In this document: positions 1 to 64,000 of the stretch, piece after piece
Position numbering within the stretch: position 1 is the stretch's first letter
Layout of the letters: each line of letters starts with the position of its first letter
Source of the DNA: a virus
DNA length: 64,000 bases
Direction: 5' to 3' (one strand)
Virus record (IMG/VR): IMGVR_UViG_3300025570_000007
Made by a program: the position numbers and the translations under genes
The notes under the pieces: generated by a model
The model's database searches: none
What the model saw: the letters and a program-made list of their open reading frames with translations, nothing else
What the model was told of the DNA's origin: nothing

Positions 1-21
1 AGTTACATTTATAAGAACTAC

Positions 22-142
22 GCCTAACAAAGTATATAGCAAATAGCTCTTTTATGTATTTAATAAGTCTTTTCATTATTCAAAATTTCGTTTTATTTAA
101 TTAATTCGGTGTTGGCTACTTGCCATATACAACAACGTTATA
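22..142. repeat. attC-like imperfect palindrome 1
   Basis: GCCTAAC...GTTATAA ends; inner arms gtatatagcaaatagc / gctacttgccatatac are imperfect reverse complements. Confidence 0.45.
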
Positions 143-159
143 AACAATTAAAAAAGACA

Positions 160-285
160 TACAACAATAAATATAAGTAATAAGGTCGTTATGCTCCAAG
201 CAATCTAATTGGCTCTTATTTATACGTTTGCAACCGTGTCCAAAGCCTGTATGAACCTTACTACTCGTATACTTAACCGTTAGCA
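160..285. repeat. attC-like imperfect palindrome 2
   Basis: TACAAC...GTTAGCA ends; inner arms tataagtaataagg / ccttactactcgtata; tandem with element 1. Confidence 0.4.
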
Positions 286-289
286 AACA

Positions 290-553
290 TTAGTATAATG
301 ATATTGCCATACATATTAATCCAAGTAATCCACCAAAAGCCATTCCTATAAGAAAGTTTGTTGAGTTAAAACGTTTACTAACACTAAATATACCCAATAT
401 GTCATTTAGTGCTTCCTCTTGGGTTATCTCGTTATTTTTAGCTAATCTTATTATTAGCTTTATTCTGTGTTTATCCATACTGTATAGATTCTTTACATTA
501 CATCCTTTCCTGTCTTCCATATTTACTCCACTGGTACACTCCATCCTTCTCAT
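290..553 (-). CDS. hypothetical protein with C-terminal TM helix
   Basis: ORF on the coding strand; start uncertain. Confidence 0.5.
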   Translation of the reverse strand: MRRMECTSGVNMEDRKGCNVKNLYSMDKHRIKLIIRLAKNNEITQEEALNDILGIFSVSKRFNSTNFLIGMAFGGLLGLICMAISLY

Positions 554-961
554 GATAGGCTACTTCCTCGTCGTACATTTCTCTGGATATCAATCCTTTA
601 TGGTACTTTACTGTTACCGCCATTATACGGAAAGGAGTATATACTATACCGTCCTTCTGCCAACATTTGACATCCTCCAACCATACCATACCTTTTTTCT
701 TATATCTACTCATTAACACTCTTCCATTATTCTGATGTTTTTATTAATGATTACTGCATTCTAGGTGATAGTTTAAAGTTAGTATTCTATCATCGTATCG
801 TATCTCTCTATTAAGGTAAGGGTATTGTTTTTGTATCCATCCATGACATACAAAGCATTGACGTCTCCTTCTTGCACGTTTAACCGATTCTTTCTTAATA
901 TTACCGTATCCGGTTAAGTATCTTACTTTTTTCATCCTATAATGGTTAATGCAGTTCGTCA

Positions 962-1004
962 AAAATGCGCGATGCACCTTCGGTAGAGATGAAACGCCCC
1001 CTCC
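962..1004 (-). repeat. GC-rich ~43-bp element, copy 1
   Basis: aaaatgcgcgatgcaccttcggtagagatgaaacgccccc, near-identical to 32193-32235. Confidence 0.75.
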
Positions 1005-1159
1005 TACCTTTTGTAGATTCTCAACTCCATCTGCTCTATATTAATCTTAGCAGTATAAATCTTTGGATCGTACTTCTCTTTAAGCTTTCCTATCATCCAC
1101 TTATTCTTACTATAGTTCTCCATGGACTTTATAGTCCTAAATTTTCTTTCTATTAGCAT

Positions 1160-1195
1160 ACCTAAATATAAGAAATATAGATACGCTAGTCAACT
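1160..1195 (-). promoter_or_regulatory. Bacteroidota-type -33/-7 phage promoter
   Basis: minus strand AGTTG-N~17-TTCTTATATTTAGG; recurring intergenic motif. Confidence 0.6.
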
Positions 1196-1261
1196 ATTTC
1201 TTTAAGTTCTTTTAAAGTATTTTGACAGATTATTAGTTACTTTTCTAACAGATTAAACTTA

Positions 1262-1795
1262 TCATACTGTTGGTTTTCCGAACATTACTTTTCTATATTT
1301 TTTTCCTCCTAAAACACGATCATATGAACCATCGTCATACATTTCTATTTCTTTACCCTTAAGGGCCTTACGTATTGTGTCTTCGTCTGTAACTTGTGTT
1401 ACATTTGCCTTAGATAAGATATCAGCCATTTTACCTGATGCTTCAATATAGGTTCCGGAATTACTTAATTTACTTATTGTACGACCTATTGAACCTCTTT
1501 TACCTTGGCTTGAACCATCATGTCCTAAACCAACATACTTAGTTCCACCTGATCTTTTTTTAGTTACTGTAACAGCATCTATTTCTGGGTCATCATCTAA
1601 GTCGATAACTTCATAATCTGAACCTGCTAAATCACTTACTGATTTATAGTTAGGGTGACCGCCAATTGGTCCGTAAGCATTTTGAATTAAGTCTAAGATG
1701 TTACCTTCTACATCTTTAAGTTCTGATGATGATATAGGTTTCCATTTATTTTTTGGTATATCTATCTCATTTAGAAGGTCTATTAATTTAATCAT
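1262..1795 (-). CDS. hypothetical phage protein
   Basis: 177-aa ORF overlapping the upstream stop (ATGA). Confidence 0.75.
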   Translation of the reverse strand: MIKLIDLLNEIDIPKNKWKPISSSELKDVEGNILDLIQNAYGPIGGHPNYKSVSDLAGSDYEVIDLDDDPEIDAVTVTKKRSGGTKYVGLGHDGSSQGKRGSIGRTISKLSNSGTYIEASGKMADILSKANVTQVTDEDTIRKALKGKEIEMYDDGSYDRVLGGKKYRKVMFGKPTV

Positions 1796-2253
1796 AAGTA
1801 AGTATGTTTACTATACATAGTGGTAAAAACATCAAGTGGCGTCCTATGTCCCATACCCTCAATTTCATCATATTCAGCTTTATTACCAAAAATAGACCAT
1901 AACTTCTTAGTTAACTCAGGATTAATAACATTATCTTCAGTACCTAAAATAATGGTACGTTTATAAGTATTATTATAATATTCATAATCTGGGTCTATTT
2001 CTCTGCTATGTAAAGCAGGATTAAATAATAAAACATCAACTCCTAATCTTGAACCAATAACATCCGCAACATAACCACCCATACTAGAGCCAATAATTAA
2101 ATCAGGAATACCTAATGTAAGTATAAACTCATGTAAGTTTAAAGTTTCATAATTCATTCCGGGTGCATAAACCATCCCTTTTGTTGATAAGAAATTCACT
2201 TTATAACCTCCCTGTTCGCTTTCTAAACCGTGTAGATATACTATTTTTTTCAT
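1792..2253 (-). CDS. alpha/beta hydrolase (YqiA/YcfP-like esterase)
   Basis: YLHG, GSSMGG nucleophile elbow, Asp and GH catalytic motifs. Confidence 0.8.
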   Translation of the reverse strand: MKKIVYLHGLESEQGGYKVNFLSTKGMVYAPGMNYETLNLHEFILTLGIPDLIIGSSMGGYVADVIGSRLGVDVLLFNPALHSREIDPDYEYYNNTYKRTIILGTEDNVINPELTKKLWSIFGNKAEYDEIEGMGHRTPLDVFTTMYSKHTYL

Positions 2254-2272
2254 AACCTATTGTTTTAATTAT

Positions 2273-2308
2273 ACCTAAATATACGAATAATAACTATGTC
2301 AATCAACT
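2273..2308 (-). promoter_or_regulatory. -33/-7 phage promoter
   Basis: AGTTG...TTCGTATATTTAGG upstream of the esterase gene. Confidence 0.65.
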
Positions 2309-2593
2309 TTACCTCTCTAGTATTTTTATAACTTTTGGAAGAATATCTAGTTTAGCTGATCGGTACGGTGTCATTGTCTTTCCTAGCTTAGGTCGTATTA
2401 GCTCAGCCATTTCACTTTTAGCATAGTTAAGTGTATCTCTTATGTTCTTCTCTCTGTCATTCTCTAACCCCTTCTCATACGATTCTATAAGTAGTTCTAA
2501 ATCTTGTATAATCATTAAAGTCTCTATACCTTCTGAGGTTTTAAGCTTCTCTGATATTCTTAGGATTTCTTTAATTAGACCTATTCGTGTCAT
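2309..2593 (-). CDS. hypothetical protein
   Basis: 94-aa ORF on coding strand. Confidence 0.6.
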   Translation of the reverse strand: MTRIGLIKEILRISEKLKTSEGIETLMIIQDLELLIESYEKGLENDREKNIRDTLNYAKSEMAELIRPKLGKTMTPYRSAKLDILPKVIKILER

Positions 2594-2796
2594 AATTCTG
2601 TTTGACTATTCTTACTATTGCTTCCGGAAATAGCTCCTTCCCATTTGTAGGCTATACTTTGATTAACTAACGGTAGATGGTATTCTATAATCTCGTTTTG
2701 GTAGTTACGGTCTGTATAAACTTCTTCACTTTCTTTTTCAATTATTATTCCCATCTTTTCTTTTTTTTAACATTATAGAAATCGTAGCAGACCTAC

Positions 2797-3168
2797 CTAC
2801 TGTGTACTGTGTGTAGCCCGGTAGGAACGTAGTTGCTGTTCTAATGTCTTTTCGTAAACATCTACATGTTCTTTTGTCGATTTCTTCTCCTGTGCCTGTC
2901 CTACTTGCAGTAGCCATGTCTTTACATCTGCTCTTAATGTTCTACTTGTGAAGACTTCCTTAGCTATCGCTAATGGCTTACACCTTTCCGAGACTGGTTT
3001 TAAAAATTCTACCTGTGTTCTAAGATTTAGTGCGTTTTGCTGTTGTTTTGTAAGTGACCGGAGTCCGCACCACCTACTTTGAACTCTTCTTACTTTCTTC
3101 GAGTCTCTTTCTAAGATCTCTTGAGGGATTTCTTCCTTTATAAAAGGACTGCGTTTCTTGTATGGCAT
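2797..3168 (-). CDS. hypothetical basic protein
   Basis: 123-aa ORF directly downstream of a promoter motif. Confidence 0.65.
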   Translation of the reverse strand: MPYKKRSPFIKEEIPQEILERDSKKVRRVQSRWCGLRSLTKQQQNALNLRTQVEFLKPVSERCKPLAIAKEVFTSRTLRADVKTWLLQVGQAQEKKSTKEHVDVYEKTLEQQLRSYRATHSTQ

Positions 3169-3192
3169 AACTAATTAATTTTGTTTAATAAT

Positions 3193-3229
3193 ACCTAAAT
3201 ATACGAAAGATATTATAGTTTAGCAACTT
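3193..3229 (-). promoter_or_regulatory. -33/-7 phage promoter
   Basis: AGTTG...TTCGTATATTTAGG. Confidence 0.65.
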
Positions 3230-3608
3230 AAGTATTGGTAAAATTTCTGATTACTAAAAGACCATTTTGGCTTGTTTCCTTTCTGGTAAGTTAGTGTAGC
3301 ATCTATTGTACGTATTGTTGCTAATACGTTACTCTTAGTCTGTACAACATACTTTCCTGATTTCTCCGGTAATTCTTTACTCCATTTCATGACCAATCCC
3401 AATCGTTGTAAACTAACCTAAACTGATTCTGCCCTTTAAGGTATATTTCTCCGTAATCGTCTATATACCATTTAAAATCTTCATTTACTATATCAGGAGC
3501 TCCAAAGTGTGATGTAAATACGCTTCCGGAAGGGTACTTTTCTCTTAATATCTTCTCTATAACATTCCTGTAAGGAGTGAGTTGTTTAGCCATATACTGT
3601 TACTGTTA

Positions 3609-4427
3609 TTATAAGTTTTCTTTAATCCAATCTTTTAAAGTTGTTTTGTAATTAGAATATATTTCAAAATCACTATTAAGTTTGTTAAATAATATAGTAA
3701 CCTCTTCTCTACTATACATCTTCTCATTTGAAGGTTTAACTAATGTAGTTTTACATTTATTACAATACACTTTAGTTCCTACCCAATGTAATCGTTTAAA
3801 TGGATGTTCACATGTTTCAACTGAAGTAATAGTAACTTCATTGTTTTGGTTTAGTTTAATAGTATACCAAGTTTCACAACCATTAACATCACAAAGTTTC
3901 ATATCAGTTAAACAAGGTGTCACTCCTTCTATAGTACATTTATGATTAACTTCATACTCAACTTCCCACTCTCCATCTGGATTAGAAACATATTCTTTTA
4001 TGAATGATTGTTGTACTTGTGGTACAGATGTGCATTTATGTTTAACTAACTGTCCATCATAATGATGTCCAGCTTCATTACGTATATCTAATTTACATTT
4101 ATTACAATTAGTAAGCTTAGGGTCAGTAGTTGCTATGATTTTTCTATCATTCCAATGTACTTCATCTATGTCTTCAACTAAATAAGGTTCAGCATCTTTA
4201 AAAGGTTTACGTTCAGTAGCACACTCTAAATACATAGCCCAATCACCTACTTGAATAGGCTCTACATCTTGTGATACTGTGATGTATGCGTATTGAGGTT
4301 TACAGCAATTAGATTTTTGAGCATCTTTTTCTAGAACAATTAAATCCATATCCCAATTATATACAATCTGTCCTTTTTTACCGTAACCTTCTGTTGGTAG
4401 CATTACTACCTGTATTGGTTGTTTCAT
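3609..4427 (-). CDS. hypothetical Cys-rich phage protein
   Basis: 272 aa with several CxxC/CxH motifs. Confidence 0.7.
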   Translation of the reverse strand: MKQPIQVVMLPTEGYGKKGQIVYNWDMDLIVLEKDAQKSNCCKPQYAYITVSQDVEPIQVGDWAMYLECATERKPFKDAEPYLVEDIDEVHWNDRKIIATTDPKLTNCNKCKLDIRNEAGHHYDGQLVKHKCTSVPQVQQSFIKEYVSNPDGEWEVEYEVNHKCTIEGVTPCLTDMKLCDVNGCETWYTIKLNQNNEVTITSVETCEHPFKRLHWVGTKVYCNKCKTTLVKPSNEKMYSREEVTILFNKLNSDFEIYSNYKTTLKDWIKENL

Positions 4428-5059
4428 AGTTATAAGTTTTCTTTACTTATTAAAATCTCTACAATCAACACACATTTCGCTACATTTTGCACCCTCACCA
4501 TAAGTATCTGCATCGTGGCAAATAAACGATTTGCTAACACTACCTATACGTAATTGCTTTATTTCTGCTTCTAAAGAATCTATGTATAACTCTTGGTCTG
4601 CTATCAATTGTATTTTTGTAGCCTTATTAATATAATCTTTTCTATCAGGTCTTTTCATCAAAGATTGTCTTACTCCTCAAGGTCTATGGCGACCCAGAAA
4701 ATTGCCATAAAGATCGCTATACATGTAAATATCGAGCTTGTCGCTCTAGCTGTTTCTGACCATAATAAAGGATTAATTTCCAGGGTTATGAATGCCGAAG
4801 TAGCGTATATTGCTACTATTGCTAATAATGCTATTAAGAATGTCTTCATAAGCTTCCTTTTAATTTACTTATCTGAATTTGAGTATCTAGAATACCTTCC
4901 TCTTGGTCAATTATGCTCATTTCCAACATTCCTAATGCGTAGGCTTGTATCATATAACTCTGCATTTCAGGTTCGAGATTTCTAAATCCTAATTCTTCTA
5001 GGTTTTGTGTAGCTATTTGGGTTCTCTCTTCGTCTGTAATTGTCATGGTCTTCTATCTA

Positions 5060-5332
5060 TTAACGTATTAGAATTGAATCTGTAACCTTTGCACAATCTT
5101 TTAACAGTATCTTATAAGAAGTGACACTGTCTGTTAATAGTATATTGTTACCTGCTTTAATAGTTCCATTCTCTAACAACACTAGATTCGGATTATCAGA
5201 ATAAAATATGAAATTTAATGTATCGACTGTGGCATCGAAACGAGTCGCCTCTACGGAGTAATTACATTTTCTAACTTCTCCACATCCTACTCCTACGAAG
5301 GATAATACTAATACTAATAATACTTTTTTCAT
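5060..5332 (-). CDS. putative lipoprotein
   Basis: MKK + hydrophobic stretch + VGC lipobox. Confidence 0.6.
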   Translation of the reverse strand: MKKVLLVLVLSFVGVGCGEVRKCNYSVEATRFDATVDTLNFIFYSDNPNLVLLENGTIKAGNNILLTDSVTSYKILLKDCAKVTDSILIR

Positions 5333-5686
5333 TTTGTTAATTTATTTAAATAGTTTTTAATTGTTTCTAAATATACGAAATATATTTTAAATATCAAAGT
5401 GCTAAGTGTTAAAGTCTTATATTAATCAATATCTAATATTCCGGTTACTTCTGCTAATGGTACAACTACCACCACATCCTTTAATTCCATTCTGCTAAAA
5501 ATAATGCGTACATTAGTCCTACTATTATTATGACATCCCCAAGTACGCAGCTGATTACATATGCTCCCATTAGTAGCTTCCTCCATGGTGGAGATTGTTC
5601 ATAATACTCTACAGGATTTTCTACTTGAGGCCCTAAGCCTATGAAGTTTATGAATCCCATAAGTGCGAAAAATATTGCTAGTCTTA

Positions 5687-6214
5687 TCATAATCTCTTAA
5701 ATCTCTTACCTACCCTAATTAGTCCGTTAAGTTTCCATTCACTATCTAAGTCTTGGTCCCATATCACCATATCTTCTCTAGTATCGTAACTCCACAATCC
5801 TCCTATGAAGAAATTAGACTTACCTATAAAAATATCTCCTCCTATTTGAAACCCTACTAAAGGATATGATCCGTAAAGTTCTCTCTTAATAATACCCAGC
5901 TTTATTCCTGTATAGGCTCTTGCTGTCCTACTTCTGTTATGAATATTAAATCCCAAAGGTGTTGCACTTAGTTCAAAGTAAGTCTTCCCATTTAAGTCCG
6001 GAAATACAAACACCTGTGCATTAAAGTACATCTGAGTCATCTGGTATTCTATACCTCCTCCTACGTTAATCCCATCTTTAGCGGTAGCTACAGGATCTGA
6101 GAGTATAAAGTATTGAAATCCTATATCCTGTGTGTAGGCTAGTAGGGGTATTAGCAGTATTGCTGTAAATATTACAACTCTATTTCTCATGGTCCGTCTT
6201 TTTCTCGATTTCAT
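5687..6214 (-). CDS. putative small outer-membrane beta-barrel protein
   Basis: signal peptide; alternating amphipathic Gly/aromatic strands; C-terminal VGKRF. Confidence 0.5.
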   Translation of the reverse strand: MKSRKRRTMRNRVVIFTAILLIPLLAYTQDIGFQYFILSDPVATAKDGINVGGGIEYQMTQMYFNAQVFVFPDLNGKTYFELSATPLGFNIHNRSRTARAYTGIKLGIIKRELYGSYPLVGFQIGGDIFIGKSNFFIGGLWSYDTREDMVIWDQDLDSEWKLNGLIRVGKRFKRL

Positions 6215-6876
6215 CTACCCTGTCTTCGAGAGAATCTATCTGGTCCTCAAGGGAACTGATAGCATCAGATGTCTTATCGAAGAATTTTTGGGACAGTTCT
6301 ATAAATGTCTTTTGGGTCTTAACTAAAGCAGTCGACCTTTCTAACTCTCTCACTCTATTCCTAAGCATAGACACGTCGATCAGTAACCCTACGCAGAATA
6401 AAGCTAATATACTAATTAGTCCTATCATTATTTCTTAGATGTGTTAGAGTTTCTAAATAATATTCCACAAAGCAGGTTAAGTCCTAATGCTTGCCAGAAT
6501 GAGATTGGATGTGTTCCGTCTACTGCAGATAGTAAACATCCGTTCCACAGCAGTTGTAATAGCCATGCTAGTAGTATGGCTATTGCCACCACTACTACCA
6601 CTACTGCTATAATTGTACCTAATCTTTCCATATTAGTAAAATATAAATTTTTGATTTGTTTTAACGTTCGTAAACGACCTAGTTATACTTCTTCCTCTTG
6701 GCTTTCTTTCTAACTGTTGGTAGGTTATTCCTTTTATTTCAATATGCATTCCTTCCATCACTGTTGGGGTAATCTTTGCATTTACTTTCCGGGATGAGAT
6801 AAAGTAGCATTCATTGTTATTGTTCATATAATCTAAGTAGGTTAAGTTTAATTAAAAGCTCTTTCAGAGCCCATTA

Positions 6877-7722
6877 CTATTGTACTAAGTCAGAAGCTAG
6901 TCTGAATAGTTTTTTATTTACTTCAAGGTCTTTTTCAAAAGAAGTAATCTTGCGAACTTTTCTAACTTTAGCACCTTTTAGTGCTGCATGGAAGTCTCCT
7001 TGAGTGATTTTTTCTTGAATAATATTAAAGACTGCCCAAAGGTCATCTCCTTCATCGGCTTTTCTTTTAGGCTCTAGTATATCTTCAATTGTTTCTTCAT
7101 CATACTCGTACTTTGATTTATCCTCTTCTTTAACTCCTGCTCTAATTAGTAAAGCATCTAGTGCAAGTTGATTCTTTTCTTCTTGAGTAAGTACCTTTTT
7201 CTTCATTTGATTCATCACCTCTACTCTCTTTGGAAGATCCTTTACTGCCTGGTCAACGACTTCTCTAAGTTCTGTAAAAGTATACCCTTTGTGTGCGATA
7301 CGAAAGTCTGAGAATTTTTCATCAGCAACTACTAGTCCGTTTGAGCATACTAACCTAAATATTCCTACTGAGAATCTGAATGATTGTAATCCGTCATGAC
7401 TGTTTGACATAATAATCCTTGGAAATGCGTCATCTCCTTCTTTACCTTTAATAATAATGTCAGGGTTTTGAAATGAGATCATATGCTTTGAATAGATCGT
7501 ACTAGCACCCCTACTCTTTCTCATAGCAGCTGTAACAGGTTTCCATCCTAACTTTGCTAAATCGTCAATAATTGTCTCGGAGTTAACAAATAAGTACTTA
7601 TCGGTAACGTCTGGGTTAGTAGCTCCTTTAGCGAAAGCAACTGGACATTGTTTACGTACTTGTTCTTTTGTAAGGTAAGAATTTAAACCTTTTTCGAATT
7701 TTGTAATAATTTCATTTTCCAT
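6877..7722 (-). CDS. DUF932/DUF945-family protein
   Basis: NSHDG..SF and GIFRLVCSNGLV motifs. Confidence 0.85.
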   Translation of the reverse strand: MENEIITKFEKGLNSYLTKEQVRKQCPVAFAKGATNPDVTDKYLFVNSETIIDDLAKLGWKPVTAAMRKSRGASTIYSKHMISFQNPDIIIKGKEGDDAFPRIIMSNSHDGLQSFRFSVGIFRLVCSNGLVVADEKFSDFRIAHKGYTFTELREVVDQAVKDLPKRVEVMNQMKKKVLTQEEKNQLALDALLIRAGVKEEDKSKYEYDEETIEDILEPKRKADEGDDLWAVFNIIQEKITQGDFHAALKGAKVRKVRKITSFEKDLEVNKKLFRLASDLVQ

Positions 7723-7747
7723 GATATAACCTTTTATTTATTTCTAT

Positions 7748-7783
7748 ACCTAAATATATGAAATATACCTAAGTAAAGCAACT
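7748..7783 (-). promoter_or_regulatory. -33/-7 phage promoter
   Basis: AGTTG...TTCATATATTTAGG. Confidence 0.6.
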
Positions 7784-8041
7784 AATTAAGTAACTTCTTA
7801 AAAAGCCTTTAAGAAAGTTCCGTCTTTGTCAGATAAAACTTGAACCTTAAACTCCTTATCTAAGTGAGAGATTACTTCTTCTCCTGCGAATTGCATATAC
7901 ATCGGAAAGGTCTGGGTAAAGATACTTTCCGGAAGTACGTCTTGCCCTTTCTCTCTTCTCTTCTCAGAATAATACGTATACACAGTTCCTATATTTATAT
8001 GTTGTGCATTTCTCATCTTAAGGTAGTCAGCTCTGTTCATA

Positions 8042-8344
8042 CTACTTCTGTTTTAGTACTTCTTTTCTTAGTAAATAAGCATCCAATGCTCTTTCACCCT
8101 CGTCTAATGTTTCGTAAATCTCTAAACACCTGTCTAGGGCCTGTTCCCACTGGCTAGATGTTAATGTTATTTCGTAAGTAAATTCTATGTTGTTAAAGCT
8201 GATTTCAAATAAGGTAGCTGTCTTTCTTTTATCTGCTAAAGCTTCTTGTATACTTTCGTAAATAGCATCTGTAATCCCAAGATCATTCTTAGTATCAAAC
8301 ATTCTCTCAAAGTCATCCTTATTACCAAAAACTAATTTCTTCAT
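8042..8344 (-). CDS. hypothetical protein
   Basis: 100-aa ORF in tightly packed operon. Confidence 0.7.
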   Translation of the reverse strand: MKKLVFGNKDDFERMFDTKNDLGITDAIYESIQEALADKRKTATLFEISFNNIEFTYEITLTSSQWEQALDRCLEIYETLDEGERALDAYLLRKEVLKQK

Positions 8345-8345
8345 A

Positions 8346-8672
8346 TTATAACCTATTTCCTGATATTTTTATTAATCTATCTGTGTGAGGAGTATTGACG
8401 ATTTTACCTGTACCTGTGTTTTTCACTTCTGTATTTGTTCCAGAAGCATAAACAGGTCCTCTATATACGATTACTTCCATCTTAGCATTAAAAACTTCTC
8501 CTTTACCTTGCACCTTTACCGGTTGAGTAATTCTCCTCTTTCCGTCAAATGATCGAAACTCTTTTGCTGTAGTCCTATACCATCCTTCGAGTCTAGGCAA
8601 CCATACTTCTAATACTCCTGCGGTATTAAAATCGTATTTAAGTTTTCCTGTATTTCCTCTTTTTTCTGCCAT
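8346..8672 (-). CDS. hypothetical protein
   Basis: 108-aa ORF starting immediately after a promoter motif (possibly leaderless). Confidence 0.7.
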   Translation of the reverse strand: MAEKRGNTGKLKYDFNTAGVLEVWLPRLEGWYRTTAKEFRSFDGKRRITQPVKVQGKGEVFNAKMEVIVYRGPVYASGTNTEVKNTGTGKIVNTPHTDRLIKISGNRL

Positions 8673-8709
8673 ACCCTAAATATACGAATTATTTAACAGT
8701 ATACCAACT

Positions 8710-9048
8710 TTAATCGTCTATTAAAGATATTTTAACATTCTCCCACTTGCCGTACTTCCTAGTTTTATTTACTAAGAAGTCTACCCGGTTTATCCACCTC
8801 TTATTCATCCTATCCTGTACTGTCCATATTCCATCTAAATCTCCAGCTCCTTCCACACAAACCTTAGCTCCAAAGACAAATCCATGTTTCTCCAAATCTC
8901 TTGAAACTGCTAACCACCTATGTCCGGCTGGATTATCTGGATTAATTTTACTAAGTGATGCTGTTGTTAGATAATCCTCGTTACATTGGGCAGGATCAGC
9001 GTGGTATATTGTTGCTGTTACGAGTAGTACTGTTAAAAGTGTTTTCAT
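8710..9048 (-). CDS. 3D-domain (MltA/RlpA-like) cell-wall-related protein
   Basis: TATIY, AVSRD, VQDRMN, RVDFL motifs. Confidence 0.75.
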   Translation of the reverse strand: MKTLLTVLLVTATIYHADPAQCNEDYLTTASLSKINPDNPAGHRWLAVSRDLEKHGFVFGAKVCVEGAGDLDGIWTVQDRMNKRWINRVDFLVNKTRKYGKWENVKISLIDD

Positions 9049-9541
9049 ATAGCTTACTATTTTAGTTAGTTACCTTTTTTTCAGCGATTTTAACTCGTTG
9101 AAATTTCATCTTATTTCTAAAACTACCTACTATGTCTTCTACTAAGTCCTGAGAAGGGTTTGCTTTTAGGAGCTGTAGTCTAGGAGTGTACATAGCTTCG
9201 TATCTGTTAATCTGTAGCTGTATATACTTTTTAGCGTTATGTAGCTGTTCTACTGTTTTGCAAGACTCTATTAGTCTATAGCCTTTCTTGCTCGATTTTT
9301 GAAAATACGTTAAATCATCTACTCCAATCATATTAGTTCTATTTGTTATAGATCTAAATATATGTATACTATTTCAATTAAGCAACTTTCTTTTAGAACA
9401 TATCTAGGAAAGAAGTTCCTATGTCTTTATCTTTTAGCTTCTCATTTCTTTCATGAAGCTTAACTAAATCGTCTGCTACTTGAACTGTACGAGGCTTTCT
9501 TGTTGGAAATGTATGCAGTTTCTTTTTCTGTTTCTTTGCCA

Positions 9542-10174
9542 TTATTGTCTTGAGATATACTTGTCACCCGGCTTTTCTTCTTCCTGATATAGGTTTAGGG
9601 ATTTAAGGTGTTCTATTTGATACTCGTCTAACTCCCAATCTACTTGTTCACCATTCTTATCTAAATAGTCTTCCATATCCTCTACTTGCTTCTCTGTAAT
9701 AGGAGAGACTGCGTAAAGAAATGAGCAATTGTAACACATGAACTCTAAATTATCTAGATTCCAATTCTTCTTATCTCCATTCTTATGATGAAGTACTAGA
9801 GGGATTTTTGTGTCAACAATACGCCTTTCAGTAAATCCACACCTACTACACTGTTCTTCTATAAGTGCTTCAAATAGTATTCTCTGTTTAATCTTCTTAG
9901 GATCAAAATGCTCTACTGGGATTCTTCCTTCAATTAGATCTAATATAGGAGGTTCTTTGCCGTTTCCTGATAAGTATTTCGGAATACCTTTTCCAGCCTG
10001 GTTCTTATGAGATTCAAATAAAGTTCGACCGTCTTCAGCTACATACATCTTCGCATACTTTTTGAAGTGTGTGAAAGAGACATGTAAGTACCTAGCAGCA
10101 GCTCGATTTGATCGAGTTGTCTTCATAGCTCTTTCGACATCTTCTTTCTTTAGTATTTTAGACGGTCTTCCCAT
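9542..10174 (-). CDS. HTH + HNH endonuclease-like protein
   Basis: CSRC..LHHKNGDKKN...NLEFMCYNC. Confidence 0.75.
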   Translation of the reverse strand: MGRPSKILKKEDVERAMKTTRSNRAAARYLHVSFTHFKKYAKMYVAEDGRTLFESHKNQAGKGIPKYLSGNGKEPPILDLIEGRIPVEHFDPKKIKQRILFEALIEEQCSRCGFTERRIVDTKIPLVLHHKNGDKKNWNLDNLEFMCYNCSFLYAVSPITEKQVEDMEDYLDKNGEQVDWELDEYQIEHLKSLNLYQEEEKPGDKYISRQ

Positions 10175-10563
10175 TAGTAATCTATCCCCTCAACTTCTCT
10201 AGACTCTTCTTCATCCTCTTCCTCTTCTTCTTCTTCTGGGTTAGGGTTTTTTGAGTCTTTTCTTATCGCATCCTCTACTTTATTGCTCATAGATGTTGAA
10301 TTATCGACTTCATCTACATCGAAGTACTCTATGTGAGCCCTCCTTCCTTCAGTCCTTGCAGCCTGTTCAGCAATTGCTTTAGCTTTATCTTGGTCCATTA
10401 TAATAAGATCATTATAAGTATGGTCACCTGACCCTTCTACTGTGGTGATTCCTACTACGGGTTTCACAGTTGAACAGTTTATGCAGACGTGAAAGCCTAA
10501 TTCTTTTCTCTTCTTTGGAAAATACAAGCCACATTTCGGGCAAGGTATCATTTCTAATGTCAT
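10174..10563 (-). CDS. C4 zinc-finger protein with acidic tail
   Basis: CPKC...CINC; poly-Glu C-terminus. Confidence 0.65.
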   Translation of the reverse strand: MTLEMIPCPKCGLYFPKKRKELGFHVCINCSTVKPVVGITTVEGSGDHTYNDLIIMDQDKAKAIAEQAARTEGRRAHIEYFDVDEVDNSTSMSNKVEDAIRKDSKNPNPEEEEEEEDEEESREVEGIDY

Positions 10564-10606
10564 TTATAACCTTCTTTAGTGTTAGTGTTTATGATAGGCT
10601 TGGGGC

Positions 10607-11011
10607 CTACTTTTGGTATCTCTGTATTACTTTCCATACATCTTCCGGAGCTTTAAAAGATACTGTTTCTTCTTGTTTTTGCACTTCTATTACGATTGTT
10701 CCATCCCATTCTGAGTCTGGTACTAGTTGGTATAGGTATAGCTGTATTAGTGCTAATTGCTCTTTATTGAAGGCTAGTTTAAATAAGTTCTCTATTACTG
10801 CAAAGAACTGATCTTCATAAACTGTCATATCCATACCTATCTCCTCCTCTAGAAACTCTCTCCTGTCTTCAATCTTCCTTAACTGTTCAAGTACTTCTAT
10901 AAAAAGTGTTTTGTTCATATTCTCCTGGGTAGGTTCGTTAACTTTTATACGGTATTTGAGATCAAGATGATTCTTGAGACTCTGTCGAATTACGTCTTTT
11001 AGCGATTTCAT
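10607..11011 (-). CDS. hypothetical protein
   Basis: 134-aa ORF. Confidence 0.7.
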   Translation of the reverse strand: MKSLKDVIRQSLKNHLDLKYRIKVNEPTQENMNKTLFIEVLEQLRKIEDRREFLEEEIGMDMTVYEDQFFAVIENLFKLAFNKEQLALIQLYLYQLVPDSEWDGTIVIEVQKQEETVSFKAPEDVWKVIQRYQK

Positions 11012-11017
11012 AATAAA

Positions 11018-11431
11018 TTATGCTATCTGCTTTTGATCAGGATCTGTAGTTGGTGCTGGTGCCGGTGCTGGTAGGTCTTTAGGATTTTGAGCCGATAAAG
11101 CTTTCCTAACTATCTTATCGAAATACTCTATATATACGAAGAATGCTACTATCGTCTTATCCTTTAAGTTCCTATCTCTTTCTACTCTCATCTCATAGTC
11201 CTCCAATCCTATCTCTAACCTCTTCTCTAATTCAATTGCAATATCGTTTTGCTCTGTTGGAGTCATTTCTCCGAAAGTAGTCGGTATAAATTGAATCTTT
11301 AAACCTTTCTTTTGCGGATCTTCATTTACGTCTACCTTCAGTACGAATTGATGTCCTGCAAATTTTATTTTAGCCGCTTCACTAATTACTTTCCTTAGCG
11401 TCTCTATTATGAGTGTTTTTCCTTTTATCAT
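11018..11431 (-). CDS. hypothetical protein
   Basis: 137-aa ORF with PAPAPAP tail. Confidence 0.7.
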   Translation of the reverse strand: MIKGKTLIIETLRKVISEAAKIKFAGHQFVLKVDVNEDPQKKGLKIQFIPTTFGEMTPTEQNDIAIELEKRLEIGLEDYEMRVERDRNLKDKTIVAFFVYIEYFDKIVRKALSAQNPKDLPAPAPAPTTDPDQKQIA

Positions 11432-11653
11432 CTATTTAAGATATGAAATGTTTATATGCTTTACAAATAAATAGCTAAAAATCTTAGCCGAATAACATTG
11501 ACTTGGTATTTGACGTATCCTCATTTAGAATCTTGTGTCCAACAATCTCTCTATTTCTACAATACTCACTTATACTCTTCTTTATATTCTCTGTTAGAAA
11601 CTGGAATTCATACGTAGTTCCTGATGGTAGTGTAAACTCTACAGTGTATTTTT

Positions 11654-12835
11654 TCATAGTCTTATTAGTGTTTTTTGGTATTCGTTCATTTTCCATATAT
11701 CAATAAATAGGTTTCCTAACTGAAACTTCCCTATCTCTCCACTGTCCTTAATGATTTCAGGTAGTTTCTGTATAGTGTTAAAATCCTCTTGAGTAAAAGC
11801 TTTTCTATCTATATGTACTAAAATATCCTCTTTAGGCATCTGCTGTCCAATCACCTTTATCTTATCCTCTAGCTTAATTACAGTATTAGGTTGCTCTTTT
11901 TCTATGTAAGCAATAGTAAGTACTTGCATTTCATCATCAATGTATATACGATCACACCAAGGCTCTAAAGTCTCTAACATCTGTAAGTTACATGTCTTCA
12001 CTATAAACCCTATGTTGTACTTTGGCGGTATGATAGGTTTCATTAAAGGATCGTGTTTAATAAATGATCCCCACTTACGAATAAAGTTACGTCCATTCTT
12101 AGTTGTAGTGTATATCCATTCATCAGAATTCTTTCCTGCTGCTCCTCCTGCATGTTTATTAAACCTGGAACCTCTTGAGGTAAAGTGGTAGACTAGTCCA
12201 TCCCAGCTTTGTATAATCTTATACCCAGCTAACACAAACCTGTTAAATATGTCTGAGTCTTCTTTTGACTGAGGTGCAAAGAGTTCATCATGTCCTCCTA
12301 TTGCTAAAAAGTCTTCCTTATACATACACCAAGGTGCAAAGATACCTTCTGTTGTTTTATCTTTATTCTCTCTTTCGAAATGTCCAATTGCGTTCATTAC
12401 TCCGCCGAAGTCTATTTCATCTACCTCATTACCCCAATCTTGAGTTATCTTCTCAGGTCCAGGCGGATGTAATGGAGGCTCTATTCTTGTTGCGGATACA
12501 ACTGTTTGTGGCTTAAGGTGCTTAAGTATGTTCTTATCTAGATGAGGACCTGCTATCATGTCAGCATGAAAGGCCATAATGATATCTGTTCTAGCCATCT
12601 CTATCCCTTTATCAAACATTCCTACAATGCCTATCCGTTCCGGTCCAGGATTACTATACACAATAAGATCTTCATCGTCTTGAGCATCTATCCACTCCTG
12701 TGTTCCGTCTGTAGAAGCATCATTCAGTACTAATATCTCATGCTTAGTTAGTAAGTTACGTATTGACCTGTAAGCTAATTGAAGGAACTCTAAATTATTC
12801 CTTGACGGTATTACAAATGTTATCTTCTGTTTCAT
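11654..12835 (-). CDS. GT2-family glycosyltransferase
   Basis: FVIPSRN, NDASTDGT, HAD, EDSD motifs. Confidence 0.85.
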   Translation of the reverse strand: MKQKITFVIPSRNNLEFLQLAYRSIRNLLTKHEILVLNDASTDGTQEWIDAQDDEDLIVYSNPGPERIGIVGMFDKGIEMARTDIIMAFHADMIAGPHLDKNILKHLKPQTVVSATRIEPPLHPPGPEKITQDWGNEVDEIDFGGVMNAIGHFERENKDKTTEGIFAPWCMYKEDFLAIGGHDELFAPQSKEDSDIFNRFVLAGYKIIQSWDGLVYHFTSRGSRFNKHAGGAAGKNSDEWIYTTTKNGRNFIRKWGSFIKHDPLMKPIIPPKYNIGFIVKTCNLQMLETLEPWCDRIYIDDEMQVLTIAYIEKEQPNTVIKLEDKIKVIGQQMPKEDILVHIDRKAFTQEDFNTIQKLPEIIKDSGEIGKFQLGNLFIDIWKMNEYQKTLIRL

Positions 12836-13087
12836 AATTTCTTTGGAACTCTATTATGTACTGTATGTTTATCGTCACAAGTCATACACGTACATTTATT
12901 ATAATCTTTATACTCTTCAGGACGGTTCATATCAAAAACATATGCTACTAGTGTGCTCATATGATCTGTTGCATTACATTTTGGACAACATTCATGAGCA
13001 AGCCTGTACCCTTCTCTTAACTTCTCTGCTTTCTCACTTCTTTCCCAAAACTCTTTAACCTGTTCTTCGGTAAGTGATGCAAGGTGT

Positions 13088-13933
13088 TCATTTATGTTCA
13101 TTTCTCCATTGCTTTATGTAATCTATTATGTCTCTTTTAGGTTCCCATCCCAATACTTCGTTAGCTACTATACTATCGTTCAGAGTATCCTGAGCTTCCC
13201 CTGGTTTGTCTTCTATGTATGTAGGAGTGTTCTCAAATGCTTCTGCTATATCATTTACAGAATAATTTTTTCCTCTTCCTAATTCAAATATATACCCGTA
13301 CTTGGTTTGGTAGAGAATTTCTACTAATGCATCAACAATATCAAATACATGAGTGAAATCTCTTCTTTTTGTTCCATCTCCGTAAATCTCACAGGGTATA
13401 TTGTTCTCAATATTATGCATCCACCTACCTACTAGAGTAGTGTACCCTCCCTCAGTCAACTGATATGGTCCATATACGTTATAAAAACGAGCTATAGAGG
13501 CATTCAATCCGTAATGAGTTTGATACAGTTTGATAATATCTTCTCCCAAGTCTTTAGAGAATGAGTAAGGGTTTTCGTATCTTCCATTGTGTATTGAAGA
13601 CGAACCTGCATAAACTAGAGGAGTGTTTGTTCTAACACAGTGCTTAACTACTTCATAAGTTCCTTCAAAGTTAGTTTCAATATACTCCTCCGGTCTCAGG
13701 AAGGAGGGCTGTATCCTAGCGATTGCAGCTAAGTGGTAAATCATATCAAAATCTTTATCCATCAAACCGATGTGTGCTATATCCCCTGTATGGTAGTTAC
13801 ATCCGCCTAGTTCGTTTAATACCCTACCTGTTGAGTAGTTATCTAAGGACTCTACTTCATGCCCATCTTTTAGTAATCTCTTTATTAAATTTGTTCCTAT
13901 AAATCCTGCTCCTCCGGTTACTAGTACTTTCAT
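13088..13933 (-). CDS. NAD-dependent nucleotide-sugar epimerase/dehydratase
   Basis: TGGAGFIG, HLAA, YxxxK, RFYNVYGP, RDFTHV. Confidence 0.92.
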   Translation of the reverse strand: MKVLVTGGAGFIGTNLIKRLLKDGHEVESLDNYSTGRVLNELGGCNYHTGDIAHIGLMDKDFDMIYHLAAIARIQPSFLRPEEYIETNFEGTYEVVKHCVRTNTPLVYAGSSSIHNGRYENPYSFSKDLGEDIIKLYQTHYGLNASIARFYNVYGPYQLTEGGYTTLVGRWMHNIENNIPCEIYGDGTKRRDFTHVFDIVDALVEILYQTKYGYIFELGRGKNYSVNDIAEAFENTPTYIEDKPGEAQDTLNDSIVANEVLGWEPKRDIIDYIKQWRNEHK

Positions 13934-14155
13934 ATCAAATATTTTTTATTATTAGAACAACTACAGCAGGAATTAGCCCCCAAACAAAGTCCATCCACTC
14001 AGCAGTCCCCTTTTTTAAAAGTTTATCCCAAATAAGCTCCTTTCCTGCAAGGATTAAGACTACAGAGAAGAATCCCCACAAATTAAAAATGGGGATTAGT
14101 ATTACTGACATATACAGGCTCCCTACGAAATGGTCTTTTTTATCTTGAGCTATCT

Positions 14156-15079
14156 TCATACCGTAAACTGGTGTTTCCATTTTGATTCGTGGTAACATTC
14201 TTTATAGTTCAGTAAAGCATCATTACTACATTGCTTGTAAAATTCCTCATTTTCATTTAACTTTTTAATAAGGTACCTAGCTTCTTCTAAATCCCCATCA
14301 CTTACAGTCAAATTAGGATGACATATCTGTTGGGTATTCAAACCTTTATACCCTACACAGGGAATACCTAAATAAGCACAGTTTAGTGCAAAAGTGCCTG
14401 CAGCATGAGTCCTCATTAGGTGTACCCCTATCTTTCTTTTAGATAGTTCTGTTATCCATTCATCCCATTGTACATAGGGCAGTTTTGTGATACCTAACTG
14501 TTCCTCTCCTTCAGACCTTCTTCCCATATTAGGGGAGTATATCTCATCTGTAATACTCTTAGCAATCATAAAGGAGTCAAATCCGCCATACCAGCTTTTA
14601 AAGTTACCTCCTATCATAACTCCCGTACGTTCACTAACAGGATAAATCTTCCCTATGGGATCCTCTATCATCAGAGAAGAGAGTACTTCTACTTCGGTCT
14701 TTCCTGTAAGTCCTTTATAGTAACTTCTATCTTGTTCATTATGTACAAGTATTAAATCAGCCTCCATTAAGCTATTAAAGTAGTGTATTTGATTAGGTAG
14801 TTCATAATCTTGAAAGTACCAAAATGGACCTTCCTGCATTACAGCTACCTTCTTACACATCGGCTTAAGCTTTTTTATATTTACATACTCAGGATGATTC
14901 TTTGAATTAATTACAATTGCTAAATCGTATTCCTTCTGAGGTACTTCCTGTAAGTTGTAGTGATCAGCATTCAATGCTACCATCCATGCAAACTCTGTCC
15001 TCATGTTAGGATGATTCCTAGGAACTTTTCCCTTAAATCCCATCTCTGTAAAAAATGCTACTTCCATACGTCTTCCCAA
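14156..15079 (-). CDS. putative GT-B glycosyltransferase
   Basis: C-terminal GT-B-like segment (CAYLGIPCVG); glycan-locus context. Confidence 0.55.
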   Translation of the reverse strand: MGRRMEVAFFTEMGFKGKVPRNHPNMRTEFAWMVALNADHYNLQEVPQKEYDLAIVINSKNHPEYVNIKKLKPMCKKVAVMQEGPFWYFQDYELPNQIHYFNSLMEADLILVHNEQDRSYYKGLTGKTEVEVLSSLMIEDPIGKIYPVSERTGVMIGGNFKSWYGGFDSFMIAKSITDEIYSPNMGRRSEGEEQLGITKLPYVQWDEWITELSKRKIGVHLMRTHAAGTFALNCAYLGIPCVGYKGLNTQQICHPNLTVSDGDLEEARYLIKKLNENEEFYKQCSNDALLNYKECYHESKWKHQFTV

Positions 15080-16014
15080 GTTTTAGATTTATGATTTGGA
15101 TTGAATATATTATAACAATTCTCTTCTGAGTATTTGTTTGCTTTTACGTACCATTCGTTACTTCTTCTTTTTTGGTTTAAAGTACCTCCTGTCTCTCCTT
15201 TAATGAACTTTCTCTTCTCAGGATGATTTCTATTATGAACATTTAGTATGTTAGCTATAATGTATTGAGGCGTATCTTTTAGCAGTTTCTTAAGCATCAA
15301 CATAAAGGCTGTATCTTCATGTACAAAGAACACCGACTGCGGTATAGTAACTCCTGCTTTTATTACTTCAGAGCTTATAACTAATCCACATCCGTTAAAT
15401 TTATGATCTGTAATCATTCTTAATTCCGGACGTTCAACCTTAGCATTAATCTCATTCATCTCTTTCTTAGTCATCGTATACTTAAGTGACCACCAATTGT
15501 CATAATCGTTTTCGATAAAAGGCTTATCAGTGAAGTCAGGATGCTCTAAAGGCTTCCAAGTATTGTCCCACATCTTACATATTCCAAATGTAGCTATGTA
15601 CTTCGGTTGAACTCTTTGATGAAGAGTATCTAAAACCGTAAAGGCTTGCTTAGGTACTAACATATCAGCTTCGCCCCATACTAGTACATCAACCTCTGTA
15701 CAGTACGTATTATTAAACTCTCTTCTATAGTCTGCAATAGTTACCAGGGTGTTAGTCTCCTCTATGTTACAGTTATAGTTTAACTTGTTAAGCTTCTTAC
15801 ATTGAAAGTAGAACTTATTAAGCAGTCCTAGCATTGTAGCTTTTCTATCATCTATCTGCTCCAATTGCTGGTTGGTTACAAACAGAATATCTATCTCTAC
15901 ATTCTCTTTTCCGTACTCATCTACAGCTTCCATAAGAGTTTCTATATACTCTTCTAATACGTTTATCTCGTACCACTGTACAAGACATCCTATTGCAAAT
16001 TTTGTCTTATTCAT
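15058..16014 (-). CDS. putative GT-A glycosyltransferase
   Basis: EAD and HED motifs; context. Confidence 0.5.
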   Translation of the reverse strand: MNKTKFAIGCLVQWYEINVLEEYIETLMEAVDEYGKENVEIDILFVTNQQLEQIDDRKATMLGLLNKFYFQCKKLNKLNYNCNIEETNTLVTIADYRREFNNTYCTEVDVLVWGEADMLVPKQAFTVLDTLHQRVQPKYIATFGICKMWDNTWKPLEHPDFTDKPFIENDYDNWWSLKYTMTKKEMNEINAKVERPELRMITDHKFNGCGLVISSEVIKAGVTIPQSVFFVHEDTAFMLMLKKLLKDTPQYIIANILNVHNRNHPEKRKFIKGETGGTLNQKRRSNEWYVKANKYSEENCYNIFNPNHKSKTWEDVWK

Positions 16015-16603
16015 ATCTTAATATTATTCCTTCATTACCTGTTAGAATAAAGGAGCTTCCATCATTTCTGTTTACCTCATGACCTTTCTCATGTCCAAGG
16101 TACCTCTCAAAAAAACCTTTCTTATTTCTAAAATCATCTATAGCATGACCTACACCTGCTGATTTTGGATGAGAGTAATCGTCAAAGATTAAGTAGATAG
16201 GTTTGTCCTTAGCTTTATACTTAATAGCTCGAAGAATATCTTTTTCAACTGCTTGGTATGTATGTATACAATCCACTACAACAGCATCTAGCTCATTAGG
16301 TACATCTTTATACGTAGTATCGTTGTAAGCATCTCCTAGTATAAATGTGATATTCTCTCTTCCTTCACATATCTTCCTAGCCTCTTCGAAACTGTTTACG
16401 TTCTTCTCAACTGTATAGACCTGTTCAGCCATATAAGACAGTAGGTAGGAAGTCCATCCGTAATTTGTTCCAATCTCTAATACGTTTTTAAAATTCTTAT
16501 CCGCTGCAAACATTAAGAGATCTTCCTTCCACTTTAATGAAGTAGTGTCTTTCCATCTGAACTGCTTGTCAGGAATTCCTTCTAGTATCTCTTCTGTATT
16601 CAT
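16007..16603 (-). CDS. class I SAM-dependent methyltransferase (Methyltransf_24-like)
   Basis: VLEIGT..G, VDCIHTY, IFDDY. Confidence 0.8.
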   Translation of the reverse strand: MNTEEILEGIPDKQFRWKDTTSLKWKEDLLMFAADKNFKNVLEIGTNYGWTSYLLSYMAEQVYTVEKNVNSFEEARKICEGRENITFILGDAYNDTTYKDVPNELDAVVVDCIHTYQAVEKDILRAIKYKAKDKPIYLIFDDYSHPKSAGVGHAIDDFRNKKGFFERYLGHEKGHEVNRNDGSSFILTGNEGIILRYE

Positions 16604-17367
16604 TCTCCGTATAATTCTTTATATGTTCTTTCCATCCAGTATGCTACATGTCTAGGATTTTGAGGGATTGCATTAAAATGGTAGACCCATCCTGCTTTTG
16701 TAAAATGTAACTCATCAGAAAAATAACTATGACCTGGTAGATGTAATAGATTTTTCCTATACAAATCCTGTAAGTTGTAACATTCAGGTAGGTATTTTAC
16801 AACTACACCTTCTCTCTGCACTAGGTAGTTGATTATTGTCTGATCTGTTCCTGCTTTGATTAAAGGTTGTAGTTCGTTAATCTCTCTAAGGTTGTCTGTA
16901 TAGAAGTCTTGAACAGTTTTATAAAATCCTTTCTGTTCTTTTGTTATTATTTGAAATCCTCCGTTAAAGTATTCCCATACAGGAACGTAGGGCTGGTCAG
17001 GAAAGAGTTCATCTCCCCAACCTTTTATACTCCTAAGAGTCCATTCGTAGCATCCATTATTGAGTACGGTTGAGAACTGTTTTGCTTCATTAAAGAAATT
17101 AGGACAGTCAGGATGTATGATTGTATCTGCATCAACGATTAAGACCTTATTATACTCTATTCCATTACTTTCTAACATATCAAGTACGTAATACCTCTGT
17201 AAAGTAATCTTCATACGTCTAGGATCCATTATAGGATCAGTCCATTCTATAACTTTTACATCATCATACTGTTCAGCCCATTTCTGCCAGCTTTTAACTG
17301 AGTAGTGGTATGGAGTATTTCTCTTATCTCCTGTGTTTATATTCGGTATAAATACTATATCTGGCAT
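16600..17367 (-). CDS. GT-A glycosyltransferase (GT8/GT34-like)
   Basis: VDADT, YFNGG, DQTIIN, HF motifs. Confidence 0.75.
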   Translation of the reverse strand: MPDIVFIPNINTGDKRNTPYHYSVKSWQKWAEQYDDVKVIEWTDPIMDPRRMKITLQRYYVLDMLESNGIEYNKVLIVDADTIIHPDCPNFFNEAKQFSTVLNNGCYEWTLRSIKGWGDELFPDQPYVPVWEYFNGGFQIITKEQKGFYKTVQDFYTDNLREINELQPLIKAGTDQTIINYLVQREGVVVKYLPECYNLQDLYRKNLLHLPGHSYFSDELHFTKAGWVYHFNAIPQNPRHVAYWMERTYKELYGE

Positions 17368-18116
17368 ATATTTATTCGTTGAAATCGTTTATCAGCAGGA
17401 TTGGTATCCGATATTATCTGTAGATTCAAGTTATGAAGTTTTAACCAATCATACAACTGTTCTGTTGTTTTTATTGAATCGTTTGTATAAGTGTTTTCAG
17501 CTGTATTCGGCTTAAAATCTACTTTCTTATAATCGTATGAATGTGCTCCTGTACCTAAATCCCATCCTACTGTAACTATTTTAGTACATCCTATTAGTAA
17601 TGCCATTGGTATGGCTTGCTCATACATTATAGAAGTCCCCCACCAAGTCTTTGATTCATTTTGTAACATTAGTAGCTTATTAAAGTCAGCTGCTTTATGC
17701 ATACATTGTTCATAGGTTATTGTAGGAGGGTTAACAACCGGTACCCATAGGTCAACAGGATGTGGTTTGATTGCTAGTTTGGCTTGTTGCTCTTTTACAT
17801 ACGATTGAGACAGTCCATAGAATATGATTGTGTCTAAATGCTCATAATCATACCCGTTTACTTTATCAAAGTTATATGTGTTAACTATATGAAAATCACT
17901 CTGACCTCTTATCTTATCGTAAGCTTGTTTAATAGAGAGTATTACTATATCATCTCTGTCATAAAGCTCTGAAAGATCTTGATCATTTAAGGAAGGGCCT
18001 GGAGCTAGTATAACGGCTGTCTTTCCTTTATACTTGTCTTTCAGATAACCTCTTCTCATGTTAACTGTTAACATGTCTAGTAAACTGTCTTTGATGTTAG
18101 GTGTCTTAGAATTCAT
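17355..18116 (-). CDS. DUF115/Maf-like putative nonulosonic-acid transferase
   Basis: AVILAPGPSL and GCTKIVTVGWD motifs; adjacent to neuAB. Confidence 0.6.
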   Translation of the reverse strand: MNSKTPNIKDSLLDMLTVNMRRGYLKDKYKGKTAVILAPGPSLNDQDLSELYDRDDIVILSIKQAYDKIRGQSDFHIVNTYNFDKVNGYDYEHLDTIIFYGLSQSYVKEQQAKLAIKPHPVDLWVPVVNPPTITYEQCMHKAADFNKLLMLQNESKTWWGTSIMYEQAIPMALLIGCTKIVTVGWDLGTGAHSYDYKKVDFKPNTAENTYTNDSIKTTEQLYDWLKLHNLNLQIISDTNPADKRFQRINICQI

Positions 18117-18657
18117 AATTAAACTCCTTTATATCTTTATCGAACCAAGTCCGTACAAGTTCCTTAGAAGCATCATTGTAGTAGGTCCTATAATCTTTCT
18201 TAACTGTTATGTTTAGTTTCGGTAGGGGTGGAAGAGTGCCAGAGTATACATCTCTGCTTAACTTAGCATAATCCTCTTGTAAATTTTCATAACGAAGTAC
18301 ATGTTTAACTAAATACTTTCCACCATCATGAATACAGTCCAAATTATTCATATAATCCATACTTAGTTTTTTCTTGGCCACTAGTTGAGCTGCTATCCAC
18401 CTATTGAAGTTTTTATTCTTACTCTTGTTAGCTCCTCTTACTCTAAATTCAAATAGAGATACCATCCTGTCGAATGGATTTCTCACTATTGCTATAGACT
18501 CACACTCGTCAAAGTTGTTGTACAGTTCTCTTAATCTTTGAGCTGTCTTATGTCCTCTGAGTTTAGGCTGTACCCCTAATGCTTGGTGCATACTAGTACC
18601 GGCATTTTTAGGAATATGTACAAAGAATGTATTATGTTTTTTACTATAGTTATTCAT
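18106..18657 (-). CDS. carbohydrate sulfotransferase (Sulfotransfer_2)
   Basis: FVHIPKNAGTS (5'-PSB), VRNPFDRMVS (3'-PB), RYENL. Confidence 0.88.
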   Translation of the reverse strand: MNNYSKKHNTFFVHIPKNAGTSMHQALGVQPKLRGHKTAQRLRELYNNFDECESIAIVRNPFDRMVSLFEFRVRGANKSKNKNFNRWIAAQLVAKKKLSMDYMNNLDCIHDGGKYLVKHVLRYENLQEDYAKLSRDVYSGTLPPLPKLNITVKKDYRTYYNDASKELVRTWFDKDIKEFNYEF

Positions 18658-19336
18658 CTTCGCTTGGTTCGTTATACATTACAGGTTTTCCGTCTTTATC
18701 GTAATTTAGTATCTTACTTGATGCTAAGGAAGGTCTTGTACCTTGTTTATAATCAACCAGGCCAGGGTATCGACTACAGTCCCAATATTTGTACGGTGTT
18801 GTGTGATTCTTAACTTTTTCTTCTATCCTTAAAGCTGCCTCTCTTTCAGGCTCACTACCAAAAGTCATCTTCTTAGTATGAAACTCTCCATGAACTTCGT
18901 TAAAGTATTTGTAGGTGTCAGTTAGGAATAGTTTATCTAATAACCTATACTCTGCTCCTTCTATATCAAACTTAAGAATATTATAATCTTCCTCTTTTAA
19001 GTTCTCCACTATCCATTCAGAAAAGTCAATTGCTTGAACCTTTATGTACACGTCTTTTGATAACCTGCCTGTTGTCTTCCCAAAGAAGACTGTTCCACTC
19101 TCTGTTGAATTTGGAGATACATAGAACTTAAGTATAACATTCTCATCCCATGCTGCTCTATGATATACATGTACTTTCGGATTCTTCTTAAAATGCTCTT
19201 TTAATCTCTCTGCTAGGAGAGGTAGAGTTTCGAATGTATGTATTTCATAGTCCTCTACACCGTTCAGTATCTTCTGTAGTGCATAGTTTGTACTCTGTCC
19301 TTTGTTTGCTCCTAAATCAATAAATACCTTCTTCAT
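18650..19336 (-). CDS. FkbM-family methyltransferase
   Basis: FIDLGANKG, KFDIEGAEY. Confidence 0.85.
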   Translation of the reverse strand: MKKVFIDLGANKGQSTNYALQKILNGVEDYEIHTFETLPLLAERLKEHFKKNPKVHVYHRAAWDENVILKFYVSPNSTESGTVFFGKTTGRLSKDVYIKVQAIDFSEWIVENLKEEDYNILKFDIEGAEYRLLDKLFLTDTYKYFNEVHGEFHTKKMTFGSEPEREAALRIEEKVKNHTTPYKYWDCSRYPGLVDYKQGTRPSLASSKILNYDKDGKPVMYNEPSEDE

Positions 19337-20015
19337 ATATTTTTTCTGCTACGTTAAATTGCCAATGTTCGTCTATATCAAATGTTTCAAATTCTTCGAC
19401 TTCGTATAGGTCTAGATCTTTCTCAGGTTTTTGCCATGTTCCGCACCATTTACCTTCTCCTATTAAACTCATTCTTGAACCATATAAACAATGTGCTGCT
19501 TCTAGGACAGGTAGTGCTGCTTTGGTATTTAGTAAGTCTTGTCCCTGTGGCCATTGAGATATCATTTTCTTTGTTCCGAAGGGTTGCCAATAGAAATTCT
19601 TCTTCTTTATCACAGAAAACATTCCATCCTGTGCTCCTTCCTTCATATAACTTTCTATAAACTTTTCGATAGTTCTTACTCTAAGCATAGGATTGCATCC
19701 GCTTACCATTACTACGTAAGTGTATGGAAGTTTATTATACCATTCAAACAGAACCTGTATTCCATTATCTACGTTAGCTGACTCATGACTTCTTTTGTAA
19801 ATGTTGATTGGATACTTTTCTCCTATCTTTATCAATCCCTCTTCGTGTGCTGCTAGGTAGATTTGATCATTAGGTATCAACTCTGACTTGACTAATTTCT
19901 CTAACACAATATCAGTTAAAGTTGTTCCTGCAAAGGGCCTTACCATTTTATAAGGAACTCTTTCTGAGTTTAGTCTTGCCTGTACAATGAAGCATATATC
20001 TTTTATGTCTTTCAT
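19317..20015 (-). CDS. neuA: CMP-nonulosonic acid synthetase (cytidylyltransferase)
   Basis: QARLNSERVPYK, DID motifs; next to neuB. Confidence 0.8.
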   Translation of the reverse strand: MKDIKDICFIVQARLNSERVPYKMVRPFAGTTLTDIVLEKLVKSELIPNDQIYLAAHEEGLIKIGEKYPINIYKRSHESANVDNGIQVLFEWYNKLPYTYVVMVSGCNPMLRVRTIEKFIESYMKEGAQDGMFSVIKKKNFYWQPFGTKKMISQWPQGQDLLNTKAALPVLEAAHCLYGSRMSLIGEGKWCGTWQKPEKDLDLYEVEEFETFDIDEHWQFNVAEKIYEEGIY

Positions 20016-21064
20016 AGTTTACGTACTAGTGTATTTTTTGGAACGAAATGTTCTGTTTTTGTTCCTGTAATTTTATGTCTATCCTCCCACTTAAGTCCGT
20101 TTCCTGGGCTTATCATATGGAAGTCTTCTTCCTGTAGTAAATGTCCTTTCGCCAAGTCTTTGTTAGTTGCTAAAGATCTTTCTAGTTTTTCTCTAGCTCT
20201 TTCCACACTCTGGTCTCTGTACATTTCTACATTACCCATTGCCTGGTCGAGTGTTCTAATATCATGTACCATTTGATGAAAGGTTTCAATATCAGCTGAA
20301 CCTGCATGATCTGTTCCTTTCATATTAGTATCTAAAGTGACGTGTTTTTCTATTATCTTTGCTCCCATAGCTACTGCTGCAACAGGTATATGTGTTCCTA
20401 GGCTGTGGTCTGAATATCCTATTGTTTTGTTAACTAGCCAGGTGTTTAGGTACGTTATGGTGTTGAGGTTTATTCTTGAATATTCAGCAGGGTATTGAGA
20501 TAAGCAATGTAATACGCTTATGTTAGTTTTTTTAGCATTAATGAAGATAGTTAAAGCTTCTATTAAATCCTGCTTAGATGCCATTCCTGTTGACAGTATT
20601 ACATCATGAGGATGTTGTGCTATTTCAGTTAGTAGCGGTATATTAGTTAAGTCTCTAGATGCTACTTTAATCTTATCTATAGGAACTAATCCTAAAAGAC
20701 CCAGTGTCTTAATTGAGCAGAATGTCTCTACAAAGTCGAATCCCTTACTCTTAATATACGCTGCTAATTCAGCATGCTCTTCGTAAGACAGTTCTAAAAA
20801 TTCTCTATGCTCTCCGTAAGTTTTACCAAAACTATGTTTACCTTCGTAGGGCTTTTCCATACCCTCTTTACTAAGCTCTTCAGTTAAGTCTCTCTTGGTT
20901 AATTTAATAGCATTAACCCTATTTAACCTGTTACCTGTAATTTCATCATAAGGATACCTATCAAGCTGGTCGACAATCTTCTTGGCTATATTTATATCAC
21001 CATTATGATTCTGACCTATTTCGGCTATAATGTATGTCTCTTTATCTGCTTTTATAAAACTCAT
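20012..21064 (-). CDS. neuB: N-acetylneuraminate/nonulosonate synthase
   Basis: IIAEIGQNHNGD, STGM, HCLSQYP, GYSDH, IEKHVTLD, C-terminal SAF domain. Confidence 0.93.
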   Translation of the reverse strand: MSFIKADKETYIIAEIGQNHNGDINIAKKIVDQLDRYPYDEITGNRLNRVNAIKLTKRDLTEELSKEGMEKPYEGKHSFGKTYGEHREFLELSYEEHAELAAYIKSKGFDFVETFCSIKTLGLLGLVPIDKIKVASRDLTNIPLLTEIAQHPHDVILSTGMASKQDLIEALTIFINAKKTNISVLHCLSQYPAEYSRINLNTITYLNTWLVNKTIGYSDHSLGTHIPVAAVAMGAKIIEKHVTLDTNMKGTDHAGSADIETFHQMVHDIRTLDQAMGNVEMYRDQSVERAREKLERSLATNKDLAKGHLLQEEDFHMISPGNGLKWEDRHKITGTKTEHFVPKNTLVRKL

Positions 21065-21378
21065 ATCTCTTCTATCCTTTTAGTTCTATCACAAATTAAT
21101 AAGTCATATGGAGGCTTCTCTCCTACACTTAGGTGATGATACCTACATCCCCAAATCTTTAACTGTTCTTTAGTTAGGTGCTCATAAGTATCACGTAATA
21201 GTGTATCTACCGATCCTCTAGCTGTCCAGTATGTAATTGTATGACCTTCGTTAAACAGCTTATTGATCTTCTTTATCGCCTTTTTATCAGGTGATGCTAA
21301 ATGATACTCTCTTATACCTTTATATTGACAAATTGTTTCATCTATATCTACGTATATGTTCATTTTTTTTTCTGTCAT
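21061..21378 (-). CDS. small HAD-family phosphatase
   Basis: DIDET, WTARG, KP..D....D. Confidence 0.8.
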   Translation of the reverse strand: MTEKKMNIYVDIDETICQYKGIREYHLASPDKKAIKKINKLFNEGHTITYWTARGSVDTLLRDTYEHLTKEQLKIWGCRYHHLSVGEKPPYDLLICDRTKRIEEI

Positions 21379-22007
21379 AATGTCTCGTAGTAAGCGTTTT
21401 GCTGTTCTTGCTTATCAATTGACTTATGGTGGTACAGACACCATTCCTCTATCTTAGGTAGTGCTGAATAGGTATCGAATCCTTTAATGGTTTCGTGTAC
21501 CTTTCCTTCCCATTTAATATTCTTATTCTTTACTGAGTGATTAAACCTGTTTTTATAGATTCGGCTTTGTCTGTCCGGAAAGTTAACCCATCCGTTCTCA
21601 TCTACATGCCATCCCCACTTCTTTGTATGTTCTTCAGTTAACCCTTCTACTGTATTGATTCTTGAAACTGTAATTAAGTCTACATCTGAGTTTTCAAGTA
21701 CGTATGGAAGGTTTTCAAGTAAGAAGTAGTGAGGTAATTCATCTGCATCTATTTGGAATATAAAATCTCCTGTACAGTAGGAGCTTAGTATGTTCTTCCA
21801 TAGAGAAAAATTACCATTGAATTCTTGAGATCCAAAAACAATATCTGGGTCTTTAGAGAGGTTTTGTTCTACTAATTCGTTTCCGTTCACCTTATCGTAA
21901 AGTACTACGATCTCGTCCTCTTCTCTCTTATATTTCTTAAGGTGTAGAAGGAGTTGTTGTATTTCCCTTACTTCGGTGCAAACTGTAATTGCATATGATA
22001 TTCTCAT
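21375..22007 (-). CDS. GT2-family glycosyltransferase
   Basis: IDADE, VHE motifs. Confidence 0.85.
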   Translation of the reverse strand: MRISYAITVCTEVREIQQLLLHLKKYKREEDEIVVLYDKVNGNELVEQNLSKDPDIVFGSQEFNGNFSLWKNILSSYCTGDFIFQIDADELPHYFLLENLPYVLENSDVDLITVSRINTVEGLTEEHTKKWGWHVDENGWVNFPDRQSRIYKNRFNHSVKNKNIKWEGKVHETIKGFDTYSALPKIEEWCLYHHKSIDKQEQQNAYYETL

Positions 22008-22161
22008 AATTATAATTTAGAGTGTTTTAAAAAGGCATTATACATATCTATATCAGAAAAATGAAACCACTCATCAGCATTTTCTACTGTATCGTGTTCC
22101 ATCATCCATTTGTGAAAACTAATTGCTGTATTCTGTATGATAAGTGTACTGTCCATAACTT

Positions 22162-22374
22162 TTATTTTTTATCTTGTACTCCGAATTTGGAATACTTATA
22201 CCAAACTCTTTCGTGGATGTAATATAAGAACATTTTTGTGATAATCTCTACTCCCCCAATAGAAATTCCTAGTGCCCAACTTCCTGTAAGTATTGCAGAA
22301 ATAACCATTGTATCAATAGTTCCTACTACTCTCCAAGTTAATGTCTTCAGTATATGTCTTTTAGTCTCTACCAT
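22162..22374 (-). CDS. DUF2061 membrane protein
   Basis: RHILKTLTWRVVGTIDT...LYYIHERVW. Confidence 0.85.
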   Translation of the reverse strand: MVETKRHILKTLTWRVVGTIDTMVISAILTGSWALGISIGGVEIITKMFLYYIHERVWYKYSKFGVQDKK

Positions 22375-22840
22375 TTCCTATAAAAGTCCTAACAGCACTC
22401 CAAATCTCTCTTCCTGAATCCATAGGAGTAGTTGCTGTGGTGTCTACTAAGTGAAAATCCACTAAAGGCGGTTCGTAGTTATCTAACTTATAATGATCTC
22501 TTTCCCTAACACTATCCGTATGTATGTAAAACTCTATAAGATCTCCATTCAACTTCTTCTTAAAAGTTTCTCTTTGAAATTTGTAAGGAGATACGAGAGA
22601 GACTATTACGGTCTTTTTTTGGTTGTGCAGGTAATGTGCTATTTTCTGAGCTGTTTTTATGTTCTCTAATCGTCCTTTTCTTGTATAGTCTTGATTCTCT
22701 GTAAGGGCTCTAAGATCGTCTCCGTCTATTCTGAAAGCCCAAGGCAGATACATATCTTGCAATGCATCTGCTAATGTTGTCTTTCCTGCTCCAGGCTGCC
22801 CTGTTAACCAAATTATCATACTACTTCTCCGGTTCGTCAA
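22361..22840 (-). CDS. cysC: adenylyl-sulfate kinase
   Basis: IWLTGQPGAGKTT, DGDDLR, VSLVSPY, YEPP. Confidence 0.88.
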   Translation of the reverse strand: MTNRRSSMIIWLTGQPGAGKTTLADALQDMYLPWAFRIDGDDLRALTENQDYTRKGRLENIKTAQKIAHYLHNQKKTVIVSLVSPYKFQRETFKKKLNGDLIEFYIHTDSVRERDHYKLDNYEPPLVDFHLVDTTATTPMDSGREIWSAVRTFIGNGRD

Positions 22841-23273
22841 ACATTCCTATATGTTCTGCAGCATCCATAAAGTCAGTTTGTTCAAAATGCTTTACATTCT
22901 TCATATCCATTTTATGAGTCTGGTCAGATGACATCTGTACATCTCCTTCTTGCATAGGGATTGCTTTAACAGCAGCCCAACGCCAATCCTTATTAGAGGT
23001 TCCGTCTAAGAATACCATTCCCTTCTCAGGAATAGTTAACGTAGCAGGTAACCAAACAAGTCCTTGCTTATCTTTATACTTTATATCCTTATAAAGTTCA
23101 GGAGCTGTTTTGTAGGCATTTACTACTATCTCACTCTTCTCTTTCATCAGGTTACTAGTTGTAAATCCACATCCCCAGCACAACCATGTTGTTACCTCAT
23201 CGTTAATTTGCTGTTGATAACAGGCATTTCCGTTACATCTTGTACATGTCACTAAGGTATCTCTATGTTCCAT
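22821..23273 (-). CDS. zinc-ribbon hypothetical protein
   Basis: CTRC...CWGC. Confidence 0.65.
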   Translation of the reverse strand: MEHRDTLVTCTRCNGNACYQQQINDEVTTWLCWGCGFTTSNLMKEKSEIVVNAYKTAPELYKDIKYKDKQGLVWLPATLTIPEKGMVFLDGTSNKDWRWAAVKAIPMQEGDVQMSSDQTHKMDMKNVKHFEQTDFMDAAEHIGMFDEPEK

Positions 23274-23276
23274 TTT

Positions 23277-24572
23277 TTATATTTTTTTAAGTTTCGGAAG
23301 TGTTAGTTTAGGTAAATCTAATGGCGGTAGAGCTAAATTTACCTCTTGAGCAAACTTGGGAACATTTGTGTCTAATATGGTTTTTAATGTGTCAACCATC
23401 TTTTCATAACTAAACTCTGTTCTGCTCTTATGCCCTTGTCTTTTTGCTAAAGTTGCCCACTTTTTATAATTAGTGTGAACGTCTTTTAAGGCCTTTCCCG
23501 TATCCGCAGCATCAGGCGTAAACCATTCTGCCTGCTCTATAATAATCTCTTTTACTAAGACGGACTTGTGCACTGGTTTTAATACTCCTTTAACAGGTCT
23601 TATAAACTCACTACTTAGAAAGTCTGTCTGCCCTGACCAGTACGAAGCTATAATCGGCTTATTAACTAAGCTGAATTCTAAGAACGGTCTTCCAAACCCT
23701 TCTCCTTTAGGTAATGAAAGAAAAGCTTTAATCTTTGGATGATTATAAAGTGAATTCATCTCTTTATCTGATACCTCTCCATGAAGTAGGTAGACATTAG
23801 GCAGTTTACCTTTTACAGTCTTTCTTACTGCTTCTATCTGTTCCAATATCCTATTTCTATCTAAGGTAGAGGTTGTTACACTATGACTTTTCATAACAAG
23901 TGCTGGTGGATTCTTTTTATTCTTAAAAGTCTCTAAGAATGCCTTTAAGGTGAATCCCATATTCTTTCTATCTTCTCCAAAAGCACCTTGCATCCAATGT
24001 CCTGTTGTAAGGTAGCAGAATGACTCTGGTATTTTATCTAGGGTTTCTGTTACGTCGGTCTTTTCTTTACTTACTATGTATTTTGTAAGATCTGCACCTT
24101 CGAATAAAACCTCCATTTTGGTTTTGATCTCAATATTCTCTACATGTTGTTTTGTTTTTGGATCTGTTAAGTCAAACTTACTTCTCTGAAAAGATTCTAA
24201 TGCATGTTTTGAAGATACCAACATTAGGTTCATGTTATTAGCTCCTTTGATCCAAGAAGGATCACATAGAGTTGTTTCAATTCCTGCAGTAACTCCTATA
24301 TTATACTTACCTACCGCTTTAAATTCGTTAGGAATAGTGATTTGAATCCATACTTCAGGTTGGTCTGCCATATTGCGAATGATTCTTGATGAAAGTTCAG
24401 TATCGTTATGATCTTTTAAATACCCCCATCTAGTCTCTCCCCATCTTTGAGGTAGTATCTTTACATCGTATTCGTTTGTATCAATCAATGCTTGTACAAA
24501 GTCTCTTGATCTTGCTCCGTAACCTGAGTATGTGTCTATTGGACAGCTTACTACAACTTTTGCTTTACTCAT
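23277..24572 (-). CDS. GT4-family glycosyltransferase
   Basis: SGYG, RKN, GEGFGRPFLE. Confidence 0.85.
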   Translation of the reverse strand: MSKAKVVVSCPIDTYSGYGARSRDFVQALIDTNEYDVKILPQRWGETRWGYLKDHNDTELSSRIIRNMADQPEVWIQITIPNEFKAVGKYNIGVTAGIETTLCDPSWIKGANNMNLMLVSSKHALESFQRSKFDLTDPKTKQHVENIEIKTKMEVLFEGADLTKYIVSKEKTDVTETLDKIPESFCYLTTGHWMQGAFGEDRKNMGFTLKAFLETFKNKKNPPALVMKSHSVTTSTLDRNRILEQIEAVRKTVKGKLPNVYLLHGEVSDKEMNSLYNHPKIKAFLSLPKGEGFGRPFLEFSLVNKPIIASYWSGQTDFLSSEFIRPVKGVLKPVHKSVLVKEIIIEQAEWFTPDAADTGKALKDVHTNYKKWATLAKRQGHKSRTEFSYEKMVDTLKTILDTNVPKFAQEVNLALPPLDLPKLTLPKLKKI

Positions 24573-24573
24573 A

Positions 24574-26025
24574 TTAGTAGTTTATTAATTTGTGTGTTAT
24601 TTTATTATCTTTCTTAAATTCTCCAATTGTATAAAGTTCAAAAGATTTTCTTGGTACGAATTCATCGAAACCTTTATCTAAAGTCTCTATAACATTTTGA
24701 CCCATCTTACGTGCTGTCATTCTAGCTTCATCTCCTCTTACCCATTCATGACCTGCAAAACCTCTCTCATCTCTCTCTGTTTTTGAAAGTGAGTATACTT
24801 CAAAGATCTTATCTGCTGCATCCTTAGGTGAGCATCTATCGTCAAATATGTAAGGTGTTATTGGTGATCCTGCTAATGAAATATTAGAAGGGAATACAGG
24901 CACCGCCCACTCCCCACAATCTTTTAACGTTCCTCTATGGTTAGAAGGAAAATCAGGTGTAAGGTTTGCCCAAGCTCCGTCTTTGTCTGTAAATCTCATC
25001 TGATCTTGCATACCTCCTGTAACATTTGCAATGATCATTGTACCTGCCATAAGAGATTCTGTTAATGCTAATCCCCATCCTTCGTTAGAAGATAGTAAGA
25101 TTGTAGCATCTGCTATATTGTACAGTACATTAAGTTGAGCTGTTTCGACTTTCTCTGTTGAAAAAGCTACATGTACATAATCCGGATCACAAATAGCATC
25201 TCTCACTGCTCTAAGGTCTGTACCATGTTGATCAACTCCGTCTGTATGAAGTATGAAAGTACATTTCTTAGCTTTCTCTTTACCTATCCTATCACAAAAC
25301 ATTTTATAAGCGAAGATTGTATCAGCTGTATGCTTTCTACTAATATTTCTAGAGTTATAAAAGAGTACGAATTCAGAACCTTTTTTATTTAGAAGAGTTT
25401 TTTTGACTTCTTCTAATTTCATAAAATCTTCATGACCTTGTTTTATAGGGTAGTAGTGTTTTTCGTTTATACCATGAGGTACATACTCTATAATCTTATT
25501 CTTAGCTTTATCCCCTAACACTATTTCATTTATGTTCTTAGTCTGTTTTGAGATAGCCATCAATACATCTACAGATTCATAGTAAGGTTTGTTGTACATA
25601 GGTGCTGGATAGTCATCCCATATATTTAACCAAAAGATTGGAATTTTACTTCTGATTTCTCTCTCTATTTCGAAAAGCCATAACCAATACCTAGGGTCTG
25701 TAAATATCATTAAAGCATCTGGTTTCTCAACCTCGATAAGCTCTCTTAATATTTTTACATTACCGTATCCTGTATACGGCACTAACCTAACATAGGCATC
25801 GTCTATATCTGTTTCCTTATTTACTTGTTGAGACAGATCAAGTACTTTACCCTCTTCAGGATGTTTTACTGCTGCTCCTAAGTTTACCCAGTTAAAGTGG
25901 TGTGCTGTTCCAAGCACTATCTCTTTACCCATTGTACCTACTCCTGAATGCATTCTAATGTCATCGCACAGTAATAGTATTTTTTTACGTTTAGCTTGTT
26001 CTATGTAACGAAACTTATCCTTCAT
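24574..26025 (-). CDS. GT4-family glycosyltransferase
   Basis: VPHGI, RNISRK, EGWGLALTESLMAG. Confidence 0.88.
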   Translation of the reverse strand: MKDKFRYIEQAKRKKILLLCDDIRMHSGVGTMGKEIVLGTAHHFNWVNLGAAVKHPEEGKVLDLSQQVNKETDIDDAYVRLVPYTGYGNVKILRELIEVEKPDALMIFTDPRYWLWLFEIEREIRSKIPIFWLNIWDDYPAPMYNKPYYESVDVLMAISKQTKNINEIVLGDKAKNKIIEYVPHGINEKHYYPIKQGHEDFMKLEEVKKTLLNKKGSEFVLFYNSRNISRKHTADTIFAYKMFCDRIGKEKAKKCTFILHTDGVDQHGTDLRAVRDAICDPDYVHVAFSTEKVETAQLNVLYNIADATILLSSNEGWGLALTESLMAGTMIIANVTGGMQDQMRFTDKDGAWANLTPDFPSNHRGTLKDCGEWAVPVFPSNISLAGSPITPYIFDDRCSPKDAADKIFEVYSLSKTERDERGFAGHEWVRGDEARMTARKMGQNVIETLDKGFDEFVPRKSFELYTIGEFKKDNKITHKLINY

Positions 26026-26244
26026 GTAACTGTATTATTTATGTTTGTGTATTTGTTCTCGAAAGTCCTTATTATTAATATAGAGATAAATTGCACGAGA
26101 GGCAAGTTTTTGAAAAGAAAAATTATTCTCTAATGCTTTTATTTGAAAATCTTTATAGCTTTCAGGGTCCACCATAACAGATGTCATTTTTTTATCTTTA
26201 TTTCTCATAACTATTTACCTTGTAGTATATACATATATACTTTT

Positions 26245-27183
26245 TTAGAAATCAGCATCAGGACACAGCCTTTTTTTCTTTAATTCACAGAATCTACATG
26301 CATCCTTAGAGGGAGTTGTAGCATACTCCTGGCGTATGTACTGTCCATCCTCTCCTACTGCCTGTTTTACAAAATTTTCCAATAACGTAACTGCTTGCTT
26401 CATCTTTCTAGGTCCTGCTGGTGGTTTAAATTCCTGAACTCTTTTTTGCATTGAAGCAAACTCAGCATCTTTAGGAACCTGTCGTTTAACTATAAAATAC
26501 ATTACCTCTATATCATCAAGAGGAATGTTAAACTGTTCACTGAAGTAGTATTTGTATAGGAGTATTTGTGCTTTCTTATTGTCGTCTGCTTTTTGAAATT
26601 TATTCCAGCCCTTCGTGGAAGTCTTAATATCTACGATAAGCCACTTATTTACTCTTTCATCGTAGAATACCAAATCTATCTTACCTTTGAAGAATACTTT
26701 AGGGCGTAACTCCCTGTACAGGACTGTCTCTATCCCAGCCAAATACACTCCCTTAGTAGTAAAGTATGCTGCTCTCTTTTTCTGTATAAAATCCAAGATA
26801 TGCTTACCGTCTAAAAAGAACTTTTGCACCTCATCTGCATCAGAAAAGTCTTCAAAATTATTTCTTTTTCTATCTTTGACGTAAGCGTTTACCATATTCT
26901 CATATAGTAGAGCATCAAGTTCCATCTCATTAGCATCCTTAACTTTGTGATAGTATAACACCTCTAACCATGTTTGTATGGTCTCATGTATTGCTGTTCC
27001 AAAAGTCATATGGATAGACGGTAAGGTAGGTATTTCTTTTGTAAGGTGTAAAGCTTCCCACTGTCTTGGGCAAGTAGCATAGTGAACTAATCCACTGTAG
27101 GAAATATGTGTATTCTCTTCGTAATTTTGCTTTACGCTATAGTCCCAGACTTCTTTTACTTTCTCAGGTATCTTCTTAGGCAT
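26245..27183 (-). CDS. PD-(D/E)XK exonuclease (RecB/Cas4-like, PDDEXK_1)
   Basis: CPR, FGTAIHE, GKIDL, DIKTS, QILLY, CRFC..C. Confidence 0.85.
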   Translation of the reverse strand: MPKKIPEKVKEVWDYSVKQNYEENTHISYSGLVHYATCPRQWEALHLTKEIPTLPSIHMTFGTAIHETIQTWLEVLYYHKVKDANEMELDALLYENMVNAYVKDRKRNNFEDFSDADEVQKFFLDGKHILDFIQKKRAAYFTTKGVYLAGIETVLYRELRPKVFFKGKIDLVFYDERVNKWLIVDIKTSTKGWNKFQKADDNKKAQILLYKYYFSEQFNIPLDDIEVMYFIVKRQVPKDAEFASMQKRVQEFKPPAGPRKMKQAVTLLENFVKQAVGEDGQYIRQEYATTPSKDACRFCELKKKRLCPDADF

Positions 27184-27433
27184 AGCTTTCCTGATTTTTA
27201 ATCTCTCTCTCTAAATACCATAAAGCTTTTTTCAGGTCCTGTACAGTGTTACTCTTTTTTCCTGCTCTAGAAATGTACTTAACTGTATTTCCTAGACAGA
27301 AACCTAATTCCCAGGCTTCTATAACTTCTATGGCCTCGTAGGGATTACCTTCTCCTCCGTAATGGCTAGGATGATCAACCCATTCTTTCTCAGGCTTTCC
27401 ACTGTCCCCGTATACCTCACTATTTTTTGTCAT
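27176..27433 (-). CDS. DUF3310 protein
   Basis: VDHPSHY, GNTVKYISRAGKK, DLKKALWYL. Confidence 0.9.
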   Translation of the reverse strand: MTKNSEVYGDSGKPEKEWVDHPSHYGGEGNPYEAIEVIEAWELGFCLGNTVKYISRAGKKSNTVQDLKKALWYLEREIKNQESYA

Positions 27434-27457
27434 ATATATAATATAGGAAATTATTCC

Positions 27458-28633
27458 TTACGACATATACACTATTTTGTTTTTTTCTGGGTGAATGCTG
27501 TTTGGTATCCAGTCTGTAGTACCATCTTCAAACTCTACCTTAGTTCGGTAGTGTCCTTTCTCTATAACTTTCTTAATCCTCTTACCTTGCTTCTGTGTGT
27601 CTGCTAGGTGCAGGGTGTCTTTATAACTCTTCATAGCCTCTACCAACGCTTCATTTGGAGGTTCAGGATTTTCAATACCATCAAGTAATGCTTCCGTATC
27701 CACCTCTGTTAGAACTAACTTTTCGTACTGCTCTCTTACTTTAGGGTCACCATGTTCAGCTAACCATTCACCAATTACGTTATTTTCCGGAAACTTGGGA
27801 CTCTCTTTGGACTTAGGTTCTTCTTTCGGAGCTTTAAGCCTATCAAAAGCAAAATTTGCTGCTATAACCAATGCTATAGCCAATGGATCAAATACAAAAA
27901 TAATAACAAGGAGTAGCCAGTTAATAATATTACTCATTGGTGCACCGGTAACCTCTGCAAGATACCTTAATGGGCCTAATTCCCCTGAAAGGTTGTTAGA
28001 CGTCTTCACTTCAACGATCTCAGTATCTAACCTAAATATCCTACTGTTAAGAGTGTCTAGTTTTACAATTACCTCCTCTTGTCTGGTTGTTGAATTATTT
28101 AACTGTTTTTCAAATGCTTGTCGTGTAGCTCTTGATGTTGTGTTAACCAGGTTACCGTTCTTATCGGTATAAGTTATCCTATTACCTGCAAGGCCTGCTT
28201 GTAGTTCTGAGATTCCTTTGCTTAGTGTACCTCTCTCTGTGTTGTACAGATCTCTTTGCTGTATGTAGTTAGCTTTCTTTGTCTCTAGTAATTCAATCTG
28301 CGTATCTACATTTTGAGACTTATTAGCTGTTTCTTGGTATGCTGCTGATAGGTATCCGTAAATCCCCATAGAGGTTATAAGCATTAACACTAATAAAGCT
28401 CCTACAAAATAAGTCTTAAACCACCTATTTAATTCTTTCCAGTACTGGTACAGTAGAGATGCTACGATAAGCTTAGCTACCTCTAAACTACCTGCCATAA
28501 TCATTACCTGTGTTTCTGCTCCTGCAAATAGCTTACTTAGTCCCGAGACTGAGTATATTGCTGCTGATGCACTTACTGATAAGGCTGTGACTGCTATAAG
28601 GAAAGGGAAAAATTGCTTCTTTAAGTTCTTCAT
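27458..28633 (-). CDS. multi-pass membrane protein with coiled coil
   Basis: three N-terminal TM helices, coiled coil, IIFVFDPLAI TM. Confidence 0.75.
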   Translation of the reverse strand: MKNLKKQFFPFLIAVTALSVSASAAIYSVSGLSKLFAGAETQVMIMAGSLEVAKLIVASLLYQYWKELNRWFKTYFVGALLVLMLITSMGIYGYLSAAYQETANKSQNVDTQIELLETKKANYIQQRDLYNTERGTLSKGISELQAGLAGNRITYTDKNGNLVNTTSRATRQAFEKQLNNSTTRQEEVIVKLDTLNSRIFRLDTEIVEVKTSNNLSGELGPLRYLAEVTGAPMSNIINWLLLVIIFVFDPLAIALVIAANFAFDRLKAPKEEPKSKESPKFPENNVIGEWLAEHGDPKVREQYEKLVLTEVDTEALLDGIENPEPPNEALVEAMKSYKDTLHLADTQKQGKRIKKVIEKGHYRTKVEFEDGTTDWIPNSIHPEKNKIVYMS

Positions 28634-28636
28634 AAA

Positions 28637-29038
28637 TTACTGTATTGCTAAAAAGAGCCCTCCTATCAAGGCTCCTACTGAAACTGTCTTCCACAGTACA
28701 ACTTTCGTTTTTAACTTTTTTGTATCCTTTATAAGGCTTTTAGATAAGTCACTTGAAGTATTTATTTGCTGACTTTGTAGTAGTATGATTGACTGGTTAT
28801 TAAAGTCTTTACTCTCTAGTAATTTTACAATCTTATCCTTCTCAATCTCTCTAGTCTCTACCTTAAGTAACTTCTCCATAGTAAGTTGAAGCTGTTCTGA
28901 ACATCCGTCTCCTTTTATAAGGTCCTTTATAATAAGTCTCGTAATGTCGGGCCTAAGTCTAATTGTTGTTGTATCTGTCTGCGAAGTAGCGTTGAAGGCT
29001 ATTAAGAGAAAGAGTATCAATGCTGCTAATTTTTTCAT
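28637..29038 (-). CDS. putative spanin-like secreted/membrane protein
   Basis: signal peptide, coiled coil, C-terminal TM; overlaps 28959..29303; lysis context. Confidence 0.45.
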   Translation of the reverse strand: MKKLAALILFLLIAFNATSQTDTTTIRLRPDITRLIIKDLIKGDGCSEQLQLTMEKLLKVETREIEKDKIVKLLESKDFNNQSIILLQSQQINTSSDLSKSLIKDTKKLKTKVVLWKTVSVGALIGGLFLAIQ

Positions 29039-29303
29039 CTGTCTGTCTTTTAATTACGTTAATGTTAGTATCTAATTTTGCAATATCATTAGAGATACTT
29101 GGGATGACGTTATCTTTAATGTCGTCAATCTTACCTATTAGTGCTATGTTTAACTGTGAGGTTGAATCTATCTCTACTTGAAGATTCTCAATAATGGCAT
29201 GATACTTTGCAATATCCGTTGTAACTGTTCTGGTGGTTATTATATTCCAGATAACTAAACTGCCGATAATAAGAAATAGTAAATCCTGTCTTGTAAGTTT
29301 CAT
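28959..29303 (-). CDS. putative inner-membrane spanin-like protein
   Basis: N-terminal TM plus coiled coil. Confidence 0.45.
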   Translation of the reverse strand: MKLTRQDLLFLIIGSLVIWNIITTRTVTTDIAKYHAIIENLQVEIDSTSQLNIALIGKIDDIKDNVIPSISNDIAKLDTNINVIKRQTDEKISSIDTLSLNSLQRYFADRYNNN

Positions 29304-29379
29304 ATGATCAGTTTAATATATAAATATAGGAAAAGGTTAGTAAACCACCAACCTTCCTTATGTTTTTTATTAAAGCCCC

Positions 29380-29787
29380 CTATTCCTTGTGTTTATCTAT
29401 ATTCTTTAACATATCCTGTAGGAAGTCTCTTTTAACAAATCCTGCCATAGTAGCATTTTTTAATATACTAACTATTTGAAAGACTAGGAAAGGAATTAAT
29501 ACTGTTTGACTTAGCCAAGATACTTCCATGTAGCTTTTCTCAACTGCTAGGAGAGTAGTAAGTAGTATAGTCCAGAAGATAAAAGTCTTAAGCACTTTTA
29601 TAGCCTTGTAGGTCTTGAACCCCTCTCTTATACACCCTGCCCAGATTCCGAAGAACCCGTCAACAAATATAACTAGCCCTAAAGCTATATATTCCTTAGA
29701 ATTCTCCACAGTTATCCCTAGGAAATATGATCCGATGAATGATAGCATAGTTGTAATAGTTAGTAAGTATATTAGCCCTGTTTTCAT
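29380..29787 (-). CDS. putative holin
   Basis: several TM helices, D..FGI and SILKN motifs; next to endolysin candidate. Confidence 0.6.
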   Translation of the reverse strand: MKTGLIYLLTITTMLSFIGSYFLGITVENSKEYIALGLVIFVDGFFGIWAGCIREGFKTYKAIKVLKTFIFWTILLTTLLAVEKSYMEVSWLSQTVLIPFLVFQIVSILKNATMAGFVKRDFLQDMLKNIDKHKE

Positions 29788-29814
29788 AATAACGGTTAAA
29801 TGTTTTCCTATTAG

Positions 29815-30288
29815 TTATACAGTATCAAAGTCTTTATATGTGATTGTAACCTCGTCCCCTCGTTCTAATGCTTTTGCAATTGGTGGATATATTCTCTTGT
29901 ATGCGTTTACTGATGATGAAATTACTCCGTCTTTAGTTACATTCTGGTTCTGTCCATCTCCAACAAGTAAACACCCAGCAGTATCTTCATCTGTATTCCC
30001 TACATGTATAAGGATATACTCAAATCCCGGTACATCCTGTACGTGTAGCATTCCTTTATGCATTGATCCGTACTTAGTCGTGTACTTATTATGAAAGCCT
30101 CCTACTTTACGAAACTTTATCTTATAGGTTCCGGCTGGGATGCGTGTTTCGCTATGTACTTTCTTTGATCTATACTCATCTTCAAGAGTGTAACATAGAA
30201 ATCTAGTTCCTTGAGTTACATCAAGCATTATACCTAAGGTAGAATCTTTTGCAGAACTGAACCTCAGCACTTCTAGTTTTAAAGTCAT
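29815..30288 (-). CDS. DUF5675-family putative endolysin (start MTLKLEV)
   Basis: CYTLED, RIPAGTY, ILIHVGN...DTAGCLLVG; start overlaps upstream stop (TAATG). Confidence 0.8.
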   Translation of the reverse strand: MTLKLEVLRFSSAKDSTLGIMLDVTQGTRFLCYTLEDEYRSKKVHSETRIPAGTYKIKFRKVGGFHNKYTTKYGSMHKGMLHVQDVPGFEYILIHVGNTDEDTAGCLLVGDGQNQNVTKDGVISSSVNAYKRIYPPIAKALERGDEVTITYKDFDTV

Positions 30289-30503
30289 TATATTTCTTTG
30301 TTTTGGTTTTTGTTGATGAAAGCTCTTATACCATCTAGTAAGGTATCTGGAGATAATAATAAGGTAATTCCTGATGCTATTGTTATTCCAAAAATCATTA
30401 ATTCTATATCCTCTTTTAGTAAAAGGTATGCTATTCCTGCTCCTATTAATAGAAGTCCTGCTAATGTAGATTTCCATGCCTTAAAGTTATTTAGGAGTTT
30501 CAT
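30288..30503 (-). CDS. small two-TM holin-like protein
   Basis: WKSTLAG plus two hydrophobic helices. Confidence 0.55.
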   Translation of the reverse strand: MKLLNNFKAWKSTLAGLLLIGAGIAYLLLKEDIELMIFGITIASGITLLLSPDTLLDGIRAFINKNQNKEI

Positions 30504-30531
30504 AGGTACGTCTTTATTATAAATAGCACAT

Positions 30532-30559
30532 AAAAAAAAGACCCTTTCGAGCCTCTCTT
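30532..30559 (-). terminator. intrinsic terminator
   Basis: AGAGGCUC-GAAA-GGGUCUUUUUUUU on minus strand. Confidence 0.7.
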
Positions 30560-31352
30560 CCTAATTAAAATAAAAAAAAATGTTTAACCTTAATGGTTTA
30601 GCACCCTCTTTCTTATTAGCTCCTAGCTCCATTGGTCTCTGCATCGTTACCACAGATTTAAACATTGGTGGCAGACTTGTACTATGGTTTACTAATAAGA
30701 GTAGGGTCACGTAGTAAGGGATAGGCGACCTTAAAATATCTTTTTAACTACTTGTTGAGAACTCATATGTGTTGTACTAAACGCATTATATATTAGTATG
30801 TTATGGTACATTCCTTTCTCAAGGGAACAACACATCCAGTATCACGACTGGTATCTTTATGTAAATTAACTTCTGTTTCGTTTTCAGCCGTTATAAATTA
30901 TGAAATACTAATAGCTGTAAAATGTTACTATTGTTCACATTCTACCTTAGTACCAAGTAATCCTTTTTTATTTAATTCACAAAGGTTTCAATGTTTAACC
31001 TTTACTTTCTATTTTATTACGAGTGAACTAGCACACTCTTTCTATCATATTACTAGTTGTTAATTTTTAGAATAGTATAATGTTCTGTTAGGATATAATT
31101 TGAACTATTATTGTGTCTTTATACTATCCTATGTATTTTAAAAAACTCTTTGCCCAATTCAGCTATGGGATATGTTTCAGTAGTACTAGCAACTTAATCT
31201 TTCCTACCCTACTTTATACATCTCCAATAAACACAACTGCTGATACAGTTTAATAACAAAGACTGGTGTGCTTAATGAGAGCCAGTAGAGGAGTGGATAC
31301 TTCTGTGCAATTGGGCTACATGTTATTGTTTATCTTCAATCAAAGAGTTTAA
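30560..31352 (-). ncRNA. candidate large structured non-coding RNA
   Basis: ~800 nt with no minus-strand ORF of 60 aa or more, many long-range helices, ends at a terminator. Confidence 0.5.
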
Positions 31353-31356
31353 TTAT

Positions 31357-31605
31357 TTAACCTAAGTCTTCAACCTCCTTAGGCATAAATTCAGTATTTA
31401 CGTGCCCGCAACTCATGCAGGCGAATACTGGAATTGGGATATAGGACGGTTTGCCCGTACCTGTCAGTATGCCCGAAGCTTTTCGAATATGTACTGCTTG
31501 TTGGAAGAAGTTCCCCCCGCATTCATCGCAGGTTACTCCTTTTGTTTGATTGATATCTAAGTTCATTTGTGGATCCATATTATGTGTCTTTTTTGTTAAT
31601 CGCAA
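31357..31605 (-). CDS. small zinc-ribbon protein
   Basis: CDEC...CMSC. Confidence 0.7.
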   Translation of the reverse strand: MRLTKKTHNMDPQMNLDINQTKGVTCDECGGNFFQQAVHIRKASGILTGTGKPSYIPIPVFACMSCGHVNTEFMPKEVEDLG

Positions 31606-31801
31606 GTTTTTCTTACTTTCATTTCATCTACAGCCATTGTATACACAACTCTAGGAGATAGTAGTGGGCAGTCTCTTGAATACTGTACCATAAGCTCTAC
31701 AAGCTCTTGAGGAATTTCATAAACCCTGCTAGGTGTGAAGCTTGTATTTGATATTCTACCCTCGGCCACGAGTTCTTCGTATTTTTTTATTGAGTCACTC
31801 A

Positions 31802-32077
31802 TTACCACTCTTTATTAACACCTTTCTTCACTCTAACAGGTTCGTATAGTTGATCCCCTGTTAATATAATAGGCACGACAATTGTCTCTACAAAAAGTAT
31901 GTCCAATACTATATTACCGATGTTAACCTTATATTCAATATTTTCGTTTTTTGAATCGCTATCAAACCATCCATAAGGTTCCACTGTTACTGTTTCTCCG
32001 TCTATTACGAAATCTTTACTGTCTGCACAACTTACAAATAAAGTTAATGCTAGTACTAGGTATGTTATTTTTTTCAT
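31802..32077 (-). CDS. putative lipoprotein
   Basis: MKK...FVSC lipobox. Confidence 0.7.
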   Translation of the reverse strand: MKKITYLVLALTLFVSCADSKDFVIDGETVTVEPYGWFDSDSKNENIEYKVNIGNIVLDILFVETIVVPIILTGDQLYEPVRVKKGVNKEW

Positions 32078-32192
32078 TTGACTTATTATATAATGTAAAT
32101 ATAGCGATTATTCTACAATTTTACAACTATTTTGGCTATTCTTCACAAGAAAACCCCGCCAAGTTATTGGAAGGGCCTTACTATGTTTGTTG

Positions 32193-32235
32193 AAAATGCG
32201 CGAGGCACCTTCGGTAGAGAGAGAACGCCCCCCCC
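32193..32235 (-). repeat. GC-rich ~43-bp element, copy 2
   Basis: aaaatgcgcgaggcaccttcggtagagagagaacgccccc. Confidence 0.75.
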
Positions 32236-32246
32236 CCTTGCTCTTT

Positions 32247-32417
32247 TTACTTGCTCTCTGCTACAGACTCTTTTCTGTAGTCTGTTACAAGTTTCTTAAT
32301 GTTTCCAATATGCTTACGGGCATTAGCTTGTGACTTTTTAGTTTGTCCTTCATGTCCTAATACAAACGCTTCAAATTCAGCGGTAATCTGTTCAAATAAT
32401 CTTTGTTTTTCACTCAT
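32247..32417 (-). CDS. Bacteroidota histone H1-like (Hc1-like) small protein
   Basis: from internal Met: MSEKQ...KKSQANARKHIGNIKKLVTDYRKESVAESK; resembles the ARK..L.KL..EFRK.S family; may instead start at 32561. Confidence 0.55.
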   Translation of the reverse strand: MSEKQRLFEQITAEFEAFVLGHEGQTKKSQANARKHIGNIKKLVTDYRKESVAESK

Positions 32418-32560
32418 CGGTTCTTGATTTTTTTCTTCTTTTGTTATTTTTGGGTATGCAAATTCGGTCATAATTAACGTACTACCCCTATACGTCCATT
32501 TATCTATTAGACCGTATTCATTCTTGTATTCTACTACTCTTTTTTTTCCTGCAATCTTCA

Positions 32561-34189
32561 TTACATTCCAAACATACTAGGGTCTACTCCTCCCTGGGCT
32601 GCTTTCTTACCTGTACTGTGTACTACTGCCTCAGTTATTAACATTGTCCCTGCTACTGATGCTGCATTCTCTAATGCTAGTCTTGTAACTTTAGTCGGGT
32701 CTATAATACCCTCTAAGAACATGTTTACGCTCATCTGTGTTCTCGGGTTATATCCTGCCCATGCGTCTTGTTGACTCATCACTGCATATTCGATATCTCC
32801 TATCTTATCTTTTGAGTACCCTGCGTTTATTAGTATCTGAGCAAATGGTTTTTCTATCGCTTTGATTGTAATGTCAAATCCGAGTTTCTCATCTCCAGAA
32901 ATACTTTCATCAGAGATTAACTGTGCTAATACCTTAGAAGCGTTTAGTAGGGCTATTCCACCACCAGGTAGTATACCTTCTTCTAAAGCTGCTTTAGTTG
33001 CATGTAGTGCATCGTCTACTCTATCTTTCTTCTCTTTCATCTCCACTTCAGTGTGTCCGCCTACGTATACAATTGCTACGCCCCCTATAAACGAAGCTAA
33101 CCTCTCTTGAAGTTTTTCGATTTCGTAAGTAGATTTGCTTTCATCAATTTGTGACTTAATCTCTTCTACTCTCCTACTGATTGCTTCCTCTTCTCCTTGT
33201 GCATCTATAATTGTAGTATGCTCTTTACCTACAGTCACTTTCTTAGCTTTTCCTAACCACTTAGCGTCGAACTTATCTAACCTCATCCCTCTTTCCGAAG
33301 AGACTACTGTTGCTCCTGTTAGTGTTGCTATATCCTCTAAGACAGCTTTCTTTCTATCTCCAAACTCAGGTGCTTTAACTGCTGCTACTTGAAGAATGTT
33401 CCTCATCTTATTAACCACTAACGTAGATAATGCTTCGGCATCTATGTCATCTGCAATAATGAGCAGTGATTTATTCTGTTGTGAAGCTGCTTCTAGTAGA
33501 GGCAGTAACTCTTTTACTGTACTTAGTCTCTTATCTGTAATAAGTATTTGAGGATCCTTTAGTACTGATAGCATTGAGGTGTTATCTGTAACAAAGTACG
33601 GTGACTTGTATCCTCTATTAAACTGTATACCTTCTACAGTCTCTAAGTATGTGTCTCCTGTTCTTGATTCCTCGATTGTTACAACTCCGTCTCTACCTAC
33701 CTTATCCATTGCTGCTGAGATAAGTTCTCCTACTTCCGTATCGTTGTTAGCTGAGATTGTAGCAACTTGTTTTAGTTGATCTTCTTCGGTAATTTCTTTA
33801 GAAGTGTCTTCTAAGTAGTTTACCACTAGGTGCACTGCTCTATCAATACCTCTTCTCACGTCTACAACATTAGATCCTTTCTTAATAGAACTCAATCCCT
33901 GTTTGTATAACTCTCTCGCTATCAAAGTAGAGGTTGTTGTACCGTCTCCTGCTTGATCTCCTGTTTTAATAGAAGCCTGCTTTACTAGCTGTGCTCCTAT
34001 ATCTTCAACTTTACCTTTCAGGTCTATCGACTTTGCTACAGTAACACCGTCTTTAGTTGACCCTTGGCCTTCAATAATAACATTTCTTCCCGAAGGTCCT
34101 AAAGTCGCTACTACTGCATCTGCTAATTGATCAACTCCGCTAAGTAGTTGCTTTCTTGCTTTGTCTGAAAAAACTATTCTTTTACTCAT
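32561..34189 (-). CDS. groEL: chaperonin GroEL
   Basis: [41 protein letters not shown]. Confidence 0.97.
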
Positions 34190-34490
34190 TGTCTTCTTCT
34201 TCTATTATTGCTAAAATTTCTCTATCTTGTACTATGTAGTACTCTTGACCTTCGAAGTCAATTTTCATAGTCCCTAGTTTAGGAACTAACACTACGGATC
34301 CTACTTCTGCATTTACAGCAATATATGAACCGAATTCAGACATACGTCCTTCTCCAACAGCTATTACTTCTCCCATCTCTGGTTTCTCTTTTCCCATATC
34401 GGGAATTACAATATTACCGTATGTTTGTTCGCCTTCATCTATAGGCTTGATTAACACACGGTCATTTTTAGGTTTAAGTATTTTACTCAT
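34182..34490 (-). CDS. groES: co-chaperonin GroES
   Basis: LKPKNDRVLI, GEVIAVGEG; adjacent to groEL. Confidence 0.95.
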   Translation of the reverse strand: MSKILKPKNDRVLIKPIDEGEQTYGNIVIPDMGKEKPEMGEVIAVGEGRMSEFGSYIAVNAEVGSVVLVPKLGTMKIDFEGQEYYIVQDREILAIIEEEDNE

Positions 34491-34531
34491 CTTTATAATT
34501 AGTTGTTTTATTTAATATACGAAATTTATTT

Positions 34532-34897
34532 TTAATAGTACACTATCTTTACAGGTATGTTGTAGTATTCACACAGGTCTATTGTGCTTTTTGTTCCTTT
34601 TGACTTTCCATCCCAAAATGCTATACATGCATTGCAGTTTTCTACAATAAACCTATTACGTAGAAAACCTGCTTTTTTACCGTGTTTATCCCAGTCAGCT
34701 GGAAATATTAGTTTAGGTGCTTTACATATGTCTGCCCAATCTTCTCCGAATGTATCTGCTCCTGGTGCTGCTCCACTTACTACTAATCCTACTTTCCCTA
34801 TGTAAGGGTCCATTGCTTTGTTAAAGATAGATCTATTCCCAAAATCTCTTCCTCCTACTATTGCAAGCTTTACTCCTTCTACACCCTTAATGCCCAT
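34532..34897 (-). CDS. SLOG/YspA (DUF2493) family protein
   Basis: IVGGRDF, VSGAAPGAD, AGFLRN, FWDGKSKGT. Confidence 0.85.
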   Translation of the reverse strand: MGIKGVEGVKLAIVGGRDFGNRSIFNKAMDPYIGKVGLVVSGAAPGADTFGEDWADICKAPKLIFPADWDKHGKKAGFLRNRFIVENCNACIAFWDGKSKGTKSTIDLCEYYNIPVKIVYY

Positions 34898-37223
34898 CTC
34901 TCCAGTTTATTGATATTTCGGGCGGCGCTTTTAAAGTTACGCCTGGAAGTACTAAGTTGTTTTCCATTATCTCCTGTGCTATTGGTGCAAATTCTTTTGC
35001 TTGATCTTTTCTTACGTTTATAATAAGTTGATCATGCACCTGTGCTTGTACTACAGCATCGATACCCATCTCTATAGCTTTTCTGTTGATTTTTAATGCT
35101 GCTCTGTTTACAACGGATGCAGCTAAACTCTGTAACTGGTAGTTTAAGCAGTTATTTAGTCCATTCTTATAATCTCTATATAATTGGAGTACTTCTGCTT
35201 TTCCATGCACCTCTTCAAGACGTTTTCTAAATCTCCAATCTAGCATTTGATCGCCTACCTTGCTAAAGATTACTTTCACCTTAGGTAGGTGTCTAATACG
35301 CCCTACATAGTTTTTGATATAACCATGTTCCTTAACTTGCACTCTTGATGCTTCCATCCACTCTTTTAGTTGAGGAAATCCATCTAAATACCCCTTAACA
35401 AGCACCTTAGCTTCTTTTTGAGGTATATCCAAAGTTTTACCTAGTGCAAAATCTTCCATTCCGTAGGGTACACCAAGTGCATATCCTTTTGCTTTATTTC
35501 TCTTTACTGGATCAATTTTCTTTAAGAATACTGGAGATTTAGTGTCGGGTGAAACTCCGTTAGGGTAGGTTTTTGTGTCTTGTTCTAATTTTTCAGTCTT
35601 AATTGCAATTGTTGAATAGAAATCCCATCCGTTATTGAAAATATCTTGAAGGTTCTTATCTCCTGTAACTGAGGCGAAGCAATGTGGTTCTAGTGATGTG
35701 TAATCCGCATCAATCAGTAACCTACCTTCTCCTGATATTAGAAAAGCCCTTACTAAGTTTGTATAGTTAACGATAATGGGTACATCTTCTCCTTCTTCTT
35801 TCGGTTTTGGTAGTTGTTGTGCATCTGAACCGTACCTTCCGGAAACTGTTCCGTTCTGTTTATAGTAGAAGTAGTATCTACCGTCTTCGTTGTTATCTAA
35901 AAAACGGTCAATGTATGTCGACTTTATCTTAAGCAGTTTGTTATATATTCTAAGATTTTCTGCCCAGTCGTACGTTTTGGATAGATGCTCTATCATATCC
36001 ATATCAAACTGTTCCTTACCCTTCTTAGTCTTACTCTTAGCCTTAACCCCCATATAGTTAAATACAATGTCTCCTAAGTGATCTTTTGACTGTATATTAA
36101 CTAATTCACCATCATTCTCTTCCTTCCAGAGCGACATAGATATCCTTGCTAACTCAACTTCATCCAGCAGGTTATTATCTCCTGTCTGTAAAAACTCTTT
36201 AACCTTACTGTCTTCAAGCTCTTCTATGTTCTTCTGAGTGAGTGAGTATTTACCTGTCTTTTCTGATCTTGGCAGTGGCAGTGAGTACCTATTTACCAGT
36301 TCTTGAGCCCAATTGCCTTTATGGTTAGGCGGATACTTTTTAAAAGCTGTATCCATTACCCATTCCTTAGCTTCGGGCCTAGCCAGTATACTGCCTATTA
36401 CTACTTTCTTATTTTCCTCAAGATCTTTAGTTATTTCAATTAGAGTCTTATTAAGTAGTTCCATATCTAAATCCACTCCGAAATCCTCCATTGGAATAGT
36501 TACCTCTCTGTAGATTGGCATAACTTCTTCGTTAAAGAAGAAATCTTCTAACCCCTCTTTTTCTAGTACTTTAAGAAAGTGGTAACATAGCCTGTACGTT
36601 AAATCGGTATCAGCTGATGCATATTCTGAAAGTATTTCTAGGTCTGCTTTGAAGATTTCGTAGTTCGCCTTTGTTACACTTCCTCCGTTTTTCTTAATAG
36701 ACTCTTTTAACCTTATTTGCTCTTCGTTAGCTGATTTTTCAACATCTAGTCCGATCTTATCTTGAACAGAGATAGCTAAAGGCTTTAATCCAAAGACTCC
36801 CATACCTGCTCCTTCTTCTTGAACTGTGTGAACAAGTAAGGCTGTATCAACCCAGAGCGATGGTAGTAGGTTAACCCCTAAATCGTTTTTTGTGTAACGG
36901 CAGTCAAAGGAAGCATTATGCATTATAAGCTTTTTACCTATTAACATACCCAGTAACTTAATTGAAAGCTCTCTAGCACTAGTACCGTTAATGAACTGTT
37001 CTTCTAGTACTTGCTTCTCAGCATTCCATACAAGAATAGGTAGGTAAAAACCTACTCCAAGTTTACCCGTAACTGACCATCCTATTACTTTACCTTTCCT
37101 CATATTTAACGAGGTCGTCTCTGTATCGTAGGCTAGTGCTTCCGAATCTGCTATATGTTGAAAGAGTAATCTTAGGGTCTCTTCATCCTGTACTGTGTAA
37201 TACTCTTTTTTTATTTCTTGCAT
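34887..37223 (-). CDS. polA: DNA polymerase, family A, with 3'-5' exonuclease
   Basis: DTETT, HNASFD, GTVSGR, ADYTSLE, RNKAK...YG, QVHD. Confidence 0.95.
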   Translation of the reverse strand: MQEIKKEYYTVQDEETLRLLFQHIADSEALAYDTETTSLNMRKGKVIGWSVTGKLGVGFYLPILVWNAEKQVLEEQFINGTSARELSIKLLGMLIGKKLIMHNASFDCRYTKNDLGVNLLPSLWVDTALLVHTVQEEGAGMGVFGLKPLAISVQDKIGLDVEKSANEEQIRLKESIKKNGGSVTKANYEIFKADLEILSEYASADTDLTYRLCYHFLKVLEKEGLEDFFFNEEVMPIYREVTIPMEDFGVDLDMELLNKTLIEITKDLEENKKVVIGSILARPEAKEWVMDTAFKKYPPNHKGNWAQELVNRYSLPLPRSEKTGKYSLTQKNIEELEDSKVKEFLQTGDNNLLDEVELARISMSLWKEENDGELVNIQSKDHLGDIVFNYMGVKAKSKTKKGKEQFDMDMIEHLSKTYDWAENLRIYNKLLKIKSTYIDRFLDNNEDGRYYFYYKQNGTVSGRYGSDAQQLPKPKEEGEDVPIIVNYTNLVRAFLISGEGRLLIDADYTSLEPHCFASVTGDKNLQDIFNNGWDFYSTIAIKTEKLEQDTKTYPNGVSPDTKSPVFLKKIDPVKRNKAKGYALGVPYGMEDFALGKTLDIPQKEAKVLVKGYLDGFPQLKEWMEASRVQVKEHGYIKNYVGRIRHLPKVKVIFSKVGDQMLDWRFRKRLEEVHGKAEVLQLYRDYKNGLNNCLNYQLQSLAASVVNRAALKINRKAIEMGIDAVVQAQVHDQLIINVRKDQAKEFAPIAQEIMENNLVLPGVTLKAPPEISINWRDGH

Positions 37224-37657
37224 GTTACCTCGTATCTTACTAGTAGTTCTGTATTACTTCTTTGGATCTTATCTCCTTCATTATATGTACCGCTCCATCT
37301 AAATTCGTTTCCGTACCTACTTCCTGATACGAAGTAACAGTCATGAGGTATCATGAAGATTCTTTCGTTTATTCCGTCAATTATCCTGATGTGATCAAAG
37401 CCGTCTTTTTTACTGTCTCCTGCATTACCTATCCGTAAAGTACTTCCATTCATAAGGTAGTTTGTAAACTTAGTTTCTATTCTTGTATTGTCGTCTGTGA
37501 TCTCATCATGACCTGTCCTATTTACAAAAGTATTACCTGCATCTTGTGCTACCTTAACCTCTATTATTAATGCTTGAAATTTAGGATCCTCTAAAAGTAT
37601 GTCGATGTTATCGTCTAACCACTTTTTCAAGTCTCCTTTATTATATGTGTACTCCAT
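37211..37657 (-). CDS. possible PD-(D/E)XK endonuclease
   Basis: GHD...IETK motif. Confidence 0.4.
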   Translation of the reverse strand: MEYTYNKGDLKKWLDDNIDILLEDPKFQALIIEVKVAQDAGNTFVNRTGHDEITDDNTRIETKFTNYLMNGSTLRIGNAGDSKKDGFDHIRIIDGINERIFMIPHDCYFVSGSRYGNEFRWSGTYNEGDKIQRSNTELLVRYEVTCKK

Positions 37658-37936
37658 AACCTTTTTATACTTACTCTAATACTCCCCGTACAGGTCAAAT
37701 TTCTCTGGTTCTGGCGGTGTTGTAGTTATTGTTGTTACTGTTATTGCGTAAAGCTCTCCCTTTAGTGGGTCTAGTTTATAGGAACCTTTATGTTTAGTAG
37801 CTCTCATATAAGCGGTAAGTGCTGGTACTAGTCCTACTATTACATTACTCGGAATAAGAGATACCATCTCCCAGCTATCCCCCGGTGGCTTCCTTGTTGC
37901 TATTAATTCTAAATGTTCCTGTACTTCTTTCATAAT

Positions 37937-38851
37937 CTACTGTTGAGCTGTTTTTTTAAATAACACATCTGTATTTTCGTACCTCGGTAATACACTTTCA
38001 AGAAGATTAACCGAAGATGCCCTCACTGAATGTATGTCTAATCCTCCTCTTCTGTTGTATATGTTCGCTACAAGAAGTTCTTCTGGTTTATATTTCTCAA
38101 GTAACGTACTGTATATGATCTCTGTCACATTTTCGTGGAAATGTTGAGAGTCTCTAAACGAGATAATGTACTTAGTAAGGGATTCTAGTGTAGGTGCCGA
38201 TGTACCGTTTATAAGTATGTAACAGTTCCCTGTATCTTTTTGATTTGTAATCTCACAATTACTCCTTAGGTTAGCTGTATGGAATGTCATAAATGTACCG
38301 GGCATTCCTGGTACTATGTCTTCCTGCAATAATTCAGGGTTTTCCTTATACTCTGTTACGTTATAACGGTTATCATCTACATTATTAAAAAGTCCCGTGT
38401 CTACCGGGTTTGTCTTAAATCTTGCTTCGTGTGCAATATGCAGGGTTGCTGTAAAAGATCCTCCTACTGCTTCAGAAAGATCGTCTTGAATTACTTGCTC
38501 TACCTCTTCTTTACTGCTAAACTTCTCTAAATCGAAAGAATTTAAGTAAAGTTTAAATGATTTTGACTCTACCATAGATTTTGATGAGGCAAGGTACATT
38601 ATCTTAAGTACTCCTGTAACCGGCATGCCGTTTGGACCTATAAATGACATTTCGTATGCATGCCATACTTCGTAACCTACAAAGTCGGTATTGTCAATAT
38701 TTGATTTTGACCTGTTAAGAGATCTTGGAAGAGGTACCAGTAGTGCCTTATCGTGCTCCTTAGGAGTTACGTACGCCTTTACTAGAGACCCGTCTCCTGC
38801 TTTTCCCAAATGTTTAGATGCTAACTCTCTTAGCTGTTCTGATTCGTTCAT
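37937..38851 (-). CDS. queF: NADPH-dependent preQ0 reductase (bimodular)
   Basis: WHAYEMS, VESKSFKLYLNSF, catalytic LRSNC, FHE, RRGGLDI. Confidence 0.92.
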   Translation of the reverse strand: MNESEQLRELASKHLGKAGDGSLVKAYVTPKEHDKALLVPLPRSLNRSKSNIDNTDFVGYEVWHAYEMSFIGPNGMPVTGVLKIMYLASSKSMVESKSFKLYLNSFDLEKFSSKEEVEQVIQDDLSEAVGGSFTATLHIAHEARFKTNPVDTGLFNNVDDNRYNVTEYKENPELLQEDIVPGMPGTFMTFHTANLRSNCEITNQKDTGNCYILINGTSAPTLESLTKYIISFRDSQHFHENVTEIIYSTLLEKYKPEELLVANIYNRRGGLDIHSVRASSVNLLESVLPRYENTDVLFKKTAQQ

Positions 38852-39381
38852 TTTATAAATTCTAATATTTGTTTAACTCTTTGTTTTGGTGAGCCTGTTA
38901 CTGTTAGGTATTCCTGACCTACAAGGTTAAGTCCTTTTAGTGTTGAGTGAAAATGTGCATCTATATTTTTTCTCCAACTTTCATCTACACTCCTTACTCC
39001 ATCATCTACTGATTCAAACTCAATCGGAAAATAAATGAAATGAGTATATTTTCCATGTACTCTCATCCAAGTATCAAAAATGTAATTATAAGTCTCCTTA
39101 CTAATGTCTCTCATATGGTTGGAGTATACAAGAAGATCTAAATAACACCTATCCAGTATAGTATTTTCAGTAGTTAGTAGTGATTCTAGATGAAAAGAAG
39201 ATATTGCTAACTGCGTTTCTGATGTACCTTTCTCATTAATTGGAAATCCGTACTCAGCTACTGTTCTAGTTGATTCATTAATAAACTTATAGTCCGGTAA
39301 ACTACTTTTAAGCAGTTCGTATACCGTAGTTTTACCTGTGCTGCTTGCTCCTACTAGCGCTACTTTATTCTCTAATTTCAT
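38848..39381 (-). CDS. P-loop nucleotide kinase (AAA_28/NadR-like)
   Basis: GASSTGKTT, LDRC, DDGVR. Confidence 0.8.
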   Translation of the reverse strand: MKLENKVALVGASSTGKTTVYELLKSSLPDYKFINESTRTVAEYGFPINEKGTSETQLAISSFHLESLLTTENTILDRCYLDLLVYSNHMRDISKETYNYIFDTWMRVHGKYTHFIYFPIEFESVDDGVRSVDESWRKNIDAHFHSTLKGLNLVGQEYLTVTGSPKQRVKQILEFIK

Positions 39382-39935
39382 TCAAACTTTTTTAATAGAT
39401 TTTTCCACATGTATATACTTCTGTCTCTTAATGTAAGAAATAATTCATCAAGCTCTATCTGAAATGCATTAAATATTTCTGAAGAGATTATAGTGCCTTC
39501 GTCTACACCTGCTACTACTCTGTGTATTACTGCTCCTGCTTCTTTGTATTTACCTGATTTAATCCCTTCGTAAGCCCTTACTTGAGGATCCTTTCCTTTT
39601 AGCTCAGGATATAGGGTTATCAGCCCAGGGTGTCCGTTGTATATTAGGTATTCATCACATATATACGGAGGAAGTATTCTCAACCACCCGTGTAAAGTTA
39701 TTACCGGATTCTTATAATACTCTATTACACCTAGGTAATCTGAAGGGGTTGGTTTATTAGGGAGTGTTATTAGCTTTTGGCTCTCTAAAATCCTGTCATC
39801 TACCGTTCTTAGGTGGTCTGGTCTATGGTTTGTAACTATCGCGTCTGGCCAGTATCCTATACTTTCGGATAGGTCTGCTATCTCTGCTCCTGTTTGACTA
39901 AAGAATGTAATCCAAGGTCTTTTTAGTTTTGTCAT
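39378..39935 (-). CDS. PurN-like formyltransferase (candidate DpdN)
   Basis: NGHPG..P..KG and HRV...VDEG motifs; inside deazaguanine cluster. Confidence 0.8.
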   Translation of the reverse strand: MTKLKRPWITFFSQTGAEIADLSESIGYWPDAIVTNHRPDHLRTVDDRILESQKLITLPNKPTPSDYLGVIEYYKNPVITLHGWLRILPPYICDEYLIYNGHPGLITLYPELKGKDPQVRAYEGIKSGKYKEAGAVIHRVVAGVDEGTIISSEIFNAFQIELDELFLTLRDRSIYMWKNLLKKFE

Positions 39936-40109
39936 TTTATTTTCTTAATAACGTCTTCAGGTTGAACCGGATAGTAGTATTCCCCGTCATACATCCTATA
40001 ACGTGTTTTATGTATCGAATAGACACTGTCTGATTTCATTATTCTCTCAACAGTGCCTTTTATAGTTGATCCTGCGAATCTAAAAGATAGTTTATCTCCT
40101 ACTTTGTAT

Positions 40110-40904
40110 TTAAGTTTTTTTACCATTTGTGAACCATTTAAATTTATGTATATTACTTAAAATCAGATTAGTATCATCTACTTTGTGATTTATAAGTTCA
40201 AATAATTTTTGGGATTCTTTATTCCATAGTCCGTCTTCTCTGTACCCTATTCCTTTAATCCCGTGTACAACCGGATTTGACGTATCTAAAGAGTATATCC
40301 AGGGATATTCTGAGTATAATGAGAATTCCTGTGGTAGTCCGCATCCTAATAAATGGTGCTTCTTTTCTGTATTGATAATACCGTCTTTTAGTAGCTCTCC
40401 AAGTAGCTTTGCACGTCCTAGCATCCAACTAACGTACTTGTTAGGGTGTGGTACAGATTCTGTGTAATACGAGTAATCAAAGGATATAGCTATCATATCT
40501 ACCTTTGCTATCTTATCCATATATTCGTAGCATCCTGCAATACTTTCGTATGTCTTTCCTTGCACTACCCCTATCTTCTTGCCCGGAAGGTCTTTATATT
40601 TGAAGTTCCAGTAAGACATTTGTGACATAGTTTTCTTAGTGTCTTCTAATGCATCAGGAACAATGTACCAAGCCGGCTTAAGAAACTTTACCCATTCTAC
40701 AAACTTGTCTGCATCAAAGGCTTCTTCCAACTCAAAAATAGAGTTATCAAGTATAACCTCTCTTCCATCTTCTATAGCATCTACAAATAACTTAAGATAC
40801 TCCGGGTCTTCTTCAAGTAGGTGTACCAGTGCGTAATCGTAATCAGTTATTGCCTGTACTTCTTTAAAGATTCCTTTCGGACTTTCATGTGCTATTTTAA
40901 TCAT
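40110..40904 (-). CDS. dpdA: TGT/DpdA-like 7-deazaguanine transglycosylase
   Basis: LDNS.FE, PD, GVVQG, HLLG, SLDTS motifs; que-gene context. Confidence 0.7.
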   Translation of the reverse strand: MIKIAHESPKGIFKEVQAITDYDYALVHLLEEDPEYLKLFVDAIEDGREVILDNSIFELEEAFDADKFVEWVKFLKPAWYIVPDALEDTKKTMSQMSYWNFKYKDLPGKKIGVVQGKTYESIAGCYEYMDKIAKVDMIAISFDYSYYTESVPHPNKYVSWMLGRAKLLGELLKDGIINTEKKHHLLGCGLPQEFSLYSEYPWIYSLDTSNPVVHGIKGIGYREDGLWNKESQKLFELINHKVDDTNLILSNIHKFKWFTNGKKT

Positions 40905-41081
40905 CTAATCCAGCGGAGTTATAAACGGAATCTGTCCAGTCTTTTATAGCTTTTTCAAAATCTTCCGTCAATTCGTTATAATTATTTAACATTTCCGTGA
41001 TTGCTTGCATTGCTACAGAATACGGCACCATTTCCATCTTACGTGATTCTACGTATACTTTATGTTTACTTAAATCTACCA

Positions 41082-41522
41082 TTAACTGTCTGATGATCCA
41101 AAGCCTTTTTTGCCTCTTTCTGATTCTTCTATTTCTTCTGTGAATGCTACTTCACAGTCTATCATTTCAAAAATGACAAATTGAGCACAACCTTGACCTT
41201 TTAGAATTGTAACATGACTTGGGCCGTCATTATATAACTTAACTCCTAAATCCCCCCTGTAGCCATTATCTATAACTCCGAAATGAGGCTTAATTCCATG
41301 TTTAAACCCTAATCCGCTTCTTGCTTCAATCCTAAACCAGTAGCCTGGTGTAATTCTAGCTAAAGTGAGCCCTACAGGAACTACTGCTGAGTTTCCTGGC
41401 ATTATTACGGTATCTTCGACTGCAAATAAATCAAAGCCAGCATCTCCAACTACAGGGGATTCATGATTTCTTTTAGGGAGTATTGCGTCAGGGTGTGTCT
41501 TTAAAAACTTTATTTCCATCAT
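41082..41522 (-). CDS. dut: trimeric dUTPase
   Basis: AGFDL, RSGL, GVIDNGYRG, AQ, RGKKGFGSS. Confidence 0.95.
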   Translation of the reverse strand: MMEIKFLKTHPDAILPKRNHESPVVGDAGFDLFAVEDTVIMPGNSAVVPVGLTLARITPGYWFRIEARSGLGFKHGIKPHFGVIDNGYRGDLGVKLYNDGPSHVTILKGQGCAQFVIFEMIDCEVAFTEEIEESERGKKGFGSSDS

Positions 41523-41704
41523 GATTTCTTACCTAATGTTAAAGTTTTCTCAGGAAAGTCTCCTTTTTTGCCCATCCATTCTAGTACTTGAAAATCATTC
41601 TCAGTTAGGAAACTAATATTACGTTTTAACTGTTGAATCATATAATACGCTCTACGTTCTTGTGAGCTGCCTCTGTTGCTGTTTAATCCCATAACTTTAT
41701 TTTT

Positions 41705-42436
41705 TTACTTTTTTGATAACTCTATATTTTTGTAAAATTCTGCTTTTGCTGAATCTTCGTTTAAAAATGCTCCTGTTAGTTTAGCTGTTTGCATTGAAGC
41801 ACCTTGATGCTTTACTCCTCTACAGCTAACACAGTTATGTGTTGCTGATATCATTACTGCTACTCCTTGATTACCTTCACAGATTTTAGTTACTGCATTG
41901 TGAATAGCTACTGTAAGCTGTTCTTGAATAGCTCCTCTTCTTGAGAAGTGTTCTGCTATCCTATTAAGTTTTGATAACCCTACTACCATTCCATCCTTAG
42001 AAGCAATATATGCTATACTTACAGTGCCCATAATAGTCTGGTGATGGTGTGAACACATTGAATTAATTGGTATGTTAGACTCTTGCACTATTCCGTCATA
42101 TCCGTCTGAAGGAAATGCTGTAATTTCTGTTAGTGGTTCAAATCTTCCTGACCATAAATCATTTACGTATGCTTTAGCTACTCTACGAGGAGTATCTGAT
42201 GAGTTTGGATCGTTTCTCCAATCACATCCTAAAGCTGTTAGAAAATCTCCAAAAGCAACTTGTGCTTTTCCTATGATAACATCCTTTTCCTGTTCTGTAA
42301 GCTTTGCCGGTCCTTCCTCCATCGCTGAAAGTGGGTCTTGGTGTTTTGTTATATTCTTTCTCTCTAAATGTAATGATATACCGTTTGCATAACCTGCTTT
42401 TACTAGTTCAGTTCCTTCTATAAACTTTTTACTCAT
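41705..42436 (-). CDS. folE: GTP cyclohydrolase I
   Basis: TPRRVAK, SMCSHH, GLSKLNR, QEQL, HNCVSCRG. Confidence 0.95.
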   Translation of the reverse strand: MSKKFIEGTELVKAGYANGISLHLERKNITKHQDPLSAMEEGPAKLTEQEKDVIIGKAQVAFGDFLTALGCDWRNDPNSSDTPRRVAKAYVNDLWSGRFEPLTEITAFPSDGYDGIVQESNIPINSMCSHHHQTIMGTVSIAYIASKDGMVVGLSKLNRIAEHFSRRGAIQEQLTVAIHNAVTKICEGNQGVAVMISATHNCVSCRGVKHQGASMQTAKLTGAFLNEDSAKAEFYKNIELSKK

Positions 42437-42475
42437 GTTCTCTTAAGTGTTTATTATAATGTATGAATTATTCCT

Positions 42476-42901
42476 CTATTTTACAAGATAATCTTGTATT
42501 GCTTTTGCTTTTACGTCCTCCCAAGGGAAAACCATCCAGTGGTCATCGTAGATTGTCTGGCCTATTAATGTAGGTATAAATCTAGAAGTTCTTCTGTATG
42601 CTAAAGCTGCTGTTATAAACTTATGCTGTGTATATTTCAGGAACGTATCTCCTGTATCTGATATATCATCAAAAATTATAATTCTCTCTTTAACCGAATC
42701 ATGTTCCTGTCCCCAACATGCTGTATGTAACTCTATAAAGGGTATGTCGTATTTATGTGAAAATATAACTGCAGGTATTAGTCCTCCTCTAGGAATTCCT
42801 GTTACGTATGCAGGTATGTTATTCTGTTCTCCTAATTGATCTCCGATTGACTCTATCTGAGTGTTTACCCAGCTCCAGTCGTATTTGACTTTTTGTGGCA
42901 T
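42476..42901 (-). CDS. type I phosphoribosyltransferase (Gpt-like)
   Basis: PRGGLIPA, IIFDDISDTGDT, WMVFPWE. Confidence 0.85.
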   Translation of the reverse strand: MPQKVKYDWSWVNTQIESIGDQLGEQNNIPAYVTGIPRGGLIPAVIFSHKYDIPFIELHTACWGQEHDSVKERIIIFDDISDTGDTFLKYTQHKFITAALAYRRTSRFIPTLIGQTIYDDHWMVFPWEDVKAKAIQDYLVK

Positions 42902-43180
42902 TTTATGAAACGTTTTGAGTCCAGTAGTCTACAGGGCACCTGTAAGATGCTATTTGAGATTTGGATCCTGTATTACCTACTCTGTTTAACTTCTCCTTTA
43001 GGTAGTCCCACTGCTTTGGTGATAGACTATAATGGTGTACTCCTTCTGTGAAGCCTCTTAACCATTGCACAAATTGGTCTTCTGTCATAACTTTATTACT
43101 TTTACTTAAAGAAGAATTCTTCTTATTTTAATATCTAAGGCTTCCCTGCACTGTTACCGTTTCTCAAGGACTTGAGTCAC

Positions 43181-43474
43181 TTAGTAGTACAGGTCTAACT
43201 GCTTTTCTCCCCACTCGTACCGTTTTAGCAGTTCTCTGTCTGATTCTGTTGCAAACATAACTACGTCAAAAGGAATTCGACATGTGACTATGTATTTCCT
43301 TAATTCTGCAAGAGTGACGTACTCTTCCTCAACTCCTTGCCAAGGGTCTTCTGAAATGAGGTATACTGTATATTCATTCGCTTTATAGTCCCATACAGGA
43401 TGTCCTCCTATTGTTACAGTATGTTGTAATCTCTCATCACCGATGGTGGTGATAAGTTCTTTAAAATTTATCAT
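43181..43474 (-). CDS. hypothetical protein
   Basis: 97-aa ORF. Confidence 0.6.
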   Translation of the reverse strand: MINFKELITTIGDERLQHTVTIGGHPVWDYKANEYTVYLISEDPWQGVEEEYVTLAELRKYIVTCRIPFDVVMFATESDRELLKRYEWGEKQLDLYY

Positions 43475-43537
43475 TAATTAATTGTTTTTAATATATAGCT
43501 TGGTAATGTACCTAACTGCATAATAATTACAAAATAA

Positions 43538-44380
43538 TTATACACAACGTTCTGTGTTAAATGCCATTATATGAGCTCTACCTGTAAACTTGTACCCCTT
43601 ATCTCTGCACATATCCATTACTACCGGGTATGATTCAAATAAAGACTCTCTGTCGTCTCCTGCTGGCATGCACCATGTTCTACCTTTTATTATCTTTTTA
43701 ATCTCATCAAGATCGAACGGATCCGTATAAGCAGAAGCTCCAAAAGATTTCTCCTCTAAGGTTTCTGCTAACTTATCTAAAAAAGCTTCAACTTCGGGCA
43801 ATACTCTCAACTCTTTATCAATTACCGGTTTTATATGAAAATCGTAATTATACATGATTGCATCAGCTATAGTGTCTGCATTCAGCCTGAACTTATTATG
43901 CTGTTTTATCATCTTCTCGTTTACTATATTACCTATAGGTGTTGTTGCTCCAACAACTGGTACAGAATTACTAAACTTAGGGCTAATAGATAGCAGATTA
44001 ATAGGATGGTCTGTGGCGAGAAAATGAGAGCCTTCAGTTTCGATCGTAATGAAAATTTCCCTTTCATGTGCAAAATGTGTTAATTCGTTTACTAGTGTTG
44101 GATGCATTGTCGGGGAACCCCCTGTTAGCATCATTTCTGTGATATGCGGGTTTGCATCGTACATATCTATTATGTCTTGGAATTTATATACTCCCTTTTC
44201 CGGATGAATGCTCGTATACCAGGAGTCACACCATCCTCCTTCTCCGAAGTAGCATCTGTGGGTACATCCTGTTGTTCTTACTACAATGGTTGGATGACCT
44301 TGTCTTGATCCTTCTGACTGTACTGCTGTATATACCTCTAGTACCGGCAGTACTTTATTATAATTCTCTAATCTTTTCAT
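43538..44380 (-). CDS. queE: 7-carboxy-7-deazaguanine synthase (radical SAM)
   Basis: VQSEG, RTTGCTHRC...WCDS, LTGGSP, IETEG, SISPK. Confidence 0.92.
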   Translation of the reverse strand: MKRLENYNKVLPVLEVYTAVQSEGSRQGHPTIVVRTTGCTHRCYFGEGGWCDSWYTSIHPEKGVYKFQDIIDMYDANPHITEMMLTGGSPTMHPTLVNELTHFAHEREIFITIETEGSHFLATDHPINLLSISPKFSNSVPVVGATTPIGNIVNEKMIKQHNKFRLNADTIADAIMYNYDFHIKPVIDKELRVLPEVEAFLDKLAETLEEKSFGASAYTDPFDLDEIKKIIKGRTWCMPAGDDRESLFESYPVVMDMCRDKGYKFTGRAHIMAFNTERCV

Positions 44381-44824
44381 ATCCTAATTTACTTTATAAA
44401 CAGGTACACTAAAAATACTACCCCAACTACTGTACCCGCAAGTACTGTTGTCACACCTAAAAATAGTAATACTCCCTTAGTGCTATTTGTTTCGTTTTTT
44501 TTCATCTTTTAATTCTATTGCGTAGACTTCAAATGTCCATTGCTGTTCTGCCCTATCCTCAATTGTTTTCTGATGGATTTTAAGTAGGCCTGTTTTTTTT
44601 AAGCTCCTCGTATATTCTTTGCCCTGCTTGTCGTTCTATATCTGCTAAGATAAATTTAGCATTGGACTCTCCTAGTCGTTCTACCAAGGCTAAGTCAATC
44701 GTATGTTTTGATTGAATCTTCGTAGGCATTGTATCAGTACGTCCTATAGTGTACATTTTCAACCTCTCTTCCGGGATCTCAATATGCTTACCAGTAATCC
44801 CTAATACTTTTGCTATGAACTTTC

Positions 44825-45397
44825 TCATGATTTTCTATCATCATACTCTAACACTCCCTTTTCGATTGCATAATTTCTAATACCCTCTAGGTTCTGTTTA
44901 CTGAAGTTTGTAGCTTCCTTTATTGAGATACTATCCCCATAACACTCTGTCCAGCAATTAGGAGTTTCGTAAATTTTAATTTTATGTATTGCTAACCCTG
45001 TTGGAGTATCTTTATATAGAGTCTCAGACAAAACAACCATTGCTAAAAATACCTCTTTTGCAATATTCTCAACGGTTGGATTACAGTATTCATCTTCACC
45101 ATTTAATGACATTAACCACAATTTAGACTTATACTCTTTTGTAGTTTCAATAATCTTTGTATCCTTAGGATTTAAAATCATCCCATGGTCTAAAATATCA
45201 TCTATCCACTGGCAAAAGACTCTTTTAATTTCTTTAAAATCAATTGCATATCCTATCTCTTCCATATTCTCAAAAGAGAATGTTAATTCATATAGGTAGG
45301 TATGTCCGTGTAGGTTAAAACATTTCATTGCTTCGTTCATGACTCTGTGTCCTGAATCGAAATTACCTTTACGGCTAATGTACTGTGTTTTTTTCAT
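44825..45397 (-). CDS. queD: 6-carboxytetrahydropterin synthase
   Basis: FDSGH, CFNLHGHTY, DH, PTVEN, YET. Confidence 0.92.
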   Translation of the reverse strand: MKKTQYISRKGNFDSGHRVMNEAMKCFNLHGHTYLYELTFSFENMEEIGYAIDFKEIKRVFCQWIDDILDHGMILNPKDTKIIETTKEYKSKLWLMSLNGEDEYCNPTVENIAKEVFLAMVVLSETLYKDTPTGLAIHKIKIYETPNCWTECYGDSISIKEATNFSKQNLEGIRNYAIEKGVLEYDDRKS

Positions 45398-45800
45398 ATT
45401 TATACTAGTTCTTCTATTATTCCTATTAACTCACTAATTACAAGTACTCCTGTAGCTACAATCAAACTATACGGAATAAAGCAATACCCTATAATACGTA
45501 CTCCTGATTTTACGAATGAAATGAATTGGTGTAGTTTTGGATCGGGAATTTTTGAGATCTTTTCCTCTCCTGTTGAAATGCTTCTAAGTTCATTTCGTCT
45601 AGTAGCGTTGAATGTTCGAGAGAGATAAGAACTCTCTGTACTCTGTCCTGATTTACTGTATGTAGCCATTTTCGTGTTTTTATAGTGGTGCTGTGACACT
45701 TGTCATATATATATAATATAAGACTTCTTACTCTATTCTGCAACTATTCTATAAAAAAATAACGGAACTTTCGCTCCGTTACCTTTTACTGTTTTCTGTA

Positions 45801-46103
45801 CTATGCTACTGGTTCTCCTGTTCCTGATCCTACTATTGGTGCAATACCAACTTTAGCTTTAAGACGTCCCCAGAAGGCTACTACTAGCCCTATTGCAGTT
45901 ACAACTTCTCCCCAGATCGAATCTGCTGAGGCTGCAATTTCTCCTGTTCCTGCAACTATTTCGCTTACTGCGCCTGCTACGTCTACTGAACCGCCTGTAA
46001 GAGCTGTTACTACAACGCCTATTGCTGCTACAATAACGCCAATGATTGTTTTAGATTGATACCAAGCTTTTGCTTGCTCAAACTTGTCTTGAATTGTTCC
46101 CAT
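45801..46103 (-). CDS. small membrane protein
   Basis: two hydrophobic helices. Confidence 0.65.
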   Translation of the reverse strand: MGTIQDKFEQAKAWYQSKTIIGVIVAAIGVVVTALTGGSVDVAGAVSEIVAGTGEIAASADSIWGEVVTAIGLVVAFWGRLKAKVGIAPIVGSGTGEPVA

Positions 46104-46171
46104 TTGTTCTTTAAGTATTTATATTACATGTAATTATACATATAAATATACCCCAGTAACAGTAACCCGCT

Positions 46172-47248
46172 CTACTTAGACGGTTTCATTACGATTAGTT
46201 CTACTCTACGAGCAACATCGTGTACGAACTGCTTACTACGTTTTTTATCTTTACCAAACGAATCAAACGATATTCGTGATTTATCAATTCCCATAGCTAC
46301 AAATTTTTCAAATAATTCATTAGTGCGTTTTTCTGATAGCTTTTGGTTATAGTTATCTGAACTTGTAGTTGCTGATGCAAAACCTTTTATAACTAGTGTC
46401 CAAGTCTTATTTTCATCTAACTGTGTATATACTTTATAGGTTGCATTTAACTCGGTATCTTTAATATTGAATTTATCATGATCAAAAAATACAAATTCTG
46501 ATTGTGGGTATAGTGAATTGTATGTTTCGTAGTACTCGTTGAACTCTTCTTGTGTAAAGTTAACAACTGGGCTATTGGTTACGTACTCGTTCTTAACTAT
46601 GTTGTTATTTACGATTGGAGTTGCATCCGGTTCTTGGTACCAATCAGCATGCTCTCTATCTTTCTTTCCCAGGTAGGCTACGATTCCTACTGAGACTGTG
46701 TTTATAACTGATGTGATCCCGTAGTTATTGTTGTCGTAGATTCCGTCAAGAGTCCTATCTTGAGAGACACTACCTAGTATAGAATAATCGGCTTTTAAAG
46801 CTACTTTCTTACTAATTTTATAAAGTGCAGTTAGTCCTGCTCTTGTATTTAGTACGGTCTCATTGTAACTGTTGTCACCGTCTATAAAAGATGCTCCTAA
46901 TCCTCCGTGTGCTAGTAAATTCCAGTCATCAGAGTACAGGTCTAGTAATCTAAAGATATTTACTGTAGCTTCTAGGTTAGCTGTTAGTATGTCTGTATTA
47001 ACAGATTCTCCTTCTAGTGACCTAAGGTCTAAGTCATCATAGCCTATATTAACTCCAAGTCCGAATTCCGGGTTAAAGTTATACCTAGCCCCAGCACCTA
47101 AATGGTACTTTGAGTTTGTAGTGACTGCTGATTCATCATTTAGGGAGTGAATACCTGCTTCGACATCGATTGCCCACTTGTTGAATTCCTGTCCGTAACT
47201 GGTTGCAGTTATAAGGAATATTGATAATATTAATAGTACTTTTTTCAT
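46172..47248 (-). CDS. ompA: OmpA-family outer-membrane protein (beta-barrel + OmpA_C)
   Basis: signal peptide, barrel strands, HADW linker, FFDHDK, NQKLSEKR, RRVE. Confidence 0.88.
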   Translation of the reverse strand: MKKVLLILSIFLITATSYGQEFNKWAIDVEAGIHSLNDESAVTTNSKYHLGAGARYNFNPEFGLGVNIGYDDLDLRSLEGESVNTDILTANLEATVNIFRLLDLYSDDWNLLAHGGLGASFIDGDNSYNETVLNTRAGLTALYKISKKVALKADYSILGSVSQDRTLDGIYDNNNYGITSVINTVSVGIVAYLGKKDREHADWYQEPDATPIVNNNIVKNEYVTNSPVVNFTQEEFNEYYETYNSLYPQSEFVFFDHDKFNIKDTELNATYKVYTQLDENKTWTLVIKGFASATTSSDNYNQKLSEKRTNELFEKFVAMGIDKSRISFDSFGKDKKRSKQFVHDVARRVELIVMKPSK

Positions 47249-47275
47249 CTTCTTATATTTACTTTATTTAATTAA

Positions 47276-48412
47276 TTAATCTTGACATTCTCCTAAACTA
47301 TCTCCATGATCTATGTGAGCAGCAACTGCACTTTGAGGAACATAGATAGTAAAATACTGTGGTACATTCCCGATTACTCTCTGATGACACAATGCTACTT
47401 TCTGTGGATCATCTTCACTAGGACAACAGTTAGGTTCTAAAGTACAATCACATAATGTTTCTGTATCTGTAATTTCATCTTCATCTAATTCCATATCTCC
47501 GTCTAAATCTAGACCACTAATAATAACTACACAGTTACCGTCTTGATACATTCTTATAATAGAGGTATATCCATTATTACCGTTAGTACCGTCCGTTCCG
47601 TCTGTACCATTTGTACCATTCGTACCGTTTGTACCATCAGCCCCATCTACACCATTATATCCATTGTAAACGTAGTAAATATTAATAGAGCCATCATAAT
47701 GAGTAATTGTAATTGTTATACCTTCATCAGTATATACAATATCAATAGTATCTCCATCTTGACCATTCGTACCATTAGTACCATCTTCTCCATCTTCTCC
47801 ATCTTCTCCATCCTGAGCATAATATATAAAGATTCTATTAACTTCCTCTCCATCTTCTAGGAATATAATGTAATACCCTCCTTCAGATTCTTCAGTTCTA
47901 ATAGTACACGATATACCATCTTCTCCAGGATTTCCATCTATACCGTCAATTCCGTCAACCCCATCAATTCCATCTGTTCCATTAGGAATAAAGACAACTT
48001 CAATTTGGTCTCCAGTCTGAATGTAAAGGTATATACCGCTTTCTGTTACTTCTGTTGTAACAATTACATTAACTCCATTAACTCCATCAATACCGTCAAT
48101 ACCGTCAATACCGTCTTTTCCGTCAGCACCATCTTGTCCGTCAATACCATCTTGTCCGTCAGCACCATCCACACCATCACTAGGGTAAGGGATAAGAATT
48201 GTACTAGTAAGGTCTCCATCTGTATAGATGTAAATATACCATCCTTCCTCAGATTGTACTGTTGAACTAGTTATAGATGTACCATCTACACCGTCTTTAC
48301 CGTCTATACCGTCTATACCGTCTATTCCATGGGTTAAAAGGCTCATTTTGTCTACACTGCACGCTGTTAAAAGCGCCAGTACCATTGTTAAACATAAAAA
48401 AATTTTCTTCAT
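47276..48412 (-). CDS. collagen-like (G-x-D/N repeat) lipoprotein
   Basis: LTAC lipobox; five blocks of GIDG/GEDG/GTNG triplets separated by beta modules. Confidence 0.85.
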   Translation of the reverse strand: MKKIFLCLTMVLALLTACSVDKMSLLTHGIDGIDGIDGKDGVDGTSITSSTVQSEEGWYIYIYTDGDLTSTILIPYPSDGVDGADGQDGIDGQDGADGKDGIDGIDGIDGVNGVNVIVTTEVTESGIYLYIQTGDQIEVVFIPNGTDGIDGVDGIDGIDGNPGEDGISCTIRTEESEGGYYIIFLEDGEEVNRIFIYYAQDGEDGEDGEDGTNGTNGQDGDTIDIVYTDEGITITITHYDGSINIYYVYNGYNGVDGADGTNGTNGTNGTDGTDGTNGNNGYTSIIRMYQDGNCVVIISGLDLDGDMELDEDEITDTETLCDCTLEPNCCPSEDDPQKVALCHQRVIGNVPQYFTIYVPQSAVAAHIDHGDSLGECQD

Positions 48413-48668
48413 TTTAAATTATTCATTTTAATTTCGCTTACTCTTAACCCGGTAAACTTAAGGTATTTTTTCTAAAGATATTAAATTAAATACATTTCAT
48501 CAAGATTAGTCGACGAAATGCTAATATAGTCGTTGAAACGATTTTCAACATGAGCTTATAAATAGCTCTAATTATAAAGATAGTTAATATCTTTATGCTA
48601 TCCAAATATACTACATACAAAAACCGCCCATATTTTTACATATCGACGGCTTAGTAGTGGTTGGCTAT

Positions 48669-50738
48669 TTAAATTTCACATGCGCCTCCGCCACATGCTA
48701 TAGATTCCGTAAAGCTTGTTAAGTCTTCACTTTCTTTTACTAATGAAAGGTTAATGTCTGTTAGAAATTGAAGCAGGTAGTCGTACTCCTCTTTTGATAT
48801 ATTCTCAAAAGGTGTTTGCTTATAGTTTCCTCCGTCGTACGGTAGAACCGATAATCCGTTATAACAATCTTTATGTTTCCACATCCATTCTCCAACTTCT
48901 TCCCATTCCCCATCTTTAATAGAAACTGTACAGGAAACATTGTGAGTATTACTCCCTGTCCTATGTCCTGGCTTAATCCATTTGTCTGAGATTAGTTTAA
49001 CTCTTTCTAGAAGTTCGATAGGTGTCTCTGTTCTTAAGATTGCTCCTTCAGGTGCTTTTTGAGGTACTTTTAATACCGCTGTAAGTTCAGGAGTGAAGTA
49101 TTCATCTTCAATAAGTTGAGGTATCATTTTAACCAGGTATCCGTAGATAGCTTCATCTTTATTGATACGTAACCTTCTTAAGTAGTAATCCCAGAACCAT
49201 GCATGTATTCCTGATGATGTTCCTAATACTAGTGAAGTTGTTCCTGCTGGTTTAACTGCTGTTGTTCTAGCTGCAGGGTTAATTCCTATTATCTTAGCGA
49301 TTGCCGTATTCACCTCTTTAACAAAGTTTGCTGCTTTTTCAAAGTCTAGTTCTAAGTTCGTTTCTGAAGCTATTCCTGTCATGCTAACGCCTATTAGGGC
49401 ATCTTTTTCTGTATTCTTTCTCCAAATATCTCTCAAGTAGTGAAAGTCTGTGTACCCTGCTTGAAGAGTTCCTATAAACGAAGCTGCTTTTGCTCTACCT
49501 TCAAAATCTTCTTGACTTTCTATAGTAGCCATGTTGATCTCTGTAAGATTACAGAACTGGTAGGGCCTTAGTGCAATCTCACAACAAGGATTAGTTCCCC
49601 ACTCTTTATCGTTTGTTAAGTATATTCCAGGCTCTCCTGATCCTGATTCTTCAATCTGTTTCCAAACTTTCTTAAATGTACTTTTAGTAATCTTATGACG
49701 TACTAGAGAAATTGAGTTATTAGCCCTCCCTCTTTGAGGTTCAAAGTAGAACCAAGGAAGTGTTCCGTTTTTCTCTAAGTCTTCAAAATCTTCTTCTGAT
49801 ACCCAGTAGCAAGTTTTAGTGTATGTTTTACCTGTGTTGTCCTTTACCGTTACTTCTAAATCTAAAAACCTCTTTCCTTTTGATTCATGCCATGCATGTC
49901 CCATGATAGGCTCTCCTTGATTATCTACCCCTGTCTTAACAGTTGCACGATCGTACATTAGAATCTCAAATTTAGATTTAGCTTTTATCATAGCTTTACT
50001 CTTAAGATCGAATAAAGCAATCATTGCTGCTCTACGAATTCCTCCTGCTAATACTGCATCTGCAATATAGCATTCGATATCGTAACACTCCATGTCTGTC
50101 AGTTTCTCTCCGTCTTTCTTACTTCTCAATACCTTCTCTATATTCTCTAAACAAGCTTTAAGTGGTAACGGTCCTGGTGCTTTCCCTCCTGTTGTTACCA
50201 GTAAAGCTCCTTTTTCTCTAATGTCTGATAAATCAAAATCAATATGAGATCGTACACTTCCTGTATAGGATTTCATCAGAACTTTAATTGAATCTGCCCA
50301 ACCTATAATACTATCCTGGACTACATAGCGTTTTCTACGGTCATAGTTAGGTCTTCTTATTTCCGGTAATTTTTCAATATTGTGATTCTGTACAGAGAAT
50401 CCTACTCCTGTTCCTCCTAAGAGTAGAAACATAGTCTCACTAAATGAGTGAATGCTGTCTATCGGCAAGAATGCACAGTTGTAAACTCTTGAATTGTTAA
50501 GCTCTATTCCCTTACCTCCAAATTGTAGGGATCTCATAGAAGGTAGAACTTTTTTAGGTATCACGTAATCTGCATAAACAGATTTAATATTATCTTCTAG
50601 TTGAGGGTACTTTTTAATATGCATTTGCATATTTCGATCAATTAACTCTTCCCACGTCTCTCTTCTGTCTAATTCCGGGATGTACTTTGCGTACTTTGTG
50701 TAGATAGTTATGTCACTCAGGACTTTTTTGTCTGTCAT
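48669..50738 (-). CDS. nrdJ: class II (B12-dependent) ribonucleotide reductase
   Basis: PSMRSLQF, YNCAF, GGTGVG, TNPCCEI, FCNL, KPAGT, C-terminal CGGGACEI. Confidence 0.93.
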   Translation of the reverse strand: MTDKKVLSDITIYTKYAKYIPELDRRETWEELIDRNMQMHIKKYPQLEDNIKSVYADYVIPKKVLPSMRSLQFGGKGIELNNSRVYNCAFLPIDSIHSFSETMFLLLGGTGVGFSVQNHNIEKLPEIRRPNYDRRKRYVVQDSIIGWADSIKVLMKSYTGSVRSHIDFDLSDIREKGALLVTTGGKAPGPLPLKACLENIEKVLRSKKDGEKLTDMECYDIECYIADAVLAGGIRRAAMIALFDLKSKAMIKAKSKFEILMYDRATVKTGVDNQGEPIMGHAWHESKGKRFLDLEVTVKDNTGKTYTKTCYWVSEEDFEDLEKNGTLPWFYFEPQRGRANNSISLVRHKITKSTFKKVWKQIEESGSGEPGIYLTNDKEWGTNPCCEIALRPYQFCNLTEINMATIESQEDFEGRAKAASFIGTLQAGYTDFHYLRDIWRKNTEKDALIGVSMTGIASETNLELDFEKAANFVKEVNTAIAKIIGINPAARTTAVKPAGTTSLVLGTSSGIHAWFWDYYLRRLRINKDEAIYGYLVKMIPQLIEDEYFTPELTAVLKVPQKAPEGAILRTETPIELLERVKLISDKWIKPGHRTGSNTHNVSCTVSIKDGEWEEVGEWMWKHKDCYNGLSVLPYDGGNYKQTPFENISKEEYDYLLQFLTDINLSLVKESEDLTSFTESIACGGGACEI

Positions 50739-50858
50739 CTGTTATTATTAATATTTTTTAAGGTTTTTATATAAAACTAAATCTAAGTCTGGGTTAATAA
50801 ATAGTGGTGGAGATTCGTATAAGGTTATTTTACTTTCTTATAATGTTCTCTATTACTA

Positions 50859-51521
50859 CTAACTATGGTGATCATGAGTGTGTTGAAGTAACCCTTTAAC
50901 TTCTCTACCCTCTATTAACTTTAAAACTTCTTTTAGTGAGTATGGTCTAAATTCCGGATGTCCATCTACTCCTACATCTAACATCCTACCTGGCCCTACT
51001 CTGTCTGAAGTGGGTGTATGTATGTGTCCGTGTAAATGCATTACTCTTTTAGCCATACCGTTCCAAGATGCGAAAGGATAGTGACATAGTACAAATCTGT
51101 ATTGACTTGCTTTTGACTGCCTACCGTCTATTGCTTCGTTTGGAACTTTTAATGATAAGAATTGATAATTTTTTACTGTTTCAAAAATTCTATGTTGTTT
51201 ATCAAAAGCTAGATTGGTAACATCGTAATCATGGTTACCTTCAAGTAAGTGAATATTCTTACAATGTACTCTTCTTCTAAACTCTAAAACTTTCTCTTCT
51301 CCTCCAAAGGACCAATCTCCCATGTGTATTAGGACGTCATCTTCCCCTACTGTTGCATTTATGTTATCAACAAGAGTAGTGTTCATATGATCTAATGATT
51401 TGAATTTACGAACTTTTTTCTCTACAGACCATTCAGTAGTTGCACTACATATATTCTTATGGCTATAATGCGTGTCTGAAGTGAAGTATATTGTCTGTTT
51501 TCTGTCTAATGTAATCTTCAT
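50859..51521 (-). CDS. calcineurin-like metallophosphoesterase
   Basis: DTH, GD, GNHD, CH, HGHIH. Confidence 0.88.
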   Translation of the reverse strand: MKITLDRKQTIYFTSDTHYSHKNICSATTEWSVEKKVRKFKSLDHMNTTLVDNINATVGEDDVLIHMGDWSFGGEEKVLEFRRRVHCKNIHLLEGNHDYDVTNLAFDKQHRIFETVKNYQFLSLKVPNEAIDGRQSKASQYRFVLCHYPFASWNGMAKRVMHLHGHIHTPTSDRVGPGRMLDVGVDGHPEFRPYSLKEVLKLIEGREVKGLLQHTHDHHS

Positions 51522-51916
51522 ACTGTTAATATAGGAAAAAAGCCCTGAGTTAACAAGGCTTTTTTAAGTGTATTTTTATCTGTCTTATGTTTTACTAATT
51601 CTTCGGGGCTTTCATCCCTTTAGCAACTTCTGCTCCCAGTAAGGCTGATAGAAGTCCGTCACTTCCTTTACCGTTACTCCCTCCTGTCATATATACTCCG
51701 TCGAATCTCATACTGCCAATAGCAGTCCTACTATTACTACTGTCTTCATTACCCATACTATAATAGGGAGTAGAACTAGGTCGTTACCTGCTTCTCTAAC
51801 GAACCAGTTAAGTAGGTGCTCTAAAATATGTTAACTGTGAATAGTAGTATTCCTACTGTAAATACTGATAATGTAACTTCCATAACCTTTATTTTTATTT
51901 TCTAAATATAGTAATT

Positions 51917-52381
51917 TTATTTTGATATATCTACTGTATCTACAAGAATCTTATACCCTGTTGGAATTTTCACAAAACCAGTTACTACTCTCTTTATTCC
52001 TTTTTTTGCCGGATAATGGTAGTTCATGTTACCGCCTACTCCTATATAAGGTCCACCTGAGGGATCTACCATATCTAGTTTAGTGCGGTCAGGAGTAACG
52101 AGTTCTTGGTACTGTTCAGCGATAATACAAGGTCCTAGGTATTTGTCATCCCTATCATAAAGGGATCTATGAACTTCTTCTTTAAACTCTGCTAAGCTCA
52201 AAGTATGCTCACGAGGTGGAGTACCTTCTACTTCCAGATACTTCCTATATGCCTCTGTATAATTATTTGGCCAGCCTATTCGGCAATATTGAAAACTACC
52301 TTCCCATAGTATGCTTCCATCCTCATCTAACGAAAAGGTGTAAACATCATTATATCGGTTTATGTACTCTACTTTATTCAT
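51917..52381 (-). CDS. hypothetical phage protein
   Basis: 154-aa ORF, VDPSGGPYI motif. Confidence 0.7.
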   Translation of the reverse strand: MNKVEYINRYNDVYTFSLDEDGSILWEGSFQYCRIGWPNNYTEAYRKYLEVEGTPPREHTLSLAEFKEEVHRSLYDRDDKYLGPCIIAEQYQELVTPDRTKLDMVDPSGGPYIGVGGNMNYHYPAKKGIKRVVTGFVKIPTGYKILVDTVDISK

Positions 52382-52473
52382 AGTATAACCTCTATTTTAC
52401 TTACCTAAAGATAATAAAAAAAGCTCACCGAAGCAAGCTTTTTTAAATCTGTTTTTTTAAAATATTTTATTCT

Positions 52474-52676
52474 ACGAGAATTCTAAGTTGAGTTTTATGC
52501 CACTAACCCTGTGGCAGATAGGAAGCCTTGTTTATACTCCCGAAACAATGTTAAACCTTGCTTTACACGGGTACTCTCTGACTTAAAGAGTGATTTTCAG
52601 TCTGTCGAATTATGTATAGTTATGTGGCTCTTAACCACCTAAGTGTTTTTCGAAGTACCTCAGTCTTTTACTACGT
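52474..52676 (-). ncRNA. Y-RNA-like element Y1 (~200 nt)
   Basis: 5' ACGUAGUAAAAGACUGAGGUACUUCG / 3' ACUCAACUUAGAAUUCUCGU; downstream of TROVE. Confidence 0.7.
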
Positions 52677-52743
52677 TAAAATATTTTAAAAGAACGTTTT
52701 CTGTGTATAAATACACAAGAGGACCCGAAAGTCCTCTTTTTTT

Positions 52744-54288
52744 TTAAATTTCTATAGCTTCAATTGCTTTGATTACAGCTCTTGGATCTATTTCAACTCT
52801 TTTTACTAGCTCATACATTTCTGATGAGTATCCAGCTAACTGGTAAAGTTTTTGAGTTGTTGGCTTAAACATTGTAGTTGAATATCCACAGATGTTTATT
52901 GAATATACGTGCATCTTGTTATAGTTGCTTGGTGAAATGTACGAAGCTCCTTGCATATCCGAGATAATAAAGATTCTGTCGTACTTATTCCCAATCGTAC
53001 TAAAAATACCATTAAACTCAGTTCCATACCCTACAGTTCCCTGTAATTTTCTAAACTGATTTTTAATAGTATTTATACTATCTAAAGGATTGAACTTAAT
53101 TGCAGCGACACTACTAGCGAAGTGGTATACATCGGCGTTAATCCCTTTACCTAAAGTTGCAGCTACTAAAGCAGCTTTTTCAATAGCAGATTTACTACCA
53201 GGTTTCCCATTTGCTAATCTGATCGATGATCCCATTGATCCTGAACTATCAAAGATAACTGCAGTTTTACCTGCTGGAAATAGTGATGTTAGGTTCGGAA
53301 TCGCAAGTTCGTAAGCTTTATCTAGTGCTGTAATGAATGGTAACGCTTTTGACGCTCCTATATCCTGTAGTAACACTTCTAATGCTAAATCGATTTGGTG
53401 AGGGAATACTAGAGATTTTCTAATAGTTGCTTCATCTGTTAAGATAGCAATTGCTCCGTCAATCAATTCTTTATTTGAACTAGTTTGTAAGATATTACGT
53501 AAGTTACGTAGTAACGCTAAATACCCTATTTTTTTAGTTGCAATTAATTCAGCATAATTTGATTCCTTAGCTTGTGTTAACTCTACCTTAGCTTCCGCTT
53601 TAGTAATAGTACCTTCTTTTACTTTCTTAGCAACATCTTGTCCAGCTGATGTATTCTTATCTTCAACAGTGTTGAATTGCTTTAACTCTCCAGTCATTAA
53701 CTGTTTGAAAGTTTTTTGCATATCTTCACTTGGTTTTGGACGAACTAAGTTTACAATATCAACTAAGGAAACATCTTTATTCTTTCCTTGGTATTTTGCT
53801 AACTCGTAAGTATCAGCAGCCTCTAAAGCAGCTTTAAATCCTTTCTTCATTGCGTTTGGCAATGGTTTTCCGGGATTGAAGTGTTGATAACAAGCTACTA
53901 TTTCTAGTAAGTCATCTAACCTAAACACGATACCTCCTGTTTTAAATTTCTTACTTCTCTTTGAGAAGAATTTACGTGCAATTCCTCTACCTGATAGGTA
54001 AGGTGCTAATGCTACTGCTCCAAACTGGGTAACACTTCTTTGGCCCATTACAGATCTAGCATATACTAGTGCTTTAGCTACGAATTCAGGTTCTTTTTGA
54101 GCTAACTTTACGATAAGCTCTTTGAATCTAACTTCTCTGTCTGATAATTTCTCGTAATAAGTATTATCAAAACCTGTTGCTAAAATAGCAACTAATTCAT
54201 GTTTTGGATCTAATTTGTAACCTTCACCTCCTTGGTGGTTTGTTACTGTAGGTGTTGCAGTCTTTTTGTTTTTGTTGTAAACTGACAT
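52744..54288 (-). CDS. rsr: TROVE-domain Ro60/Rsr RNA-binding protein
   Basis: NHQGGEGY, YQ/YE-LAKY, ALLRNLRN, vWA DSSGSM and ISDMQ motifs. Confidence 0.92.
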   Translation of the reverse strand: MSVYNKNKKTATPTVTNHQGGEGYKLDPKHELVAILATGFDNTYYEKLSDREVRFKELIVKLAQKEPEFVAKALVYARSVMGQRSVTQFGAVALAPYLSGRGIARKFFSKRSKKFKTGGIVFRLDDLLEIVACYQHFNPGKPLPNAMKKGFKAALEAADTYELAKYQGKNKDVSLVDIVNLVRPKPSEDMQKTFKQLMTGELKQFNTVEDKNTSAGQDVAKKVKEGTITKAEAKVELTQAKESNYAELIATKKIGYLALLRNLRNILQTSSNKELIDGAIAILTDEATIRKSLVFPHQIDLALEVLLQDIGASKALPFITALDKAYELAIPNLTSLFPAGKTAVIFDSSGSMGSSIRLANGKPGSKSAIEKAALVAATLGKGINADVYHFASSVAAIKFNPLDSINTIKNQFRKLQGTVGYGTEFNGIFSTIGNKYDRIFIISDMQGASYISPSNYNKMHVYSINICGYSTTMFKPTTQKLYQLAGYSSEMYELVKRVEIDPRAVIKAIEAIEI

Positions 54289-54325
54289 AACGATTTGATT
54301 TTAAAAAATTAATAAATATTTCTAA

Positions 54326-54367
54326 TAAAAAAGGGATTAAAATGCTTTTATACTTTTTAATCCCTTG
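54326..54367 (-). terminator. intrinsic terminator between Y-RNA array and TROVE gene
   Basis: AAGGGAUUAAAA...UUUUAAUCCCUUUUUU. Confidence 0.65.
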
Positions 54368-54372
54368 TGTTG

Positions 54373-54441
54373 TAAGTAGAGAATGTTAAGAAGAGCGTTT
54401 GTTTCTGAATGCGAAGTAACTCTGTCTATGACTACTACTTA
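54373..54441 (-). ncRNA. Y-RNA-like element Y2 (minimal)
   Basis: UAAGUAGUAGUCA..AGAGUUACUUCG / GCUCU..UUCUCUACUUA. Confidence 0.7.
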
Positions 54442-54444
54442 TAC

Positions 54445-54529
54445 TGTTCAAGGGAATGGGTGCAGTGGGATATTGTTAATTAGATTTGAAGTCTGAGTCG
54501 AAGTAACCCGGTTGCTAACCACTTGAATA
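54445..54529 (-). ncRNA. Y-RNA-like element Y3 (anticodon-loop-like cargo)
   Basis: UUCAAGUGGUUA..GGGUUACUUCG / AUCCC..UUCCCUUGAA; internal AGA-CUUCAAA-UCU. Confidence 0.7.
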
Positions 54530-54534
54530 TGTTG

Positions 54535-54690
54535 TTATAAGGGAATGGGTGATGACAGCTAGTTTTAACGCGCCTTTACCAATTTGGCCACCTCCCAAGA
54601 TTTCTTACTTTCTTAGTTGGGAGGGAAGGACTCGAACCTCCAAATACGTGCTCTAAATGCGATGTAACTGTATTATCTTACCACTTATAA
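54535..54690 (-). ncRNA. YrlA-like RNA Y4 (permuted tRNA-like domain)
   Basis: shared stem enclosing T-arm GGAGGUUCGAGUCCUUC, closed acceptor CCUCCCAA/UUGGGAGG, then D-arm GCCAAAUUGGUAAAGGC. Confidence 0.85.
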
Positions 54691-54697
54691 TATGTTT

Positions 54698-54845
54698 AAA
54701 AATAAAGAAGGGAACGGCTAACAGAGTGTATATCGTGCTCTACCAACTGAGCTACTGAAGGGATATATTCCCCCAGGCTGGATTCGAACCAGCGACCACG
54801 TCGTTACAAGCGAAGTAATTCTTATTATTACCACTTTTTATTTTT
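54698..54845 (-). ncRNA. YrlA-like RNA Y5 (permuted tRNA-like domain)
   Basis: shared stem enclosing T-arm GCUGGUUCGAAUCCAGC, closed acceptor CUGGGGGA/UCCCUUCAG, D-arm GCUCAGUUGGUAGAGC. Confidence 0.85.
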
Positions 54846-54968
54846 TTGTATTTCAATGAACTTTATAGATATTTCTATCTTATAGTATAGAGATAAGTTT
54901 TTTAGTCTTATCTAGCAACTCTATTCTACTTTAATTTGAAAAAAGATTTTCTATTGGATAATATACTG

Positions 54969-55040
54969 TGTCCCCAGCAGGATTTGAACCTGCGACCAAT
55001 TCGTTATGAGCGAACCACTCTACCGCTGAGTTATAAGGAC
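54969..55040 (-). tRNA. tRNA-Met/Ile2 (CAT)
   Basis: cloverleaf; loop CUCAUAA. Confidence 0.9.
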
Positions 55041-55158
55041 ATTATTAAAGAGAGTTTCGGGTCTTTCAAGGTTACTTCCCTATAGCGAGGCTAACCTTTA
55101 CCTATATCGCCAGCTGTTATGAAGCTTCACTACTCTCCTTAATGGTTTTTAAAATTAG

Positions 55159-55229
55159 AAGCGGTCGTGGGACTCGAACCCAACCGTAGGGTTATGAGCC
55201 CTGCATGCTACCAGTTACAACACCCCGCG
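55159..55229 (-). tRNA. tRNA-fMet-like (CAT), imperfect acceptor stem
   Basis: GGG/CCC anticodon stem, C1 mismatch; two extra acceptor mismatches. Confidence 0.7.
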
Positions 55230-55255
55230 ATGTTACTTTCTATTAAACTAATTAG

Positions 55256-55328
55256 CGGTCCACATGGGGGTCGAACCCACAATCTTCGCCGTGACAGGGC
55301 GACATGTTACCAACAACACTTCTGAACC
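55256..55328 (-). tRNA. tRNA-Asp (GTC)
   Basis: loop CUGUCAC. Confidence 0.85.
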
Positions 55329-55471
55329 GGTTACCTTTACATTCCAAAGGTTAAGCAGGTTTCGTTAATGGACTTTCCTTCCTTGTTTAGACTATCTGTT
55401 TTTACGCCTATATTTCAAAACTGGACTTGTTATCTAATATTCACTTAAGTAGTCATCTTAAGTTAGTTTTG

Positions 55472-55544
55472 TGGAGCCAATGGGATTCGAACCCACATCC
55501 TTTTCGTTGCAAACGAAATGCTCAGCCAGTTGAGCTATGACCCC
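55472..55544 (-). tRNA. tRNA-Ala (TGC)
   Basis: loop UUUGCAA; G3:U70. Confidence 0.92.
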
Positions 55545-55626
55545 TAGTAAAAGTAGTTAATATGACGTTTGCTCAAGTTATGGTTGACTGCTCAGCCGTA
55601 CTTTAACGGTTCTTTAACTACTTTAG

Positions 55627-55698
55627 TACTGCCGAAGGGTTTCGATCCCTCTTTTACACCGTGAAAGGGTGGTGTCCTAGCCAGTAGACGACGGCAGC
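55627..55698 (-). tRNA. tRNA-Glu (TTC)
   Basis: loop CUUUCAC. Confidence 0.88.
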
Positions 55699-55804
55699 AT
55701 TTAAATAGTAGGTAAGCTCCACATTTTCACTTACCTAACTTAGCGACCTCTATGGTTGTGAATCCATTTTAAAGGGGTTCCTCGGTTCTAAGTTTACTAT
55801 TTAG

Positions 55805-55877
55805 AGCGGATGATGGGATTCGAACCCACAACATTTAGCTTGGAAGGCTAAGACTCTACCAGTTGAGCTACATCCGC
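55805..55877 (-). tRNA. tRNA-Gly (TCC)
   Basis: loop CUUCCAA. Confidence 0.92.
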
Positions 55878-55882
55878 ACTTT

Positions 55883-56128
55883 CTATTTCCTGTATGCTGC
55901 TTTTATATCTTCAACACTAAACCAATCATATTCTTTCAAATCAGAAAGAAACCAGTGACATTTATAATCAAAGATATTATAACTTGGAAATACTTTTCTG
56001 TAAGAATTACCGTCAGCGATTTTGTGAGGGTATCTTCTTACTGCTTTACTTGCCATCCTTTTAGCGTGTGGAGTATAGTTTCTGCTATAATCTGATACGA
56101 CAGGATGTTTCTTTTTACTTCTGCTCAT
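55883..56128 (-). CDS. small basic hypothetical protein
   Basis: 81-aa ORF between tRNAs. Confidence 0.65.
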   Translation of the reverse strand: MSRSKKKHPVVSDYSRNYTPHAKRMASKAVRRYPHKIADGNSYRKVFPSYNIFDYKCHWFLSDLKEYDWFSVEDIKAAYRK

Positions 56129-56200
56129 TGTTTTCTAGTTTAACGATTAACGTAACTAGAATACAGAGTTTTTAAATTTAGTCATAGTGTTTACTTTTTG

Positions 56201-56273
56201 AGCCTCTAACCGGGATCGAACCGATGACAATCACGTTACAAATGTGATGCTCTACCAACTGAGCTATAGAGGC
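56201..56273 (-). tRNA. tRNA-Thr (TGT)
   Basis: loop UUUGUAA. Confidence 0.92.
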
Positions 56274-56405
56274 AATTAAATTAGAATAGCGCTTGAATGC
56301 CTTTTAAGTTCTCCATCAACCTCTAACTTTTATTAAAAATAACTTGTGTTATTCAACAATATTAATTTCAACTGTTTCTAGCTACACAATAGTTATTTTC
56401 TTTTG

Positions 56406-56480
56406 TACCTGAGAAGGGATTCGAACCCTCATGACCTAGAACCTAAATCTAGTGCGTAATGCCATTTCCGCCACTCAGGC
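56406..56480 (-). tRNA. tRNA-Leu (TAG), short variable loop
   Basis: CUAGA-UUUAGGU-UCUAG. Confidence 0.82.
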
Positions 56481-56490
56481 ATCTCTTATT

Positions 56491-56510
56491 ATCCAATATG
56501 TCAATGATCT
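56491..56510 (-). promoter_or_regulatory. boxA-like antitermination element
   Basis: AGATCATTGACATATTGGAT, identical to 61598-61617, between promoter and first tRNA. Confidence 0.55.
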
Positions 56511-56752
56511 CACTACTATTATACCATAAATATACGAAGTTCTACTTTACCTACAAACTTTTTCTACTTATTTCTAATTATTTCTTCAATAATAGTGTAC
56601 CTGCTAGGGTAACTTGCAATAACATCTGTTTGGGACAAAAAAGTTATTCTTCCTTTATTTACTATATATGAATCTGCTATTATTTCTTTATAGAACTTAG
56701 CTGATGGCATATTAATATATAATTTATACTTACTCATACTATTTTAATTTAG

Positions 56753-56824
56753 AGGGACATATCGGGATCGAACCGATGTAAATAGTTTTGCAGACTATCA
56801 CCTAAGCCATTCGGCCAATGTCCC
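56753..56824 (-). tRNA. tRNA-Cys (GCA)
   Basis: loop CUGCAAA; U73. Confidence 0.9.
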
Positions 56825-56948
56825 TTAGGTTCTTCTTCTACTATTTTTTCTGTTGTTGCGTTCATTGTAACTGATTTTTAAATTAATCTTTTAACTGTTA
56901 TTGAGACCTAAATATAATGATTAGATCTCAATTAACCAACTTTCTTGT

Positions 56949-57500
56949 TTAGAAAAGTAAATAAGGTTTCCACTCTTCCGGAATGTATGTTGTCTTCTTT
57001 AGTAACATTAAATAGTGTGGACGTTGTGGTTTTGGTATATTTTTTGTATACTCTTCTACCATTAGATCCGCTTTTTCCCCATTACATTTCTTACAAGCTG
57101 TTACTAGATTATCCCATGCGTTTGGTCCTCCTTTTGATTGAGGAATAACGTGATCTAACGTAAGTAACTTTTTTGTAGTCTGTCCACAATATACACACTC
57201 GAAATTATCTCTTTTATAGATATTCTCTCTTGTTAGTGGTACCTTTTGAAAGTTAAGTTTCACATAAGTGAATACTCTAATAATTGATGGTTTATTAATC
57301 TCTAAATTTGGATTAACAACACCGAATGTCTCTGGGTATTCTGCTATAATGTCTGCATTACCTTTAAAAGAGATTACGAAAGCTCTTTCAGTAGTGATAA
57401 TGCTTCTAGGAATATAGCTAGAATCGACTACCAGAGTTTTACTGTAGCGATTTTTCATAATTTCTACTTTTTGGGTTAATGAAACATTTTCTTTTTCCAT
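56949..57500 (-). CDS. HNH endonuclease
   Basis: RDNFECVYCG, TLDHVIPQSKGG, NLVTACKKCN..K. Confidence 0.9.
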   Translation of the reverse strand: MEKENVSLTQKVEIMKNRYSKTLVVDSSYIPRSIITTERAFVISFKGNADIIAEYPETFGVVNPNLEINKPSIIRVFTYVKLNFQKVPLTRENIYKRDNFECVYCGQTTKKLLTLDHVIPQSKGGPNAWDNLVTACKKCNGEKADLMVEEYTKNIPKPQRPHYLMLLKKTTYIPEEWKPYLLF

Positions 57501-57556
57501 ATGCTAAAGATCGCATATAATTATAACTCTACCAACTAAATTAGTAGTTTTCTTTG

Positions 57557-57629
57557 CACGCCTGGAAGGAATCGAACCTTCAACCTTTAGTTTTGGAGAC
57601 TACTGCTCTACCGATTGAGCTACAGACGT
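57557..57629 (-). tRNA. tRNA-Trp (CCA)
   Basis: loop CUCCAAA; G73. Confidence 0.9.
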
Positions 57630-57787
57630 ATTTACTATGCCACTAATCTACTCTTAGTCTTCCACTTAACTCTGTAAGCGGTTTTGAAGGCTTTACTACG
57701 TCTTGTATTGGCGTAGCCGATCCTTAGCGATTCTTGGTTTCCCATTAAATTACTCATTGATTTATTATTTAAAAATTTATATTTGAA

Positions 57788-58477
57788 TTAGTAGGCTATT
57801 TTTGCCCAACGTGTCTTTCCGCTCCAGATACTGTCTTTCAGTAGTATGAACGGTTGACCCTTAAGTACTACATCCCCTTTTCTTTGTGATTCTTTTGATT
57901 TTCCTATAACTCCCACTCTTATACTACGAGCAGTTTTCGCTTTCCACAGTATAGTGCTTCCTTCTACAGGCTCTATCAGCAATTCTCCTGTTGATTCCTG
58001 TATCTGTACATACCCTTTTTTGGTTAGTAGCTCTTTAATCTTATTTAAAACCTCTCCATCTTTATCTCCTCTCAATTTAATATAATCGGTGTAAGCTTCC
58101 ACAGTATTTTGGTCTTGTGCATAATCCCATAACTGGTATGTGTTTTTTTCTATCTCTAAGTGTACCTGTCTTAAGGAATCATAAGAGATTTTAATAATCT
58201 CTAATTTTACCTTCTCTCCTTGTAGATTTTCTTCTGAGATTTTTAAATCTTCCACTAAAAGTTCTGCTACATCTTTAAGTTTATTTGTTCTTAGCAGTAG
58301 TTCATTTTTTGCATCTCTTTCTCTTACTACCTCGTGTTTTGTCTCAACTGCATAGAATGCAGTAAGGAAGGAAACTATAACTAGTAACACTACTACGCCC
58401 CAAAGTACATTATTAATTGCCCTACTTTTTCGGGCATTCTTATTTGTTACTGCTATTAACTCCTTAATATTACTCAT
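57788..58477 (-). CDS. membrane-anchored coiled-coil protein
   Basis: single TM followed by heptad repeats. Confidence 0.7.
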   Translation of the reverse strand: MSNIKELIAVTNKNARKSRAINNVLWGVVVLLVIVSFLTAFYAVETKHEVVRERDAKNELLLRTNKLKDVAELLVEDLKISEENLQGEKVKLEIIKISYDSLRQVHLEIEKNTYQLWDYAQDQNTVEAYTDYIKLRGDKDGEVLNKIKELLTKKGYVQIQESTGELLIEPVEGSTILWKAKTARSIRVGVIGKSKESQRKGDVVLKGQPFILLKDSIWSGKTRWAKIAY

Positions 58478-58490
58478 AATTATAAACTAT

Positions 58491-58901
58491 TTATGTGCTG
58501 ATATATAATGCTAAATCACTCTCTACTGCTGTTATATCTTGTTCTGAATTAGGAAGTATCCCGTTTTCAATCCTGTTTACAGTTTTATCGAAGATTCGTA
58601 AGCCGTTTAGTTTCTGCTTTTGTACTTTTACTACGTTAAAGGACTTTGAAGCAAATGCTACCGGAAGTACCTCCCCTACAAACCCTGTTACTGTTCCCAT
58701 ATGTTCCCATAGCCCCTGTAATTTTGTAAGGAGTTCTGGCTTAAGTACGAAGAGAAGTCCAACAGCTACTGCAAGTACTATACCAACTATTATATAGGTA
58801 CGGGCTAATTTAATACGTGATTCTAAATCCTCTTTATAGAACTCGATATCATCTTTTAAATCTTCTATTAGTATTTTCTGCGCTTTTGACAGTTCTTCCA
58901 T
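58491..58901 (-). CDS. membrane protein
   Basis: one or two hydrophobic helices. Confidence 0.7.
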   Translation of the reverse strand: MEELSKAQKILIEDLKDDIEFYKEDLESRIKLARTYIIVGIVLAVAVGLLFVLKPELLTKLQGLWEHMGTVTGFVGEVLPVAFASKSFNVVKVQKQKLNGLRIFDKTVNRIENGILPNSEQDITAVESDLALYIST

Positions 58902-58925
58902 AATAATAAATAGTTTGGAATATTG

Positions 58926-58998
58926 TACCCCTCCTAGGATTCGAACCTAAAGTCGCCTCTTTAGAAGAGAGGTGCTTTTCCATTTAAGCTACAGGGGC
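58926..58998 (-). tRNA. tRNA-Arg (TCT)
   Basis: loop CUUCUAA. Confidence 0.9.
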
Positions 58999-58999
58999 A

Positions 59000-59215
59000 G
59001 ATACCTAGTTTTCGTACTAGGTAAACGTGAATCCGTGCTCCCTTAGAAACACCTAAATTCAACAGCTGCTAGGCTGCTAATGCAAAGTTGTCGTTTGCGT
59101 AAATACTAATCTACTATCATCCACGTTTTCCATTGTCAAAACCAGTCGGCCCCATGGTCTTAAAAGTCTCATAGTGGAGCCGGAGAGTATCGAACTCTCG
59201 TCCAACGAAATGTCA
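59000..59215 (-). ncRNA. ssrA: permuted two-piece tmRNA, tag ANDNFALAA
   Basis: acceptor piece GGACGAGAGUUCGAUACUCUCCGGCUCCA precedes GGGGCCGACUGGUUUUGAC; G3:U70; tag ORF 59098..59069; outer ends approximate. Confidence 0.9.
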
Positions 59216-59240
59216 ATAATTATCAACGATTTGTATTTTG

Positions 59241-59314
59241 TACCTCCAGTAAGACTCGAACTTACAGGTCTTAACGTCCGTAGCGTTATGTTTTTCCAGT
59301 TAAACTATGAAGGC
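59241..59314 (-). tRNA. tRNA-Arg (ACG)
   Basis: loop CUACGGA. Confidence 0.9.
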
Positions 59315-59379
59315 AGTTGTAGGATATCGCTTAACCTACTAGATGTGATCAATATCTATTTTTTTATACGATTTTTTTG

Positions 59380-59463
59380 TACCCCTGACAAGATTCGAAC
59401 TTGCAAGCCTCTAAGGCAATAGGGCTTAAACCTATCGTGTATCGCCATTTCCACCACAGGGGC
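59380..59463 (-). tRNA. tRNA-Leu (TAA)
   Basis: loop UUUAAGC; long variable arm. Confidence 0.9.
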
Positions 59464-59521
59464 ATTTGTAATGTCAAAAACTTCCCTAACGGAGGAAAAC
59501 TTCATTACGAGCTTATTTTTG

Positions 59522-59594
59522 GGTGAAAGACGGGGCTCGAACCCGCAATCGCTTGGACCACAACCAAGTGCTTTACCATTCAGCTACAATCACC
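59522..59594 (-). tRNA. tRNA-His (GTG)
   Basis: G-1:C73; loop UUGUGGU. Confidence 0.88.
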
Positions 59595-59606
59595 ATGTTG
59601 CTCTCC

Positions 59607-59933
59607 TTAATACTCTTTATATATTGCTAAATTATTTTCTACTAACCAATCACTAACGTTAACTCCTTCTATATACACTTCAGCTAAGTACCTTCCGTAC
59701 TTACCTTTCTTATCTTTTCGGGTCTTAATAGTAACTTCCTTACCTAGTACTAATTCTCTTAACCTATCTCTTGAAAATTTACCTGCTTCTTTTTCTTCTC
59801 CTCTAACTTCAGGAGCATCAATTCGTAGAATTCTTAACGGTTCTGTAAATGTCATGTTAAATCCTAAATCGATTTGTGCTGTTACAGTATCACCATCGTA
59901 AACTTTAATAATTTTTGCTTTGTAAGTATACAT
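59607..59933 (-). CDS. thermonuclease (SNase-like)
   Basis: VYDGDT, RILRIDAPE, GKYGRYLA. Confidence 0.9.
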   Translation of the reverse strand: MYTYKAKIIKVYDGDTVTAQIDLGFNMTFTEPLRILRIDAPEVRGEEKEAGKFSRDRLRELVLGKEVTIKTRKDKKGKYGRYLAEVYIEGVNVSDWLVENNLAIYKEY

Positions 59934-59956
59934 TATATTGTTTATTATAAATATTG

Positions 59957-60028
59957 TACCGATAGAGAATTTTGAAATCTCGACCTATTCCATATGAAGG
60001 AAGTGCTCTGCCTCTGAGCTATATCGGT
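59957..60028 (-). tRNA. tRNA-Met/Ile2 (CAT)
   Basis: loop UUCAUAU. Confidence 0.82.
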
Positions 60029-60037
60029 ATTATTTTG

Positions 60038-60186
60038 TGAACCATAAGGGACTCGAACCCTATACCTCCCCTCCTTTCCTACTTATAAGATCTATTAAGT
60101 ATTCATAATCAACGGAAATCACCAAGTATGTTATTGAAGTCAAGAACCTTAATCGATACAGCTCTCAGTCTCGCAATATACAGCCC
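60038..60186 (-). ncRNA. tRNA-like RNA with acceptor + T-arm and non-tRNA interior
   Basis: GGGCUGU/AUGGUUC-A acceptor (GU-rich); AGGGUUCGAGUCCCU T-arm. Confidence 0.45.
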
Positions 60187-60197
60187 ATATTTTATAG

Positions 60198-60282
60198 CGG
60201 TAGATATGGGATTCGAACCCATGTAGCTTTTACACCCTACTTGTTTAGCAAACAAGCCTCTTTACCGTTTGAGTAATCTACC
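60198..60282 (-). tRNA. tRNA-Ser (GCT)
   Basis: loop UUGCUAA; long variable arm; G73. Confidence 0.9.
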
Positions 60283-60290
60283 AGTTTTTG

Positions 60291-60362
60291 TCGGCCTAGT
60301 AGGATTTGAACCTACGACTTGCTGTGTATCGGACAGCTACTCTACCGCTGAGTTATAGACCG
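60291..60362 (-). tRNA. tRNA-Ile (GAT), C at position 33
   Basis: GCUGU-CCGAUAC-ACAGC. Confidence 0.85.
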
Positions 60363-60486
60363 TGGTGGGGAAGGTTGGATTTGAACCAACAATGTCAAAT
60401 TTCAAGTTTGATTGTTTACCGAAGTAACTCAATTGTATTACTACCATTTCTGAAGAAAGTCTACGCGAGTTGTTTATTTCTTCCCC
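60363..60486 (-). ncRNA. tRNA/Y-module chimera (anticodon UGA; Y module replaces D-arm)
   Basis: GGGGAAG/CUUCCCC-ACCA acceptor, UCAAA-CUUGAAA-UUUGA, T-arm; permuted module closed by GAAA. Confidence 0.8.
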
Positions 60487-60496
60487 ATTTTTACTG

Positions 60497-60570
60497 CTCC
60501 TTAGGTAGGTCTCGAACCTACGACCTATGCATTAACAGTGCACCGCTCTAACCAACTGAGCTACTAAGGA
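60497..60570 (-). tRNA. tRNA-Asn (GTT)
   Basis: loop CUGUUAA. Confidence 0.92.
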
Positions 60571-60576
60571 ATATAG

Positions 60577-60649
60577 TGGCTATTACCGGGATCGAACCGG
60601 TGACACCTAGATCTTCAATCTAGTGCTCTACCTACTGAGCTAAATAGCC
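60577..60649 (-). tRNA. tRNA-Phe (GAA)
   Basis: loop UUGAAGA. Confidence 0.92.
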
Positions 60650-60758
60650 TGGCTGGGGTTTAGAGATTTTGTTTAATACTCTCTCCGGGGCCACCCCCTT
60701 TAAGTACTTTTTCAACCATTTTTTCCTGTTTCCTTCTTTCGGTTAGGTCTCCGCCTCG

Positions 60759-60829
60759 TGCCGCCAGTAGGAATCGAACCTACCCAGTAGAGTTTTACAG
60801 ACTCGCTCGGCACCTTGCCTGTTGTCGGC
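60759..60829 (-). tRNA. atypical tRNA-Tyr (GTA)
   Basis: GAGU-CUGUAAA-ACUC; shortened D-arm; no long variable arm. Confidence 0.65.
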
Positions 60830-60837
60830 TTTAAAAA

Positions 60838-60970
60838 AATTAAGAGAAAGTTTAGAAGAGCTGTTTTGGTTGCAGATACGGGATTTGAACCCGTCACCTA
60901 TTGATTTGAAGTCAATTGCTCTACCATGTGAGCTAATTTGCGAAGTAACTCTTTCCATTACTACTTAATT
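60838..60970 (-). ncRNA. Y-RNA-like element enclosing a whole tRNA
   Basis: AAUUAAGUAGUAA..AAGAGUUACUUCG / AGCUCUU..UUCUCUUAAUU flanking tRNA 60867-60942. Confidence 0.8.
60867..60942 (-). tRNA. tRNA with UCA anticodon (opal-suppressor-like), encoded CCA
   Basis: AUUGA-CUUCAAA-UCAAU; canonical D and T arms; C1:A72 and A5:C68 mismatches. Confidence 0.8.
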
Positions 60971-60973
60971 TTG

Positions 60974-61048
60974 TACTTCTTATAGGATTCGAACCTATGA
61001 CCTCTTGCGTGTAAAACAAGCGCTCTAAACCAACTGAGCTAAAGAAGT
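60974..61048 (-). tRNA. tRNA-Val (TAC)
   Basis: loop UUUACAC. Confidence 0.92.
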
Positions 61049-61054
61049 ATTTTG

Positions 61055-61128
61055 TGCCCCCGACAGGGATCGAACCTGTGACCTTCGAGTTAAAAGCTCG
61101 CTGCTACTGCCTACTGAGCTACGAGGGC
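61055..61128 (-). tRNA. tRNA-Lys (TTT)
   Basis: loop CUUUUAA. Confidence 0.9.
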
Positions 61129-61181
61129 AAATCCGATTCGTGTTTTTAAAGAGAACCGTATATCGGCGAAAAACTCTATTG

Positions 61182-61254
61182 TCGGGATGACAGGAGTTGA
61201 ACCTGCCGCCTCTTGCTCCCAAAGCAAGCGTCTCACCAACGAGACTACATCCCG
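61182..61254 (-). tRNA. tRNA-Pro (TGG)
   Basis: loop UUUGGGA. Confidence 0.9.
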
Positions 61255-61263
61255 GAATTATTG

Positions 61264-61336
61264 TTTCCCCAGCAGGGCTCGAACCTACACTCTTTGATGC
61301 CAAAAACCAACGTGTTACCAATTACACCATGGGGAA
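61264..61336 (-). tRNA. tRNA-Gln (TTG)
   Basis: loop UUUUGGC. Confidence 0.88.
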
Positions 61337-61457
61337 AGTTGCCCGTCTTTCCGGGCGTCAAACGATTGTTCAAGCGGCGAATGCCACTGCGTGGAAGAAA
61401 CCACAATTAAGAACCTCTACTTACCTACTATCGTTACACAGGCGTTGTTTTATTTTG

Positions 61458-61549
61458 CGGAAGATGGCGGATTCGAACCCCCACATCTGTTACAATACTC
61501 GCTTTTCAAGAGCGCCGCCGCTACCCAGAATCTTTCGGCTTAATCTTCC
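61458..61549 (-). tRNA. tRNA-Ser (TGA), enlarged D-loop
   Basis: CGCU-CUUGAAA-AGCG; long variable arm; G73. Confidence 0.8.
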
Positions 61550-61597
61550 TTGTACGCTACCTCCCTCCCTAAGGAAGGAAGTACCGTTATTTTAATT

Positions 61598-61617
61598 ATC
61601 CAATATGTCAATGATCT
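61598..61617 (-). promoter_or_regulatory. boxA-like antitermination element
   Basis: AGATCATTGACATATTGGAT at head of tRNA operon. Confidence 0.55.
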
Positions 61618-61631
61618 TATACTTTTTTACT

Positions 61632-61670
61632 AAAAAAAAATCCCGAATCTTTATTTGATCCGGGATTTTT
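61632..61670 (-). terminator. intrinsic terminator (candidate attenuator) upstream of tRNA operon
   Basis: AUCCCGGAUC-AAAUAAA-GAUUCGGGAU followed by U-run. Confidence 0.75.
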
Positions 61671-61698
61671 ATATATTGTTATATGTTGTTATATCATA

Positions 61699-61854
61699 TC
61701 AATATCCCGTATCTATTATTAATGGCTGGTTATACTTGCAAATTAAATTACTCGGTACACTAAAGCCATACCATTCCACAATCGAATTTACCCTTTTACT
61801 AAAGGACTGCATCGAGCTGCTTAAAATTGAATGTATGTTACGAATTGTTTTCAT
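61699..61854 (-). CDS. candidate 51-aa leader peptide
   Basis: MKTIRNIHSILSSSMQSFSKRVNSIVEWYGFSVPSNLICKYNQPLIIDTGY*; between promoter and terminator; below ORF-track cutoff. Confidence 0.55.
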   Translation of the reverse strand: MKTIRNIHSILSSSMQSFSKRVNSIVEWYGFSVPSNLICKYNQPLIIDTGY

Positions 61855-61870
61855 TGTTCTTGTTATCTTA

Positions 61871-61905
61871 GATAAATATACGAAGTTTTCCTTTCCTAGC
61901 CAACT
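61871..61905 (-). promoter_or_regulatory. -33/-7 promoter of tRNA operon
   Basis: AGTTG...TTCGTATATTTA. Confidence 0.65.
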
Positions 61906-61909
61906 CTTT

Positions 61910-62182
61910 CTATTTATTTTTTTTCTTTCTTTTTTCCTTAGTTATATTTGCCGGTACTATTAATTCTGATTCTAGTAAATCTCCTACTAGTGTCTCCATT
62001 CCTTTCATAAGAAATTGTACCTTGTCCTCTATCTTCTCAAAGTCTGTATGTTGATTTCTTTTTAAAGTTTCAAGCTTTGATTCAAGGGCTTTAACCTTCC
62101 TTCCTGATTTTATACAAAATACTACAAAGTATACTATTAGTACTAAAAATCCTCCTAAAATAAATGCTAATGTTGCGCTCAT
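61910..62182 (-). CDS. membrane-anchored small protein
   Basis: N-terminal TM plus coiled coil. Confidence 0.65.
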   Translation of the reverse strand: MSATLAFILGGFLVLIVYFVVFCIKSGRKVKALESKLETLKRNQHTDFEKIEDKVQFLMKGMETLVGDLLESELIVPANITKEKRKKKNK

Positions 62183-62236
62183 AATGTTTATATGTCTTTA
62201 TAAGCTAAAAATTGATATTATCTTTCAGCCTAACAA

Positions 62237-62581
62237 CTAATCGTTAAGAATTTTTATAGATATTTTTGGTTTGTTCATATTTTCTGTGATATCTACCTTA
62301 ATATCTTTAACTGTGATATCCTTCTTACCTTCGTATACCTTAACTTCTTTGTACTCTACTCCTTCTATAGTAGCTATAACTGTAATCTTCTTTTTCTTCT
62401 TCTCTTCCTCGTGTTTACCTGTCTGACTACCTTGTCCTGCTTTTCCTCCTGGTTTTCCAGTCGGTGGAGTAATGATGTCCTCTATGATAATGTCAATAAG
62501 AATTCCGTTACTTGCTAAAGTGAAGGTATTTGCAAGGTTTTGTCCAATGGTCGCTATTTGATATGTATCTATTAGACTCAT
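62237..62581 (-). CDS. hypothetical protein (possibly virion-associated)
   Basis: 114-aa ORF in operon with structural-looking genes. Confidence 0.6.
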   Translation of the reverse strand: MSLIDTYQIATIGQNLANTFTLASNGILIDIIIEDIITPPTGKPGGKAGQGSQTGKHEEEKKKKKITVIATIEGVEYKEVKVYEGKKDITVKDIKVDITENMNKPKISIKILND

Positions 62582-62587
62582 ATCCTC

Positions 62588-63400
62588 TTAGTTTCGGTAT
62601 ATAGTGGTTTCTTGAGTACTTCCTGATCCTATTGTCTCAATAGTTTGAGATACTGTGTCAAACGTACGAGCTGTTTGAGTAACTAATAGTGGATTGTTTA
62701 CATCTAGTCCATGTAGCTGCCACACTTCAAACAGTTTAGACTGAAGGTCTGTTATTTGAGTTGATTGAGATATGTTTGCTTGTATTAGGCTTGATAGTTG
62801 AATTGACTGTGTTACTGATAGTTGTTCAATTGTTGTCAACTGAAGTGCTTGTGTAGGTTCTAATGAAGCTGTTACAGGTGAAGCAAGTAGAGATTGAATG
62901 GCTATTACGTTTCCATCTATTCTATATAGTGTTTCGTTTTCTGCTACTGTTAATCCTCCACTTCCCGATACTGATGATCCGTCAATTCGACGTACAATAT
63001 TAGAAGTATTAATGTTGATTGTAATGTTATTAGGTTCCCCTGATACTATATCTGCCGGAATTTTTATGTCTCCGCCATCTACATCGTAAACGTTTCCTAC
63101 AATGTTAAGGTTGTACTGTCCTGAATAGGGTTTAAACTTCCATCCATTAATTAGGAAGTATGTAACATCTAAGGACTGTCCTACAATAGTAGGATCACCA
63201 CCAATAGCATTGAAGGGATTGTAGTACTTTAAGTTATCGTATACAGATACCCACTCTTTCCAAGCAGAATATACATCTCTTTGCATATCTACATCCGTAA
63301 CTCCGTCGTTTATAAGAATCAGCCTATTAACTCCGTCAAAAGTTACCTTATGTCGAAGCTCCCAGTAATCCCATTGTCCATAATATAACGATGTCCACAT
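62588..63400 (-). CDS. putative virion/tail-associated protein
   Basis: DVYSAWKEW, GGD, YFLINGWK motifs; Ser/Thr/Gln-rich C-terminus. Confidence 0.55.
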   Translation of the reverse strand: MWTSLYYGQWDYWELRHKVTFDGVNRLILINDGVTDVDMQRDVYSAWKEWVSVYDNLKYYNPFNAIGGDPTIVGQSLDVTYFLINGWKFKPYSGQYNLNIVGNVYDVDGGDIKIPADIVSGEPNNITININTSNIVRRIDGSSVSGSGGLTVAENETLYRIDGNVIAIQSLLASPVTASLEPTQALQLTTIEQLSVTQSIQLSSLIQANISQSTQITDLQSKLFEVWQLHGLDVNNPLLVTQTARTFDTVSQTIETIGSGSTQETTIYRN

Positions 63401-63412
63401 ATGTAATTTTGA

Positions 63413-64000
63413 TTAATGAGATTCTTTCCATCTGAAAAGTATTGTTACATTAGCATTACCTCCAGATTTGATAGATTTTGCAGCTAAGGTGAATATGGGT
63501 TGTGATACACCGTCCGCACTAAGTTTAAGTGTATTCTCCAAAGTTTCACTAATTTCACGTTGACTTACACCTGCACCGAATATTAATGCATCCTTACGAG
63601 TACCACCAACATATGAAGTTGCAGATTCATCTACTAAAAACGCTGAATCATTCGAGGCCGAAACGGTATAATTAGCTCCTATTAGTCCTGGATTTACAAC
63701 TACATCTAGTTCGATTGGATCACCATCCACATATACCTCAAAATTCGTTGGTATTAACGTTATTCTGTTCGTTTCACCAGAATGTACTGTTTTTGGTTTA
63801 GCTGATATGATTGGTGTATAACTACCTGATACTGCAACTGTTGGTGATGTATGAGAAAAATGATGACCAGGAAAATCGGCGGTTTGACTTTGACGAAGTA
63901 GTGAACAACATACCATTCTACTGTCAGTTCCGGTTGCAGCTGTATCTAAATTGAACTGTTCTAATCGGACTGGTAGTGTTCCTCGTCTCATGTACGGATT
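63413..64000 (-). CDS. C-terminal part of a putative structural beta-rich protein (likely truncated by window edge)
   Basis: ORF approaches window end; beta-rich, ends FRWKE. Confidence 0.5.
   Translation of the reverse strand, partial: NPYMRRGTLPVRLEQFNLDTAATGTDSRMVCCSLLRQSQTADFPGHHFSHTSPTVAVSGSYTPIISAKPKTVHSGETNRITLIPTNFEVYVDGDPIELDVVVNPGLIGANYTVSASNDSAFLVDESATSYVGGTRKDALIFGAGVSQREISETLENTLKLSADGVSQPIFTLAAKSIKSGGNANVTILFRWKESH

What the first reader, a model, noticed from the sequence alone, without database searches (positions are those of the whole stretch)
52455..60970. Modular Ro60/Y-RNA system: one covarying RNA module reused seven times with different cargo
Seen: seven minus-strand elements (52474-52676, 54373-54441, 54445-54529, 54535-54690, 54698-54845, 60363-60486, 60838-60970) share a 5' strand NNGU(A/G)GU(A/U/C)A-N5-8-(GAG/GGG/CAG/GAA)(U/G)UAC(U/A)UCG and a 3' strand ...UUC(U/C)(C/U). 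The purine between the two bulged Us covaries in all seven (A with UUCU in four, G with UUCC in three). The second helix also covaries (GAG/CUC, GGG/CCC, CAG/CUG). Five copies directly flank the TROVE gene. Established: bacterial Ro60 (Rsr) genes lie beside Y RNAs, and YrlA RNAs carry a tRNA-like domain. Inference: this helix is the Ro60-binding handle of a phage-encoded family of interchangeable Ro RNPs. The motif differs from the canonical GNCGAAG/bulged-C site, and two copies are fused to real tRNA bodies, an arrangement I do not know to be described.
Basis: partly seen in the sequence, partly recalled or inferred. Interest (0 to 1): 0.95.

Follow-up and report, generated by a model that had tools for sequence, protein, structure and literature searches.

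The report
Phage Ro60 partner RNAs sharing handle
A large uncultured phage encodes the ring-shaped RNA-binding protein Ro60 together with seven small RNAs that share one conserved bulged stem but carry different bodies, several of them shaped like tRNA; this extends the known Ro60/Y-RNA partnership to a modular, many-RNA form that also occurs in many other phages, including crAss-like gut phages.

Summary
Observation confirmed. The R:Y pair covaries without exception (24 A:U, 12 G:C in 36 non-identical copies). A covariance model finds 56 copies near TROVE genes, all on the TROVE strand. Covariation is 0.676 against 0.216 shuffled.

Interpretation partly supported. A full-length alignment to Rfam YrlA puts the module where the YrlA Ro60-binding stem lies (P1, loop, 7-bp helix, YUAY). 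It lacks GNCGAAN0-1G and stays below the Rfam threshold. A motif-only scan of IMG/VR gave TROVE in 25 of 80 loci, against 0 of 80 for a reversed-pattern control. Binding itself is untested.

Cargo classes recur: short, YrlA-type, native-order tRNA-like, a CCA-ending tRNA shape with the module in the D-arm place, and long non-tRNA. The tRNA bodies are probably mimics. The family reaches crAss-like phages, weakly including crAss001.

Verdict: new variant of a known kind. This scan's earlier notes describe the same kind of system on other phage DNA.

The parts
52744..54288 (-). Ro60 (TROVE + vWA) protein gene, 514 aa
   Evidence: Pfam PF05731 E 1.1e-14, 54.9 bits against a cut-off of 23. PHROG 850 'RNA-binding protein' E 5e-34. 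Thermus phage phiLo Ro60, PDB 9KOP/9L5Y, E 2.5e-15 over residues 16-503, with DSSGS aligned to the MIDAS motif.
52458..52690 (-). E1: module with a long outer stem enclosing about 156 nt of non-tRNA cargo, downstream of the Ro60 gene
   Evidence: 5' motif at 52651-52674. The 3' strand AAAACUC..UUCUCGU is seen. The MFE fold gives an outer stem of about 16 bp. Same-type copies lie downstream of TROVE in L006 11606 and L026 6977. Model R1 does not find it at E<=1.
52417..52444 (-). Terminator-like hairpin plus U run after E1
52717..52738 (-). Terminator-like hairpin after the Ro60 gene
54326..54365 (-). Hairpin GGGAUUAAAA..UUUUAAUCCC followed by a U run, between E2 and the Ro60 gene
   Evidence: Read directly from the sequence. 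The terminator scan did not call it, because its loop is longer than 8.
54373..54441 (-). E2: minimal form, module plus 14-nt cargo (69 nt)
   Evidence: R1 60.8 bits, E 2e-10. The MFE fold reproduces the module.
54445..54529 (-). E3: short form, cargo with a small hairpin AGA-CUUCAAA-UCU
   Evidence: R1 50.9 bits. Fold.
54535..54690 (-). E4: YrlA-type, module plus T arm, loop-closed acceptor stem and D arm
   Evidence: Rfam YrlA 20.9 bits, E 0.35, model positions 23-87. R1 25.3 bits, E 0.019.
54698..54845 (-). E5: YrlA-type, module plus UCG-CUUGUAA-CGA mini-hairpin, T arm, closed acceptor and D arm
   Evidence: Rfam YrlA 36.3 bits, E 1.2e-5, model positions 24-84, gathering score 69. R1 26.6 bits. 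Fold.
60363..60486 (-). E6: tRNA-shaped RNA with a 7-bp acceptor stem GGGGAAG/CUUCCCC and encoded ACCA. It has an anticodon-like arm and a T arm. The module is permuted and loop-closed where the D arm would be.
   Evidence: Thirteen homologues were aligned: 20 consensus pairs, 14 with compensatory change. Rfam tRNA partial match 29.9 bits. The downstream tRNA-Ile starts at 60362, directly after the terminal A.
60838..60970 (-). E7: module whose two strands flank a native-order tRNA-like body (60867-60942, anticodon UCA, C1xA72, encoded ACCA)
   Evidence: ARAGORN. Rfam tRNA 60.5 bits. R1 45.6 bits. Fold.

Best explanation
This is a phage-encoded Ro60/Y-RNA system.

Proposed mechanism:
1. The phage makes a Ro60 ring protein and seven small RNAs.
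2. Each RNA carries the same bulged stem: outer helix P1, a bulged U, the 2-bp RG/CY step, an asymmetric loop (5' U-N-A against 3' (A/C)AUU), a 7-10-bp helix, then single-stranded UACUUCG opposite an A-rich 3' stretch.
3. This stem is the lineage-specific counterpart of the Ro60-binding stem of bacterial YrlA RNAs. It most likely docks each RNA on the outer face of the Ro60 ring.
4. The variable body then sticks out. Bodies are a small hairpin, a YrlA-type permuted tRNA mimic, a native-order tRNA mimic, a CCA-ending tRNA shape, or a 150-nt non-tRNA domain.
5. The body either gates the ring or tethers it to tRNA-recognising host or phage factors. Examples are PNPase in the known RYPER complexes, or tRNA processing, repair or defence enzymes.
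6. The RNAs lie in or beside the tRNA operon and are probably cut out by the tRNA-processing nucleases.

Shown: the RNA family, its structure by covariation, its positional equivalence to the YrlA stem, and its linkage to TROVE genes.
Inferred: binding to Ro60, processing, and the role of the cargo.
For: - Exact motif count, strand bias and clustering in the record. Five of the 7 copies lie within 600 nt of the TROVE gene.
- R:Y covariation is 24 A:U and 12 G:C with no exception in 36 non-identical copies. The 3' strand was picked without using that pair.
- The inner helix fits its own partner far better than swapped partners: -7.57 against -2.84 kcal/mol, with the native partner best in 23 of 36.
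- Model R1 gives 56 matches at E<=1 in the window plus 12 TROVE loci, all on the TROVE strand.
- 87.9% of cells are paired against 63.0% shuffled. The covariation score is 0.676 against 0.216 (0 of 500 shuffles reach it) and 0.08-0.16 for slid partners.
- R1 gives 0 matches at E<=1 in 745 kb of control viral DNA.
- A motif-only scan gave TROVE in 25 of 80 loci against 0 of 80 control loci, Fisher p 6e-9. All 25 TROVE-positive loci are R1-positive, and 0 of 23 R1-negative loci hold TROVE.
- Rfam YrlA aligns full length to a family member. The alignment places P1, the 5' loop, the 7-bp helix and YUAY in register with the module.
- E4 and E5 match the YrlA tRNA-like core.
- The protein is a full Ro60 homologue.
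- The module also sits beside TROVE genes that are only 25-37% identical: a megaphage, csAssE-Sib, cr111_1 and, weakly, crAss001.
Against: - There are no binding, expression or processing data.
- Rfam YrlA stays below its gathering score: 36.3, 20.9 and 31-34 bits against 69.
- The motif proposed for Rsr recognition, GNCGAAN0-1G, is absent from 7 of 7 elements.
- A 94%-complete record (G032) and a 62%-complete record (G001) carry a YrlA-type copy with the module but show no TROVE gene by Pfam or by protein search.
- 20 of the 57 R1-positive loci lie in records where no TROVE was found. 18 of those 20 records are at most 38% complete.
- Two other TROVE loci tested have no R1 match: Vibrio phage phiKT1024 and a small-genome bacterium.
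- Single-sequence folding energies are not significant.
- Alignments A2 and A3 are fitted to the model.
Confidence: 0.7

Rival explanations
1. The shared stem is a processing or stability element of phage tRNA-operon transcripts, for instance a site for RNase III, RNase E or RNase P, or a handle for another phage protein. Its link to TROVE would then arise only because both live in tRNA islands.
For: Copies lie among tRNA genes up to 6.7 kb from the TROVE gene. Some records hold the module without a TROVE gene. Tandem units are only 3-7 nt apart and must be cut apart.
Against: The stem aligns in register with the YrlA Ro stem and keeps YUAY. 5 of the 7 copies directly flank the TROVE gene rather than tRNAs. 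L008 and L010 hold copies next to TROVE although ARAGORN finds no tRNA gene in either 21-kb locus. TROVE occurred in 25 of 80 motif loci against 0 of 80 controls.
Confidence: 0.13
2. The native-order copies (E7 and its like) are genuine tRNA precursors. Their leader and trailer form the handle, so Ro60 chaperones, stores or licenses maturation of particular tRNAs. For E7 that would be an opal suppressor.
For: E7 scores 60.5 bits on Rfam tRNA, within the range of the ordinary tRNAs. It has an encoded A73-CCA, which 0 of the 22 ordinary tRNAs of the window have. GenBank annotates such bodies as tRNA-Lys, tRNA-Tyr and tRNA-Gln in csAssE-Sib and cr111_1.
Against: Acceptor stems in relatives are 4-7 bp, with C1xA72 and mostly no CCA. 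Anticodons of Ser and Leu types come without a long variable arm. At least 20 different anticodons were seen, often duplicating an ordinary tRNA in the same array. There is no sign of TGA recoding, and TGA ends 17 of 80 long frames.
Confidence: 0.12
3. The copies are a selfish or recently duplicated repeat with no function of its own.
For: Several copies per genome, some in tandem.
Against: The copies share only the conserved positions. Helices differ by compensatory changes: 15 of 16 pairs change on both sides. The family persists across TROVE proteins that are 28-100% identical. Strand use is strict.
Confidence: 0.03

Closest known systems
YrlA-type bacterial and phage Y RNAs with Rsr/Ro60 (Rfam RF02553; Chen et al. 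2014, PMC4201824)
   Same: They are encoded next to a Ro60 gene. The stem has an outer helix, an asymmetric loop, a 7-bp helix and a conserved YUAY. E4 and E5 have the tRNA-like core in the order T arm, closed acceptor, D arm. Phage examples are known: 22 bacteriophages in Chen et al. (passage).
   Different: The conserved nucleotides of the stem differ: GURGUNA and UUCY instead of GNCGAAN0-1G. Scores stay below the Rfam threshold. YrlA-type copies carry an extra mini-hairpin (UCG-loop-CGA) between the stem and the T arm. One stem is combined with at least five cargo classes, with up to 8 copies per locus.
Deinococcus radiodurans Yrn1
   Same: It has been modelled as a tRNA-like RNA in native order with an anticodon-like arm, with the Ro stem at the acceptor position (Chen et al. 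2014: section 6 read, section 10 passage). E7-type copies have this layout.
   Different: Here the D, anticodon, variable and T parts are complete enough to be called tRNA by ARAGORN and Rfam. The handle sequence differs.
Thermus phage phiLo Ro60 with Yrl1 and Yrl2 (NAR 2025, PMC12135203)
   Same: A phage Ro60 with phage-encoded Y-like RNAs upstream of the gene. It is the nearest solved structure to this protein. That paper reports that the phiLo RNAs and protein form RYPER-like complexes with host PNPase (passages).
   Different: The phiLo RNAs were picked by a CGAA motif and have no reported tRNA-like cargo classes. There are two RNAs rather than seven.
Metazoan Y RNAs (hY1, hY3, hY4, hY5)
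   Same: Several RNAs share one Ro-binding bulged stem and differ in the loop or effector part. The paper's passages state that Ro60 recognises a bulged helix.
   Different: They have no tRNA-like cargo and a different motif, GGUCCGA.
Phage Bas63 gp130 (Ro60-like), a counter of the ppl defence (PhageMaP preprint, PMC11482910)
   Same: A Ro60-like gene lies directly upstream of a phage tRNA block. The authors suggest that some of those 'tRNA' genes are Y RNAs (passage).
   Different: It is a suggestion only. The passage read describes no RNA motif or structure, and the phage lineage is different.

Membership tests
Ro60 / Rsr (TROVE) protein | TROVE domain above the Pfam cut-off | tested here: met
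   PF05731 54.9 bits against a cut-off of 23, E 1.1e-14.
Ro60 / Rsr (TROVE) protein | Full-length similarity to a solved Ro60, including the C-terminal vWA domain with its MIDAS motif | tested here: met
   9KOP/9L5Y, E 2.5e-15, residues 16-503. DSSGS aligns with DVSGS.
Ro60 / Rsr (TROVE) protein | Closed ring fold that binds Y RNA on its outer surface | not tested
   No structure prediction or docking was run.
YrlA (Rfam RF02553) | Score at or above the Rfam gathering threshold (69 bits) | tested here: not met
   36.3 bits (E5) and 20.9 bits (E4), both partial. 31-34 bits for a full-length match in relative L048. There was no YrlA match for E1-E3. No YrlA match at the gathering threshold appeared anywhere in the window, including E6 and E7.
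YrlA (Rfam RF02553) | tRNA-like domain in the order T arm, loop-closed acceptor stem, D arm | tested here: met
   Met for E4 and E5 only, that is 2 of 7. 41 of 151 distinct family members have the T loop in the 5' half.
YrlA (Rfam RF02553) | GNCGAAN0-1G near the 5' end (Chen et al. 2014, section 6) | tested here: not met
   0 of 7 elements. The window holds 8 GNCGAANG matches against 8.9 expected, none inside an element.
YrlA (Rfam RF02553) | Conserved YUAY after the stem | tested here: met
   UUAC in 6 of 7 elements and GUAC in E1. It aligns to CUAc of the Rfam consensus.
Y RNA (general) | Encoded beside a Ro60 gene | tested here: met
   5 of 7 elements lie within 600 nt of the gene. TROVE was found in 25 of 80 motif loci against 0 of 80 controls.
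Y RNA (general) | Physically bound by Ro60 | not testable with these tools
   This needs EMSA or RIP.
tRNA (for E7 body 60867-60942) | Cloverleaf above the Rfam RF00005 threshold and called by ARAGORN | tested here: met
   60.5 bits against a threshold of 29. ARAGORN gives anticodon tca.
tRNA (for E7 body 60867-60942) | Matured, aminoacylated and used in decoding | not testable with these tools
   Indirect evidence argues against it: no TGA recoding, and related bodies have defective acceptor stems.

The most novel reading that the evidence does not exclude
The phage uses Ro60 as a carrier for a set of interchangeable tRNA look-alikes that together show every face of a tRNA. The closed-acceptor form shows the elbow. 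The native form shows a fast-changing anticodon loop with the acceptor end buried. A third form has a free, genome-encoded CCA end. The resulting particles would intercept or sense host weapons that cut or modify tRNA (anticodon nucleases, acceptor-end toxins). Alternatively they would bring PNPase or repair enzymes to damaged tRNA early in infection. The CCA-ending form could even be charged, which would link Ro60 to the translation machinery.
Probability: 0.2. Interest if true: 0.85.

Novelty: new variant of a known kind. Interest (0 to 1): 0.65.

Why it matters
Why bacterial and phage Y RNAs imitate tRNA is still an open question. This family offers a natural experiment: one constant stem is joined to tRNA-like bodies at different points, beside minimal 65-90-nt forms that carry little besides the stem.

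It also shows that some genes annotated as tRNA in crAss-like phages (csAssE-Sib, cr111_1) lie inside this stem and may not be tRNAs.

Weak but repeated matches fill the unannotated 900-nt gap after the early TROVE gene gp96 of the cultured phage crAss001. If they hold, the system can be tested in a laboratory host.

A preprint links a phage Ro60-like protein to escape from a defence system. The RNAs may therefore be part of a counter-defence.

Tried and rejected
- TGA recoding as the reason for the UCA tRNA. Rejected: the standard code already gives 80 frames of at least 150 aa. Reading TGA through adds no more than reading TAG through, and TGA ends 17 of 80 frames.
- The canonical Ro motif on either strand. 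UUACUUCG is the complement of CGAAGUAA, so I asked whether the RNAs lie on the other strand. The YrlA and tRNA matches fix the minus strand, and GNCGAA(N)G is absent.
- Close cultured relatives. blastn of the locus against GenBank phages found nothing. tblastn found no protein above 37% identity.
- Bacterial hosts. The single genome-contig scan gave one MAG contig that looks like the same kind of phage. A phylum-wide TROVE search centred on that MAG landed in a small-genome phylum (2 of 301 genomes with TROVE) and told nothing about Bacteroidota. Whether bacterial rsr loci of Bacteroidota use this stem therefore remains untested.
- Sigma-70 promoter scan. It found 12 sites against 9.7 expected, so it was uninformative.
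- Thermodynamic z-scores. They are weak.
- Literature. Searches found no description of this stem or of these cargo classes. One search was badly framed, since its terms did not require crAss001, and gave nothing. Two reviews (PMC10870794, PMC6047535) are not held. The supplements of Chen et al. 2014, which list phage YrlA sequences, could not be seen. They may already contain RNAs with this stem.
- Papers: what I saw. Chen 2014: passages and the whole of section 6. phiLo paper: passages. Jumbo-phage review: one passage. crAss001 BMC Biol paper and the Crassvirales review: one passage each. PhageMaP preprint: one passage.
- Limits of the counts. In one search I sent 50 of the 55 TROVE-negative loci. 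L088, L093 and L095 were left out for the 50-locus limit. L036 and L076 were left out because they share contigs with L034 and L053. L028 was not held. An early count of 28 TROVE-positive loci in my notes was a miscount; the number is 25.

Full report
WHAT IS THERE. The window is the first 64 kb of a 104,202-bp IMG/VR virus record, estimated 63% complete. Region 52.4-61.4 kb on the minus strand holds a tRNA operon. It contains 23 ARAGORN tRNAs and a permuted tmRNA, with a few small ORFs including an HNH endonuclease and an SNase-like gene. At its downstream end lies a 514-aa gene (52744..54288).

That gene is a Ro60 homologue. Pfam TROVE gives E 1.1e-14 and PHROG 850 gives E 5e-34. The match to the solved Ro60 of Thermus phage phiLo gives E 2.5e-15 over residues 16-503, with the MIDAS motif kept. 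Upstream genes encode DNA polymerase A, a 7-deazaguanine pathway, a class II ribonucleotide reductase and a metallophosphoesterase.

The composite 5' motif occurs exactly seven times in the window and in the whole record. The 8-mer KUACWUCG alone is three-fold enriched: 15 against 5.0 +/- 2.3. The A-with-UUCU (four copies) and G-with-UUCC (three copies) rule is true.

Three corrections apply:
- E6 is permuted. Its 3' strand lies upstream of the 5' strand and a loop closes the two.
- E1 has a far longer outer stem.
In distant relatives it merges with the upper one into a single 7-10-bp helix.

THE STRUCTURE IS SUPPORTED BY COMPARISON, NOT BY ENERGY. Fifteen IMG/VR loci encode a relative of the protein at 34-76% identity. 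Thirteen of them carry 1-8 copies of the strict 5' motif, all on the TROVE strand.

I picked each 3' strand only by complementarity of the outer stem. On that basis, 36 non-identical copies gave 24 A:U and 12 G:C at the R:Y pair, with no exception. The inner helix, which was not used for picking, pairs with its own partner at -7.57 kcal/mol against -2.84 for swapped partners. The native partner is best in 23 of 36.

I built a covariance model from 12 short copies. It found 56 matches at E<=1 in the window plus 12 loci, every one on the TROVE strand. These include copies in L014 and L019, which lack the strict motif.

On that alignment 87.9% of cells pair, against 63.0% after shuffling. 15 of 16 pairs change on both sides. 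The covariation score is 0.676, against 0.216 shuffled (0 of 500 shuffles reach it) and 0.08-0.16 with slid partners. The alignment is fitted to the model, which favours the structure.

Single-sequence folds reproduce the module in the five elements folded, but z-scores are only -0.4 to -1.6. In the window the model scores E2 60.8, E3 50.9, E7 45.6, E5 26.6, E4 25.3 and E6 17.7 bits (E 0.95). It misses E1.

WHAT THE STEM IS. E5 and E4 match the tRNA-like core of Rfam YrlA, at 36.3 bits (E 1.2e-5) and 20.9 bits (E 0.35). Both are below the gathering score of 69 and cover model positions 23-87 only.

A family member in locus L048 aligns to the whole YrlA model at 31-34 bits. In that alignment:
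- The outer stem falls on the YrlA outer stem.
- GUAGUAA falls on the loop that holds the end of the canonical GNCGAAN0-1G.
- The inner helix falls on the 7-bp YrlA helix.
- UUA falls on the conserved CUA.
- The 3' AUUUUCU falls on the 3' loop.

Chen et al. 2014 name GNCGAAN0-1G as the likely Rsr recognition motif and note a conserved YUAY after the stem (section 6). Here YUAY is kept, as UUAC in 6 of 7 elements, and GNCGAAN0-1G is absent from 7 of 7.

I therefore read the module as the counterpart of the YrlA Ro-binding stem with a different set of conserved bases. It works like a Y-RNA stem. By the curated threshold and by the defining motif it is not a member of RF02553.

LINKAGE TO Ro60. 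25 of the 80 encode a TROVE protein within the locus. A scan with the same pattern read backwards gave 0 of 80, Fisher p 6e-9.

The model finds 129 matches at E<=0.01 in the 698 kb of motif loci. It finds none at E<=1 in the 745 kb of control loci. 57 of the 80 motif loci are model-positive. All 25 TROVE-positive loci are among them, and none of the 23 model-negative loci has TROVE.

Ten more model-positive loci lie in records with a Pfam TROVE match elsewhere. Two further loci share contigs with such records. The total is 37 of 57.

Results against the link:
- 20 records with model matches show no TROVE. 18 of them are at most 38% complete. G032 is 94% complete and G001 is 62% complete, and both have a clear YrlA-type copy with this stem. 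A host Ro60 could serve there, but I did not test that.
- The TROVE loci of Vibrio phage phiKT1024 and of one small-genome bacterium have no match.

CARGO. I counted 151 distinct model matches:
- 57 are at most 100 nt.
- 41 have a T loop in the 5' half (YrlA type).
- 32 contain a native-order tRNA called by ARAGORN.
- 10 have a late T loop without an ARAGORN call.
- 11 are long without a T loop.

Arrays of close relatives mix these classes in different orders.

The native-order bodies carry more than 20 different anticodons, including UCA twice and UUA once. Ser and Leu anticodons come on 73-76-nt bodies that lack a long variable arm. In the eleven examples printed, the acceptor stems range from 7 bp with a C1xA72 mismatch to 4 bp (UUCG/CGAA). 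Only E7 has CCA. With no sign of TGA recoding, I read them as mimics rather than decoding tRNAs. E7 itself cannot be settled.

The E6 type is a conserved class of its own. Thirteen sequences from thirteen records share a 7-bp GGGG acceptor stem, the loop-closed permuted module, and usually an anticodon-like arm, a T arm and a 3' ACCA or ACAA. 14 of 20 consensus pairs show compensatory change. In the window its terminal A abuts position 1 of tRNA-Ile. RNase P cleavage of that tRNA would therefore leave a ready CCA end; this step is inference.

In YrlA-type copies the conserved UCG pairs with a downstream CGA to form a mini-hairpin with a 7-9-nt loop. Among 52 short cargos, 11 fold into a hairpin with a 7-nt loop, against 2.0 +/- 1.4 in shuffles with a maximum of 8.

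REACH.
- The protein family is large. 1,114 proteins reach E<=1e-10 among the 8,000 candidates scored. The best 120 are all at least 61% identical, on contigs of up to about 180 kb.
- No cultured phage is close.
- The model still hits directly upstream of TROVE genes that are 28-37% identical. One is an uncultured 635-kb phage. Another is the crAss-like phage csAssE-Sib, where one hit encloses the annotated tRNA-Lys and I see a third copy around the annotated tRNA-Tyr. A third is cr111_1, where one hit encloses the annotated tRNA-Gln.
- In crAss001, the unannotated 900-nt gap after the TROVE gene gp96 gives three weak hits of 23.2, 21.9 and 14.3 bits. The E-values of 2e-4 to 0.02 apply to a 921-nt search. 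By eye there are also two permuted copies. These crAss001 calls are weak and need experiment.
- gp96 is reported as an early gene (passage).

HOW IT LIKELY WORKS. Known Ro60 RNPs use the Y-RNA stem to bind the ring and the rest of the RNA to gate it or to tether a partner such as PNPase (abstract of Chen 2014; phiLo passages). I infer the same design here, with the constant stem as the Ro60 site and the cargo as the variable adaptor.

A Ro60-like protein of phage Bas63 was found to counter a defence system, and its authors suspected Y RNAs among the neighbouring tRNA genes (passage). Together with the tRNA-operon setting, this makes a role in the phage-host contest over tRNA plausible. That role is conjecture.

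COMPARISON AND NOVELTY. Already known:
- Phage Ro60 genes with Y-like RNAs.
- tRNA mimicry by YrlA.
- Native-order mimicry in Yrn1.
- Several Y RNAs sharing a stem.

New as far as my searches reach:
- This set of conserved bases in the stem.
- Its combination with at least five cargo classes in one locus.
- The CCA-ending tRNA shape with the stem in the D-arm place.
- The presence of the family in crAss-like phages, where some members are annotated as tRNAs.

Earlier notes of this same scan describe the same kind of system in other phage genomes. I did not test those notes.

Noticed in passing
window 59069-59227 (-): Rfam permuted (two-piece) tmRNA match at 64.3 bits against a gathering score of 47, inside the phage tRNA operon. 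It is much shorter than usual tmRNAs. Relative L013 instead has a standard tmRNA match at 72.5 bits.
   Followed up: partly
window 60363-60366 and 60867-60870 against the 22 ordinary tRNAs: Only the two module-bearing tRNA shapes, E6 and E7, have a genome-encoded N73-CCA. None of the 22 ordinary tRNAs of the window does.
   Followed up: partly
window about 60760-60835 (-): A tRNA-Tyr-like sequence with anticodon loop CUGUAAA, a long variable arm and a T arm. Neither ARAGORN nor Rfam calls it. Relatives L006 and L007 have a called tRNA-Tyr(gta).
   Followed up: no
L013 5451-5873: A GOLLD RNA match (256 bits) lies just upstream of the tRNA array of a related TROVE phage.
   Followed up: no
L145 (phage csAssE-Sib, OR575929) 5640-5916; L147 (cr111_1) 4891-5021: Genes annotated in GenBank as tRNA-Tyr, tRNA-Lys and tRNA-Gln sit inside the shared stem directly upstream of the Ro60 gene. 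They may be Y-like RNAs rather than tRNAs.
   Followed up: partly
L146 (crAss001, NC_049977) 6083-6230: A further topology seen by eye: intact acceptor stem, D arm and T arm, with a loop-closed copy of the stem where the anticodon arm would be.
   Followed up: no
short-cargo members, e.g. L060 5715-5789, L044 1561-1636, L072 6584-6659: Recurrent 7-nt loops of the form UUUGGAU or UUUUGGU on 4-6-bp stems that start right after the conserved UCG.
   Followed up: partly
window 37937-45397 (-): A cluster of 7-deazaguanine (queuosine precursor) pathway genes: QueF-like, GTP cyclohydrolase I, a radical SAM protein and PTPS.
   Followed up: no
G050 (MAG holding L139): A 104.6-kb contig with a TROVE protein 74% identical to this one and several stem copies is binned in a MAG of a small-genome phylum. 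It is probably a phage contig mis-binned, or it is a hint about the host.
   Followed up: no

What the first reader, a model, noticed from the sequence alone, without database searches (positions are those of the whole stretch)
60363..60486. CCA-ending tRNA whose D-arm is replaced by a circularly permuted Y module
Seen: GGGGAAG...CUUCCCC-A-CCA forms a perfect 7-bp acceptor stem, with a T-arm (GUUGG-UUCAAAU-CCAAC) and an anticodon arm (UCAAA-CUUGAAA-UUUGA, anticodon UGA). In place of the D-arm sits the module's 3' strand (AACUC..UUCUUCA), a GAAA tetraloop, then its 5' strand (UGGUAGUAA..GAGUUACUUCG). This inverts YrlA topology: the tRNA ends are open and the Y stem is closed. It lacks the long variable arm that SerRS needs, and a normal Ser(UGA) tRNA exists separately. 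Its CCA abuts tRNA-Ile with no spacer. Inference: a Ro-tethered, possibly chargeable tRNA or decoy.
Basis: partly seen in the sequence, partly recalled or inferred. Interest (0 to 1): 0.9.

Follow-up and report, generated by a model that had tools for sequence, protein, structure and literature searches.

The report
tRNA with Ro60 handle in D-loop
This phage gene is a tRNA-shaped RNA with a probable docking stem for the phage's Ro60 protein inserted into its D-loop; the design recurs in about 70 phage sequences, including the cultured gut phage crAss001, and I found no description of it, so it offers a way to test what bacterial and phage Y RNAs do.

Summary
The element is real (minus strand) and lies in a phage tRNA cluster 6 kb from a Ro60/TROVE gene. 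It carries a circularly permuted copy of the stem shared by six other Y-like RNAs here. I found 71 distinct copies in viral and metagenome contigs, plus cultured crAss001, with compensatory changes in every helix tested. Ro60 is in 28/38 records (10/11 near-complete). Correction: the module sits inside the D-loop and does not replace the D-arm. Many relatives keep the D-stem and G18G19; this copy's D-stem has decayed. The ends look maintained: A-2/U-1 leader in 55/71, and CCA encoded in 14/16 copies that lost the T-loop versus 8/55 others. Anticodons vary on one scaffold (16 seen), G3·U70 is absent, and the common Ser(UGA) class lacks the long variable arm, so this copy is probably uncharged. 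Asp, Met, Tyr and Pro copies could be charged. Best reading: a Ro60-bound tRNA mimic exposing both CCA end and anticodon loop, probably as bait for host tRNA-attacking enzymes. Binding, expression and function are untested. The scan earlier noted the anticodon-stem version on other DNA; I saw no D-loop version in papers or in notes on other DNA. New variant of YrlA-type Y RNA.

The parts
60363..60486 (-). Whole RNA gene, 124 nt: tRNA body with a permuted Y module in the D-loop position
   Evidence: (model R2 106 bits, next best 43; the copy was in the training set)
60480..60486 (-). Acceptor stem 5' strand; preceded by an A-2/U-1 leader
   Evidence: pair probability 0.99-1.0
60472..60479 (-). 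Positions 8-15: A-rich remnant of the D-stem 5' strand (unpaired here, paired in many relatives)
60451..60471 (-). Y module 3' strand: helix 2 strand (60466-60471), internal loop, helix 1 strand (60451-60455)
60447..60450 (-). GAAA tetraloop closing the permuted stem (GNRA in 36/71 copies)
60420..60446 (-). Y module 5' strand: helix 1 with bulged U (60441-60446), internal loop, helix 2 strand, conserved core GUUACUUCG (60420-60428)
60412..60420 (-). G18-G19-U20-A21 and D-stem 3' remnant
   Evidence: Rfam tRNA alignment places GG here
60395..60411 (-). Anticodon arm, anticodon UGA, loop identical to that of the phage's ordinary Ser(UGA) tRNA
60374..60394 (-). 4-nt variable loop and canonical T arm
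60363..60373 (-). Acceptor 3' strand, A73 and encoded CCA, abutting tRNA-Ile
52744..54288 (-). Ro60/Rsr gene (514 aa, TROVE), probable protein partner
   Evidence: Pfam TROVE E 1e-14; full-length match to Thermus phage phiLo Ro60, PDB 9KOP/9L5Y, E 2.5e-15
54535..54845 (-). Two YrlA-order RNAs with the same module in normal orientation
   Evidence: Rfam YrlA 36.3 and 20.9 bits, below the 69 cut-off, tRNA-like part only
54373..54529 (-). Two short Y hairpins with the same module, just upstream of the Ro60 gene
60838..60970 (-). Module in normal orientation enclosing a whole tRNA with anticodon UCA
52474..52676 (-). Module-bearing RNA downstream of the Ro60 gene
61456..61549 (-). Ordinary tRNA-Ser(UGA), long variable arm, G73; makes the element redundant for decoding

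Best explanation
The element is a Y RNA built in tRNA order. Shown: a tRNA body with free acceptor ends carries the locus's Y stem, closed by a tetraloop, in its D-loop. Inferred: it is transcribed with the tRNA cluster; RNase P makes its 5' end, and the RNase P cut that starts tRNA-Ile leaves its encoded CCA as the 3' end. Inferred: phage Ro60 docks on the inserted stem and stabilises the RNA, while the CCA end and the anticodon loop both stay exposed. This copy is probably not serylated or used in decoding. Most likely role (inferred, untested): bait or competitor for host enzymes that attack or sense tRNA during infection, such as anticodon nucleases and CCA-end-modifying toxins, sparing the working tRNAs. 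I put about 0.85 on the identity (unspliced Ro60 partner) and about 0.5 on the bait role given that.
For: Structure: 93.9% of cells paired, 20/26 pairs with changes on both sides, slid controls 39-51%; helix 2, not imposed by my parser, 64/71 versus 28% shuffled. Partner: Ro60 in 28/38 records and 10/11 near-complete ones against 97 of 50,697 phage records; in crAss001 the element lies 0.5 kb behind the TROVE gene gp96; a similar core motif lies within 1.5 kb of rsr in three Bacteroidota genomes. Ends maintained: A-2/U-1 in 55/71 versus 315/616 ordinary tRNAs, encoded CCA 22/71 versus 47/616; CCA encoded in 14/16 copies without a T-loop versus 8/55 with one; GG and T-loop are kept or lost together (53 both, 16 neither, 3 T only, 0 GG only). 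Against decoding: one acceptor stem carries six anticodons and scaffolds 97-99% identical switch Thr to Pro; no G3.U70 in 72; discriminator fits the anticodon in 22/38 versus 17.3 by chance, p 0.064; Ser(UGA) copies have A73 in 8/11 and short variable arms, whereas bacterial Ser identity uses G73 and the large variable region (PMC9976931); an ordinary tRNA with the same anticodon is often in the same locus. Context: host defences destroy specific tRNAs and phages counter with tRNAs (PMC11555353); toxSAS and MenT toxins modify CCA ends (PMC11559606, PMC11541572; abstracts only).
Against: No binding, expression or phenotype data. The module lacks the GNCGAAN0-1G motif of published YrlAs, and Rfam YrlA does not match the stem part. 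Copies are related, so counts overstate independence: the T-loop-less group is perhaps two lineages, and Ro60 co-occurrence is partly shared descent. Some anticodon changes keep the amino acid (Thr UGU/CGU/GGU; Pro AGG/UGG in the crAss001 lineage), and Asp/Asn copies have G73, which suits charging. One 93% complete record has the element without a detectable Ro60. Several Ro60 phages lack it (7 of 11). No target enzyme is identified.
Confidence: 0.45

Rival explanations
1. Adaptor in the RYPER sense: the tRNA body recruits a host tRNA-binding factor (PNPase, a synthetase, EF-Tu, CCA enzyme or a ligase) to Ro60 for RNA decay or repair; the anticodon is incidental.
For: Known Y RNAs tether Ro60 to PNPase (PMC4201824), and phiLo Ro60 with its Yrls binds host PNPase (PMC12135203). 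Seven modules with different cargo in one locus suit a set of adaptors. Free anticodon variation is compatible.
Against: No ligase travels with it: RtcB in 1/11 and Rnl2-type in 5/11 near-complete genomes. Anticodon loops keep real tRNA form, and the elbow, which is the conserved surface of YrlA, is lost in 16 copies while CCA is kept.
Confidence: 0.25
2. A charged tRNA carrying a Ro60 tag: aminoacylated by an anticodon-reading synthetase and stored, protected or released by Ro60 for translation or as an aminoacyl donor.
For: Ends are maintained. Asp copies have G73 with GUC, Met copies A73 with CAU, Tyr copies A73 with GUA. The crAss001 copy fits the archaeal-type Pro set A73, G1-C72, G2-C71, G3-C70, G35, G36 (PMC9976931); that Bacteroides has this ProRS type is from my own knowledge. 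Wobble-only anticodon changes occur. In-silico removal of the insert gives an ARAGORN tRNA in 43/71.
Against: The commonest class, including this copy, misses Ser determinants; His, Cys, Thr and Ile copies have the wrong discriminator or lack C2-G71. U8 is present in only 18/72. A 50-nt D-loop insert with a bound 58-kDa ring should hinder the ribosome (inference).
Confidence: 0.15
3. The insert is an intron that is excised to give a normal tRNA.
For: D-loop introns exist in archaea (own knowledge); deletion restores a callable tRNA in many copies.
Against: No fixed junctions; the insert is the same stem as in free-standing Y RNAs; only 5 of 143 trial excisions give a tRNA call for this copy; the body decays in ways a spliced working tRNA could not afford; bacteria have no reported splicing endonuclease (10.1101/312249).
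Confidence: 0.04
4. A decaying by-product of recombination between repeated Y cores and tRNA genes, without function.
For: Patchy presence, tandem duplicates (L038, L135), and a deletion chimera joined through the shared core (L488).
Against: Compensatory changes in all helices tested, conserved position between tRNA-Asn and tRNA-Ile in L163 and G001, retention across crAss-like, 170-kb and 400-kb phages.
Confidence: 0.05

Closest known systems
YrlA (Rfam RF02553; Chen et al. 2014, PMC4201824; structure 10.1101/312249)
   Same: tRNA-like domain joined to a bulged stem, encoded with Ro60 on the same strand; a YUAY-like core; YrlA-order sisters in this locus carry the same stem.
   Different: YrlA is permuted: ends in the Y stem, closed acceptor loop, no CCA, no anticodon loop, module at the anticodon stem. 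Here the acceptor ends are free, an anticodon loop is present, the Y stem is closed and sits in the D-loop, and the GNCGAA motif is absent.
Processed Mycobacterium smegmatis YrlA (RNase P cut, CCA added; PMC4201824)
   Same: Ro60-bound RNA ending in a 7-bp acceptor stem with CCA.
   Different: Two pieces made by processing, no anticodon arm; here one piece, genetically built, with an anticodon arm.
Thermus phage phiLo Ro60 with Yrl1/Yrl2 (PMC12135203; PDB 9KOP, 9L5Y)
   Same: Phage Ro60 homologous over its full length, with phage-encoded partner RNAs.
   Different: Yrl1/2 are CGAA-motif hairpins; no tRNA body was reported in the passages I read.
tmRNA tRNA-like domain
   Same: G-rich acceptor with A73-CCA, T arm, abnormal D region.
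   Different: No G3.U70, no reading frame, anticodon arm present; the phage has its own tmRNA at about 59028-59273.

Membership tests
YrlA (RF02553) | Matches the Rfam model | tested here: not met
   No YrlA hit up to E 10 on the element; sisters score 36 and 21 bits against a cut-off of 69
YrlA (RF02553) | Order T arm, closed acceptor, D arm; RNA ends in the Ro-binding stem | tested here: not met
   Normal tRNA order, free acceptor ends, closed Y stem
YrlA (RF02553) | GNCGAAN0-1G motif in the 5' strand | tested here: not met
   Invariant UAG after the bulged helix and GUUACWUCG instead
Bacterial/phage Y RNAs (broad class) | Encoded near Ro60 on the same strand | tested here: met
   6 kb here, 0.5 kb in crAss001; Ro60 in 28/38 records, 10/11 near-complete
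Bacterial/phage Y RNAs (broad class) | Bulged helix next to a large internal loop | tested here: met
   Covarying helices 1 and 2 with a conserved bulged U
Bacterial/phage Y RNAs (broad class) | Bound and stabilised by Ro60 | not testable with these tools
   Inferred from context only
Bacterial/phage Y RNAs (broad class) | Expressed as a discrete RNA | tested here: inconclusive
   The locus appears in four freshwater metatranscriptomes at low depth; no listed contig spans the element
tRNA-Ser | Large variable region and G73 | tested here: not met
   4-nt variable loop, A73 (PMC9976931)
Canonical tRNA | Cloverleaf with D-stem, U8 and an 8-10 nt D-loop | tested here: not met
   Not called by ARAGORN; A8; D-stem unpaired; about 50-nt insert
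Alanylated mimics (tmRNA, tRNA-Ala) | G3.U70 | tested here: not met
   0 of 72 copies
Intron-containing tRNA | Fixed splice junctions and a spliced product | tested here: inconclusive
   No fixed junctions in the alignment; no RNA contig covers the junctions

The most novel reading that the evidence does not exclude
Phages make a family of aminoacylatable tRNAs tagged with a portable Ro60-docking stem (D-loop, anticodon stem or 8/9 linker), so that Ro60 holds charged or anticodon-tuned tRNA bodies as a defined counter to host tRNA-targeting immunity; the anticodon is retuned to the host's defences.
Probability: 0.2. Interest if true: 0.86.

Novelty: new variant of a known kind. Interest (0 to 1): 0.66.

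Why it matters
Why bacterial Y RNAs mimic tRNA has been open since 2014, and published YrlAs lack both a free CCA end and an anticodon loop. This family has both, shows signs that its ends are maintained, and varies its anticodon, which turns the question into concrete tests of charging, cleavage and end modification. It occurs unannotated in crAss001 and PhiCrAssBcn phages, which grow on Bacteroides intestinalis, so the tests can be done in culture. It also shows the Y stem to be a portable module that works at several sites of a tRNA, and that tRNA finders miss such genes.

Tried and rejected
Plus-strand fold: wrong strand, not informative. Single-sequence folding energy: not significant. 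Model R1 had a misregistered structure line and was discarded for R2. Reads: exact pieces of the locus in four metatranscriptomes, but no listed contig over the element; lack of cover says nothing, and contigs cannot show ends, strand or level. Bacterial genomes: of 69 pattern hits only two were real, both on MAG contigs nearly identical to phage copies; R2 found none in 20 Ro60-positive Bacteroidota genomes, but only 150 candidates per genome were scored, so this is 'not found', not 'absent'. RtcB not found in this 63% complete record. An alternative fold in which the core pairs as a small D-arm (Rfam alignment) was considered; it is not conserved by eye and helix 2 covaries, so it is left as a minor possibility. 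The Sim and Wolin reviews (2018, 2020) and Burroughs and Aravind 2016 were not held, so a mention there cannot be excluded. The 2026 preprint on three tRNA-mimic families concerns other RNAs (first part read). Acceptor conservation is partly an artefact of my first pattern; later patterns found other acceptors. No complex prediction: the tool does not take RNA partners.

Full report
Observation. The 124 nt at 60363-60486 read on the minus strand like all 23 ARAGORN tRNAs of the window. ARAGORN does not call it, and Rfam matches only the 3' half as tRNA, 29.9 bits. The sequence alone folds no better than shuffles (z -1.4); acceptor and T stems are stable, helix 2 moderately so, helix 1 weak. 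The case rests on relatives.

Setting. The record is a 104-kb, about 63% complete virus contig. The tRNA cluster ends at a 514-aa TROVE protein that matches Thermus phage phiLo Ro60 over its length. Six other RNAs here share one stem: a helix with a bulged U, an internal loop, a second helix, then the core GUUACUUCG. Two are in YrlA order, two are short hairpins, one encloses a UCA tRNA, and one lies behind the Ro60 gene. In the candidate the two strands come in reverse order and are joined by GAAA.

Family. Phage loci fetched through Ro60 alone gave four homologues. Pattern scans raised this to 71 distinct sequences, and BLAST found the element unannotated in crAss001, cr112_1 and 14 PhiCrAssBcn records. 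In 39 aligned copies 93.9% of cells pair and 20 of 26 pairs change on both sides, against 39-51% in slid controls. My parser required acceptor and helix-1 pairing, so those figures are partly circular. Independent checks hold: among hits chosen by sequence pattern only, helix 1 forms in 47/51 versus 10% and both helices in 39/51 versus 1.2%; helix 2 forms in 64/71 versus 28%.

Correction of anatomy. Many relatives keep a covarying D-stem on either side of the insert (67% of cells paired, all four pairs with two-sided changes), and GG follows the core directly or within a few bases. GG and a canonical T-loop are kept or lost together (53, 16, 3, 0), as expected for the tRNA elbow. The module is therefore an insertion in the D-loop, and this copy has lost its D-stem secondarily. 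The same permuted module also occurs in the anticodon stem (L082, L406, L419, crAss001) and once in the 8/9 linker (L067).

Partner. A Ro60 homologue is in 28 of 38 viral records and 10 of 11 near-complete ones, against 0.2% of phage records overall; shared descent inflates this. The exception, G036, lacks Ro60 at the expected place. Seven of 11 Ro60-selected records have no copy, so the element is optional. A similar core lies beside rsr in three Bacteroidota genomes. The stem lacks the published GNCGAA motif (PMC4201824), so Ro60 binding is inferred, not shown.

Ends. The leader reads A-2/U-1 in 55/71 copies against 315/616 ordinary tRNAs of the same loci, and CCA is encoded in 22/71 against 47/616. 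Encoded CCA concentrates where the T-loop is gone (14/16 versus 8/55), which fits a need for CCA where the CCA-adding enzyme would fail (inference; about two lineages). In this window only the two module-bearing tRNAs encode CCA among those checked, and the candidate's CCA abuts tRNA-Ile, so one RNase P cut could finish both (inference).

Charging. Sixteen anticodons were seen among the 54 well-parsed copies; one acceptor stem carries six; scaffolds 97-99% identical differ as Thr versus Pro. No copy has G3.U70. Discriminators fit the anticodon no better than borderline (22/38 versus 17.3, p 0.064). The Ser(UGA) class, which includes this copy, has short variable arms and mostly A73, against G73 and a large variable region for bacterial SerRS (PMC9976931). 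A normal Ser(UGA) tRNA is 1 kb away with the same loop. On the other side, Asp and Asn copies have G73, Met and Tyr copies fit their sets, some changes touch only the wobble base, and the crAss001 copy fits the archaeal-type Pro set. Charging is thus not a family rule but may occur in some members.

Mechanism. The D-loop is a site where a Ro60 handle leaves both working ends of a tRNA free. Maintained ends, real-looking but changing anticodon loops, and redundancy with normal tRNAs fit a stabilised bait for host enzymes that cut anticodon loops or modify CCA ends (PMC11555353, PMC11559606, PMC11541572). I give this 0.45 overall, an adaptor role 0.25, a charged tagged tRNA 0.15, no function 0.05 and an intron 0.04. 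No ligase accompanies the family consistently. RNA data were inconclusive.

Comparison and novelty. [quoted passage not shown] Nine literature searches, six of them aimed at prior descriptions, found no D-loop or open-ended form, though three key reviews were not held. Earlier notes of this scan describe the anticodon-stem version on other DNA; those are unchecked leads, partly confirmed here in L082, L406, L419 and crAss001. Verdict: a real, conserved new variant of the phage Y RNA kind, interest 0.66.

Noticed in passing
window 60838-60970 (-): Y module in normal orientation enclosing a whole tRNA with anticodon UCA (reads the UGA stop), encoded CCA and two acceptor mismatches; ARAGORN calls it SeC. 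The short Y hairpin at 54445-54529 has the same UCA loop.
   Followed up: partly
window 52450-52686 (-): The module-bearing RNA behind the Ro60 gene is assembled as its own 208-275 nt contig in all four freshwater metatranscriptomes laid, a weak hint of a discrete RNA.
   Followed up: partly
window 60756-60829 (-): tRNA-Tyr(GUA)-like gene with a short variable loop and unusual D arm, missed by ARAGORN and Rfam.
   Followed up: no
window 61456-61549 (-): tRNA-Ser(UGA) with an enlarged D-loop, missed by ARAGORN.
   Followed up: partly
window 59028-59273 (-): Rfam permuted tmRNA hit (64 bits, 59069-59227) inside the tRNA cluster.
   Followed up: no
window 55160-55228 (-): Weak tRNA-like gene with a CAU anticodon loop (Rfam 27.7 bits), not called by ARAGORN.
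   Followed up: no
L067:1269-1400 (+): Permuted module inserted between acceptor stem and an intact D arm (8/9 linker): a third insertion site.
   Followed up: partly
L082:9460-9595 (-), L406:2982-3117 (+), L419:3890-4021 (-), L445 about 3752-3897 (crAss001): Permuted module inserted in the anticodon stem of tRNAs with intact D arms (un-permuted YrlA layout).
   Followed up: partly
L488 about 4960-5120 (-): Deletion chimera: 5' half of the anticodon-stem type joined through the shared core to the 3' half of the D-loop type, showing recombination between cores.
   Followed up: no
L477-L497 (crAss001 lineage): Two allelic cassettes of anticodon arm plus T arm (AGG and UGG, both Pro) occur on the same scaffold.
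   Followed up: partly
L451/L452 (G036): 93% complete crAss-like record with the elements but no detectable Ro60; the neighbouring element has mismatched acceptor strands, suggesting a rearrangement.
   Followed up: partly

What the first reader, a model, noticed from the sequence alone, without database searches (positions are those of the whole stretch)
60838..60970. Complete UCA-anticodon (opal-reading) tRNA enclosed inside a Y-module stem
Seen: a full cloverleaf (60867-60942; AUUGA-CUUCAAA-UCAAU; encoded CCA; C1:A72 mismatch) whose leader and trailer are the two strands of the Y module. The conserved UUCG overlaps tRNA positions 1-2. The short variable arm and 7-bp acceptor argue against tRNA-Sec, and a standard Trp(CCA) tRNA is also present. 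Inference: Ro60 binding could mask the RNase P site and the 3' end, gating release of a UGA suppressor, or the intact RNA could act as a decoy.
Basis: partly seen in the sequence, partly recalled or inferred. Interest (0 to 1): 0.85.

Follow-up and report, generated by a model that had tools for sequence, protein, structure and literature searches.

The report
Whole tRNA clamped in phage Y-RNA
This phage wraps a complete tRNA shape inside the RNA "handle" shared by the partner RNAs of its Ro60 protein; about 100 relatives carry 29 different anticodons and mostly lack a chargeable end, so it is most likely a tRNA look-alike (bait or tether), not a gated stop-codon suppressor.

Summary
Observation confirmed. 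A 76-nt cloverleaf (UCA, encoded CCA, C1:A72, plus an unreported A5:C68 mismatch) sits inside a covarying stem. Six other RNAs of this phage share the stem; the phage encodes Ro60/TROVE at 52744-54288.

The gated-suppressor reading is mostly not supported:
- 101 dereplicated handle-plus-unpermuted-tRNA relatives show 29 anticodons; only 2 are UCA.
- Their acceptor strands are 2-10 nt, and most lack CCA.
- The phage uses code 11, with no TGA-split gene in the 63% held.
- The stem leaves the RNase P site and CCA unpaired.

TROVE occurs in 23 of 26 carrier records (12/12 near-complete). The loops keep U33, the natural 36/37 rule and the Levitt pair, so they stay tRNA-like.

Best reading: a Ro60-bound, non-decoding tRNA mimic, a Y-RNA topology I found in no held paper (YrlA is permuted and lacks the anticodon loop). 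It is probably a decoy or tether; function is untested.

A residual hint remains. CCA-keeping copies read stops in 3 of 8 lineages, the most similar scaffold reads UAA, and two sister RNAs carry stop-reading loops.

This scan noted a Ro60-linked handle and a UUA twin earlier on other DNA.

The parts
60838..60970 (-). Whole Y RNA gene, about 133 nt: handle enclosing an unpermuted tRNA cloverleaf (ends predicted, not mapped)
   Evidence: model R1 scores the class 81-126 bits versus at most 63 for other matches, including all ordinary tRNAs
60943..60970 (-). 5' strand of the handle: outer helix with bulged U, inner helix, unpaired ACUU next to C1
60958..60964 (-). GUAGUAA (family RGURGYNA) bulged-helix motif; by position the counterpart of the YrlA GNCGAA Ro60 motif (inference)
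   Evidence: PMC4201824
60941..60949 (-). GUUACUUCG motif: UUAC matches the YrlA YUAY; the last CG is tRNA positions 1-2; second candidate Ro60 contact
60867..60942 (-). tRNA cloverleaf in normal D-anticodon-T order; C1:A72 and A5:C68 mismatches; C15:G48 Levitt pair; A73; CCA
60907..60909 (-). Anticodon UCA in loop CUUCAAA
60838..60866 (-). 3' strand of the handle (unpaired AAAAC linker after CCA, then the pairing pyrimidine tracts)
52744..54288 (-). Ro60/TROVE protein, 514 aa; presumed binding partner
   Evidence: Pfam TROVE E 1e-14; only significant PDB match is Thermus phage phiLo Ro60, E 2.5e-15
54698..54845 (-). Sister Y RNA, YrlA-type permuted tRNA, loop CUUGUAA (UGU)
   Evidence: Rfam YrlA 36.3 bits, below the 69-bit cut-off
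54535..54690 (-). Sister Y RNA, YrlA-type, loop AUUUAGA (UUA, ochre-reading)
54445..54529 (-). Sister Y RNA carrying only an anticodon hairpin with the same CUUCAAA loop
54373..54441 (-). Short sister Y RNA, handle closest in sequence to the finding
60363..60486 (-). Sister element: tRNA-Ser(UGA)-like RNA whose D arm is replaced by the handle
52474..52676 (-). Sister handle RNA just downstream of the TROVE gene; the same type lies there in relatives

Best explanation
It is a Y RNA of the phage's own Ro60, in a wiring where the handle extends the acceptor end of a complete, unpermuted tRNA.

Shown here: the structure and its covariation, the shared handle, the tight link to TROVE, free anticodon change and kept tRNA tertiary signatures.

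Inferred: (1) it is transcribed with the tRNA operon and cut out between tRNA-Val and a tRNA-Tyr-like gene; (2) Ro60 binds the handle and protects both ends; (3) the particle shows an L-shaped tRNA with a natural-looking anticodon loop that is not charged or used in decoding; (4) it works as bait or a competitive inhibitor for host enzymes that attack tRNA, such as anticodon nucleases, with the clamp holding nicked halves together. UCA is most simply a position-34 variant of a Cys(GCA) or Trp(CCA) loop.

Odds: about 0.8 that it is a Ro60-bound non-decoding mimic, and about 0.5 for the whole statement including the decoy role.
For: Same handle on seven RNAs of this genome with different tRNA pieces. 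TROVE in 23/26 carrier virus records and 12/12 of those at least 90% complete, in 4/5 further records, and in 4/4 bacterial MAG carriers. 29 anticodons, acceptor strands of 2-10 nt (18 of 101 have only 2), and CCA at 74-76 in 5 of the 24 copies with a 7-nt strand. Loci found through the protein alone carry UCC, UUG, UGA, GCU, GUG, UUC, UAU and UAC, never UCA. U33 in 78/95 and a purine at 37 in 91/95. G36 goes with G37 in 29/30, and others with A37; the Levitt pair is complementary in 54/67 versus 23 expected; A34, which bacterial tRNAs rarely use (own knowledge), appears in 10/95, showing drift at position 34. Hughes et al. proposed a competitive-inhibitor role for YrlA (PMC7790460). A Ro60-like Bas63 protein counters the Ppl defence (bioRxiv 10.1101/2024.10.10.617714).
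Against: The handle does not match GNCGAA exactly, and sister RNAs score below the Rfam YrlA cut-off. This copy does have a 7-nt acceptor strand and CCA, so RNase P could cut it, as it does M. smegmatis YrlA (PMC4201824). The loop statistics are not corrected for relatedness and could reflect recent copying from real tRNAs. I know of no nuclease that targets a UCA loop. The gene lies 6.5 kb from TROVE, outside the usual 4 kb.
Confidence: 0.5

Rival explanations
1. Tether or brake for a host nuclease (RYPER-like). Ro60 plus this RNA recruits or slows PNPase. The tRNA fold only gives stability or an elbow to bind, and the anticodon is a passenger.
For: Established for D. radiodurans Yrn1 (PMC4201824). 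phiLo Ro60, the best PDB match, forms complexes with host PNPase and slows it (PMC12135203). Free anticodon change fits.
Against: Does not explain why U33, purine 37 and the 36/37 rule persist, or why other wirings also display true 7-nt loops (YrlA-type U33 17/17, R37 17/17). Not exclusive of the decoy role.
Confidence: 0.24
2. Gated nonsense suppressor. Ro60 blocks RNase P; on release a 76-nt tRNA is charged and reads UGA.
For: Canonical length, 7-nt acceptor strand, encoded CCA, U33 and A37. Of 8 lineages with CCA at 74-76, three read stops (UCA, UCA, UUA). Leaving out this copy, 2/7 versus 0-1/89 others (Fisher p 0.005-0.013, uncorrected). The scaffold with the same acceptor 5' strand and anticodon stem (L543) has UUA.
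Against: Five of the 8 CCA lineages read sense codons, and UCA changes to CAG on one scaffold. No TGA-split coding-strand gene and no density gain under TGA=Trp. The UUA carrier ends most genes in TAA. From my own knowledge: C1:A72 weakens EF-Tu use, and no synthetase identity set fits (A73 not G73/U73, no long arm, no A20, no G3:U70). Second mismatch A5:C68. The closest TROVE relatives (75-76%) lack the element at this place.
Confidence: 0.1
3. Stop-codon-directed but uncharged ribosome ligand. The RNA, whole or RNase P-nicked, pairs with stop codons and competes with release factors or signals stalling; alternatively stop anticodons are kept because they cannot miscode sense codons.
For: Three of five anticodon-bearing handle RNAs in this genome read stops (UCA, UCA, UUA), against none among about 36 YrlA-type and other tRNA-shaped wirings from other genomes. 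CCA-linked enrichment. The acceptor end resembles initiator tRNA (C1:A72, G2:C71, C3:G70, A73).
Against: Small numbers, related sequences, and a test chosen after seeing the data. Lacks the three G:C anticodon-stem pairs of initiator tRNA. Most of the family reads sense codons.
Confidence: 0.1
4. An ordinary decaying tRNA gene, tRNA-Sec or a code-4 tRNA-Trp whose flanks pair by chance.
For: It sits in a tRNA array; ARAGORN labels it SeC; the single-sequence folding z-score is modest.
Against: Covarying outer stem, shared handle, TROVE link, clear score gap to ordinary tRNAs, 5-nt variable loop and 7/5 fold, code 11.
Confidence: 0.03

Closest known systems
YrlA Y RNAs (Rfam RF02553; Chen et al. 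2014, PMC4201824; structure in bioRxiv 10.1101/312249)
   Same: Encoded on the same strand as a Ro60/TROVE gene; terminal stem, then a YUAY-like motif; tRNA domain with conserved D and T arms and Levitt pair; several Y RNAs per locus; a 7-bp acceptor may be cut by RNase P.
   Different: YrlA is circularly permuted (T arm, closed acceptor, D arm) and is described as lacking the anticodon loop and a free CCA. Here the order is D-anticodon-T with a full loop, and the handle sits at the acceptor end. The 5' motif is RGURGYNA, not GNCGAA. No YrlA match on this element.
Deinococcus radiodurans Yrn1 (PMC4201824)
   Same: The anticodon-like arm lies between a D-like element and the T arm, inside a Ro60-binding stem.
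   Different: Yrn1 has no full D arm, a 6-nt loop, no variable arm and a metazoan-like Ro60 box. This element is a complete tRNA (Rfam 60.5 bits) with CCA.
Thermus phage phiLo Ro60 with Yrl1/Yrl2 (PMC12135203; PDB 9KOP, 9L5Y)
   Same: Phage-encoded Ro60, the best structural relative by sequence; stem-bulge-stem RNA partners.
   Different: Its RNAs carry CGAA and the paper describes no tRNA-like domain. I did not see the GUUACUUCG handle in the 500 nt upstream of its gene.
UGA-reading tRNAs: tRNA-Sec, selC* tRNA-Cys(UCA) (PMC5389517), code-4 tRNA-Trp(UCA) of recoded phages
   Same: UCA anticodon; loop CUUCAAA.
   Different: No 8/5, 8/4 or 9/4 fold, no long variable arm, no U73 or G73. The genome is not recoded, and the anticodon is not conserved in the family.
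Initiator tRNA-fMet (own knowledge)
   Same: C1:A72, G2:C71, C3:G70, A73, T loop UUCAAAU.
   Different: No CAU anticodon, no three G:C pairs in the anticodon stem, no A11:U24. C1-G2 is imposed by the handle motif.

Membership tests
Bacterial/phage Y RNA (broad) | Genome encodes a Ro60/TROVE protein on the same strand | tested here: met
   23/26 carrier records
Bacterial/phage Y RNA (broad) | Long stem from pairing of 5' and 3' ends with a conserved bulged helix | tested here: met
Bacterial/phage Y RNA (broad) | Within about 4 kb of the Ro60 gene | tested here: not met
   6.5 kb away in this genome; sisters, and homologues in L028, L118, L589 and L579, lie within 2 kb
Bacterial/phage Y RNA (broad) | Expressed and bound by Ro60 | not testable with these tools
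YrlA (RF02553) | Circularly permuted tRNA domain (T arm before D arm, closed acceptor) | tested here: not met
   normal order D-anticodon-T
YrlA (RF02553) | 5' GNCGAA(N)G motif | tested here: not met
   GUAGUAA at the matching position; UUCG(C) is only a partial look-alike
YrlA (RF02553) | YUAY after the inner stem | tested here: met
   UUAC at 60948-60945; fixed in the family partly by my search pattern
YrlA (RF02553) | Rfam score at or above 69 bits | tested here: not met
   no YrlA match listed on the element; sisters 21-38 bits
tRNA-Sec | 12-13 bp acceptor-T branch (8/5 or 9/4) and long variable arm | tested here: not met
   7/5 fold, 5-nt variable loop
Nonsense-suppressor tRNA of a recoded phage | In-frame TGA in genes or higher coding density under code 4 | tested here: not met
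   only 63% of the genome is held
Nonsense-suppressor tRNA of a recoded phage | Anticodon conserved among homologues | tested here: not met
   29 anticodons, UCA in 2 of 95
Nonsense-suppressor tRNA of a recoded phage | Processed, aminoacylated and reads UGA | not testable with these tools
   needs northern, charging and reporter assays

The most novel reading that the evidence does not exclude
A sub-lineage of these Y RNAs (C1:A72, 7-nt acceptor strand, encoded CCA) has been selected to display stop-reading anticodons (UCA, UUA). It acts at termination, either as a Ro60-gated suppressor released by RNase P or as an uncharged competitor of release factors. This would be the first case of a Y RNA serving as a regulated tRNA precursor.
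Probability: 0.15. Interest if true: 0.88.

Novelty: new variant of a known kind. Interest (0 to 1): 0.55.

Why it matters
What the tRNA domain of bacterial Y RNAs is for has been open since 2014. This family makes it testable. One handle carries tRNA in at least five wirings: at the acceptor end, in the anticodon stem, at the variable loop, in place of the D arm, and as a lone anticodon hairpin. Most wirings show a natural-looking anticodon loop, which points to anticodon-recognising enzymes as the partner.

It also corrects annotation. These RNAs are called as tRNAs by standard tools: here as 'SeC', elsewhere as 'Stop', and in GenBank OR575929 (crAssE-Sib) as tRNA-Tyr and tRNA-Lys. Some apparent phage suppressor tRNAs may therefore be Y RNAs, which matters for claims of recoding.

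Tried and rejected
Searches that gave nothing useful:
- BLASTN of the element against phage records returned only ordinary tRNAs.
- RtcB, RNA ligase PF09414 and RF-1 domains were not found in the held contig, which is 63% complete. Some relatives have RtcB or an RNA ligase.
- Model R1 over 151 genomes of the phylum of a Saprospiraceae carrier found nothing at a strict cut-off. The carrier itself did not ring, so this shows nothing.
- Two reviews (Sim and Wolin 2018; Sim et al. 2020) are not held, so a mention of this topology there cannot be excluded.

Readings rejected:
- tRNA-Sec, code-4 Trp, an assembly error and chance pairing.
- The coverage gain on reading TAA through in G027 is what removing the commonest stop gives, not recoding.

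Caveats:
- Anticodons were parsed by script and a few degenerate ones may be misread.
- The motif's invariance is partly built into my patterns, and the CCA scan forced C71-A72.

Full report
Setting. The window is the first 64 kb of a 104,202-base linear virus record, 36% GC and estimated 63% complete. A tRNA array runs on the minus strand from about 61.5 to 55 kb. It ends at a 514-aa TROVE protein (52744-54288; Pfam E 1e-14) whose only significant PDB match is Thermus phage phiLo Ro60. The host is probably Bacteroidota; this is an inference from a Bacteroidetes-labelled homologue and from related loci.

Observation. There is a 76-nt cloverleaf at 60867-60942 with loop CUUCAAA, a 5-nt variable loop, A73 and CCA. 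The acceptor stem has a second mismatch, A5:C68. Leader and trailer form an outer helix with a bulged U and an inner helix. The four bases before C1 and the stretch A72-CCA-AAAAC are predicted unpaired, so the stem encloses the tRNA without pairing its processing sites. Five other assemblies carry the identical element.

The handle. The motif GUUACWUCG, preceded by RGURGYNA, occurs with at most one mismatch at seven places: this element, four RNAs just upstream of TROVE, one downstream, and one at 60363-60486. Two sisters weakly match Rfam YrlA (36 and 21 bits, cut-off 69). The YrlA consensus begins with ggCgaAUG, a 7-bp stem and CUAc. This maps by position onto GUAGUAA, the inner helix and UUAC, which would put the Ro60 site at the distal bulged helix about 16-22 nt from C1. 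The alternative, that UUCG(A) corresponds to the CGAA that phiLo Ro60 needs (PMC12135203), is not excluded.

The family. Scans that did not constrain the anticodon gave 341 elements in 114 clusters at 88% identity, of which 101 passed structure filters. Of 95 seven-nucleotide loops, 29 different anticodons occur, led by UUG (13), UGG (8), UUU (7), GUA (6) and GCA (6). UCA occurs twice, here and in L028. The acceptor 5' strand is 2-10 nt long, and CCA at 74-76 is present in 5 of the 24 copies with a 7-nt strand. On 42 members the named structure is 94.9% paired with covariation in all five helices. A covariance model scores the class at 81-126 bits, including held-out copies, and all other matches at 63 or less. 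TROVE is present in 23 of 26 carrier records and in all 12 that are at least 90% complete, and in four bacterial MAG carriers. Starting from the protein instead, related phages carry the same wiring with UCC, UUG, UGA, GCU, GUG, UUC, UAU and UAC. The two closest TROVE relatives examined have no such element between tRNA-Val and tRNA-Tyr.

What is kept. The loops remain tRNA-like: U33 in 78/95 and a purine at 37 in 91/95. G36 is followed by G37 in 29 of 30 cases, and by G in only 3 of 65 others; the 15:48 pair is complementary in 54 of 67 versus 23 expected, with C15:G48 here. These counts are not corrected for relatedness. Position 34 drifts: 10 of 95 have A34. UCA is one change at position 34 from the Cys loop CUGCAAA or the Trp loop CUCCAAA. 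The same handle also carries tRNA broken in the anticodon stem (YrlA type; U33 and purine 37 in 17/17), at the variable loop, in place of the D arm, or as a lone hairpin. The cargo is closer to other CCA-type handle tRNAs (alignment score 50-56 of 76) than to any of this phage's own tRNAs (45.5 at most).

Test of suppression. Coding density barely moves under TGA=Trp (0.69 to 0.70 at 150 aa). TGA ends 15 of 111 long ORFs, several of them overlapping the next gene's start. No coding-strand gene is split by an in-frame TGA; the single candidate is a TGA followed at once by a new ATG. From my own knowledge, C1:A72 disfavours EF-Tu, and the identity elements of TrpRS (G73), CysRS (U73), SerRS (long arm), ArgRS (A20) and AlaRS (G3:U70) are absent.

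Evidence on the other side. Excluding this copy, 2 of 7 read stops versus 0-1 of 89 others (p 0.005-0.013). In this genome a YrlA-type sister shows UUA and a hairpin sister shows the same CUUCAAA. This is a small, after-the-fact signal, but it is not nil. The UUA carrier uses TAA as its main stop and shows no sign of recoding.

Mechanism. Most likely the RNA is made with the tRNA operon (promoter-like sites near 61.7-62.0 kb are consensus matches only), released between tRNA-Val and the tRNA-Tyr-like gene, and bound by the phage Ro60. It would then present a non-decoding tRNA shape. I favour a decoy or competitive inhibitor of tRNA-attacking defence enzymes, an idea raised for YrlA by Hughes et al. 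(PMC7790460). It is consistent with a Ro60-like protein of phage Bas63 countering the Ppl defence. A PNPase tether or brake, as for Yrn1 and phiLo, is the main rival. RNase P may still nick this copy, as it does M. smegmatis YrlA with its 7-bp acceptor. None of these steps was tested.

Comparison with what is known. It works like a YrlA-type Y RNA but is not a YrlA member: the order is unpermuted, the anticodon loop is complete, the 5' motif differs and there is no Rfam match. Yrn1 has a similar order but an incomplete fold. Ten literature searches found no description of a complete tRNA inside a Y stem, but two key reviews are not held. The crAssE-Sib record annotates two such RNAs as tRNA-Tyr and tRNA-Lys, and its paper does not discuss them. 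Earlier notes of this scan reported the seven modules of this genome, a UUA twin that matches L543, and similar handle systems. I checked the first two directly.

Verdict. A real feature and a new variant of a known kind. The gated opal suppressor is unlikely (about 0.1), and some role at stop codons has about 0.15-0.2. Interest 0.55.

Noticed in passing
window 60758-60829 (-): tRNA-Tyr(GUA)-like gene with loop CUGUAAA and a short variable arm, missed by ARAGORN and by the Rfam tRNA model; relatives have tRNA-Tyr at this place in the array.
   Followed up: partly
window 55157-55236 (-): Initiator tRNA (CAU) missed by ARAGORN (Rfam 27.7 bits). Its leader plus first bases read GUAACAUCG, one mismatch from the handle motif, hinting at how a handle-tRNA fusion could arise at a C1-G2 start.
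   Followed up: no
window 61459-61549 (-): Long-arm tRNA-like gene with a UGA (Ser) anticodon; only a weak Rfam tRNA-Sec hit (22.8 bits), not called by ARAGORN.
   Followed up: no
window 59069-59227 (-): Permuted two-piece tmRNA inside the tRNA array (Rfam RF04321, 64 bits).
   Followed up: no
window 60650-60757 (-): About 105-nt spacer between the tRNA-Tyr-like gene and tRNA-Phe with G/C-rich segments; possibly another structured RNA.
   Followed up: no
window 54535-54845 and 15 homologues: In the YrlA-type copies of this clade, the hairpin after the handle is the lower anticodon stem with a true 7-nt loop (U33 and purine 37 in 17/17); the published 'V stem-loop' of YrlA may be the same thing.
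   Followed up: partly
L579 3666-3884 (GenBank OR575929, crAssE-Sib): Annotated tRNA-Tyr and tRNA-Lys just upstream of the Ro60 gene are handle-enclosed tRNA mimics; the same pair occurs in many gut phage contigs.
   Followed up: yes
L593 9040-9113; L543 2608-2680: ARAGORN 'tRNA-Stop (UUA)' calls that are handle RNAs; apparent phage suppressor tRNAs should be screened for the handle.
   Followed up: partly
L324 5475-7620; L305 2716-2840: Saprospiraceae MAGs carry handle RNAs, one with a long-variable-arm tRNA body, inside a chromosomal tRNA array; these genomes encode TROVE.
   Followed up: partly
window 41705-45397 (-): GTP cyclohydrolase I, radical SAM and PTPS genes, suggesting 7-deazaguanine synthesis.
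   Followed up: no

What the first reader, a model, noticed from the sequence alone, without database searches (positions are those of the whole stretch)
61598..61905. Candidate leader-peptide attenuator controlling the tRNA operon
Seen in order: promoter (61871-61905), a 51-codon ORF (61854..61699) containing 19 of 20 amino acids (no Ala), a strong terminator (61632-61670), a boxA-like site, then the tRNA array. The last codons (ACGGGAUAU) are complementary to the terminator's 5' arm (AUCCCG), giving a possible antiterminator that a terminating ribosome would cover. Inference: stalling anywhere in the leader, for example after host tRNA cleavage, frees the antiterminator and switches on the phage tRNAs, a general sensor of translation failure. 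The leader ends in UGA, the codon read by the operon's UCA tRNA, so feedback is possible but speculative.
Basis: partly seen in the sequence, partly recalled or inferred. Interest (0 to 1): 0.75.

Follow-up and report, generated by a model that had tools for sequence, protein, structure and literature searches.

The report
Ribosome-sensing switch before phage tRNA genes
This phage of Bacteroidota-type hosts puts its block of tRNA genes behind a short "test" gene wired to a switchable transcription stop, so it probably makes these tRNAs only when ribosomes fail to finish the test gene, a known type of switch that I could not find published for tRNA genes.

Summary
Observation confirmed: promoter, 51-codon ORF (61854-61699), terminator (61670-61632), boxA-like site, tRNA array.

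The layout is conserved. I found 86 distinct leaders (48 clusters) ahead of tRNA arrays in related viral contigs and in cultured phages phi38:1 and Panino. The leader's last codons pair with the terminator's 5' arm (median -10.8 vs -5.0 kcal/mol for 70 ordinary terminators, p=8e-12). The pairing co-varies within the homologous family (p=5e-5).

19 of 20 amino acids is unremarkable alone (p=0.16-0.2). Across 13 independent full-array leader clusters it is not (18.8 vs 16.1 expected, p=3e-7). Where arrays are split, each leader matches its own tRNA block.

Best reading: a whiB7-type attenuator, ON unless a ribosome reaches the leader's stop.

Corrections: a second, ungated promoter (56556-56527) serves the distal tRNAs, including Ala. 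UGA feedback is unsupported, because the "UCA tRNA" sits in a Y-RNA-like scaffold. There is no transcript evidence, and host tRNA cleavage as trigger is inference.

This scan noted this class before on other DNA. I found no paper on it.

The parts
61873..61903 (-). Bacteroidota sigmaA-type promoter (TTG, 20 nt, TATATTTA) driving the leader
   Evidence: Motif occurs 7x in the genome, all on the coding strand, each with a TTG 18-20 nt upstream; fit to the Bacteroidota TTG/TAnnTTTG consensus is from my own knowledge
61699..61854 (-). Leader ORF, 51 codons, 19 amino acids (no Ala), stop UGA; A at -3, -6, -12 before the AUG
   Evidence: initiation determinants from PMC6847099; 23-37% identity to 19 homologous leaders; no Pfam or Rfam match
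61701..61713 (-). Antiterminator: last codons of the leader, a near-copy of the terminator 3' arm, pairs with the 5' arm
   Evidence: -11.6 kcal/mol, z=-3.5; predicted pairing probability about 1.0 in the nascent RNA without a ribosome, 0 by construction when the stop region is masked; co-variation in the family
61671..61698 (-). A/U-rich spacer; 33 nt from the stop to the G/C core of the hairpin
   Evidence: Gap mostly 24-39 nt in 48 leader clusters vs a broad 9-51 nt in controls; more than 27 nt lets a terminator work behind a ribosome at the stop in E. coli (PMC4824070)
61632..61670 (-). Intrinsic terminator (14-bp stem, U-run)
61596..61616 (-). boxA-like element ahead of the first tRNA
   Evidence: Exact 21-nt repeat at 56509-56489; a 17-nt pattern from it retrieved many viral tRNA arrays; function inferred, not tested
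56752..61549 (-). Gated proximal block: tRNAs Ser, Gln, Pro, Lys, Val, Tyr, Phe, Asn, Ile, Ser, CAU, His, Leu, Arg, Arg, Trp, Cys, plus permuted tmRNA, SNase-like and HNH genes
   Evidence: Tyr(GUA) at 60829-60758 read from the sequence; same tRNA order in L001, L018, L039, L053, L089, L136, L169
56527..56556 (-). Second promoter of the same type, followed directly by boxA and tRNA-Leu(UAG), with no leader or terminator
54968..56480 (-). Distal block with its own promoter: tRNAs Leu, Thr, Gly, Glu, Ala, Asp and two CAU tRNAs
60845..60965 (-). tRNA-like element with a UCA loop enclosed in a repeated closing stem (motif GAGTTACTTCG); probably a Y-RNA-like RNA rather than a UGA decoder
   Evidence: Motif 6x in the window vs 0.9 expected; homologous inserts carry tcc, ttg, tga or atc loops, or none; closing stem in the fold; TROVE gene at 52744-54288

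Best explanation
The region is a ribosome-coupled transcription attenuator that gates the phage's proximal tRNA block. Host RNA polymerase starts at the promoter and a ribosome translates the 51-codon leader. If it reaches the UGA stop in time, it covers the antiterminator (61713-61701) but is too far back (about 30 nt) to disturb the hairpin, so the terminator forms and transcription stops before the tRNAs. If the ribosome is slowed at any codon upstream, or never starts, the free antiterminator pairs with the terminator's 5' arm before the 3' arm is made, and polymerase reads on into the tRNAs and tmRNA. Because the leader samples nearly every amino acid, loss of almost any charged tRNA (starvation, tRNA damage or cleavage) or a ribosome-blocking stress should switch it on, and the tRNAs made would close a negative feedback loop. 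Shown here: anatomy, conserved and co-varying pairing, spacing, amino-acid completeness across relatives, matching of leaders to their tRNA blocks. Inferred: translation of the leader, kinetic antitermination, the physiological trigger, feedback.
For: Layout recurs in 86 distinct leaders, 48 clusters at 50% identity, selected without reference to pairing. Leader-end/5'-arm duplex: median -10.8 vs -4.95 kcal/mol for 70 gene-end terminators of similar strength from the same loci (p=8e-12); 64% vs 4% beat their own shuffles at p<0.05; swapped leader/arm pairs give -6.8. Within the homologous family, own pairs are -11.0 vs -9.4 permuted (P=5e-5), and -10.2 vs -7.7 for 9 distinct arms (P=3.5e-4). 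In most leaders the duplex ends within about 25 nt upstream of the stop. The upstream leader pairs with the antiterminator less well than shuffles do (median z +0.6, p=0.001), so there is no anti-antiterminator. Thirteen independent full-array leaders have 18.8 distinct amino acids vs 16.1-16.6 under three nulls (Fisher p=3e-7 and 3e-6), and each has exactly one Trp. In 12 of 13 two-leader loci (about 6 independent groups) each leader is enriched for its own block's amino acids (p 2e-7 to 0.011); phi38:1 p=6e-5. Differences are spread almost evenly over codon positions (0.23/0.23/0.26), so the frame and composition matter more than the peptide. Precedent: the M. smegmatis whiB7 uORF has 19 of 20 amino acids, responds to amino-acid and tRNA defects, and in M. 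tuberculosis loss of its start codon raises basal expression (10.1101/2023.06.02.543512).
Against: No transcript ends, reporter or ribosome data; the one RNA run held contigs only and was uninformative. At equilibrium on the full RNA the terminator wins with or without a ribosome, so antitermination must be kinetic, and no pause site was identified. Transcription-translation coupling in Bacteroidota was not tested; one paper reports only 'strong clues' for leader-peptide attenuation in Flavobacterium (PMC9723704). This leader's own 19 of 20 is not significant. In 32 of 83 leaders a further promoter-like site lies between terminator and tRNAs, so there the switch gates only one input; this window has none. 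Loci were collected through TROVE, HNH and boxA searches and share ancestry. Panino's block match was not significant (p=0.085).
Confidence: 0.8

Rival explanations
1. It is an attenuator, but its job is developmental timing rather than stress sensing: it reports ribosome availability or initiation rate during infection (for example early vs late), and the codon content is secondary.
For: No anti-antiterminator, so failure to initiate alone would turn it ON. In many relatives the leader starts from a TATTTATA-type motif (probably a late promoter; inference) while a host-type promoter sits after the terminator.
Against: Timing does not explain amino-acid completeness, the single Trp in every full-array leader, or block-matched composition in split arrays.
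Confidence: 0.1
2. The ORF is an ordinary small gene for a functional peptide, or the template of a small RNA, ended by a constitutive terminator; the tRNAs are made by leak-through or another promoter.
For: Short motifs are conserved in one family; one third of single-base codon differences are synonymous (177 vs 348); downstream promoters exist in 32 of 83 cases.
Against: Ordinary gene-end terminators lack the upstream complement. The pairing co-varies. Unrelated leader sequences share the layout. In this window only 15 nt separate the U-run from boxA, with no promoter motif.
Confidence: 0.06
3. The alternative pairing is real but is switched by a phage or host RNA-binding protein (for example the TROVE/Ro60-like protein or Nus factors at boxA), not by the ribosome.
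For: A TROVE gene and Y-RNA-like repeats lie in the same operon region; a boxA-like site follows the terminator.
Against: The antiterminator is tied to the end of an open frame at a narrow distance, its sequence is not conserved, boxA lies downstream of the terminator, and many leader loci were found without using TROVE.
Confidence: 0.03
4. Chance arrangement of an AT-rich ORF and a terminator.
For: 19 of 20 amino acids alone has P about 0.16-0.2; a 6-bp complement can arise by chance.
Against: Conservation and statistics.
Confidence: 0.01

Closest known systems
whiB7/wblC uORF transcription attenuator of mycobacteria and other Actinobacteria (10.1101/2023.06.02.543512)
   Same: uORF, antiterminator and intrinsic terminator; efficient translation terminates, stalling reads through; the M. 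smegmatis uORF has 19 of 20 amino acids and its composition sets what is sensed; loss of the start codon raises basal expression.
   Different: Gates a transcription factor in a bacterial chromosome and is Ala-enriched. Here it gates tRNA and tmRNA genes of a phage directly, composition follows the tRNA block, and I did not test for or see any sign of sequence relationship.
Leader-peptide attenuators of amino-acid operons (E. coli trpL, hisL, pheL, thrL, multivalent ilvGMEDA, pheM before pheST; own knowledge), with candidates reported in Flavobacterium psychrophilum (PMC9723704)
   Same: Ribosome position on a short leader selects between antiterminator and terminator; leader codons match what the operon supplies.
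   Different: Those have runs of one to three control codons and usually a 1:2 anti-antiterminator. Here there is no control run, nearly all amino acids occur, no 1:2 pairing was detectable, and the output is tRNA.
Anabaena trn operon, a long tRNA array induced by translational stress (PMC8421152; repressor TrcR, PMC10272220, abstract only)
   Same: A long tRNA array switched on when translation is impaired.
   Different: Controlled by a DNA-binding repressor at the promoter; the word 'attenuat' does not occur in PMC8421152; plasmid-borne in a cyanobacterium.
T-box riboswitches (own knowledge)
   Same: Antitermination in response to tRNA status.
   Different: Bind uncharged tRNA directly with no translated leader; no Rfam T-box match here.

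Membership tests
Ribosome-dependent (leader-peptide) transcription attenuator | Short ORF between promoter and regulated genes | tested here: met
   61854-61699 after the promoter, with Bacteroidota-type initiation context; conserved in 48 clusters
Ribosome-dependent (leader-peptide) transcription attenuator | Intrinsic terminator upstream of the regulated genes | tested here: met
   61670-61632
Ribosome-dependent (leader-peptide) transcription attenuator | Mutually exclusive antiterminator within reach of the ribosome | tested here: met
   significant, positioned at the ORF end, co-varying
Ribosome-dependent (leader-peptide) transcription attenuator | Leader codons relate to the regulated function | tested here: met
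   Completeness in full-array leaders and block matching in split arrays; not significant for this leader alone
Ribosome-dependent (leader-peptide) transcription attenuator | Read-through depends on leader translation in vivo | not testable with these tools
   Only contig-level RNA data
Classical trp/his-type attenuator | Run of control codons for one or a few amino acids | tested here: not met
   19 amino acids; Ser (9) and Ile (7) are commonest, but no such run is conserved in homologues
Classical trp/his-type attenuator | Anti-antiterminator (1:2 hairpin) | tested here: not met
   Upstream leader pairs with the antiterminator worse than shuffles, n=37
whiB7/wblC uORF attenuator | Located upstream of whiB7/wblC in Actinobacteria | tested here: not met
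   Upstream of phage tRNA genes; works like it, is not a member
whiB7/wblC uORF attenuator | Broad amino-acid content of the uORF sets what is sensed | tested here: inconclusive
   Composition pattern is alike; response to limitation not testable
T-box riboswitch or other Rfam cis-regulator | Match to an Rfam covariance model | tested here: not met
   No match over 61598-61905 at E<=1
UGA-decoding (suppressor or Sec) tRNA at 60867-60942 | Free-standing tRNA with a conserved UCA anticodon | tested here: not met
   Enclosed in a repeated closing stem; loops vary among homologous elements; UCA seen in only 2 of the leader blocks

The most novel reading that the evidence does not exclude
Bacteroidota phages widely use a translated test gene, tuned to the tRNA set behind it, as a decoding sensor. 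It detects host anti-phage tRNA destruction or starvation and releases replacement tRNAs and tmRNA on demand: an inducible counter-defence loop with no protein regulator.
Probability: 0.5. Interest if true: 0.85.

Novelty: new variant of a known kind. Interest (0 to 1): 0.7.

Why it matters
Why phages carry tRNA arrays is an old open question (codon-bias compensation versus replacement of depleted or cleaved host tRNAs). A switch that makes the tRNAs only when decoding fails argues that they are a conditional repair kit, and it gives a direct read-out of the signal they answer. It would extend leader-peptide attenuation from protein-coding operons to tRNA genes. It can be tested now, because cultured phages carry the same layout (Cellulophaga phi38:1, phi40:1, Calle_1-3; Maribacter phage Panino). 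The roughly 270-nt cassette could also serve as a compact reporter of translation stress in Bacteroidota.

Tried and rejected
Leader peptide as query in viral contigs: no relative by tblastn; no Pfam family; no Rfam family over the cassette. Relatives were reached through neighbours instead (TROVE, boxA, HNH).

RNA evidence: one freshwater metatranscriptome held scattered pieces, many 99% or more alike, but only as contigs, so nothing can be said on ends, strand or level.

Host chromosomes: the single genome scan returned one 104.6-kb contig with the same tRNA array, in a bin whose phylum has 0.5-2 Mb genomes. It is probably a mis-binned phage, and Bacteroidota chromosomes were not surveyed.

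'Ala is missing because tRNA-Ala has its own promoter': the leader has only 6 of 50 T/G/E/A/D residues vs 33% background (p=5e-4). Its two nearest relatives, which also have a second boxA with a promoter-like site, are low too (24/148 vs 114/371, p=6e-4). But the three share ancestry, and L311 has a second promoter-like site plus boxA yet keeps 20 amino acids. I keep this as a possibility only.

UGA/UCA feedback: rejected. Anti-antiterminator: none found. Pair counting on the MAFFT alignment failed on a length slip and the antiterminator was out of register; it was replaced by a permutation test. The phiST BLAST hit was unrelated to tRNAs. Literature searches found no paper on attenuated phage tRNA arrays; the library lacks most subscription papers.

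Full report
Context. The window is bases 1-64000 of a 104,202-bp virus record whose last 30 bases repeat near its end-overlap. Genes are almost all on the - strand and, by my reading of the translations, include GroEL/ES, ribonucleotide reductase and tail sheath/tube-like proteins. The promoter motif (TTG, about 20 nt, TATATTTA) and the A-rich starts point to a Bacteroidota host (inference). An RNA island spans 54.4-61.55 kb: 23 ARAGORN tRNA calls plus Ser, Tyr and a further CAU tRNA found at lower stringency or by eye, a permuted tmRNA, a weak YrlA match, and SNase, HNH and TROVE genes.

Observation. Promoter 61903-61873, ORF 61854-61699 (51 codons, no Ala, UGA), terminator 61670-61632 and boxA-like 61616-61596 are all present. 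The AUG has A at -3, -6 and -12, positive determinants in Flavobacterium (PMC6847099). The last codons are a near-copy of the terminator's 3' arm and pair with its 5' arm at -11.6 kcal/mol (z=-3.5). In a nascent RNA that lacks the 3' arm, this pairing has predicted probability about 1.0 with no ribosome or with a ribosome masked at codons 23, 36 or 43; masking the stop region removes it by construction. On the complete RNA the terminator wins in all cases, so the switch must be kinetic.

Conservation. The peptide finds no relatives directly. Loci fetched through TROVE, the boxA motif and the HNH gene show the same cassette repeatedly. A detector that asked only for a terminator within 700 nt before three or more tRNAs and a 12-80-codon ORF ending shortly upstream gave 86 distinct leaders in 48 clusters, a few of them likely false. 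The stop-to-hairpin gap is mostly 24-39 nt, against a broad 9-51 nt for 70 terminators after ordinary genes. In E. coli a ribosome at a stop more than 27 nt upstream no longer represses a terminator (PMC4824070), which fits. Leader ends pair with their 5' arms at a median -10.8 kcal/mol against -4.95 for controls of similar hairpin strength (p=8e-12); 64% vs 4% beat their own shuffles. Within the window's homologous family (same tRNA order, 23-37% peptide identity) own pairs beat permuted pairs (P=5e-5; 9 distinct arms, P=3.5e-4). About ten more family members with terminators came from metagenomes, nearly all with 20 amino acids. No anti-antiterminator was found: upstream leader sequence pairs with the antiterminator less well than shuffles. 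The default without a ribosome is therefore predicted ON.

What it senses. This leader's 19 of 20 is not significant alone (P=0.16-0.20). Thirteen independent leaders heading arrays of 17 or more amino acids average 18.8 distinct residues against 16.1 (proteome windows), 16.5 (shuffled open frames) and 16.6 (pooled composition); combined p=3e-7 and 3e-6. Every one has exactly one Trp. Differences fall almost equally on the three codon positions, so the peptide sequence is under little constraint while frame and completeness are kept. Where the array is split behind two leaders, each is enriched for the amino acids of its own block in 12 of 13 loci, about six independent groups. Cultured phage phi38:1 shows this clearly (p=6e-5) and Panino weakly (p=0.085). 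The sensor is thus broad because the array is broad. I took the lead for the block-matching test from earlier notes of this scan and tested it here.

First, a second promoter of the same type at 56556-56527 is followed directly by boxA and the Leu-Thr-Gly-Glu-Ala-Asp-CAU block, with no leader, so the switch probably gates mainly Ser through Cys plus tmRNA. The leader is poor in T/G/E/A/D (6 of 50, p=5e-4), as are its two nearest relatives with a similar split, but L311 is a counter-example; the link is unproven. Second, UGA feedback fails. 37 of 39 distinct UGA-ending leaders have no UCA tRNA in their block. The UCA element directly follows the motif GAGTTACTTCG, which occurs 6 times in the window (0.9 expected) and in related loci opens a closing stem around inserts with many different loops; with the TROVE gene nearby it reads as a Y-RNA-like RNA (inference). 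Third, in 32 of 83 leaders another promoter-like site lies after the terminator, so there the switch controls a supplementary input. This window has no such site.

Mechanism and rivals. Most likely (0.8): a ribosome that finishes the leader covers the antiterminator and the terminator fires; any decoding delay or failure to initiate frees it and the tRNAs are made, giving negative feedback. Translation of the leader, polymerase pausing and coupling in the host, and the trigger in nature are inferred, not shown; the only RNA run was contig-level and uninformative. Rivals: an infection-timing device (0.1), a peptide or small-RNA gene with a constitutive terminator (0.06), a protein-switched antiterminator (0.03), chance (0.01).

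Comparison with known systems. It works like the whiB7/wblC uORF attenuator, where the M. smegmatis uORF has 19 of 20 amino acids, composition sets the response and start-codon loss raises basal expression, but it is not a member of that family. It differs from trp/his-type leaders in having no control run and no 1:2 hairpin. Leader-peptide attenuation has been proposed for Flavobacterium amino-acid operons (PMC9723704). The stress-induced Anabaena tRNA array uses a repressor instead. Five literature searches found no attenuated phage tRNA array. This scan has recorded the class on other genomes, both block-matched and twenty-amino-acid forms; those are unchecked AI notes and not independent support. 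No look-alike of this stretch was on record.

Verdict. Real, conserved and statistically well supported as a ribosome-coupled attenuator ahead of phage tRNAs; a new variant of a known kind, apparently unpublished for tRNA genes, and testable in cultured phages. Interest 0.7.

Noticed in passing
window 60951, 60430, 54821, 54670, 54509, 54422 (- strand); L001, L002, L003-L007, L009, L136, L157, L174: Repeated motif GAGTTACTTCG (exact or near) opening a closing stem around variable inserts (tRNA-like, T-arm only, or a small loop), clustered near the TROVE gene; candidate Ro60-partner RNA family with only a weak YrlA hit in Rfam.
   Followed up: partly
window 59028-59273 (-): Permuted tmRNA gene inside the gated block (RF04321 over 59069-59227, 64 bits), so ribosome rescue RNA would be co-induced.
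   Followed up: no
window 52744-54288 and terminators at about 54944 and 54332 (-): TROVE/Ro60-like gene preceded by its own terminator just after the motif repeats; L003-L007 show a similar motif-terminator-TROVE layout without tRNAs. Possible separate regulation.
   Followed up: no
window 61561-61583 (-): A 9-bp purine/pyrimidine hairpin between boxA and the first tRNA; role unknown, perhaps a processing site.
   Followed up: no
window 55160-55228 and 60758-60829 (-): An initiator-like CAU tRNA and a Tyr(GUA) tRNA missed by ARAGORN at default settings.
   Followed up: partly
genome-wide, - strand; leaders in L018, L039, L136 and others: A second motif TATTTATA occurs 19 times on the - strand (9 on +), several near structural genes, and precedes many relatives' leaders; candidate late promoter.
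   Followed up: no
leader stops across 48 clusters: UGA ends 18 of 48 leaders vs 15 of 99 genes in this genome; perhaps slower termination keeps the ribosome on the antiterminator. Untested.
   Followed up: no
L133:4036-4170 and L133:about 5500-5680 (phi38:1); L312:3877-4030 and L312:about 4750-5040 (Panino): Cultured phages each carry two leader-terminator cassettes ahead of tRNA blocks, partly annotated as hypothetical proteins.
   Followed up: yes
L041: Two tandem leader-terminator cassettes rich in Ser, Lys, Phe, His and Trp ahead of one tRNA block for those amino acids.
   Followed up: no
L188 / G006 contig 55: A 104.6-kb contig with a syntenic tRNA array and leader sits in a bin from a small-genome phylum; probably a mis-binned phage.
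   Followed up: partly
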